Counted from the stretch's first letter, positions 1 to 32,000 are shown. The stretch: 32,000 nt of DNA from Mucisphaera calidilacus (GCF_007748075.1 NZ_CP036280.1:1170001-1202000); one strand, 5' to 3'. A program made the numbers and translations. The notes: generated by a model not told the origin, from the letters alone.

Positions 1-88
1 ACCTGTTTATGGCGTGCGTGGCATCAGAGACACAGCCCGAAATGGCTGTGGGCTGTAACCTGCTGCGAGAACTGGCGTAGAAAGCGAA

Positions 89-116
89 AACGCCGCCGAG
101 TTCTCTCGACGGCGTT
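89..116. terminator. Bidirectional intrinsic-terminator-like hairpin
   Basis: AACGCCGCCGAG (89-100), loop TTCT, CTCGACGGCGTT (105-116): a 12-position stem with one C/A mismatch. On the minus strand it is followed by TTTTCGCTTTC; on the plus strand by CTGCGTTT. It lies between an open frame entering from the left edge (frame 3, stop TAG 78-80) and the 3' end of tRNA-fMet. Confidence 0.5.
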
Positions 117-161
117 CTGCGTTTACCGTGGGGCCGGTGAGTTGTGCAACCGGCCGGTTAA

Positions 162-235
<74 letters not shown>

Positions 236-280
236 TCTGTGAACATCATGTTAGGGCCAAAAGCCTCCTAGGTCAATCGC

Positions 281-3200
281 TCACGCGTTCTCCACAGCCG
301 TCGCCGCAGCCATATGCTTGAGCGCCGCCGTACGCTGGCGAACCTGCTCCTCCGTCGCCTCAACCACACGCTGGAAACGCTCCGGATCGCTCTTCTTCAT
401 GATCCGGAAACGAGCCTCCGAATTCATGTAATCCGACACCGTCGTCTTGCCCTTAGGCATGTCCACCTGCAACGGGTTCTTGCCCTCATCCGACCGACGC
501 GGGTCAAACCGATACAAAGGCCACACGCCCGCCGACACCGCCAGCTTCTGGTGGTTCAGGCCGTCCTTCAGGTCATAACCGTGAGCGATGCAGTGGGCAT
601 ATGCCACCACCAGCGACGGCCCGTCATAAGACTCCGCCTCCTGGATCACCTTCACCGCGTGGTTGTCATTCGCGCCCAACGCGATCGAACCCACATACGC
701 ATGACCATAGCTCATCGCGATCTGGCCCAGGTCCTTCTTGCCCGTCAGCTTCCCGGTCGTCGCGAAACGAGCCGCAGCGCCCAGAGGCGTCGCCTTCGAG
801 GCCTGGCCGCCCGTGTTCGAATACACCTCGGTGTCGAGCACCAGCATGTTCACGTTCCGGCTCTGTGCCAGCACGTGATCCAACCCGCCGAAACCGATGT
901 CATACGCCCAGCCGTCACCGCCGATGATCCACACCGACCGGTCAACCAGGTTCGCCAGCACCGTCGCCAGACGCTTCGCCGCCGGGTCCGATACCGATGC
1001 CAAAGTCTTGCGGATCGCGTCGATCGCCTCGTAGCGCTCCGAGATCGCCTTGTCGGGATCCTTCAGCACAGCGACCGCGGCCGCCGGCAGACTGCCCTCG
1101 AGACGGTCGAGCAGGGCGGCAGCCTCGCGCGCGTGCAGGTCCGCACCCAGACGCATGCCGTAGCCATACTCCGCGTTGTCCTCGAACAACGAGTTCGACC
1201 ACGCCGGGCCGCGACCACACGCGTCCGTCGTGTAAGGCGTCGTCGGCAGATTGCCGCCGAAGATCGAAGAACAACCCGTCGCATTCGCGATCAGCAGCCG
1301 ATCACCATACAACTGAGTCAACAGCTTGATGTAAGGCGTCTCACCACAACCCGAGCACGCACCACTGAACTCGAACAGCGGCTCGATCATCTGCGAGCCC
1401 TTCGCGTCCAGACGAACCACACGCTCACGCTGCATCTGCGGCAACCCGCGGAAGAAGTCGAAGCGGTCACGCTGACCATCAAGATCATCAAGACGCGGCT
1501 TCATCTCCAACGCACAACGGTCCGGGTTCTCACGGTCAATCGCCGGACAAACCTCAACACACAACTCGCAGCCCGTGCAGTCATCCGGTGCCACGCTCAG
1601 CGTGTAACGCTTGCCCTTGAAGTCCTTGCCCTTCGCATCGACCGCCACAAAGCCCTCGGGAGCGCCGGCCAGATCCGACTCGTCCACCAGCTTCATACGG
1701 ATCGCCGCGTGCGGGCACACCAGCGCACACTTGTTGCACTGGATACAAAGGTCCTCGTCCCACCGAGGCGTCTCCGTCGCGATGCCACGCTTCTCCCACT
1801 GCGACGTGCCCGTCGGCCACGTCCCGTCCACCGGGAACGCCGACACCGGCAGCAGATCGCCCTCGCCCGCAAGAATCTTCGCCGTGATCCGCTGCACGAA
1901 GTCCGGGGCCTCCTCGGGCACCGTCGGCGGCACTTCGTAACCCGCGTCCGCCGCCTCCGGTATCTCGACCTGGTGCAGGTTCGCGACCGCCGCATCCACC
2001 GCAGCGAAGTTCTTCTCCACGATCTCCTTGCCCTTGCGCGCATACGTCGTCTCGATCGCGTGCTTGATCCGCGCAATCGCCTCGTCGCTCGGCAGAACAC
2101 CCGAAATCGCAAAGAAACACGTCTGCATGATCGTGTTGATCCGCTGACCCATCCCCGCCTCACGCGCCACCGTCAACGCGTCAATCGTGTAGAAACGCAG
2201 CCGCTTCTCCCGAATCACCCTCTGCGCACGAGCCGGAAGATGATCCCAGACCTTGTCCGCCGGGTAAGGCGAGTTCAATAAAAACACGCCACACTCTCGC
2301 GCCGCGCCCAGAACATCAACCTGATCCAGAAACACCTGCTGGTGGCAGCCCACGAAATCCGCCTCCGAGATCAGGTACGGACTCCGGATCCGCTCCGGAC
2401 CAAAACGCAGGTGCGACACCGTCAACGCGCCCGACTTCTTCGAGTCATAAACAAAGTAGCCCTGAGCGTAGTTGTCCGTCTCCGTGCCGATGATCTTGAT
2501 CGAGTTCTTGTTCGCACCCACCGTGCCGTCCGAACCCAACCCGTAAAACAACGCACGGAAGCAGTCGTCCGACTCCACCGAGAAACTCGGGTCCCACTTC
2601 AACGACGTACGCGTCACGTCATCAACAATGCCGATCGTAAACCCGTGACGCGGACGATCCTCTCGAAGATGATCGAACACCGCCTTGGCCATCCCAGGCG
2701 TGAACTCCTTCGAAGACAGACCGTAACGACCGCCGACCACCATCGGCCGAGCCTCCAGACGACCCTCACGCTCCGCCGAATCCAACGCACCCACCACGTC
2801 TAGGTAAAGCGGCTCGCCCGGCGCACCCGGCTCCTTGCAACGGTCCAGAACCGCAACGCGACGCACACTCGTCGGCAACGCGGCCAGGAAATGATCCTGA
2901 CTCCACGGCCGATACAAACGCACATTCAGCACGCCGACCTTGCGACCCTCGCCACGCAGCTTCGCCGCCGTCTCCTCGAGCGTCTCAACACCCGACCCCA
3001 TCGCCACCACAACGTCCTCCGCGTCCGGATCACCCACGTACTCAAACAACTGATACGCACGACCCGTCGCCTTCTCCAGACGCGCGAACGTCCGCTCAAC
3101 AATCTCCGGCACCGCCTCGTAATACGCGTTCGCCGCCTCGCGGCACTGGAAAAACACGTCCGGGTTCTGCGCCGTCCCACGAATCGAAGGCGTGTCCGGG

Positions 3201-3865
3201 TCCAGACGACGTCCGCGGAAATCAAGAATCGACTCGTCACTCACCAGCGTCCGCAACGCGTCATCACTCATCACCTCAATACGCGAGACCTCGTGCGACG
3301 TGCGGAAGCCATCCATGAAGTGCAGAAACGGAATCCGGCTCTCAAGCGTCGCCGCGTGAGCCACCGCCGCCATGTCGTGCGCCTCCTGAACCGAGCACGA
3401 CGCCAACATCGCAAAACCCGTCCCGCGACACGACATCACGTCCGAGTGATCACCAAAAATCGACAACGCGTGCGTCGCCAGCGTACGCGCCGCGACGTGC
3501 ATCACGAACGGATGCAACTCGCCCGCGATCTTGTACATGTTCGGAATCATCAGCAGCAGACCCTGCGACGCCGTGAACGTCGTCGTCAGCGTCCCCGCCT
3601 GCAAGCCGCCATGCACCGCACCCGCGGCCCCCGCCTCCGACTGCATCTCAACCGCCTGCGGAATCATCCCCCACAGATTCGTCCGGTCCTGCGTCGACCA
3701 CTCCTCGTAAAACTCACCCATAGGCGACGAGGGCGTGATCGGATAGATCGCCGCGAGCTCCGTCAGGCGATAAGCCACCGAAGCCACCGCCTCATTACCG
3801 TCCATCGTCTTCCATTGAACCGGTGCCACCGCCTCGGAAGCGGGAGTCTGGGCTGGCTGGATCAT
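281..3865 (-). CDS. nifJ: Pyruvate:ferredoxin (flavodoxin) oxidoreductase, fused NifJ/PFOR type
   Basis: Single polypeptide of about 1194 aa. It has two 4Fe-4S ferredoxin motifs (CIQCNKCALVCP, CTGCELCVEVCP) and a TPP-binding GGDGWAYDIGFGGLDH motif, and is colinear with PFOR throughout. The track ORF begins at GTG 3898. I prefer ATG 3865 (MIQPAQT...) because AGGAG lies 6 nt upstream of it. Confidence 0.93.
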   Translation of the reverse strand: MIQPAQTPASEAVAPVQWKTMDGNEAVASVAYRLTELAAIYPITPSSPMGEFYEEWSTQDRTNLWGMIPQAVEMQSEAGAAGAVHGGLQAGTLTTTFTASQGLLLMIPNMYKIAGELHPFVMHVAARTLATHALSIFGDHSDVMSCRGTGFAMLASCSVQEAHDMAAVAHAATLESRIPFLHFMDGFRTSHEVSRIEVMSDDALRTLVSDESILDFRGRRLDPDTPSIRGTAQNPDVFFQCREAANAYYEAVPEIVERTFARLEKATGRAYQLFEYVGDPDAEDVVVAMGSGVETLEETAAKLRGEGRKVGVLNVRLYRPWSQDHFLAALPTSVRRVAVLDRCKEPGAPGEPLYLDVVGALDSAEREGRLEARPMVVGGRYGLSSKEFTPGMAKAVFDHLREDRPRHGFTIGIVDDVTRTSLKWDPSFSVESDDCFRALFYGLGSDGTVGANKNSIKIIGTETDNYAQGYFVYDSKKSGALTVSHLRFGPERIRSPYLISEADFVGCHQQVFLDQVDVLGAARECGVFLLNSPYPADKVWDHLPARAQRVIREKRLRFYTIDALTVAREAGMGQRINTIMQTCFFAISGVLPSDEAIARIKHAIETTYARKGKEIVEKNFAAVDAAVANLHQVEIPEAADAGYEVPPTVPEEAPDFVQRITAKILAGEGDLLPVSAFPVDGTWPTGTSQWEKRGIATETPRWDEDLCIQCNKCALVCPHAAIRMKLVDESDLAGAPEGFVAVDAKGKDFKGKRYTLSVAPDDCTGCELCVEVCPAIDRENPDRCALEMKPRLDDLDGQRDRFDFFRGLPQMQRERVVRLDAKGSQMIEPLFEFSGACSGCGETPYIKLLTQLYGDRLLIANATGCSSIFGGNLPTTPYTTDACGRGPAWSNSLFEDNAEYGYGMRLGADLHAREAAALLDRLEGSLPAAAVAVLKDPDKAISERYEAIDAIRKTLASVSDPAAKRLATVLANLVDRSVWIIGGDGWAYDIGFGGLDHVLAQSRNVNMLVLDTEVYSNTGGQASKATPLGAAARFATTGKLTGKKDLGQIAMSYGHAYVGSIALGANDNHAVKVIQEAESYDGPSLVVAYAHCIAHGYDLKDGLNHQKLAVSAGVWPLYRFDPRRSDEGKNPLQVDMPKGKTTVSDYMNSEARFRIMKKSDPERFQRVVEATEEQVRQRTAALKHMAAATAVENA

Positions 3866-4381
3866 AATCAACTCCTGAAATGAGATGCCGTGTATCACGC
3901 TGACTATAGCAGATCATCGGACACATTGATATTTAATTCTGCCCGCGATCCATTTAAACATGAATCATCGGCCGCCAACACCCCCAGGCTCCGCACGCCG
4001 ACCACGAAATCCCGTCCCCTCAAAAGGCACGCAAGTCATAAGATAATCAAAATCCCAACACCAACACACCCCGGAAACGTTCTTCTGCTATGCGCAATGC
4101 GTCATCCAACCGGAGGATGCCTGGTGTTGCCAATAGCCACAATATATTTATTAACAATCACTTATGCTGCACTCAAGGCATCGCCGGAGACGGTCGCCAG
4201 CCTACTCAAACGCGCCTGTGAATCACCCCGGCAGCAGGCCCCCTCAAGACTTCACCCACCCCCGGCAATTAGAGACAGCCCGCCACGTTATCCATAGGGC
4301 AACCCCGCCGATGACCGGCACGAGCCGATGTTCGCGTGGCGGTCGAATCGAAGCGGTCTTGAACCAGAAGCAGGAAATGCC

Positions 4382-5512
4382 ATGAGAATCCCGGGTGAAT
4401 CCAACTCACACAGACACGAGCGCGTCGCACCAACCTTGAACCACGCTCTGATCGCACTCGTGACACTGCTCTGCACCACTGCCTCGGTGGTGGCCCAGCA
4501 GTCTTAAGTCACGCACAAGGACATCGTCTTTGCCAACATCGACGGCCACGATCTGCTGCTTGACCTCTACCTGCCCACAGAAGGCAACCCCGACACGCCG
4601 GCACCCCTGGCGATATGGATCCATGGCGGCGGCTGGATGAGCGACCCCAACAACAGCGTGCCCATTCTGCCCCTACTCGATCACGGCTTCGCCATCGCTC
4701 GAATCGAATACCGTTTGACCACCGAGTCCGATCTCTTCAACTCGGTGCGATTCCCGGCACAGATACATGACGTAAAGGGGGCGGTCCGCTTCCTCCGCGC
4801 CAACGCCGAAAACTACAACATCGATCCGGAACGATTCGCCGCCGTCGGATCCTCCGCAGGCGGACACCTCGCAGCACTGCTGGGCGTCAGCGCGAATCAC
4901 CCGCAACTCGAAGGCAATACCGGTGGCAACCTCAATCAGCCATCCAACGTCCAAGCCGTCGTCGATCTCTTCGGGCCCTCCAACCTTCTCACCATGGGCG
5001 GGTGGCACGACCAGCCCGATTCACCCGAGTCACGCCTCATAGACTGGGATCTCGGTGACCTGAAACACAACCTCGAAAACCCGAATCCTCCCTACCCCCT
5101 GATCGCCACCATCACCCGCGACGCAAGTCCCGTCTACCACGTGGACCCCACAGACCCGCCATTCTTCATCGCTCATGGCACAGCCGACACCACCGTGCCC
5201 TACACCCAGAGCACCGAACTCAACGATGCCCTCGTCGCGGCTAACGTTCCCGTCGACTTCCACACCGTCAACGATGACCGACACACCATCATGGATATGC
5301 CTCTCGAAGCCGTGTTCGACTTCATCACCACAACCCTCGCGCCGCAGGCGCTCCCGATCCCAGCCGACGCCAACCTCGACGGCAAGGTCGACCTGCTCGA
5401 CCTCTCGATCCTCGCCTCCAACTTCGGCGTCACCGGCTCCATCCCCGAACCCGCCTCCGCCACGCTGATCAGCCTCGGACTCCTGGCCACCCGCCGCCGA
5501 CGTTCCGCCTGA
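4382..5512 (+). pseudogene. Secreted alpha/beta-hydrolase (esterase/lipase-like) with dockerin-like repeat and PEP-CTERM anchor, interrupted by an in-frame TAA
   Basis: ATG 4382 opens a typical Sec signal peptide (MRIPGESNSHRHERVAPTLNHALIALVTLLCTTASVVAQQS). TAA at 4505-4507 is in the same frame. Translation continues colinearly as VTHKDIVFANIDGHDLLLDLYLPTEGNPDTPAPLAIWIHGGGW (HGGG oxyanion-hole motif) into the track ORF 4637-5512. That ORF carries the GSSAGG nucleophile elbow, HGTADTTVP, a DANLDGKVDLLD dockerin/EF-hand-like loop, and a C-terminal PEP...LISLGLLATRRRRSA sorting signal. There is no ATG/GTG/TTG between 4508 and 4637. Confidence 0.7.
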
Positions 5513-5535
5513 TCCGACACCCCGACCCGGACAAC

Positions 5536-5574
5536 ACGACCCCCTCTCGGCACCCGCCGGGAGGGGGTCGTTTC
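5536..5574 (+). terminator. Intrinsic-terminator-like hairpin after the hydrolase gene
   Basis: ACGACCCCCTC (5536-5546) pairs perfectly with GAGGGGGTCGT (5561-5571), an 11-bp GC-rich stem with a 14-nt loop. It starts 24 nt after the TGA. The U-tract is short (TTTC), so this is only moderate support. Confidence 0.45.
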
Positions 5575-5678
5575 ATACCCGCTCACAATCCATCATCACC
5601 ATCAGACCGCAGCGCGCGCACATCAAATCGTCCAAAACATCCGGTCATTTTGTGCGCGCCACAGGCCCTTTTTGGACT

Positions 5679-5750
5679 CAAACCGAACCAAAACGACGCA
5701 AAACGGATCGAAACCGAAGCAAAACGCCCAAAAACGACCCAAAACGGACC
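5679..5750. repeat. Seven helically phased A-tracts / degenerate ~10.3-bp tandem repeat (consensus C-AAAACG-RNC)
   Basis: A-tracts start at 5680, 5690, 5700, 5711, 5721, 5730 and 5741 (spacings 10, 10, 11, 10, 9, 11). Each is followed by C(C)G: AAACCG, AAAACG, AAAACG, AAACCG, AAAACG, AAAAACG, AAAACG. The region is non-coding and very G- and T-poor on the + strand. Confidence 0.8.
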
Positions 5751-5849
5751 GTTCCCAATCACCCCCGAATCCAACACGTTTTTCACCCCAAAATCGCAGT
5801 GCGCACAAACACGACCATCAATAAACCATTATTTGTCAACAAGATACAA

Positions 5850-5923
5850 TGACCCCTACGGGATTCGAACCCGTGTCGCCAGGATGAAAACCTGGTGTCC
5901 TAGGCCAACTAGACGAAGGGGCC
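5850..5923 (-). tRNA. tRNA-Glu (anticodon TTC)
   Basis: The reverse complement reads GGCCCCU-UC-GUCU-AGUUGGCCUA-GGAC-A-CCAGG-UUUUCAU-CCUGG-CGAC-ACGGG-UUCGAAU-CCCGU-AGGGGUC-A, a 74-nt cloverleaf. CCA is not encoded. Confidence 0.9.
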
Positions 5924-5939
5924 ATCAGCCGAGCGAGGT

Positions 5940-5968
5940 AGTTTAGCGGTTCTATCCGACGCGTCCAA
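5940..5968 (-). promoter_or_regulatory. Possible sigma70-like promoter for tRNA-Glu
   Basis: The minus strand reads TTGGAC (5968-5963), a 17-nt spacer, then TAAACT (5945-5940). The -10 element ends 16 nt upstream of tRNA position 1. Matches to consensus are modest, and the promoter consensus of this lineage is unknown to me. Confidence 0.25.
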
Positions 5969-6084
5969 CTCCGCCTCAACAATCCTCAAAGCAGAGACTA
6001 ACCTGTTCCGATTCCTAGGGGTAAATCCGCGGTAATCCCGCCGTTATCGTCGATTCGTGTTCATCTTCGCCCGATGTTCAAACT

Positions 6085-9009
6085 ATGAGCCGCGGGTTCG
6101 TCATGCTGGGTCTTTTTGTTCTCGCGGCGCTCGCCGTGCTGGACGCCGTGCACATCCTTGGCGTCTTCCAGGCACACACCAGCCTGGACTGGCTGCATCT
6201 TCTGATTGAAATAATCCTCTTGGTGGGAATTGGTTACGTGATCCTGCGTCATGTCCGCAGCCGGGACCGGGAACTGCTGCGACGGCTCGACGAGCAGAAC
6301 GAGCAAGCCTCACTCGCCACCCAGGCCGCCAGCATGGGCGCCTGGCGCTGGGAGATCCAGAGCGACCGGCTGATTCTCGACGAGGCGTGCAGCGAGCAAC
6401 TGACGCTCTCATCAGGGATTACGCACCGTTTGTCGGACTGGTTCCATCGCGTGCACAAGCTCGACCGCTACGCGATCGAGTCCTGCGTGCGCGAGGTCGC
6501 CCGGGGCGAGAAGGGCACGCTGCGGACCGAATACCGGATCGAGGACGGCGAGGGGAAGACGCGTTATCTCCTTTGCACAGCAACGGTTGAGCGTGGCGAA
6601 GATCAGAAGCCGCGCTACCTCGTGGGCATGAGCTGGGATATCACCCGGCTCAAGGAGACGGCGGAGGAGGCGGAACGCAGCCGGCAGCTGCTCCAGCAGG
6701 TGGGGATCATGGCGCGGATCGGCGGCTGGCGTCTTGATCTGAATCCGCTGCGGCCGGTCTGGTCGGAGATGGTCAAGGAGATTCACGAAGTCTCGCCTGA
6801 CTACGAGCCGACGCTCGAGAACGCGTTGAAGTTTTATGCACCTGAGGCGCGTGCGATCGTTCAGAACGCGGTGGACCGCGCGATCGAAACGGGCGAGCCG
6901 TGGGACATCGAGGTGCCGATGATCACGGCGCGGGGCCGCCGGATCCAGGTGCGTGCGTTCGGGATGCCTCAGTACCGGGACGGCGTGTGTGTCTGTCTGA
7001 TCGGTGCGTTGCAGGACATCACGGAGCGTCATGAGGCGACGCGTGCGTTGGAGCAGAGCGAGCAGCGTCTGGACCTCGCGATGACGGTTTCGAAGCAGGG
7101 GCACTGGGACTGGGCGGTCGGTTCGGAGGAGGCGTATTTCAGCGCTTCGCTGCTGCGTGTTCTGGGTTACGAGCCAGATTCGCTGCCTCAGTCCTTCGGG
7201 ACGTGGGAGCGACTGCTTCACCCGCTGGATCGTGACGGGGTTCTGTCGTGTCTTCGTCAGGAGTCGGAGGATGCCCGCGACCGTTTTGTGCTCGAGATGC
7301 GGATGCGTAACCGCCGTGGTCAGTGGCAGTGGGTTCGGACGATCGGTTCGGTCGTGGAGCGTGACGCGGATGGCGAGGCGGCTCGTCTGGTTGGTGTGAT
7401 GGTGGACATCGACGAGCAGAAGCGGATGACGCACGATCTGGCGGTGGTCCAGCAGCGGCTGCAGCATTTCGTGGACAACACGCCGGCGGCGGTAGCGATG
7501 TTCGACCGGGACATGAATTACCTGATGGCGAGTCAGGGCTGGTATGAGCAGAACGACTTGCGGGGTCAGTCGATCATCGGGCGTTCGTACTACGACGTGA
7601 TGACTGACGTTCCCGAGCACTGGCGTGAGGCGCACCGGCGGTCGCTGGCGGGCGAGACGTTTGAGATGGACCGCGACTGCCTGGACACGGGTGACGGGCG
7701 GCTGCTGTGGATCAGCTGGCGTGTCCAGCCGTGGCGTGACACGTCGGGCGAGATCGGCGGCGTGATGGTGGTGACGGAGGTCGTGAACGAGCAGGTGGAG
7801 CACGAGCTGGAGCTTGCGGCGGCGTGCGAGGCGGCGGAGGCGGCGAACAAGGCGAAGAGCGAGTTCCTGGCGAACATGAGTCACGAGATCCGCACGCCTA
7901 TGACGGCGATTCTGGGTTTCACGGACCTGCTTGCGGAGGATGCTGAGCTGGATTCTGCGGCGGTTGGTGATGCGGTTGCGACGGTTCGTCGTAACGGCGA
8001 GCACCTGCTGTCGATCATCAACGATATTCTCGATCTGTCGAAGATCGAGGCGGGCAAGATGACGCTTGAGCGTCTGGACGTGAGTCCGCTGGCGGTGATC
8101 CGTGACGTGCACGAGCTGATGACGGTGCGTGCGCGTGAGAAGGGTTTGTCGCTGAGTTTCGATATCGAGACGGCGTTGCCCGAGACGATCCAGACGGACC
8201 CGACGCGGCTGCGGCAGGTGTTGGTGAACCTGGTGAGTAACGCGATCAAGTTCACGGAGTCGGGTTCGGTGGTGATGTCGGCGGCGTGGTCGGAGCAGAC
8301 GCCTGATCGGTTGTCGGTGGCGGTGCGAGACACGGGCATCGGCATGTCGCAGGTTCAGGTGGACCGGATCTTTGAGGCGTTCGCCCAGGCGGACGAGTCG
8401 ATGTCGCGTCGGTTTGGTGGTACGGGTCTGGGGCTGAAGATCTCGCGTCGTCTGGCGCACATACTGGGCGGTGATCTGACGGTGCACTCGGTGCCGGGCG
8501 TGGGGAGCACGTTCACGCTGACGATCGATACGGGGCCGATCAATCAGGGTTTGTCGGTGAAGCCGCCTGAGCCGGTGCGTGAGGCGGTGGGGGTTGCTGA
8601 GGCTCGCGTGCCGCTGGCGGGTGTGCGGGTTCTGCTGGCGGAGGATGGCGTGGACAATCAGCGTCTGGTCCGTTTCCACGTTGAGAAGGCTGGCGGGACG
8701 ATCGATGTTGCGGAGAACGGACGTCTGGCGCTGGAGGCGTGGGAGTCGGGTGGTCGCGAGGCTTATGACCTGATCATCATGGACATGCAGATGCCGGAGA
8801 TGGATGGGTATCAGGCGTCTCGTGCGTTGCGTGATCGCGGGTGGCGGGGGCCGATCATCGCGTTGACGGCGCACGCGATGTCGGATGATCGTCAGCGTTG
8901 CCTGGATGCCGGCTGTTCGGATTACGCGACGAAGCCGATCGATCGCGAGAAGCTTGTTGCGATCTGCGTGCGGGGCCTGGCCGAGTCGGACGACCGTCGG
9001 GCGGCCTGA
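6085..9009 (+). CDS. Hybrid sensor histidine kinase/response regulator (2 TM, about 4 PAS, HisKA, HATPase_c, REC)
   Basis: 974 aa. It has two N-terminal hydrophobic helices and four PAS/PAC-like repeats (e.g. GAWRWEI..., GGWRLDL..., GHWDWAV..., AVAMFDRDMNYL...). It has the H-box SHEIRTPM and the N/G1/G2 boxes (NLVSNAIKFT, DTGIGM, GGTGLGL). The C-terminal receiver carries DLIIMDMQMPEMDG and ATKP. Confidence 0.92.
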   Translation: MSRGFVMLGLFVLAALAVLDAVHILGVFQAHTSLDWLHLLIEIILLVGIGYVILRHVRSRDRELLRRLDEQNEQASLATQAASMGAWRWEIQSDRLILDEACSEQLTLSSGITHRLSDWFHRVHKLDRYAIESCVREVARGEKGTLRTEYRIEDGEGKTRYLLCTATVERGEDQKPRYLVGMSWDITRLKETAEEAERSRQLLQQVGIMARIGGWRLDLNPLRPVWSEMVKEIHEVSPDYEPTLENALKFYAPEARAIVQNAVDRAIETGEPWDIEVPMITARGRRIQVRAFGMPQYRDGVCVCLIGALQDITERHEATRALEQSEQRLDLAMTVSKQGHWDWAVGSEEAYFSASLLRVLGYEPDSLPQSFGTWERLLHPLDRDGVLSCLRQESEDARDRFVLEMRMRNRRGQWQWVRTIGSVVERDADGEAARLVGVMVDIDEQKRMTHDLAVVQQRLQHFVDNTPAAVAMFDRDMNYLMASQGWYEQNDLRGQSIIGRSYYDVMTDVPEHWREAHRRSLAGETFEMDRDCLDTGDGRLLWISWRVQPWRDTSGEIGGVMVVTEVVNEQVEHELELAAACEAAEAANKAKSEFLANMSHEIRTPMTAILGFTDLLAEDAELDSAAVGDAVATVRRNGEHLLSIINDILDLSKIEAGKMTLERLDVSPLAVIRDVHELMTVRAREKGLSLSFDIETALPETIQTDPTRLRQVLVNLVSNAIKFTESGSVVMSAAWSEQTPDRLSVAVRDTGIGMSQVQVDRIFEAFAQADESMSRRFGGTGLGLKISRRLAHILGGDLTVHSVPGVGSTFTLTIDTGPINQGLSVKPPEPVREAVGVAEARVPLAGVRVLLAEDGVDNQRLVRFHVEKAGGTIDVAENGRLALEAWESGGREAYDLIIMDMQMPEMDGYQASRALRDRGWRGPIIALTAHAMSDDRQRCLDAGCSDYATKPIDREKLVAICVRGLAESDDRRAA

Positions 9010-9014
9010 GTCGG

Positions 9015-10499
9015 TCAGGACTCGGGTTGTGAATCGGTGTTGTGTTGCTCGGGGGCGGTTTGGGTTTCAGGCTGTCGTGCGTGCTGGGCGGCTTCGTCGG
9101 CGAGGTCGACCCATCCCCCGCCGAAGGCTCGGTAGATGTCGATGAGGGATGCGTAGAGTTCAGCGTTGAGTCGGACCTGTTGGAGTTCGGCGTCGAAGAG
9201 GTCGCGTTCGGCGTCGAGGACTTCGACGTAGCTGACGTAGCCGTTGTCGTAGCGTTTCTGGGCGAGGGTGGCGTAGGTGCGGAGCGCGTCGACCTGTCGT
9301 GCCTGTGCGTTGGTTTCGTCGCGGGTGGTGCTGTGGGTGACGAGTGCGTTTTCGGATTCGAGCAGGGCGTTGAGCAGGGCGTTGTAGTAGGTGAAGAGGG
9401 CCTGCTGCTGGACGGCCTGTGCGGCGTCGACCTGCGACTCGATTCGGCCCGCGGTGAAGATGGGTCCGGCGGCCTGTGCGGCGAGCTGGTAGAGGATGGC
9501 GTCGCCGGTGGCGATGTTGGAGAGGTCGTCGCTTGCGATGCCGAGGACGCCTGTGAGTGAGATGGTGGGGAAGTAGGCGGATTCTGCGACGCCGATGGCG
9601 GCGTTGGCGGCGACGAGGTTCTGTTCGGCGGCGCGGATATCGGGTCGTCGTTCGAGGACCTGTGCGGGTAGTCCTTCGGGGACGGGCGGGAGGGCGAGTT
9701 TTTCGACGGAGGGTCCGCGGTCGATGTCGCCAGGCGGTCGTCCGAGGAGGATGGAGAGCGCGTTTTCGAGTCGTGCGATGTCGCGTTCGATGGCGGGGAT
9801 GGTGGCGGCGGTTCGTTCGTACTCGGAGCGGACCTGTGCGACCTCGAGCGCGGAGATCATGCCTTCGGCGCGTTGTCGCTCGAAGAGTTCGACGTTTTCG
9901 GCGCGTGATTCGAGGCGTTGTTCGGCGATGACGAGTTGGGTGTCGAGGCTTCGGATGGCGACGTAGGCGGTGGCGACGGAGGTGACGAGTGTGAGGATGA
10001 CGCCTCGGCGGTTTTCCTCGGCGGCCATGAGGTTGGCACGTGCGGCCTCGGTGGATCTTCGGATGCGTCCCCAGAGGTCGAGTTCCCATCCGACGGCGAC
10101 GTTGCCTGAGAAGAAGTCGCTGTTGCGGTCAAAGCCGGGTGTTCGTGCGGCGTCGCTGGTTTCGCGTGAGAGCTGCTGGGTGCCTGCTTCGAGCCCGTAG
10201 CCGACCTGCGGGAAGGCCTCGGATCGTGTGATGCCGAGTCTTGCGGCGAACTCCTCGACGCGGAGTGTGGCGATGGTGAGGTCGTGGTTGTTGGCGAGCG
10301 CTTCGTCGATGAGTGCTTCGAGCGCGGGGTCGCCAAACTGCGCCCACCACTCGAGATCGGTGCTGCCGAGCGTTTCGGAGGCGTCCCGTTCGCGCCATGT
10401 TTCGGGCGGTGTGGTTTCGGGTTTTTCGTAGTCGGGGCCGACGGTGCAGGCGGGCAGGAGGAGGGCGGCGGCGATCAGCGGGAGGACGTGCTTATGCAT
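9015..10499 (-). CDS. RND efflux outer-membrane factor lipoprotein (NodT/OprM family), system 1
   Basis: 494 aa. The signal peptide has the lipobox LLPAC followed by TVGPDY, typical of NodT-family OMFs, and the two-repeat TolC-like helical architecture is present. Its ATG (10499) overlaps the upstream RND stop by 8 nt (ATGCATAA). Confidence 0.9.
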   Translation of the reverse strand: MHKHVLPLIAAALLLPACTVGPDYEKPETTPPETWRERDASETLGSTDLEWWAQFGDPALEALIDEALANNHDLTIATLRVEEFAARLGITRSEAFPQVGYGLEAGTQQLSRETSDAARTPGFDRNSDFFSGNVAVGWELDLWGRIRRSTEAARANLMAAEENRRGVILTLVTSVATAYVAIRSLDTQLVIAEQRLESRAENVELFERQRAEGMISALEVAQVRSEYERTAATIPAIERDIARLENALSILLGRPPGDIDRGPSVEKLALPPVPEGLPAQVLERRPDIRAAEQNLVAANAAIGVAESAYFPTISLTGVLGIASDDLSNIATGDAILYQLAAQAAGPIFTAGRIESQVDAAQAVQQQALFTYYNALLNALLESENALVTHSTTRDETNAQARQVDALRTYATLAQKRYDNGYVSYVEVLDAERDLFDAELQQVRLNAELYASLIDIYRAFGGGWVDLADEAAQHARQPETQTAPEQHNTDSQPES

Positions 10500-13400
10500 G
10501 GTCTTGTTCTCCGCTGGCGGCCGCGGGTGCGGGTGCAGCTTGCGGCGGCTTCTGTCCGCGTGAGGTGGCTGAGACGATGAGGTAGTAGAAGAGGGGGACG
10601 AAGAAGAGTGCGAGGGTGGTGGCGGAGATCATGCCGCCGATGATGCCGGTGCCGATGGAGTGTCGTGCGGCGGAGCCGGCTCCGCTGGCGGTGACGAGGG
10701 GGAGTGCTCCGAGGATGAAGGAGAGTGAGGTCATGAGGATGGGGCGGAGTCGGAGTCGTGCGGCCTCGACGGCGGCGTCGAAGGGTGAGAGGCCTTCGCT
10801 GTGCTTAACCTGTGCGAACTCGACGATGAGGATGGCGTTTTTGGTGGAGAGCCCGATGAGGGTGACGAGCCCGACCTGGAAGTAGATATCGTTTTCCATG
10901 CCACGGAGGAAGACGGCGACGAGGGCCCCGAAGATGCCGAAGGGGACGGCGGTGATGATGGCGAGGGGCAGTGACCATCGCTCGTACTGTCCGGCGAGGA
11001 TGAGGAAGACCATGATGATGCCGAAGACGAAGGCGATGGCGGAGGTGGATCCGGCTTTCTTTTCTTCGAAGGCCTGTCCGGACCATGCGAAGGAGAAGGT
11101 GTCGGGGAGGACTTCGCGTCCGAGTTCTTCCATGGCGTTGATGGCCTGTCCGGAGGAGAATCCGGGTGAGGCGTCGCCTGTGACCTTGGCGGCGGGGAAG
11201 CCGTTGAATCGAGCGACGAGGTCGGGTCCGGCGCGGTAGTCGGCGGAGACGACGGAGGAGAGTGGGAGCATGGCTCCGCTTCGCTGCCGGACGAAGATGT
11301 TCTGGATGTCGGTGGGGTTGTCGCGGTATTCGGCGTCGGCCTGGAGGACGACGTTCCAGACGCGGCCGTACTTGTTGTACTGGCTGACGTAGACGGAGCC
11401 GAAGAGAGACTGGAGCGCGTCGTAGACGCCGTCGACGGGCATGCCGAGGGTTTCGGCCTGGGTCCGGTCGACGCTGACGAGGAGCTGGCGGGTGAAGGCG
11501 TTGTAGGTGGAGTTGACGCGTGTGAGTATGGGTTCTTCGGCGGAGGCGTTGATGAACTCGCGTGTTTCGGTGAAGAGCTGGATGGGGTCGTCGTTGCCAC
11601 GGTTCTGGATCCAGAACTCGAAGCCGCCCTGGGTTCCGAGTCCGGGGATGGAGGGCGGGTTGATGGGTATGACGACGCCGTCGCGTATGGCTTTGAGTTT
11701 GGGGATGGTCTGGGCGAAGACGGCGTTGATGGAGAGTGCGGGGTCTTTTCGCAGGTTGAAGTCGTCGAGTTCGACAAAGATGGTTCCGGCGTTGGTCTTG
11801 AGCTGGCTGTCCAGGAGCGAGTATCCGGAGATGGCGGAGGCGCGGACCACGGCGGGGTGTTCGAGGAAGAGTTCGGCGGCTCTTGAGGTGGAGGCTTCGG
11901 TGCGGTCCATGCTGGCGCCGTCGGGCATGATGACGGCGACGATGAAGAAGCCCTGGTCTTCAACGGGGACGAAGCTGGAGGGGACGGTCCGGAAAAGGGT
12001 GTAGATGCCGGCGAGCATGGCGAGGACGACGATGATGGCGACGGGCGCTGCCTTGACGGTCCAGCGGACGCCGACGCCATAGACGTCGGTGGTTCGGTCG
12101 ATGAAGGCGTTGAAGGCCTTGAAGATGGCGGGGACGGTTCCGCGGGGTTTGAGGAGCATGCCGCAGAGTGCGGGGGTGAGTGTGAGGGCGACGAAGGAGG
12201 AGATGGAGACGGAGACGGCGATGGTGATGGCGAACTGTTTGTAGAGGACGCCTGTGGTTCCGCCGAGGAAGGCGACGGGCAGGAAGACGGCGATGAGGAC
12301 GAGTGTGGTGGCGATGACGGGCCCGATGACCTCGCCCATGGCGAGGATGGTGGCTTTTTTGGCGTCGAGTCCGCGTTCGGCGATGTTTCGTTCGACGTTT
12401 TCGACGACGACGATGGCGTCGTCGCAGACGATGCCGATGGCGAGGACGAGTCCGAAGAGTGTGAGGAGGTTGAGGCTGAAGCCGAGGGCGAGCATGCCGA
12501 CGAAGGTGCCGATGATGGAGACGATGATGGCGAGTGTGGGGATGATGGTGGCGCGTACGCTCTGGAGGAAGATGTAGGTGACGAGGACGACGAGGATGAC
12601 GGCGATGATGAGTGTGGTGACGACCTCGTCGATGGAAGCCTGGACGACCTTGGTGGTGTCGTAGGTGACTCTGTAGTCGACGCCTGAGGGGAAGGCTTTT
12701 TTGAGCTCTTCCATCTGTGCCCGGACGTTGGCGGCGACCTGGAGCGCGTTGGATCCGGGCTGCTGGTAGACGGCGACGAAGGTTGAGGGCTGTCCGTTGA
12801 AGTTGGCTCGCATCAGGTACTGCTGCAGACCGACTTCGGCTCGCGCGACGTCGCCGACGCGGACAACGGCGGAGCCGTCGGACTCGGCGCGGACGATGAT
12901 GCTCTCGAACTCATCGGGTTCGTCGTATCGGCCTTCGGTGACGACGGGGATGGAGAGCTGGACGGGTGCGTTCATCGGTTCTGCGGCGACGGTGCCGGCG
13001 GAGAACTGCTGGTTTTGTCGGGAGACGGCGGAGGCGATGTCGCTGGGGGTGATCTGGAGGCTGGCCATGCGTTCGGGGTTGAGCCATATGCGCATGGCCT
13101 GGTCGGGCAGGCCCATGATGGAGGCCTGGTTGGCGCCCTCGACGCGTTTGAGGGCGTCAAGGACGTAGACGTTGGCGTAGTTGCTGATGTAGTTTTCGTC
13201 GAAGGAGTTGTCGGGGGAGTAGAGCGCGATGAGCATGAGGATGCTCGAGGATCGCTTTTCGACGGTGACGCCTATCTGGGTGACGGAGTCGGGCAGGCTG
13301 GACATCGCGCGGTTGACGCGGTTCTGGACCTGGACTTCGGCGGTGTCGGGGTCGGTTCCGAGGGCGAAGTAGGCGGTGAGGGTCATCTGCCCGTTGGCGG

Positions 13401-13650
13401 ATGATCGTGACTGCATGTAGAGCAGTGCGTCGGCGCCGTTGATCTCGGTTTCGAGGGGGGCGGCGACGGAGTTGGCGACGGTCTGTGCGTCGGCGCCGGG
13501 GTAGTTGGCGGAGACGGTGACCTGGACGGGGGTGATGTCGGGGTACTGGGTGATGGGGATAGCGGCGAGTGAGACGAAACCTCCGATCACGATGATGATC
13601 GAGAGGACGGATGCGAGGATGGGTCGGTTGACGAAGAGTGAGGTCAGCAT
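10492..13650 (-). CDS. RND multidrug efflux permease (HAE1, AcrB/MexB-like), system 1
   Basis: 1052 aa. The N-terminus FVNRPILASVLSIIIVIGG...ITQYPDITPVQVTVSANYPGADAQTV is colinear with AcrB. It has 12 predicted TM segments and two large periplasmic loops. Confidence 0.93.
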   Translation of the reverse strand: MLTSLFVNRPILASVLSIIIVIGGFVSLAAIPITQYPDITPVQVTVSANYPGADAQTVANSVAAPLETEINGADALLYMQSRSSANGQMTLTAYFALGTDPDTAEVQVQNRVNRAMSSLPDSVTQIGVTVEKRSSSILMLIALYSPDNSFDENYISNYANVYVLDALKRVEGANQASIMGLPDQAMRIWLNPERMASLQITPSDIASAVSRQNQQFSAGTVAAEPMNAPVQLSIPVVTEGRYDEPDEFESIIVRAESDGSAVVRVGDVARAEVGLQQYLMRANFNGQPSTFVAVYQQPGSNALQVAANVRAQMEELKKAFPSGVDYRVTYDTTKVVQASIDEVVTTLIIAVILVVLVTYIFLQSVRATIIPTLAIIVSIIGTFVGMLALGFSLNLLTLFGLVLAIGIVCDDAIVVVENVERNIAERGLDAKKATILAMGEVIGPVIATTLVLIAVFLPVAFLGGTTGVLYKQFAITIAVSVSISSFVALTLTPALCGMLLKPRGTVPAIFKAFNAFIDRTTDVYGVGVRWTVKAAPVAIIVVLAMLAGIYTLFRTVPSSFVPVEDQGFFIVAVIMPDGASMDRTEASTSRAAELFLEHPAVVRASAISGYSLLDSQLKTNAGTIFVELDDFNLRKDPALSINAVFAQTIPKLKAIRDGVVIPINPPSIPGLGTQGGFEFWIQNRGNDDPIQLFTETREFINASAEEPILTRVNSTYNAFTRQLLVSVDRTQAETLGMPVDGVYDALQSLFGSVYVSQYNKYGRVWNVVLQADAEYRDNPTDIQNIFVRQRSGAMLPLSSVVSADYRAGPDLVARFNGFPAAKVTGDASPGFSSGQAINAMEELGREVLPDTFSFAWSGQAFEEKKAGSTSAIAFVFGIIMVFLILAGQYERWSLPLAIITAVPFGIFGALVAVFLRGMENDIYFQVGLVTLIGLSTKNAILIVEFAQVKHSEGLSPFDAAVEAARLRLRPILMTSLSFILGALPLVTASGAGSAARHSIGTGIIGGMISATTLALFFVPLFYYLIVSATSRGQKPPQAAPAPAAASGEQDHA

Positions 13651-13653
13651 GGT

Positions 13654-14823
13654 TTACTCGATCGCTCCGTTTTCGGGATGATCGATGGGCACGAGGCTGA
13701 CGATGTTGACGGGTGTTCCGGGCGTGAGCCCGAGTGATCCGTTGACGATGACGCGGTCGCCGGCGTTGAGTCCCTGCTCGATGACCCAGTTGTCGTTGAC
13801 CCAGGGCCCGGTGACGACGGGACGTTGTTCGGCCTTGTTCTCGTCGTCGACGAGCCAGACGAAGGAGCCTCGGGGTCCCTGCTGGACGGCGCGTTTGGGT
13901 GCGAGGATGGCGTCGGGTCGGATGGCTCCGCTGGTGTAGACGCGGACGTACTGTCCGGGTCGGAGGGGTTCGGTGTCGACGTTGGGGATTTCGGCTCGGA
14001 CGAGGAAGGTGCCGGTCTGGTCGTCGACGGAGGCGTCGGCGAAGGAGATGTGTCCGGTGTTGGGGAAGAGGGTTCCGTCGGAGAGCTTGATGTTGACGGC
14101 GAAGCGTTTGTCTTCGGGGATGATCATGCTGCCCGAGACCTGAGCCTGTCGGCTGCGGAGGGCCTGTGCCTCGGAGACGCTGAACTCGACCCAGATGGGG
14201 TTGATGCGTGCGACGTAGGTGAGGGGTTCGGACCCGATGCCAAGGTAGGCGCCTTCGCGTTGTGTGGCGGAGCTGGTGAGTCCTTCGACGGGTGAGGTGA
14301 TGGTGGTGTATCCGAGGTCGAGTTCGGCCTCGAAGACGCGTGCCTTGGCGGCTTCGACGGCGGCGGCGGCCTCGCGGACGCTGCCCTGGGCGTCGTCGAG
14401 TTCTTTCTGGGCGACGGCTTCGATTTCGGCGAGGGGTTTGACGCGTCTGAGCAGTGCTTCGGCGTTTTCGAGTCGTGCTTCGAGCTGGGCGAGTTCGGCC
14501 TTAGCGGCGCGGAGTCGTGCTTCGAAGGGAGCGGGGTCGATTTTGAAGAGGACGTCGCCTTGCTTGACGCGTTTGCCTTCTTCATAGGCGACTTCGTCGA
14601 GGAAACCGGCGACGCGGGTGCGTATCTCGACGCGTTGTGAGCTCGCGGTTCGGCCGATGAACTCGAAGGAGACGGGCAGGTCGGCGGTCTCGATCTGTGC
14701 GACGTCGACGTCGCGTGGGGGGGGAGCGGGTGCCTGCTGCTGGTCGGATTCGGTGCAGGCGGAGAGCGTGGCGAGGATGGTGATCGCTGCCAGCGCGTTC
14801 AGAGCGTGTCTGAATGGAGCCAA
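13654..14823 (-). CDS. RND efflux periplasmic adaptor (membrane fusion protein) lipoprotein, system 1
   Basis: 389 aa. It has the lipobox LSAC, a coiled-coil hairpin (LRAAKAELAQLEARLENAEALL...) flanked by lipoyl/beta-barrel segments, and the GDVLFKIDP motif. The apparent start is TTG, with GAAGGGA 11 nt upstream. Its stop lies 3 nt before the RND start. Confidence 0.88.
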   Translation of the reverse strand: MAPFRHALNALAAITILATLSACTESDQQQAPAPPPRDVDVAQIETADLPVSFEFIGRTASSQRVEIRTRVAGFLDEVAYEEGKRVKQGDVLFKIDPAPFEARLRAAKAELAQLEARLENAEALLRRVKPLAEIEAVAQKELDDAQGSVREAAAAVEAAKARVFEAELDLGYTTITSPVEGLTSSATQREGAYLGIGSEPLTYVARINPIWVEFSVSEAQALRSRQAQVSGSMIIPEDKRFAVNIKLSDGTLFPNTGHISFADASVDDQTGTFLVRAEIPNVDTEPLRPGQYVRVYTSGAIRPDAILAPKRAVQQGPRGSFVWLVDDENKAEQRPVVTGPWVNDNWVIEQGLNAGDRVIVNGSLGLTPGTPVNIVSLVPIDHPENGAIE

Positions 14824-14877
14824 GGTTGCGGTCCCTTCGTCTGTGGTGCGGGGTCGCCCTTCAACAGTTTGCCTAGT

Positions 14878-15612
14878 TTAGCGAGTTGGCGGGTCGTGGT
14901 TCCGGGGTGGGTTGAGATCGTGTTGTCTGGAGGCGCTGACGAGTCCGACGATGCGTGCGATGGCGACGGCGAGGTAGAGGACGCCGAAGAGGGCCTGAGC
15001 GACGACGAGGGCGCGAGCTCTGCCGGAGAGGGGTGCGATGTCGCCGTAGCCGAGGGTGGTCTGGGTGACGACGCTGAAGTAGACCATCTCGGAGATCAGG
15101 CGTGTCTGTGGGATGTCGTTGATGTTGGTGAAGGCGTCGGGGTTGTGTCGTGCGATCTGGGTGTAGGTTCCCGCGAAGAACCAGATGCTGATGAGGTAAC
15201 CGGTGACGGCGGCGAAGACGCGTGCGCGGTTGATCTCGGAGCCGGCGATGACGTAGCGGAAGAGTTCGGCGGTGATGAGCAGGAAGAAGAGTGTTCCGGC
15301 GAGGTCGATGGTGTAGGTGAGGGTGGCCCAGTGTTCGGGGATGCGTTGCCAGAGGCTGACGAGGTAGAAGGCGGCGAGGACGATTGAGAGCGTCAGGAGC
15401 CAGCGGTGGACGCTGACGGCGATGATGGCGAAGGCGATGACGAGGGTGAGGGCGGTCTTGATGAGCCAGAGGTTGGAGCCGTCGACGTCGAGTTGGGAGA
15501 GTGCGGTGAGGAGGAAGAAGAGGATGCCGAGCAGTGCGTAGCTGATGGTTCGGTGTCTTCGGCAGAAGATGAGGAAGGCGGCGAGGAAGGCGTTGACGCG
15601 CTGCATGGGCAT
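14878..15612 (-). CDS. Potassium channel family protein (multi-TM, pore loop TTLGYGD, no cytoplasmic regulatory domain)
   Basis: It carries the canonical K+ selectivity filter VVTQTTLGYGDIAP between two hydrophobic helices, with about 5 further N-terminal TM helices that lack S4-like arginine repeats. The start is uncertain: TTG 15696 (track), ATG 15612 or ATG 15606. No clear SD precedes any of them. Confidence 0.75.
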   Translation of the reverse strand: MPMQRVNAFLAAFLIFCRRHRTISYALLGILFFLLTALSQLDVDGSNLWLIKTALTLVIAFAIIAVSVHRWLLTLSIVLAAFYLVSLWQRIPEHWATLTYTIDLAGTLFFLLITAELFRYVIAGSEINRARVFAAVTGYLISIWFFAGTYTQIARHNPDAFTNINDIPQTRLISEMVYFSVVTQTTLGYGDIAPLSGRARALVVAQALFGVLYLAVAIARIVGLVSASRQHDLNPPRNHDPPTR

Positions 15613-15723
15613 CAGATTAGCGTATCGGGGTGGTGGGGCAGCAATGTGAGGAGCCGTGGGCGAGGGGGTGTGACCCGGATGTTGCCGCTTCGACAAGCGG
15701 GGGGCTTGGTGGTTGCGGGGGGA

Positions 15724-16224
15724 TCAGGCGGCTTTCTGATTGTCGCTGTGGGTCCATTTGAGGAGCCGGAGTGCGACGGCGAAGAGGCAGATGGCGACGG
15801 GGATGACGAGATCCGTCCACTCGTAAGTGGCCTTGGTGAAGGCCTGTTTGGTGAAGAGGACGGCGAGGATGACCATGATGGTTTCGATGAGGGTTCGTTT
15901 GAGATCTTCGAGGGAGTCGATTCGGAGCCAGGTGAGGTTGGTGTTGTCGAACCATGTTTTGGTGTTGATGAGCAGTTTGTAGACGCCGACGGCGAAGACA
16001 AGGAGTGCGAGGGAGATGAGGAAGGCGTCGATGGATTCGAGGATGGCGATGACGGTCTGTTCGGTGTGGTCGATGTGGTCGGGGATGTCGCCATGGAGTT
16101 GGGCCTGCCCGGCGAAGATGAGGATGGCTTTGAGGGCGCGGTAGCAGCCAACGACGACCATGAGTGCAGAGCCGACGAGGGAGGTGATGATGGAGATGAG
16201 GCTGAAGGCTCGGATCAGGACCAT
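15724..16224 (-). CDS. yqhA: YqhA/UPF0114-family small inner-membrane protein
   Basis: 166 aa. Size, TM layout and local similarity match E. coli YqhA (e.g. LTWLRIDSLEDLKRTLIETIMVILAVLF versus [28 protein letters not shown]). GAGG lies 6 nt upstream of ATG 16224. Confidence 0.6.
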   Translation of the reverse strand: MVLIRAFSLISIITSLVGSALMVVVGCYRALKAILIFAGQAQLHGDIPDHIDHTEQTVIAILESIDAFLISLALLVFAVGVYKLLINTKTWFDNTNLTWLRIDSLEDLKRTLIETIMVILAVLFTKQAFTKATYEWTDLVIPVAICLFAVALRLLKWTHSDNQKAA

Positions 16225-16392
16225 GGGATACCTCGCTTGGCGGCGATATTACCCGAGTCGGATGTGGTTGTGGTTTAGGTTGTAAGAGATTTATGGGTCT
16301 TGATTTAACGAATCTGTATCGGTGTTGGTTTGTACTTGCAGGGTGTCTGAGGTCGTCAAGACTCAAGTTTCCGGATGAGCGGGACGATTGAT

Positions 16393-16422
16393 TTGACAGC
16401 AGATAGTACGATGGTGTATTAT
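16393..16422 (+). promoter_or_regulatory. Sigma70-like promoter for marR (TTGACA-N18-TATTAT), with a short inverted repeat straddling the -10
   Basis: TTGACA at 16393-16398, an 18-nt spacer, TATTAT at 16417-16422. GGAG at 16444-16447 lies 6 nt before ATG 16454. AGTAC (16405-16409) and GTACT (16431-16435) form a 5-bp inverted repeat centred on the -10, a possible MarR operator (weak). Confidence 0.45.
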
Positions 16423-16453
16423 TTAGTGATGTACTGAAAAGCCGGAGACGCTC

Positions 16454-16969
16454 ATGTTCAGCGAGCAAATCATCGAGGGCTCCATAGCGTTTGCTCTGGA
16501 GCACACGGACGTTGATGAGGCGGTCATGCGAGACGGTCTGAGCATCATTGCGCTGCACAGCGCCGTCGATCACGCCGTGGAGACCGACATCCAGGCGCGG
16601 TTGGGAATCACCAAGGGCCAGATCAGCGTTCTGAAGGTGATTTATCACCATCCCGCCGGTCAGGTCACGCCCGCGGAGTTGGCTGAAGAGAGTGATCTGA
16701 CACGCTCGGCGATCACCGGTGTTCTCGATGCGCTTGAGAAGTTGGGACACATCGAACGGATGCCGCATCCGAGTGATCGACGCATGATCCTTGTGGTGCT
16801 TAGTGCGTCGGGGCGAGCGTTCGCTGCATCCTGTTTGAAGAAGCACTACCAGATGGTCTTCGAGATCATGAGCCGGCTGACCCAGCGTGAGCGTCAGACG
16901 CTGCTGAGCAGCTATGCCAAGGTGCTCAGTCACACGATGCGTGGCCATTTATCCTCAACCGAGGACTGA
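16454..16969 (+). CDS. MarR-family transcriptional regulator
   Basis: 171 aa. It has a winged-helix core (LGITKGQISVLKVIYHH...TPAELAEESDLTRSAITGVLDALEKLGHIERMPHPSDRRMILVVLSASG) typical of MarR. It sits immediately upstream of an efflux operon. Confidence 0.85.
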   Translation: MFSEQIIEGSIAFALEHTDVDEAVMRDGLSIIALHSAVDHAVETDIQARLGITKGQISVLKVIYHHPAGQVTPAELAEESDLTRSAITGVLDALEKLGHIERMPHPSDRRMILVVLSASGRAFAASCLKKHYQMVFEIMSRLTQRERQTLLSSYAKVLSHTMRGHLSSTED

Positions 16970-16984
16970 TATTGACGGCATGTT

Positions 16985-17016
16985 CGGGCGGGCATTGTCT
17001 GCCGCTCGTTTTTATT
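16985..17016 (+). terminator. Intrinsic terminator/attenuator between marR and the efflux genes
   Basis: CGGGC(G)GGCA (16985-16994), loop TTGTC, TGCCGCTCG (17000-17008): 9 pairs including one G-U, with one bulged G. It is followed directly by TTTTTATT (17009-17016). It lies 15 nt after the marR stop and 29 nt before the MFP start. Confidence 0.55.
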
Positions 17017-17045
17017 CCATCCTCTCGCCATGGTCGAGAACATTC

Positions 17046-18170
17046 ATGAGTTATCCGTTTCGCACTAAGAAGTTTTCAGGTGTGGCTGCTGTTGTCACGT
17101 TTCTTGGGATGGTGGTCTCCGGTTGCGGAGAGCAACCGGCGGTCGAAACGGTGCCTCGATCGGTGATCGCGGTCCAGCTGCAGGAGGATGACGCCACGGT
17201 GGAGGCGGAGTTGCCCGGTCGTGCTTCGGCCGAGCAGCAGGTCGAGTTCTCGTTTCGGGTTACGGGCCACCTCACCGAGTATCCGATGCGTGTGGGGCAG
17301 CGTGTGCGTCGTGGTGAGCTGCTGGCGCGGCTGGATCCCCGTGATTTCCGGACGACTGTGGACGATTACACGGGGCAACTTGCTCGTGCTGAGGCCGATG
17401 CCGAGGTCGCGCGTCTGCAGTACGAGCGTGCTCAGCGGATTCGCGTGGAGAACTCGGGGGCGATCAGTCAGGCGATCGTGGATGAGCGGCTCGGCGCCTT
17501 CAAGCAGGCCGAGGCTCAGGTTCTCTCGATTAGCGCCAAGCTCGACGACGCACGGAATGATCTCATCGACACGGAGCTTTTCGCGCCCTTCGATGGCGTG
17601 ATTGTTGCGACGTACGTCAATAACTACGAGGAGGTCGATGCCAAGCAACCGGTGCTGCGTCTGGTCGATCCGTCAAGCATCGAGGTAACCGTTCAGGTGC
17701 CGGAGCAGCACATCAGCAAGATCGATCTGATCCGGTCGATCGTCTGCAGGTTTGATGCTTATCCGGGGATCGATGTCACGGCGCAGATTCACGAGGTGGG
17801 TCGCGAGGCCTCCAGCGATACTCGGACCTTCCCCGTGACGTTGATCATGGCGCAACCCGAGGACATCGTGATCCTGCCGGGGATGGCGGCCAGGGTGACC
17901 TTCACGGTGGACGCTCAGGCGATCGATGAGATCGGCGGGAGCGTGATCCCCGCCTCCGCGGTCTTCAGTGATGAGCAAGATCGAGCCTTTGTCTGGCTGC
18001 TTGATCGAGAGGCCGGGACGGTCAGCAGGAAGCAGGTGTCGCCACGCATGCCTGTGGGAGACGGCTTGAGTGTTGACGGTCTTTATCCGGGGGACTGGGT
18101 GGTCACGGCCGGCGTCCACTTTCTTCGTGACAACCAGCGTGTGCGTCTGATGGACGGAGAGGGGGGTTGA
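17046..18170 (+). CDS. RND efflux periplasmic adaptor (membrane fusion protein) lipoprotein, system 2
   Basis: The track ORF starts at 16914 and overlaps marR. I prefer the internal ATG 17046, which gives MSYPFRTKKFSGVAAVVTFLGMVVSGC with the lipobox VSGC. It has the HlyD/MFP motifs GELLARLDP, a coiled coil and TELFAPFDGVI. Confidence 0.85.
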   Translation: MSYPFRTKKFSGVAAVVTFLGMVVSGCGEQPAVETVPRSVIAVQLQEDDATVEAELPGRASAEQQVEFSFRVTGHLTEYPMRVGQRVRRGELLARLDPRDFRTTVDDYTGQLARAEADAEVARLQYERAQRIRVENSGAISQAIVDERLGAFKQAEAQVLSISAKLDDARNDLIDTELFAPFDGVIVATYVNNYEEVDAKQPVLRLVDPSSIEVTVQVPEQHISKIDLIRSIVCRFDAYPGIDVTAQIHEVGREASSDTRTFPVTLIMAQPEDIVILPGMAARVTFTVDAQAIDEIGGSVIPASAVFSDEQDRAFVWLLDREAGTVSRKQVSPRMPVGDGLSVDGLYPGDWVVTAGVHFLRDNQRVRLMDGEGG

Positions 18171-18173
18171 TCG

Positions 18174-21100
18174 ATGAGTCTCCCGAGCCTTGCGGTCTCG
18201 CAGCGGAAATTCACATGGTTCACGACGGTGTTGTTGATGGTCGGTGGTCTGATCGCGTATACGCAGCTCGGTCAGCTCGAGGACCCGGAGTTCGCGATCA
18301 AGAATGCTGTGATCGTGACCGCGTACCCCGGCGCGTCACCTGAGGAGGTCGAGCAGGAGGTGACGGATCGTCTTGAGCGAGCGATCCAGGAGATGCCTCA
18401 GATCAAGGAGTTTGAGTCGTTCTCGCGTGCCGGGCTGTCGTACATCGAACTCGAGATCCAGTCTTCTTATCGTGCGAAGCAGCTGCCGCAGGTTTGGGAC
18501 ACGCTGCGTAAGAAGATCCGCGACGCGGCCCGGGACCTTCCTCCCGGTGCCCATCCGCCCTCGGTCGCAGATGACTTCGGCGATGTCTACGGGTTCCTGC
18601 TGGCGGTTTACACCGACGGCCTGACGGACGCTCGTCTCGAGCAGTATGCGGACGAGCTCAAGCGTGAGCTGAGTTTGGTTGAGGGTGTGGCGCGTGTAGA
18701 GTTGTGGGGCGTCCGTGATCGTGATGTTCGGATCGAGATTGCCGAGTCGCGGCTTCACGAGATCGGCATCACGCCATCGGACATCGAGCGTACCCTGCAG
18801 ACTCAGAACCTCGTGACCGATGCGGGGCGTGTGGAGCGTGGCGGCGAGCGTTGGCGAGTGGAGGTTACCGGAGCCTTCACGGACCCGACCGACATCGAGA
18901 ACCTCGTCATCCAGCAGTCCGGCTCGCGGGACGATGACCGCCTGCTGCGCATCAAGGACGTGGCGACGGTCACCATGTCCTACGCCGATCCCCCCGACAC
19001 CCTGATGCGCTTCAATGGGTGGCCCGCGATCGGTCTGGCGATCAGCAATCGATCGGGCACGAACGTTGTCCGAGTGGGTGAAGCGATCGATGCGCGGCTC
19101 CGTGTGTTGATGGCCGATCTGCCCGTGGGTGTGGAGGTCGATCGTATCAGCTGGCAGAGCGATCTGGTCAGCACCTCGATCAACGGCTTCATGATCAACC
19201 TGATCGAGGCGGTCGTGATCGTTTTGATTGTCCTCTGGGTCACGATGGGGCTTCGTGTCGCGGCGGTCGTGAGTCTGACCGGTCTCGTGTTTACGATCGT
19301 GGGCACCTTCATTGTCATGCGGGGCTGGGGGATCGATCTTCAGCGTGTGAGTCTTGGTGCCCTGGTGGTGTCGATGGGCATGATGGTGGACAACGCGATC
19401 GTGGTTGCCGACGGGATTCTCGTCCGTCTGAACAGGGGCATGGATCGAGTTCAGGCGGCGGTTCAGGCGGCGTCCCAGCCTTCATGGCCTTTGTTGGGGG
19501 CCACCGTGGTGGCGGTGATGGCCTTCTATCCGATCTATGCTTCCGATGAGAATGCGGGTGAGTTTTGTGCCTCGCTCTTCCAGGTCATCGCTATCTCACT
19601 GCTGCTGAGTTGGGTGCTCTCGGTCACGATTGCTCCGCTGATGTGTCTCGCGATTCTTCGTTCGCCCGAGCGAGGCGAGGAGGTGACCGATCCCTACAGC
19701 GGAGGGCTTTACCGGTGGTTCGGCTGGATCCTGCGTGTCACCATCCGCTACAAGTGGGCATCTCTCGTGGTCATGGTTGTGCTTCTGATCGGTTCGCTCT
19801 TCGGCATGACGCGTGTGGACCAGATGTTCTTTCCCAAGTCTGATCGGCAGCAGTTCATGGTGGACTGCTGGATGCCTGAGGGCACGGATATTGATCGCGT
19901 GAGTGATGTTCTTCGGCGGCTGGAGCGGTCGTTGGAGCGTTCGGAAGCGATCACGGCTGTCAGCACCTTCATCGGACAGGGGCCGCCACGGTTCTATCTG
20001 CCGGTCTCGCCCGAGAGGCCATATGCCTCGTATGGCCAGTTGATCGTGAATGTCAATGACTACCGTCGTGTTGACGGGTTGATAGCCGAGATCGATCGCT
20101 GGTCGAAGCAGAACACGCCCGATGCGCGGATCATTCCGCGTCGTTACAACGTGGGGCCGGGCGAGACGTGGCAGGTCCAGGCACGGTTTAGCGGGCCTGG
20201 TGACACCGATCCTGCGGTTCTGCGTTCGATCGCGGCGAGCGCGGAGCGCATCCTCCGCGAGGCGTCTGATACGCGTGTGGTGCGGAACAACTGGCGTCAG
20301 CGCACGAAGAAGCTGACGATCGACTATGACCAGGACCGTGGGCGATGGGCCTCGGTCGATCGCGAGGATATTGCCGCGGCCACGCTGCGTGCTTTTGATG
20401 GCCTGACTGTCGGTCAGTACCGCGAGGGTGACAAGCTGATCCCGATCACCTTGCGGCACACCGAGTCCGAGCGACAGCGTGCTGCGAGCAATGCGGGGAA
20501 TCTACAGGTGGTCCAGTCCAGCGGCCGGTTCACGCTGCCGCTCTCGCAGGTCTCCGAGCGGATCGGGGTGACGTGGGAAGATCCACTGATCTGGCGTTGG
20601 AATCGGCGGCGTGCCATCACGGTTCAGGCCGTTCCGGCAGGGACGGCGCCCCACCTGCTCAAGCAGGTGAAGGATGATATCGAGGCGATTGAATTACCCG
20701 CCGGTTACAGGCTGGAATGGGACGGGGAGTCACGCTCTTCGGGTGAAGCGCAGGCTTCGCTTGTCCCGGGCGTGGTTCCGGCGGTCTGTGTCATGGCGTT
20801 GGTGGTGGTGGGGTTGTTCAACGCCTTCCGGCCGCCGCTGGTGATTCTCTGCATTGTTCCGTTCGCTATGGTTGGCGTAACCACGGGCCTGCTGCTCACC
20901 GGGCAGCCGTTCGGGTTTGTCGCTCTGCTCGGAGCGATGAGCCTGTCTGGCATGATGATCAAGAATGCGATCGTGCTGCTGGACGAGATCGACATCGAGT
21001 TGCGTGACGGGTCATCACGCTATCAGGCCGTGATCAACTCGACGCTCTCCCGCTTTCGTCCCGTGCTCCTGGCAGCGGGTACGACCATCCTCGGTGTTGT

Positions 21101-21239
21101 ACCCCTGCTCACGGATGTGTTCTGGGTATCCATGTCGGTTGTCATCATGTTCGGTCTCGCTGTCGGAGCTGCGCTGACGATGGTCGGCATCCCTGTTCTG
21201 TATGCCTGTTTCTACGGCATCAAGCCGGAAGGTTCCTGA
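18174..21239 (+). CDS. RND efflux permease (AcrB/AcrD/AcrF family), system 2
   Basis: 1021 aa. It has a 12-TM, two-large-loop architecture and the N-terminus ...FTWFTTVLLMVGGLIAYTQLGQLEDPEFAIKNAVIVTAYPGASPEEVEQEVTD. It starts 3 nt after the MFP stop. Confidence 0.9.
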   Translation: MSLPSLAVSQRKFTWFTTVLLMVGGLIAYTQLGQLEDPEFAIKNAVIVTAYPGASPEEVEQEVTDRLERAIQEMPQIKEFESFSRAGLSYIELEIQSSYRAKQLPQVWDTLRKKIRDAARDLPPGAHPPSVADDFGDVYGFLLAVYTDGLTDARLEQYADELKRELSLVEGVARVELWGVRDRDVRIEIAESRLHEIGITPSDIERTLQTQNLVTDAGRVERGGERWRVEVTGAFTDPTDIENLVIQQSGSRDDDRLLRIKDVATVTMSYADPPDTLMRFNGWPAIGLAISNRSGTNVVRVGEAIDARLRVLMADLPVGVEVDRISWQSDLVSTSINGFMINLIEAVVIVLIVLWVTMGLRVAAVVSLTGLVFTIVGTFIVMRGWGIDLQRVSLGALVVSMGMMVDNAIVVADGILVRLNRGMDRVQAAVQAASQPSWPLLGATVVAVMAFYPIYASDENAGEFCASLFQVIAISLLLSWVLSVTIAPLMCLAILRSPERGEEVTDPYSGGLYRWFGWILRVTIRYKWASLVVMVVLLIGSLFGMTRVDQMFFPKSDRQQFMVDCWMPEGTDIDRVSDVLRRLERSLERSEAITAVSTFIGQGPPRFYLPVSPERPYASYGQLIVNVNDYRRVDGLIAEIDRWSKQNTPDARIIPRRYNVGPGETWQVQARFSGPGDTDPAVLRSIAASAERILREASDTRVVRNNWRQRTKKLTIDYDQDRGRWASVDREDIAAATLRAFDGLTVGQYREGDKLIPITLRHTESERQRAASNAGNLQVVQSSGRFTLPLSQVSERIGVTWEDPLIWRWNRRRAITVQAVPAGTAPHLLKQVKDDIEAIELPAGYRLEWDGESRSSGEAQASLVPGVVPAVCVMALVVVGLFNAFRPPLVILCIVPFAMVGVTTGLLLTGQPFGFVALLGAMSLSGMMIKNAIVLLDEIDIELRDGSSRYQAVINSTLSRFRPVLLAAGTTILGVVPLLTDVFWVSMSVVIMFGLAVGAALTMVGIPVLYACFYGIKPEGS

Positions 21240-21242
21240 CCG

Positions 21243-22754
21243 ATGGTCAATCACCCCACCCGTTCAAGACTGCCTCTGATGCTTGGCCTGATGGTGTCGG
21301 TGTTCGCAGCGGGATGTTCTGTCGGTCCTGACTACGCGGAGCCCGTGATCGAGGTCGAGGCGTCCTGGCTTGAATCCGGGGGCGACACACTTGCTGGCGA
21401 GTCGTGGTCCGACGTGGCCTGGTGGGATCAGTTTGACGACCCCGTTTTGAACCGTCTCGTGGAGATGGCCTGTGCTCAGAACCTGGACCTCAAGATTGCG
21501 GGTCTGCGTGTTCTTGAAGCACGGGCACGGCGGGGGATTTCGGCCGGTGCGTTCTACCCGCAGACCCAACAGTTGTCCGGCTCCTACAGCCGCCACCGAG
21601 CCAGCGAGGAGGTGTCGAACCGGCTGATGGACACGCGATACGACGACTTCGGGCTGCATGCGGATGTGGCTTGGGAACTGGACTTCTGGGGGCGTTTCCG
21701 GCGCGGGCTGGAAGCGGAGGACGCGGCGCTGGATGCGTCGGTCTTCAATTACGATGCCGTTCTGGTCTCGCTGATTTCCGAGGTCGCGATCGCCTATATC
21801 GACATGCGTTCCTTCGAGCAGCGTTTGGTTCATGCGCACGAGAATCTCAAGATCCAGCAGCAGACGTATGCGTTAACCGACGTGCTGTTCCGTAACGGCG
21901 AGGGTAATGAACTCGACGTCCAGCAGGCCATCAGTCGCATGGCCGACACGGAATCTCTGGGGCCTCGACTCGAGAGCGCACGGCGAAGCGCGTTCTACCG
22001 CCTGTGTCTGTTGCTCGGGCGGAATCCTGTTGATCTGACGGAGTTACTCGTACAATCAGAGGGGATTCCCATGCCGGCCGATGACCGCGTTGTGCTCGGT
22101 TTTCCGGCTGAGTTGGTGCGGCGGCGGCCGGACATCCGCGTGGCCGAGAGAGCGGCTGCTGCACAGTCCGCGCGGATTGGCGTGGCGGAGTCGGCGCTCT
22201 ACCCGCACTTCTCGCTCAACGGCTCGATCGGATTCGGGGCGGATGACGTTAAGAACCTTTTCTCGGAGAGCGCGTTCACGGGTTCGATCGGTCCCTCGTT
22301 TCGCTGGGACATTCTCAATTACAGCCGCATCCGCAACGCGGTCCGCGTTGAGGATGCTCGCTTCGAGCAGCTCGTGGTCCATTATCAGAACACGGTCTTG
22401 CGCGCGGTGAGTGAGGTCGAGAGCTCGGTGGCCGCCTACATGATGTCTCAGCACACGGCCCGTTCACTGGCCCAGAGCGTGAGCGCATCGGCTCGCGCTG
22501 TTGAGCTGGCACTGTCTCAGTATCGAGCCGGCGAAGTTGATTTCATTCGTGTGCTGGACACGCAATCTTTCCTGGCGTCGCAGCAGGACAGCCTGGCGGC
22601 TTCCGAGCGTGATGTGGCGGTGAATCTGGTCACGTTGCAGAAGGCCTTGGGTGGGGGCTGGCAGATCCGCGAGGAACAGCCCTTTGTGGATCCGACAACG
22701 CGTCGGCGGATGGCTGAGCGGACCGACTGGGGTGATCTGCTCGAGTCTGAATGA
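21243..22754 (+). CDS. RND efflux outer-membrane factor lipoprotein (NodT family), system 2
   Basis: 503 aa. It has the lipobox FAAGC followed by SVGPDY and TolC-like repeats. It starts 3 nt after the RND stop. Confidence 0.9.
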   Translation: MVNHPTRSRLPLMLGLMVSVFAAGCSVGPDYAEPVIEVEASWLESGGDTLAGESWSDVAWWDQFDDPVLNRLVEMACAQNLDLKIAGLRVLEARARRGISAGAFYPQTQQLSGSYSRHRASEEVSNRLMDTRYDDFGLHADVAWELDFWGRFRRGLEAEDAALDASVFNYDAVLVSLISEVAIAYIDMRSFEQRLVHAHENLKIQQQTYALTDVLFRNGEGNELDVQQAISRMADTESLGPRLESARRSAFYRLCLLLGRNPVDLTELLVQSEGIPMPADDRVVLGFPAELVRRRPDIRVAERAAAAQSARIGVAESALYPHFSLNGSIGFGADDVKNLFSESAFTGSIGPSFRWDILNYSRIRNAVRVEDARFEQLVVHYQNTVLRAVSEVESSVAAYMMSQHTARSLAQSVSASARAVELALSQYRAGEVDFIRVLDTQSFLASQQDSLAASERDVAVNLVTLQKALGGGWQIREEQPFVDPTTRRRMAERTDWGDLLESE

Positions 22755-22882
22755 GACGCCTTGAAAGGCAGCTGAGGCTTGCTGGTGGCGTGCCGGTCGC
22801 CGGCTTGGCGTCGGGGCATGAAGCGTCATCAGGGGGCGTCAGCACGGATTTGCAGTCAGGTGCAGGGGTGTGAGGCGGGAAG

Positions 22883-22956
22883 TGGGCGGTACTGGACTCG
22901 AACCAGCGACCTCATCGGTGTGAACGATGCGCTCTAGCCAACTGAGCTAACCGCCC
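22883..22956 (-). tRNA. tRNA-Val (anticodon CAC)
   Basis: The reverse complement reads GGGCGGU-UA-GCUC-AGUUGGCUA-GAGC-G-CAUCG-UUCACAC-CGAUG-AGGUC-GCUGG-UUCGAGU-CCAGU-ACCGCCC-A, 74 nt. CCA is not encoded. Confidence 0.9.
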
Positions 22957-22992
22957 TTGGTTGTCTGATCATCGCCGGGGAGGTGGCGGTGG

Positions 22993-23250
22993 TCAAGCGG
23001 ATTCGCCTGAGGATTTCTCGGCGGGTTTGGTATCGGATTTATCGGTGATCTGAGGGGGGTTGGCGGCCTTGTCGACGTCGGACTCGATGCCTGAGAGGCC
23101 TTTTTTGAACTCGACGATGCCCTTGCCGAGGGACTTGCCGACTTCGGGGAGTCTTTTGCCGAAGAAGAGGAGGCCGATCAGTGCGATGACGATGGTTTCG
23201 GTCCAGCCGAGCGGGCCGAGGAACGCGATGATCGGAGTGAGGAGCGTCAT
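22993..23250 (-). CDS. tatA: Twin-arginine translocase subunit TatA/E
   Basis: 85 aa. It has an N-terminal TM helix followed by the hinge and amphipathic helix LLFFGKRLPEVGKSLGKGIVEFKKG, then an acidic/polar tail. Confidence 0.88.
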   Translation of the reverse strand: MTLLTPIIAFLGPLGWTETIVIALIGLLFFGKRLPEVGKSLGKGIVEFKKGLSGIESDVDKAANPPQITDKSDTKPAEKSSGESA

Positions 23251-23325
23251 GGGAGGAGCTTTCTGTCGTTGCTGCGTTGTGCTGACATTTTAGCTCAGAA
23301 CGCATGGATCGCCCAATACTTGCGG

Positions 23326-24567
23326 TCAGGCCTTGCGGAAGGCGAGGCAGACGTTGTGTCCGCCGAAGCCGAAGGAGTTGCTGATGGCGATGGTGGGGTT
23401 GATCTGGCGTGCGGTGTTGGGCACGTAGTCGAGGTCGCACTCGTCGTCGGGCTGGGCGAGGTTGATGGTGGGTGGGACGTTTCCGGTCTGGAGTGCCTTG
23501 CAGACGGCGATGGCTTCGAGTCCGCCCGAGGCACCGAGGAGGTGTCCGGTCATGCTCTTGGTGGAGCTGACGGCGGGTACGCCTGCGGGGTCGGCGCCGA
23601 AGATGCGTTTGATGGCGCGTGTTTCGGCGACGTCGCCCAGTGGCGTACTGGTTCCGTGTGCGTTGATGTAGTCGACGTCGGTGGGGTTGATGCCGCCGTC
23701 CTTGAGTGCCTGTTCGACGGCGTGTGCGGCGCCGGTGCCGGCCTCGTCGGGGGCGGTGATGTGGTAGCCGTCGGCGGACTGACCGTAGCCGGCGAGTTCG
23801 GCGTAGATGGTGGCGCCGCGTGCCTTGGCGTGTTCCATTTCCTCGAGGACGAGGATGCCGGCGCCTTCGGCGAGGACGAATCCGTCGCGGTCCTTGTCGA
23901 AGGGTCTTGAGGCGGCGGTGGGGTCGTCGTTGCGTCGCGAGAGTGCCTTGATGGCGACGAAGCAGGCGAGTCCCATTGGGGTGACGGCTGCCTCGGAGCC
24001 GCCGGCGATCATGACGTCGGCGACGCCATGGCGGATGGCCTGTGCGGCCTCGCCGAGGGAGTGTCCTGCGCTGGCGCAGGCGGTGGCGATGGCGGAGTTG
24101 GGGCCTTTGATGCCGAAGTGGATGGAGACGTTTCCGGATCCGGCGTTGCACATGAGTTTGGGGACCATGAAGGGGCTGACGCGTGAGGGTCCCTTGTCGA
24201 GGAGTTTCTTGTGTCCGTCGGCGAACTCTCCGATGCCGCCGACACCCGACCCGATATTGACGCCACAGCGCCAGGGGTCTTCTTTGGTGAAGTCGATGCC
24301 TGAGTCCTCGACGGCGTGGATGGCGGCGCCGAGTGCGAACTGGGCGAAGCGGTCCATGCGTTTGAGGTCGCGGCTGTCGACGGACGGGATGCCTTCCCAG
24401 GTGTCGATTTCGCCGGCGATCTGCGAGGTGTAGGCGGAGGTATCGAAGCTACGTATGGACTGGATAAAGCTCTTGCCGTCGAGTAGGTCATTCCAGACCT
24501 GTTCGAGGTCAGCGCCTCTGCTGGTGATGCATCCCAGTCCTGTGATCGCGACGCGGCGGTCAGCCAT
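23326..24567 (-). CDS. fabF: Beta-ketoacyl-ACP synthase II
   Basis: MADRRVAITGLGCITS..., with active-site Cys in ATACASAGHS, HGTSTPLGD, and GHLLGASGG...SFGFGGHN. The track ORF extends to 24615. ATG 24567 matches the usual FabF N-terminus, and ATG 24582 is also possible. Confidence 0.92.
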   Translation of the reverse strand: MADRRVAITGLGCITSRGADLEQVWNDLLDGKSFIQSIRSFDTSAYTSQIAGEIDTWEGIPSVDSRDLKRMDRFAQFALGAAIHAVEDSGIDFTKEDPWRCGVNIGSGVGGIGEFADGHKKLLDKGPSRVSPFMVPKLMCNAGSGNVSIHFGIKGPNSAIATACASAGHSLGEAAQAIRHGVADVMIAGGSEAAVTPMGLACFVAIKALSRRNDDPTAASRPFDKDRDGFVLAEGAGILVLEEMEHAKARGATIYAELAGYGQSADGYHITAPDEAGTGAAHAVEQALKDGGINPTDVDYINAHGTSTPLGDVAETRAIKRIFGADPAGVPAVSSTKSMTGHLLGASGGLEAIAVCKALQTGNVPPTINLAQPDDECDLDYVPNTARQINPTIAISNSFGFGGHNVCLAFRKA

Positions 24568-24625
24568 CGTGATGTGCGTCATCCTCTCGGTTCGGCATGG
24601 GCGTGGAGACCGCATACCGTCTCAT

Positions 24626-24644
24626 CGCGTGGTTCGTCCACGCG
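24626..24644 (-). other. Perfect 7-bp stem-loop in the acpP-fabF spacer
   Basis: CGCGTGG (24626-24632), a 5-nt loop, CCACGCG (24638-24644). There is no U-tract. It sits 36 nt after the acpP stop. It is plausibly an mRNA stabiliser or processing element that decouples acpP and fabF levels, as in other bacteria (inference). Confidence 0.4.
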
Positions 24645-24680
24645 TTGCTTATGGCGAACGTAGGTTTGAAGAGCGTTGGA

Positions 24681-24929
24681 TCAGGCTTCGCTGGTCTGGC
24701 TCTTGATGAAGTCGATGGCCTGTCCGACGGTCTGGATCTTGCTGGCGTCGTCGTCGGGGATGGAGGTCTCGAATTCGTCTTCGAACTCCATGACGAGTTC
24801 GACGGTGTCGAGGCTGTCGGCGTTGAGGTCGTTGACGAAGTTGGTGTCACGAGAGATCTCGCCCTTGTCGACGCCCATCTGTTCGGCGACGATGGCTACA
24901 ACTTTTTCCTGGATCTCGGCTTCCGTCAT
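24681..24929 (-). CDS. acpP: Acyl carrier protein
   Basis: 82 aa: [65 protein letters not shown]..., with the DSLD phosphopantetheine-attachment motif. AAGGAG lies 9 nt upstream of ATG 24929. The track merges it into a spurious 239-aa ORF. Confidence 0.95.
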
Positions 24930-24990
24930 TCGTTGGGTCTCCTTACGGGCATTGGCCCGTGTTTTCAGTCCCTTTGTGGTGTAACGAGGG

Positions 24991-25019
24991 ACTATATCTT
25001 GGGGTCGGGGGCTTGCCAA
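24991..25019 (-). promoter_or_regulatory. Sigma70-like promoter dedicated to acpP (TTGGCA-N17-TATAGT)
   Basis: The minus strand reads TTGGCA (25019-25014), a 17-nt spacer, TATAGT (24996-24991). It lies in the fabG-acpP spacer, 62 nt upstream of the acpP ATG. A 6-bp hairpin, ACGGGC-caat-GCCCGT (24945-24960), lies just before the SD. Confidence 0.45.
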
Positions 25020-25051
25020 GCGTGTGCCTGGCGTCGTGATTGGTTGTTGTA

Positions 25052-25801
25052 TCAGGTCATGGTCATGCCGCCGTCGACGGTGACGACCTGCCCGGTGACG
25101 TACCCGGCGTTTTCGTCGGCGAGGAAGGCGACGGCGTGGGCGATTTCCTCGGGTTGTCCGAATCGTCGCAGGGGTGTGATCTGCTTGACGCTGTCCTTGA
25201 TGGTGTCGGGGAGGACGTCGGTCATGTCGGTCTGGACGAATCCGGGCGCGACGACGTTGGCGGTGATGTTTTTGGGTGCGAGCTCCTTGGCGACGGAGCG
25301 TGTCATTCCGATGATGCCGGCCTTGGCGGCGGCGTAGTTGGTCTGGCCGGCGTTGCCGACGAGTCCGGCGACGGATCCGACGTTGATGATGCGTCCCCAC
25401 TTGCCGCGCATCATGGGTCTTGCGGCGGCGCGGGTGGCCTCGAAGACGGAGCGGAGGTTGGTGGCGATGACCTGGTCGAATTCTTCGTCGGTCATGCGGA
25501 GCAGGAGGTTGTCGCGTGTGATGCCGGCGTTGTTGACGAGGATGTCGAGTCTGCCGTGGTCGGCGACGACCTTCTCGATGAGCGCGGCGAGGGTGCCCTG
25601 AGTGCTGATGTCGCAGGTGGCGACGGAGGCGCTGCCGTTGTCGTTTTCGATCTGCTGTTTGACGGCTTCGAGTTTGTCGGCGTTGCGTGCGACGCAGACG
25701 ACGTGTCGTCCCTGGCGGGCGAGTGCGCGAGCGGCGGCGGCGCCGATGCCTCGTGAGGCACCGGTGACGATGGCGACGCGTTGTGTATCGGTGTCGGTCA
25801 T
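25052..25801 (-). CDS. fabG: 3-oxoacyl-ACP reductase
   Basis: 249 aa SDR. It has TGASRGIG (NADP-binding), NNAG, the catalytic YAAAKAG (YxxxK), and the C-terminal [12 protein letters not shown]. Confidence 0.93.
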
Positions 25802-25832
25802 GGTGGTCGTCTCGGGTCAGGTGTGGGCGTGA

Positions 25833-26780
25833 TCAGGCGGGTTCGGCGTGGTTCCTGACCTTGATGGAGCGGTCGATGCGTCGCATGAGTCCCGAGAGGA
25901 CTCGGCCGGGTGCGAGTTCGCGGAACTGGCTGAAGCTGAAGTCCTGAGCGGCGAGGCCCATGGACTGGGTCCAGCGTACGGGGTGGGTGAGCTGGTTGAC
26001 GAGTTGTTCGCGGATGGCGTCGGGGTTGTCGTCGTGGGGCTGTCCGGTGACGTTGGCGATGACGGGGACGCGTGGCGCTGTGAAGGGTGTCTGGACGAGG
26101 GCTTCGCGGAGCTTGTTGGCGGCGGGTGCCATGATGGGCGAGTGGAAGGCGCCGGCGACGGCGAGGGGTGTGGGCTTGAGGCCCATTTCGTCGGCGACCT
26201 TGACGGCGCGTTCGCAGGCGTCGGTGCTGCCCGAGACGACGACCTGCATGGGCGAGTTGTAGTTGGCGGGGACGAGGATGCCTTCGCCACGCGCCTTGTC
26301 GCAGAGTTCGAGGATTTTCTCCTCGGTGACGTCGCCCGTGACGGCGACCATGGAGGAGTCGGCTGCCTCGGCGGCCTGCTGCATGGCTTCGCCACGGAGC
26401 TGTACGAGTTTGAGTCCGTTCTCGAAGGTAACGGCGTCGGCGAGGTGGAGCGCTGTGAATTCGCCGAGCGAGAGTCCGGCGGTCATGGCGAGGTCGTCGG
26501 GGTTGAGTTCGCCGGTCTCGACGAGTCCTCGGTAGGAGGCGACGGAGGCGGTGTAGATGGCGGGTTGTGCGCGGTCGGTGCGGTTGAGGACGTCTTCGGG
26601 TCCGTCGAAGCAGAGTGAGGTGAGGTCGTAGCCGAGGATGTCGTTGGCCTGCTGGAAGACGTCGCGTGCTGCTGCGGAGGCTTCGGCCCACGACTTACCC
26701 ATGCCGATGTGCTGTGCGCCCTGTCCGGGGCAGAGGAGTGCGACGGCGGTCACGGTCTGGGTAGCTGCGTTGCTGCTCAT
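25833..26780 (-). CDS. fabD: Malonyl-CoA:ACP transacylase
   Basis: 315 aa. It has GQGAQHIGMG, the active-site GLSLGEF, and VAGAFHSPIM. Confidence 0.93.
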   Translation of the reverse strand: MSSNAATQTVTAVALLCPGQGAQHIGMGKSWAEASAAARDVFQQANDILGYDLTSLCFDGPEDVLNRTDRAQPAIYTASVASYRGLVETGELNPDDLAMTAGLSLGEFTALHLADAVTFENGLKLVQLRGEAMQQAAEAADSSMVAVTGDVTEEKILELCDKARGEGILVPANYNSPMQVVVSGSTDACERAVKVADEMGLKPTPLAVAGAFHSPIMAPAANKLREALVQTPFTAPRVPVIANVTGQPHDDNPDAIREQLVNQLTHPVRWTQSMGLAAQDFSFSQFRELAPGRVLSGLMRRIDRSIKVRNHAEPA

Positions 26781-26806
26781 CGGAGTTTCTCGCGGGTGGT
26801 GAACGA

Positions 26807-27817
26807 TCAGAATCGCCAGAGTGACGTTGTCCAGGTGAGTCCGCCGCCTATGGCGAGGAAGAGGACGTAGTCGTTATCGGCGATCCGGCCTTCGGTACGC
26901 TGTTCGTGGAGGGCGATGGGAACACTGGCTGCGGAGGTATTTCCGTAGCGGTCAATATTGATACAGAACTTCTCGGGGGGCAATTTTAGTCGCGTTCTGG
27001 CGGCCTCGAGGATGCGGAGGTTGGACTGGTGGGGGATGACCATCGCGAGTTCGTCGGATGTAACCCCTGATTTTTCAAGGGTTTCATCGATCACCGCCTG
27101 TGTGGTGGTGACGGCAAACTTGAAGATTTCGCGGCCGTTCATCTGGATGGTGTTGAAGTTTCCGGAGAAGACGCCCTCGGCGCCGTCAACGGGTATATGT
27201 CCTTCGTGGCGAGGGAGATAGAGTTCTCTCCATCGGTCGCCATCGGATCTCATGGTCTGGTAGAGGCAGCCGCGTTCGGGGTTGTCGTCGGCGGTGACGA
27301 CGGCGGCTCCGGCGCCGTCGCCGAAGAGGACGCAGGTGCGTCGATCGGTGAAATCGACGACGCGTGAGAGGGTTTCGGCCCCGACGACGCCGATGTTGCT
27401 CGCGTGGCCGGACTGGATGAGTCCTGCGGCGAGGTTGAGGGCGTAGACGAAGCCGGAGCAGGCTGCGGAGAGGTCCATGGCGCCGGCGGGCACGGCTCCG
27501 AGTCTGGAGACGAGCTGGGCGGCGCTGGAGGGGCAGGCCATCTCGGGGGTCATGGTGGCGAGGATGACGAGGTCGAGCTGGTCGGGCTCGATCTTGGCCT
27601 GGTCGAGAGCCTCGCGCATGGCGTCGGCACCGAGGTCGACGACGGTCTGGTCGCCTGCTGCGATGCGTCGCTGCTGGATGCCGGTGCGCTGCGTGATCCA
27701 CTCGTCGTTGGTGTCGACGATGCGGCTGAGGTCCTGATTGGTGAGCACTCGGTCGGGCACGGCAAGGCCGGTGCCGGCTAGGCGTACGCCGCGGCCGGTG
27801 CCTGTCCGTGTGATCAT
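26807..27817 (-). CDS. fabH: Beta-ketoacyl-ACP synthase III
   Basis: 336 aa. It has the catalytic triad context ACSGFVYAL (Cys), PHQSN (His) and GNTSAAS (Asn). Its ATG overlaps the plsX TGA as ATGA. Confidence 0.93.
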   Translation of the reverse strand: MITRTGTGRGVRLAGTGLAVPDRVLTNQDLSRIVDTNDEWITQRTGIQQRRIAAGDQTVVDLGADAMREALDQAKIEPDQLDLVILATMTPEMACPSSAAQLVSRLGAVPAGAMDLSAACSGFVYALNLAAGLIQSGHASNIGVVGAETLSRVVDFTDRRTCVLFGDGAGAAVVTADDNPERGCLYQTMRSDGDRWRELYLPRHEGHIPVDGAEGVFSGNFNTIQMNGREIFKFAVTTTQAVIDETLEKSGVTSDELAMVIPHQSNLRILEAARTRLKLPPEKFCINIDRYGNTSAASVPIALHEQRTEGRIADNDYVLFLAIGGGLTWTTSLWRF

Positions 27818-28848
27818 GCGGCTCCCTCGGTTTGCGGGATCGAGGTGTCGTCGAGCGCATCGATGATGCGGTCGTTGACACGGTGTTCGATATAGCTGAT
27901 GGCGGAGCGAATGGCCGCGACGACGGTTCGTGATTCGCTGGAGCCGTGCATGATGAGGCAGGTTCCGTTGGCGCCGAGGAGGGGCGCTCCGCCGAACTCG
28001 TGATAATCGTGCTTGCGGTAGATGTTCTTGACGACGGGCCCGAACTTCATGGCCATCTCGGGGTCGGTTTCGGCGATCTCGGAGGCGATGGTTTTGAAGA
28101 GTCCCGCTGCGAGTCCTTCGGCGAGTTTGAGGACGACGTTGCCGGTGAAGCCTTCGGTGATGACGACGGTGGCTTTCCCGTTGAAGATGTCGCGTCCCTC
28201 GACGTATCCGATGTAGTTGACCGTGCCGTCGTCCTTGAGGAGCTGGTGTGTCTCCTTGACGAGGATGTTGCCCTTGGTTTCTTCTCCGCCGATGGAGAGG
28301 AGTGCGACGCGGGGCTTGTCGATGCCGATGATCTGCTCGGCGTAGACGGCGGCCATGCGTGCGTACTGGTGGAGGTGTGTGGGTCTTGGTTCGGGGTTGG
28401 CTCCGACGTCGCAGACGACGACGGGTCCGTGGAAGGTGGGCATGGTGACGGCGATGCCGGGGCGGTGGACGCCGGCGAGTCGCCTCATGGACATCTGGGC
28501 GGCGGCGACGCAGGCCCCGGTGTTGCCGGCGCTGATGACGACGTCGCAGTACTGGTCGCCTGCCTTGCGTCCCCCGAGTGCCATGAGGCGGACGATGGAG
28601 CTGTCGGGCTTGCTCCGGAGGGCGGCGACAGGTCCTTCACCCATGTCGATGACCTGGGTGGTGGGCACGATTTCGATCTGGGGGTGGTCGGCAAGTCCTG
28701 CCTGTTCCATACCCTGGCGGATGACCTGTTCGTCGCCAACGAGGACGAGTGTGTGGTCATCGCCGAGGATCGGGACGGCATCGAGACATCCGGTCAGGAC
28801 CGCCGCGGGAGCGTGGTCCCCACCCATGACGTCGACTGCGATGCGCAC
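27814..28848 (-). CDS. plsX: Phosphate:acyl-ACP acyltransferase
   Basis: 344 aa. MRIAVDVMGGDHAP is the characteristic N-terminus. The GTG start shares one base with the rpmF TAG (TAGTG). Confidence 0.92.
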   Translation of the reverse strand: MRIAVDVMGGDHAPAAVLTGCLDAVPILGDDHTLVLVGDEQVIRQGMEQAGLADHPQIEIVPTTQVIDMGEGPVAALRSKPDSSIVRLMALGGRKAGDQYCDVVISAGNTGACVAAAQMSMRRLAGVHRPGIAVTMPTFHGPVVVCDVGANPEPRPTHLHQYARMAAVYAEQIIGIDKPRVALLSIGGEETKGNILVKETHQLLKDDGTVNYIGYVEGRDIFNGKATVVITEGFTGNVVLKLAEGLAAGLFKTIASEIAETDPEMAMKFGPVVKNIYRKHDYHEFGGAPLLGANGTCLIMHGSSESRTVVAAIRSAISYIEHRVNDRIIDALDDTSIPQTEGAA

Positions 28849-29036
28849 TAGCTATCCTTGTTGTTGTTCAGGTTGAGCTTGAGACCGGGGCGGACGTACC
28901 CGCAGTTGTTGCAGGCGCTGTGTGGGGTTTTGGGCCCGCCACAGTTGGGGCAGTTGACCCATTGTCCGGCGCGTAAGCCATCGTGGGAACGTCGTTTACG
29001 GCCTTGGGTACGCGTTTGGCGTTGAACAGGGACCAT
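28848..29036 (-). CDS. rpmF: 50S ribosomal protein L32
   Basis: 62 aa. It has a basic N-terminus (QRQTRTQGRKRRSH) and a CPNCG...CNNCG zinc-ribbon. AAGGA lies 6 nt upstream of ATG 29036. It holds the classic position ahead of plsX-fab. Confidence 0.88.
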   Translation of the reverse strand: MVPVQRQTRTQGRKRRSHDGLRAGQWVNCPNCGGPKTPHSACNNCGYVRPGLKLNLNNNKDS

Positions 29037-29190
29037 AGCTCATCCTTGGTAGCCGGCGGGATTGCCGGTCGGCTCATCGGTCGTCAATGTCCGGCTGAAA
29101 AGAGGCCGCCGGGCCGGTTAAGCGAAGTTCCACAGGGTACTTGTTGGTTGTCGGAAGGTCAAGCTGACGGTTGCATAACGCTAACAAATC

Positions 29191-29221
29191 GGGCGGGGGC
29201 TTTGGGGGGGCCTTCGGGGGG
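29191..29221 (+). other. Canonical G-quadruplex-forming motif (G3-N1-G5-N4-G7-N5-G6)
   Basis: GGGCGGGGGCTTTGGGGGGGCCTTCGGGGGG lies on the + strand and ends 2 nt before the symporter stop codon (29224-29226). The corresponding minus-strand transcript is an extremely C-rich, G-poor tract. Confidence 0.6.
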
Positions 29222-29223
29222 AA

Positions 29224-31257
29224 TCAGTGGTCCTGAGCGGCCTCGATCTGGACGGCGGGGCCGGCGTGCTCGGGTTCGCGTAGTTCGGCGATCATCTCGC
29301 GGGTCTGGTCGTCGGGCCCCGGGGTGAGGGGCGTGAGGATGAGGGTGACGGCGAAGTTGATGATCATGCCGACGACGCCGATGCCCTGGGGGTTGATGTT
29401 CCAGAGCCATGGTGTTCGGAGGGGTGAGTCGGTGCCGAGGAGTGCGTCGGCGAGTTCGGGTCCGAGGATGATGTGTGCCTTGTTGCCGAGGATGTAGAGG
29501 GCGGTGAAGCCGATGCCTGCGACCATGCCGGTGATGGCGGGGATGGCGCCGACGCGGAGGTTGAAGATGCCGAGGACGAGGGCGGGGAAGAAGCTGGCGG
29601 CGGCGAGGCCGAAGGCGAAGGCGACGACCTCGCTGACGAAGCCGGGGGGGTAGATGCCGAAGTAGCCGGCGACGGCAACGGCAACGGCGAGGGCGATGGT
29701 GACGCGTCCGACGAGGAGACGCTGTTTTTCGGAGGCTTCGGGGTTGAGGATGCGGTAGTAGAGGTCGTGGGCGACGGAGGAGGAGATGACGAGCAGGAGT
29801 CCGCTGGCGGTGGAGAGGGCGGCGGCGAGTCCGCCTGCGGCGATGAGGGCGATGATCCAGTCGGCGAGCTCGGCCATCTCGGGGGTTGCGAGGACGATGA
29901 TGTCGCGGTCGGGTCCGGAGAGTCCGCGTTGGTGGAGCTGGGTACGGCCGTCGGTGCCGGCGGCGCCCTGGGTGTCGAGCCATTGCTGGTGTGCGAGTCG
30001 GATGTCGGTGAGGTCGTTTTCACTGAGGGAGCCGCGGCGGAAGATTTCGTTGTCGTCGGTGTTGCTGTAGCGGACTTTTCCGTCGCCGTCGTCGAGCCAG
30101 AGGATGAGTCCGGTGCGTTGCCAGTTGCGGAACCAGTGGGGTATTTCGGAGGCGACGGTGGTGCCTGCGGCGGCGTTGCGGTGGAGGTAGATGGTGCGTC
30201 CGTTGTCGGTGGTGATTCGGTCGATGCCTTGCTGGTAGAGGTTGTCGTGGTCGGTTGCGTGTGTGGCGGTATCGGCGACGGCCTGGCGGCCGTTGATGGA
30301 CTCGATCATGTAGTAGCGTGCGAAGGAGGCGACGGCGGGTGCGGTGAGGTAGAGCAGGGCGATGAAGAAGAGTGCGTAGAAGCCGGACCAGCGGGCGGCG
30401 GCGACGTTCTTGACGGTGTAGAAGCGGACGATGACGTGGGGGAGGCCGGCGGTGCCGCACATGAGGGCGAGGGTGACGCAGGCGACGTTGAGCATGTTCC
30501 ATGGGGAACCCTCGACGAAGGGCTGGGTGTAGCTGGCGAATCCGAGTTCGTCGTGGAGTTGGTTGAGGCGCTCGAGGAGGGAGATGCCGGAGGGGTTGTT
30601 GTTGGTGTCGAGGAGTTCGCTGCCGAGGCCGAGTTGTGGGATGGGGTTTCCGGTGAGCTGGATGGAGATGGCGATGGCGGGGATGAGGAAGGCGGTGATG
30701 AGGACCCAGTACTGGGCGACCTGGGTCCAGGTGATGCCTTTCATGCCGCCGAGGATGGCGTAGACGAGGACGATGGTCATGCCGATGTAGACGCCTACGG
30801 AGACGTCGACTTCGAGGAATCGTGAGAAGACGACGCCGACGCCACGCATCTGCCCGGCGACGTAGGTGAAGCTGACGAAGATCGCGCAGACGACGGCGAC
30901 GATTCGCGCGGTGGAGGAGTTGTAGCGGTCGCCGATGAAGTCGGGGACGGTGTAGCGGCCGAACTTGCGGAGGTAAGGGGCGAGCATGAGTGCGAGGAGG
31001 ACGTATCCGCCAGTCCATCCCATGAGGTAGACGCCCCCTGCGTAGCCGAGCGTGGAGATGATGCCGGCCATGGAGATGAAGGAGGCGGCGGACATCCAGT
31101 CGGCGGCGGTTGCCATGCCGTTGGCGGCTGCGGGGACGCCCTGTCCGGCGACGTAGAAGCCCTTGGTGTCGCGGACGCGGCTGATCCAGGCGATGGCGAG
31201 GTAGAGGGCGAAGCTGAGTCCGACGAGTAGGAAGGTCCAGAGTCTGACGGGGTTCAT
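29224..31257 (-). CDS. Sodium:solute symporter family protein (ActP-like, VC_2705-type large subunit)
   Basis: 677 aa. It is colinear with the cation/acetate symporter ActP (GFYVAGQGVPAAANGMATAADWMSAASFISMAG...LRKFGRYTVPDFIGDRY...GGMKGITWTQV). It is preceded by a DUF4212 gene, with GGAG 7 nt before ATG 31257. It contains a hydrophilic insert of about 145 aa (residues about 316-462). Confidence 0.88.
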   Translation of the reverse strand: MNPVRLWTFLLVGLSFALYLAIAWISRVRDTKGFYVAGQGVPAAANGMATAADWMSAASFISMAGIISTLGYAGGVYLMGWTGGYVLLALMLAPYLRKFGRYTVPDFIGDRYNSSTARIVAVVCAIFVSFTYVAGQMRGVGVVFSRFLEVDVSVGVYIGMTIVLVYAILGGMKGITWTQVAQYWVLITAFLIPAIAISIQLTGNPIPQLGLGSELLDTNNNPSGISLLERLNQLHDELGFASYTQPFVEGSPWNMLNVACVTLALMCGTAGLPHVIVRFYTVKNVAAARWSGFYALFFIALLYLTAPAVASFARYYMIESINGRQAVADTATHATDHDNLYQQGIDRITTDNGRTIYLHRNAAAGTTVASEIPHWFRNWQRTGLILWLDDGDGKVRYSNTDDNEIFRRGSLSENDLTDIRLAHQQWLDTQGAAGTDGRTQLHQRGLSGPDRDIIVLATPEMAELADWIIALIAAGGLAAALSTASGLLLVISSSVAHDLYYRILNPEASEKQRLLVGRVTIALAVAVAVAGYFGIYPPGFVSEVVAFAFGLAAASFFPALVLGIFNLRVGAIPAITGMVAGIGFTALYILGNKAHIILGPELADALLGTDSPLRTPWLWNINPQGIGVVGMIINFAVTLILTPLTPGPDDQTREMIAELREPEHAGPAVQIEAAQDH

Positions 31258-31268
31258 TCAGCGGCTCC

Positions 31269-31565
31269 TCACGGTGTTTGGGCGGGTTGTGAGGAGGCGA
31301 CTTGATCGTGGTACCACCGGTCGAGGCGGTTCATGAGCAGGGCGTAGGCGAGGATGATGATGACGAAGGTGGCGATGCTGCCCTGCTGGGCGAACCAGAA
31401 CCCGAGGGGTATGCCGAAGGGCTCGTAGGTGTTGAGGTAGGGGGCGGCGGCGATGCCGAGGCCGAAGCTGACGGCGGCCCAGAGCGTGAGCAGAGCGCCC
31501 ATGTAGGCGAGGTTCCAGCGCCAGTAGGCGTTCCTGGCGCTGTGGTCGGTTGGCGGGTGGGTCAT
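31269..31565 (-). CDS. DUF4212 protein (putative solute:sodium symporter small subunit)
   Basis: 98 aa with two TM helices. It has the motifs YWRWNL...LWAAVSFG...GIPLGFWFAQQGSIATFVIIILAYALLMNRLD, characteristic of DUF4212 partners of VC_2705-type symporters. Confidence 0.82.
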   Translation of the reverse strand: MTHPPTDHSARNAYWRWNLAYMGALLTLWAAVSFGLGIAAAPYLNTYEPFGIPLGFWFAQQGSIATFVIIILAYALLMNRLDRWYHDQVASSQPAQTP

Positions 31566-31649
31566 GTGCGAGCCTGCTTTCGTGAATCTTGTGATGCACG
31601 GACAGGCTAAGCGTCGCGGAAAATCGGAGCAAGTGGTTTTATGACGTGG

Positions 31650-32000
31650 TCACTGGCTGGCCTGCGAGGGTTCGGCTTCGTCTTTTTTTTGGGGTGTGGC
31701 GGCGAACTGTTGGACGATGGTTCCCTGGCGGCTTTCGATGGTGATCTGGTATCGGCCGTCGGGTTCGAGCGGTTTGGGTCGGACGTCGTGTCGCATGCCG
31801 CGTGCGCGTTGACCGTACATGAAAGCCTGGATGTCGCGGTAATCGGCGCCGCGTGGGATGGATCGCCAGATGGGGTCGGCCTCGAGTCCAAAAAGCGGCT
31901 GGAACCATTCGCCGTCGTCGTTTTTTTCGAGGCGGTGTACCTCTATCATGGAGACCTGGCAGGTTTGATTGAGGCCGAAGAGGATGTCGGCGGCGGCTTT
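31650..32000 (-). CDS. Hypothetical protein (5' end may lie beyond the window)
   Basis: The composition is balanced and non-repetitive (MIEVHRLEKNDDGEWFQPLFGLEADPIWRSIPRGADYRDIQAFMYGQRARGM...). The frame stays open upstream of ATG 31949 to the window edge. I recognise no family. Confidence 0.4.
   Translation of the reverse strand, partial: KAAADILFGLNQTCQVSMIEVHRLEKNDDGEWFQPLFGLEADPIWRSIPRGADYRDIQAFMYGQRARGMRHDVRPKPLEPDGRYQITIESRQGTIVQQFAATPQKKDEAEPSQASQ

Follow-up and report, generated by a model that had tools for sequence, protein, structure and literature searches.

A positional GC-skew switch beside tRNA-Glu in Mucisphaera calidilacus: a candidate chromosomal replication origin region

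Introduction

Does an abrupt reversal of strand composition mark a place at which replication forks diverge, or one at which DNA has been rearranged? Bacterial oriC is located by the cumulative GC-skew minimum, and some origins are not adjacent to dnaA; oriC of E. coli lies beside gidA/mioC, and Cori of Caulobacter beside hemE. An excess of G and T on one strand is the standard signature of the leading strand. Inversions and misassemblies are known to produce skew discontinuities as well (SkewIT, PMC7717575; SkewDB 'anomalies', PMC8941118). The question is raised here by a 32,000-nt stretch of DNA (the window, from whose first nucleotide all coordinates are counted) of Mucisphaera calidilacus Pan265 (Planctomycetota, Phycisphaerae; GenBank CP036280), for which an initial annotation had proposed either a replication origin without dnaA or a rearrangement breakpoint near 6 kb.

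Results

Plus-strand GC skew in 1-kb windows ranged from -0.14 to -0.32 over positions 1-6000 and from +0.06 to +0.41 over 6500-32000, with means of -0.219 (1-5900) and +0.232 (6500-32000). The cumulative G-C count reached its minimum at 6219 and was flat (≤15 counts) across 5859-6588; the cumulative A-T maximum and the keto minimum were found at 6001 and 6003, respectively. AT skew changed sign together with GC skew, with A>T to the left of the switch and T>A to the right, and the excess of G and that of T were thus on one and the same strand. The computed values (-0.22 to +0.23) agree with the sign change near 6 kb that had been claimed from approximate counts, with the A>T excess described just left of the switch and with the neutral zone at 5881-6480, in which 200-nt skews ran from -0.15 to +0.05.

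Accordingly, the window can be divided into a C-rich, A-rich arm on the plus strand (1..5848; mean GC skew -0.22), a transition zone (5859..6588) in which the skew crosses zero somewhere from the tRNA-Glu/HK spacer to ~540 bp into the HK gene, and a G-rich, T-rich arm (6589..32000; mean GC skew +0.23). The left arm would be replicated by a leftward-moving fork and the right arm by a rightward-moving one. The former carries tRNA-Met (162-235, minus strand), the pyruvate:ferredoxin oxidoreductase (PFOR) gene, a 516-bp spacer and a probable hydrolase pseudogene; the latter carries HK, two RND efflux operons, a K+ channel, tRNA-Val, the fabF-to-rpmF operon and an SSF symporter. Within the HK gene, GC3 skew was -0.14, 0.00 and -0.02 across 6085-6624 and +0.29 and up thereafter. 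The transition is gradual over ~0.6 kb on this side, which counts against an origin.

The role of gene orientation was evaluated using plus-strand GC3 skew. In the left arm it was -0.38 for PFOR (minus strand) and -0.59 for the hydrolase (plus strand). In the right arm it was positive in all genes of both orientations, at +0.12 to +0.33 in plus-strand genes and +0.59 to +0.77 in minus-strand genes, with the doubtful ORF hyp443 (+0.25) as the exception among the latter. Decomposition gave a positional term of ~-0.45 for the left side and ~+0.43 for the right side, and a coding-strand term of ~-0.24, which corresponds to a preference for C-ending codons, indicating that gene orientation alters the size of the skew and not its sign. 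Moreover, the non-coding spacers have the sign of their side, both the three to the left (-0.22, -0.37 and -0.17) and the two to the right (+0.26 and +0.25). The independence from gene orientation described in the initial annotation therefore holds for genes and spacers alike, with only the magnitude depending on orientation. The composition flip near 6 kb is genuine, large, symmetric and positional; the switch is ordinary in kind, and the magnitude of the skew is unusual.

The switch is flanked by divergent genes. tRNA-Glu (UUC; 5849..5924, minus strand; ARAGORN; Rfam RF00005, 61 bits) and the HK gene (6085..9009, plus strand) are both transcribed away from it and are separated by a 160-bp spacer (5925..6084; skew -0.17). 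HK is a hybrid PAS histidine kinase/response regulator with Pfam matches to PAS_3, PAS_4, HisKA, HATPase_c and Response_reg, and is 100% identical to QDU71087.1/WP_145445225.1 of M. calidilacus. The spacer contains the tRNA promoter element AGTTTAGCGGT (5940-5950), an 11-mer kept in both MAG loci described below, and three tandem 11-bp units, GTAAATCCGCG/GTAATCCCGCC/GTTATCGTCGA (6021-6053), which are a reading by eye without statistics. PFOR (281..3865, minus strand; Pfam; identical to QDU71084.1) served as the comparative anchor gene, and its promoter element GACTATAGCAGATCATCGGA (3902-3921) is shared with a second Mucisphaera species.

On the other side of tRNA-Glu, a GC-rich hairpin followed by a T run (5536..5571, plus strand; inverted repeat I1, with 16-nt arms that are 94% complementary and a 4-nt loop) is probably the terminator of the hydrolase gene. 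The inverted repeat GCGCGCACA-N28-TGTGCGCGC (5614..5659; repeats I8 and I9) has a third copy, GCGCACAAA, at 5801-5809. GCGCACA/TGTGCGC occurs at seven sites in the whole window, three of which lie inside 5616-5807, and this repeat has no counterpart at the locus of the second Mucisphaera species. Seven helically phased A-tracts with CAAAACG-type units (5680..5750, plus strand) start at 5680, 5690, 5700, 5711, 5721, 5730 and 5741, 9-11 bp apart, and can be described as ~10.3 bp × 6.8 copies or 21 bp × 3.2 copies; five A4+ runs fall within 80 bp here, compared with 26 across all 32 kb. From this phasing we infer that the array is intrinsically bent. An AT-rich patch (5820..5849; 77% AT, given as 76% in the initial annotation) adjoins the 3' end of tRNA-Glu. 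It ranks second in AT content among the 30-mers of the window, is short and without neighbouring DnaA boxes, and is the only candidate unwinding element close to the switch. The spacer at 5513-5848 thus holds this patch, the phased A-tracts and the GCGCACA inverted repeat. The region 5513-6084 had been described as the only extended gene-poor stretch, holding tRNA-Glu, the AT patch and phased A-tracts. These elements are indeed found there, the A-tracts included; the claim of uniqueness failed, since a further 516 bp (3866-4381) are non-coding, and the hydrolase gene is probably a pseudogene.

The same gene junction was compared in related MAGs. One contig of MAG GCA_040222855.1 (L081) carries tRNA-Met, PFOR (minus strand) and, further on, tRNA-Glu (minus strand) and HK (plus strand). 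Its tRNA-Glu is identical to that of M. calidilacus at 77/77 nt, and PFOR is oriented the same way with respect to HK in both. The skew of this locus is uniform (+0.18 to +0.37) and the switch is absent; a sibling MAG (L084), in which an rve transposase lies beside tRNA-Glu, is in agreement. Between PFOR and tRNA-Glu there are seven genes in the MAG versus the pseudogene in M. calidilacus. As judged from gene order, the tRNA-Glu/HK junction is ancestral and not new. Because this junction carries no switch in the MAG, a change of sides without inversion, by the origin or by the PFOR block, would have to have occurred in one lineage. Such a change needs more than one simple event, which weighs against an origin.

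The second Mucisphaera species was examined on a 3.25-Mb contig (locus L086), whose PFOR is 76% identical to that of M. calidilacus. A switch of the same polarity lies ~1 kb upstream of its Ysc84-PFOR-tRNA-Met block, with the cumulative minimum at L086:8895 (~2.992 Mb in the record). Genes diverge from the switch in both species, namely tRNA-Glu (minus)/HK (plus) in M. calidilacus and DUF533 (minus)/Ysc84 (plus) in Mucisphaera sp. The DUF4212-SSF-rpmF-plsX-fab-tRNA-Val block of the latter is located on the opposite side, ~44 kb off and pointing toward the switch; the fab block of the window has the same layout at 17-23 kb. The position of the switch is therefore kept in Mucisphaera sp., with PFOR and fab blocks flanking it, and the MAG lacks the switch at the tRNA-Glu/HK junction. 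The positional skew sign in Mucisphaera sp. is kept from -54 to -33 kb and from -9 to 0 kb on the fab side and, on the PFOR side, as far as +15 kb. Two features count against an origin: the skew on the fab side is weak (positional term ~-0.04 to -0.17), and the left arm is covered over only 6 kb in the window and 15 kb in Mucisphaera sp. Recombinase or integrase islands are present at tRNA-Met and tRNA-Val in Mucisphaera sp.; islands in the relatives have skew near 0 and lower GC.

PFOR also gave a measure of how fast strand composition turns over. Protein identity is 76-79% in all three pairs among M. calidilacus, Mucisphaera sp. and the MAG. In both Mucisphaera species G predominates over C on its coding strand (four-fold sites G.64/C.16 and G.62/C.13, respectively), and in the MAG C predominates over G (G.06/C.81). 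Opposite four-fold sites at ~76% protein identity indicate that skew re-equilibrates faster than these lineages diverge. Furthermore, an inversion leaves the coding-strand composition of a gene as it is; given the difference in PFOR, this gene has therefore been replicated for a long time in the direction proposed here, and its composition has come to equilibrium with its present direction of replication.

Known origin elements were then searched for, a DnaA-box cluster being taken as at least three close matches within a few hundred bp. Five sites with at most one mismatch to TTATCCACA are present in the window, none of them within 4300-7700. When up to two mismatches were allowed, three sites lay within 1 kb of the M. 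calidilacus switch (2.6 expected) and two within 1 kb of that in Mucisphaera sp. (3.0 expected), numbers in line with chance, and box variants used in other phyla formed no cluster either. The search, with mismatches and variants, agrees with the absence of a cluster of TTATCCACA-like boxes recorded in the initial annotation. No dnaA, dnaN, gyrB, parAB or rpmH, likewise recorded as missing, and no gidA or hemE was found among the genes of the window, and no parS with at most two mismatches was found. The switches of the two Mucisphaera species have no non-coding sequence or 7-8-mer in common, and their spacers are small (160 bp in M. calidilacus and 99 bp in Mucisphaera sp.), which also counts against an origin. 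The origin reading is weakened by the lack of recognisable DnaA boxes, dnaA, parS and a conserved non-coding element.

Discussion

We favour, with a probability of roughly 0.58, the interpretation that the switch is the chromosomal replication origin region of M. calidilacus, centred at ~6.0-6.6 kb between tRNA-Glu and the 5' part of HK. The locus would be a long-standing boundary between DNA stretches replicated in opposite directions. By the usual rule the leading strand is G- and T-rich, and a change from C-rich to G-rich would mark diverging forks; that the forks start at the switch itself is a further step suggested by the composition. The origin proper may rely on diverged or low-affinity DnaA sites, or may be seated in a nearby spacer (5513-5848 or 5925-6084). 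Of the two explanations offered by the initial annotation, the origin has gained support from the shared junction, the second species and the fast turnover, and the breakpoint is disfavoured.

The locus resembles bacterial oriC in its C-rich to G-rich polarity, divergent flanking genes and lack of an adjacent dnaA, in the AT-rich patch and presumably bent DNA of the spacer, and in a location relative to neighbouring gene blocks that is kept in a congener. Unlike oriC, the window has no DnaA-box cluster (even with two mismatches or phylum-specific variants), no parS and no origin-linked marker gene; the two species share no non-coding element, their spacers are very small, and the same junction has no switch in a related lineage. 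Iteron-type plasmid origins have direct repeats adjoining an AT-rich segment, and the array at 5680-5750 (21-bp × 3.2 or 10.3-bp × 6.8), with the AT-rich patch 70 bp away, is similar in this respect. However, no rep gene is nearby, similarity among the repeats is only ~69%, with phased A-tracts making up most of them, and the array has no similarity to any PLSDB plasmid and no counterpart in Mucisphaera sp.

An inversion or translocation breakpoint, at which one flank was recently turned and retains its old skew, with the true origin elsewhere, is unlikely. Such sites yield equally sharp flips of full magnitude on both sides (SkewIT, PMC7717575), and the window shares with the SkewIT/SkewDB anomalies a sharp local sign change and mobile elements near the equivalent sites of relatives (the rve transposase of the sibling MAG and the tRNA-Met and tRNA-Val islands of Mucisphaera sp.). 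The absence of origin hallmarks, the visibility of the left arm over 6 kb only and the remodelling of the DNA from PFOR to tRNA-Glu would also be accounted for. In contrast to those anomalies, the tRNA-Glu/HK junction is ancestral by comparison with the MAG, the orientation of PFOR to HK is unchanged, and the G-rich PFOR differs from that of the MAG beyond what an inversion can change. Moreover, polarity and layout recur in the second species at the same macro-position. Given the rapid turnover of skew, a rearrangement predating the species split would have decayed, and an old inversion does not explain opposite skews of full strength; a breakpoint would instead require the same boundary to have been rearranged twice, recently and independently. 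No paired switch of opposite sign was found in the window (1-32000, with a left flank of just 6 kb) or, in the sampled stretches of Mucisphaera sp., to +15 kb or -54 kb.

It is highly improbable that the switch is a replication terminus in a lineage with reversed polarity, that is, with a C-rich leading strand. A fork-meeting point that drifts without local rearrangement would account for a conserved junction both with and without a switch, for a transition that is gradual on one side, and for the missing DnaA boxes, dnaA and parS. To our knowledge, however, the leading strand has G>C in all bacteria studied. Under this rule a terminus is expected to run from positive to negative, and the observed change is the reverse; the excess of G and T on one strand is also the standard deamination signature. 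A terminus would make most nearby Mucisphaera genes co-directional, the count near both switches under standard polarity being ~18 co-directional versus 39 head-on. This argument is weak: gene-strand bias in Planctomycetes is ~50% (PMC11040001; PMC4613354, table value 0.502), so an excess of head-on genes is uninformative, and the initial caveat that most genes on the right would be head-on carries little weight. The fab operon and the PFOR block answer oppositely in the MAG and therefore offer no calibration of polarity. No match to E. coli, B. subtilis, actinobacterial or generic dif sequences (28-mers) was found at either switch, and the two switches have no 20-30-mer in common; as dif prediction has failed for Planctomycetes (PMC3025954), a missing dif match is uninformative.

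Still less to be expected is the edge of DNA that arrived by horizontal transfer and integrated at the 3' end of tRNA-Glu, with a foreign left flank carrying the skew of another replicon. The 3' end does face the C-rich flank, and the spacer there carries odd repeats and the pseudogene. However, the left flank is native in GC content, GC3 and skew magnitude, genuine islands of the relatives look different in skew and GC, and plasmid or phage-like similarity in the spacer is confined to the tRNA. The tRNA-associated junction suggested in the initial annotation is not borne out, as the repeats reported for 5400-6300 include no att-like second copy of the tRNA 3' end, and PFOR, like tRNA-Met, is a syntenic core gene in three lineages. 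Least probable of all is a wrongly oriented block in the CP036280 assembly: misassembled inversions do cause skew breaks (PMC7717575), but the junction is found again in an independent MAG contig, and polarity and layout are the same in the independently assembled second species.

Strand asymmetry and its sign change near 6 kb

In 1-kb windows, the plus-strand GC skew ranged from −0.14 to −0.32 in the first 6 kb of the window and from +0.06 to +0.41 in everything beyond 6.5 kb. The mean values were −0.219 (1-5900) and +0.232 (6500-32000), confirming the sign change that the initial annotation had placed near 6 kb. The AT skew flipped as well, in the opposite sense to the GC skew. The cumulative G−C curve reached its minimum at 6219 and stayed within 15 counts of it over 5859-6588, and the cumulative A−T maximum and the keto minimum were located at 6001 and 6003, respectively. 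At 200-nt resolution, 5900-6500 was near neutral, in agreement with the neutral zone estimated previously. The GC3 skew of the hybrid histidine kinase/response regulator gene (HK, 6085-9009, plus strand) was −0.14, 0.00, and −0.02 across 6085-6624 (G 68 : C 75) and at least +0.29 from 6625 on (G 101 : C 48 in the next 540 bp), and the spacer between tRNA-Glu and HK still showed a skew of −0.17. This profile and the spacer value together place the zero-crossing at ~6.0-6.6 kb. The transition is sharp on its left side and graded on its right side.

The relation of the skew to gene orientation was evaluated from third codon positions. To the left of the switch, the plus-strand GC3 skew was −0.38 in the minus-strand pyruvate:ferredoxin oxidoreductase gene (PFOR, 281-3865) and −0.59 in the plus-strand hydrolase gene. 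To the right, it was +0.12 to +0.33 in plus-strand genes, +0.59 to +0.77 in minus-strand genes, and +0.25 in the doubtful open reading frame hyp443; the skew signs of non-coding spacers matched those of the surrounding side. The flip had been described as independent of gene orientation, and this holds for its sign, as seen in the GC3 skew of genes on both strands, but not for its magnitude, which orientation alters. The GC3 skew could be split into a positional term (~−0.45 on the left and ~+0.43 on the right) and a coding-strand term of ~−0.24, indicating that C-ending codons are favoured over G-ending codons independently of replication. Because of this preference, genes on the inferred lagging strand have GC3 skews of −0.6 to −0.77, whereas those on the leading strand reach only +0.1 to +0.4.

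For a genome of 63% GC, the asymmetry between the strands is very strong. (G−C)/N was ~0.14 for the lineage and ~0.145 on the right arm, and GC3 skew rose to 0.77; when two related Phycisphaeraceae loci from metagenome-assembled genomes (MAGs; L081 and L084) and a further comparison locus (L095) were looked at alongside the window, the asymmetry of the related MAG was similar or stronger. The mean composition-bias score of Planctomycetes is 0.023 (PMC4613354), and SkewDB gives a "typical 2.5%" (PMC8941118).

Gene content of the window

The left part of the window contains, in order, tRNA-Met, PFOR, a 516-bp spacer, a BD-FAE hydrolase, tRNA-Glu (5849-5924, minus strand), and the hybrid PAS histidine kinase. 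The right part contains two RND efflux operons, a K+ channel, tRNA-Val, the fabF-acpP-fabG-fabD-fabH-plsX-rpmF operon, and an SSF symporter. HK and PFOR are 100% identical to the M. calidilacus proteins QDU71087.1 and QDU71084.1, respectively, and some of the other gene identities rest on orthologue annotations. Both proteins are encoded on a 3,486,541-bp contig, where the number of PFOR precedes that of HK and so gives the direction of the record; the switch falls between QDU71086 and QDU71087. No replication gene is present in the 32 kb, in agreement with the absence of dnaA, dnaN, gyrB, parAB, and rpmH noted initially. The Pan265 genome (GenBank CP036280) has 63.9% GC and 2,856 protein genes (PMC8882080). 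PFOR relatives are widespread, with at least 80 loci from many phyla found in a genome-collection scan at 56-63% identity.

Comparison with related loci

In the MAG GCA_040222855.1 (L081), PFOR (−) and tRNA-Glu (−) stand on a single contig with seven genes between them, followed by an HK (+) with 44% identity to the window HK. Its tRNA-Glu is identical to the window copy over 77/77 nt, and the promoter 11-mer is conserved; in the sibling MAG (L084), tRNA-Met follows PFOR too, as in the window. The MAG stretches compared include parts of contigs JAVKCD010000003.1 and JAVKCD010000025.1. The skew is single-signed across both MAG loci (+0.18 to +0.37 in the HK orientation). Since the tRNA-Glu–HK adjacency and the relative orientation of PFOR and HK are common to the MAG and the switch is not, the sign change does not lie on a new junction.

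The PFOR proteins of M. calidilacus, a second species (Mucisphaera sp.), and the MAG show pairwise identities of 0.76, 0.76, and 0.79. Four-fold sites of PFOR are G.64, C.16, T.18, and A.02 in M. calidilacus and G.62, C.13, T.23, and A.02 in Mucisphaera sp., compared with C.81, G.06, A.09, and T.04 in the MAG. An inversion leaves the coding-strand composition of a gene unchanged, so this contrast indicates that PFOR has long been replicated in opposite senses in the two groups. It also indicates that the skew equilibrates within this divergence, and with such fast turnover a rearrangement predating the Mucisphaera split could not have kept a full-strength "wrong" skew. At conserved four-fold-type residues, PFOR orthologues replicated in opposite directions have ~15% of third positions in common. 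Such orthologues differ almost completely at synonymous sites, which makes the lineage a natural system for replication-driven mutation bias; phylogenetic and codon-usage studies on these genomes should treat the asymmetry with caution.

In Mucisphaera sp. (3,251,998-bp contig; ENA ERZ26867466, ctg28227), PFOR is located at ~2.993-2.997 Mb, and the skew changes sign near position 8895 of the corresponding locus (L086; ~2.992 Mb in the contig), between DUF533 (−) and Ysc84 (+). Upstream, values of −0.07 to −0.25 extend for 8 kb, and the skew is +0.2 to +0.25 across Ysc84-PFOR and again past a neutral recombinase island. On the side away from PFOR, the DUF4212-SSF-rpmF-plsX-fab-tatA-tRNA-Val block (2.938-2.959 Mb) is ~44 kb distant from the switch and is transcribed toward it; the window has the same layout at a distance of 17-23 kb. 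The closest relative encountered was a PlsX of 83% identity on a 15-kb Logan contig. The positional skew at this block in Mucisphaera sp. had the expected sign and was weak (~−0.04 to −0.17). In the MAG, where the fab block sits on another contig, the coding strand is strongly G-rich (GC3 skew of +0.35 to +0.70 in most genes, lower in rpmF and acpP), indicating that no gene-specific bias lies behind the pattern.

Search for origin elements

With at most one mismatch, TTATCCACA occurred at 5 sites in the window versus 2.1 expected, and at none within 4300-7700, consistent with the earlier remark that the switch has no DnaA-box cluster. Within 1 kb of the switch, in both the window and the second species, TTATCCACA with up to two mismatches and the TTGTCCACA and TGATCCACA variants were at expectation, and cyanobacterial, epsilonproteobacterial, and Thermotoga-type DnaA boxes found no support either. 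No parS was found. Searches for dif and for de novo 6-8-mers common to both switches gave nothing beyond chance, and the two species' switch regions had no sequence element in common. The spacers at both switches are small; a 15-mer present in both (CAAAAYGACGCAAAA) was not significant (E = 0.55). Metagenome scans with the full-length tRNA-Glu pattern returned 0 matches, and the 7 contigs matched by its core pattern belong to unrelated organisms (low skew, 40-58% GC). No experimentally defined planctomycete replication origin was found in the literature, and we know of none.

The region between the hydrolase and HK begins with a hairpin at 5536-5571, probably the hydrolase terminator. It is followed at 5614-5659 by the inverted repeat GCGCGCACA-N28-TGTGCGCGC, of which another copy occurs at 5801, and at 5680-5750 by seven A-tracts at intervals of 9-11 bp. 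Next come a 30-bp stretch with 77% AT (5820-5849), tRNA-Glu, and a 160-bp spacer that holds a conserved tRNA promoter element. The AT patch and the A-tracts had already been pointed out in the initial annotation. Across 3800-6300, Rfam matched the tRNA alone, and a promoter/terminator scan detected no promoter-like site above chance. In a plasmid comparison of the repeat-bearing spacer, the tRNA was the sole match.

Interpretation of the switch

A lasting border between DNA replicated in opposite directions, found in two species at the same macro-position, is best explained as a true replication feature. As far as is known, leading strands universally carry more G than C, here together with more T than A, and under this rule the polarity of the switch is that of an origin. 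The best supported reading is that the switch marks the chromosomal replication origin region, to which we assign a probability of roughly 0.58. If so, one of the lineages has had its origin or its PFOR block move to the other side, with the block uninverted; as the three lineages are about equidistant, the ancestral side is not inferable. It is conceivable, and on balance rather doubtful, that an origin without a recognisable DnaA-box cluster, away from dnaA, changed sides relative to tRNA-Met-PFOR...tRNA-Glu–HK within one family, in a lineage whose strand asymmetry is strong enough to replace G with C at the majority of four-fold sites in an orthologous gene. If true, the combination would argue for an initiation site that is non-canonical or relocated and against a standard oriC.

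Under the standard polarity, co-directional and head-on transcription units numbered ~12 and 20 in the loci compared, and the corresponding genes ~18 and 39 in Mucisphaera. The median gene-strand bias of Planctomycetes is near 50% (PMC11040001; 0.502 in PMC4613354), and the head-on excess is therefore unremarkable. Head-on genes had been raised as a caveat to an origin; the excess carries little weight. Gene orientation was likewise set aside as support for a reversed polarity.

A rearrangement breakpoint, also proposed at the outset, would need two independent recent events at one boundary and is improbable: the junction is common to the MAG, the second species repeats the pattern, and skew turnover is fast. 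A terminus with reversed skew polarity is very improbable, as it requires a leading-strand polarity that, to our knowledge, has never been observed. It would nevertheless account for the missing origin motifs and, because fork-meeting points can drift, for a switch present in one lineage only at the same junction; the missing dif does not count against it, since attempts to predict dif in Planctomycetes were unsuccessful (PMC3025954). Neither a tRNA-integrated island, which is unlikely, nor a tRNA-associated junction is favoured, given the native composition and the syntenic core genes of the left flank. Misassembly is all but ruled out by independent contigs.

Every chromosome has an origin. 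The feature is ordinary in kind, in a phylum whose origins are uncharacterised; more unusual is that canonical origin motifs are absent and that the strands are so strongly asymmetric in this lineage. If the locus is the origin, it provides a precise target of 0.6-1 kb in Pan265 (DSM 100697), a strain that is in culture and completely sequenced, and an example of an origin without canonical DnaA boxes, whereas a mere local notch would be an ordinary finding.

Additional sequence features

The hydrolase (4382-5512) has a PEP-CTERM-like tail (…PEPASATLISLGLLATRRRRSA) and an in-frame TAA at 4505-4507, which splits a 41-codon signal-peptide-like start (ATG 4382) from the catalytic domain. Translated from 4508, it spans the full Pfam profile (positions 1-215), and it is probably a nonsense pseudogene or the result of a sequencing error. 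The idea that the hydrolase had inverted symmetrically about the origin was dropped, the two BD-FAE hydrolases being only 35% identical over 112 residues. Two long open reading frames, orf135 in the PFOR–hydrolase spacer (3890-4297) and hyp443 (15617-16948), have GC3 values of 0.50 and 0.49, respectively, versus 0.7-0.88 in their neighbours, and no Pfam match; hyp443 runs into the genes on either side and has AT-rich stretches (16271-16440). Both may be foreign or not real genes.

GCGCACA/TGTGCGC is clustered at 5614-5809, which holds 3/7 of its sites in the window. Two of them make up an inverted repeat (9-nt arms, 28-nt spacer), the third lies at a distance of 143 nt, and together they flank the A-tract array. 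The cluster, which has no counterpart in Mucisphaera sp., may represent a small RNA or the binding site of a regulator. Upstream of the HK start, three tandem 11-bp units (6021-6053; GTAAATCCGCG, GTAATCCCGCC, and GTTATCGTCGA) are probably HK regulatory elements, and related pieces (GGTAATCCAGCGTTA and TTATCGAATCGAT) occur in a different order in the equivalent spacer of the MAG (L081 9890-9960). The likeness of these units to weak DnaA sites (ATCC core) was judged by eye and is not significant. Between the two Mucisphaera species, clear non-coding conservation is confined to the PFOR promoter/leader element GACTATAGCAGATCATCGGA, at 3902-3921 in the window and 9894-9913 in L086.

Mobile elements in the relatives were placed at tRNA genes bounding conserved blocks. 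Mucisphaera sp. carries a serine-recombinase island at tRNA-Met (L086 13753-21000) and a tyrosine-integrase island at tRNA-Val (locus L094, 16095-21029), both with skew near 0 and lower GC, and an rve transposase adjoins tRNA-Glu in the sibling MAG (L084 1-551).
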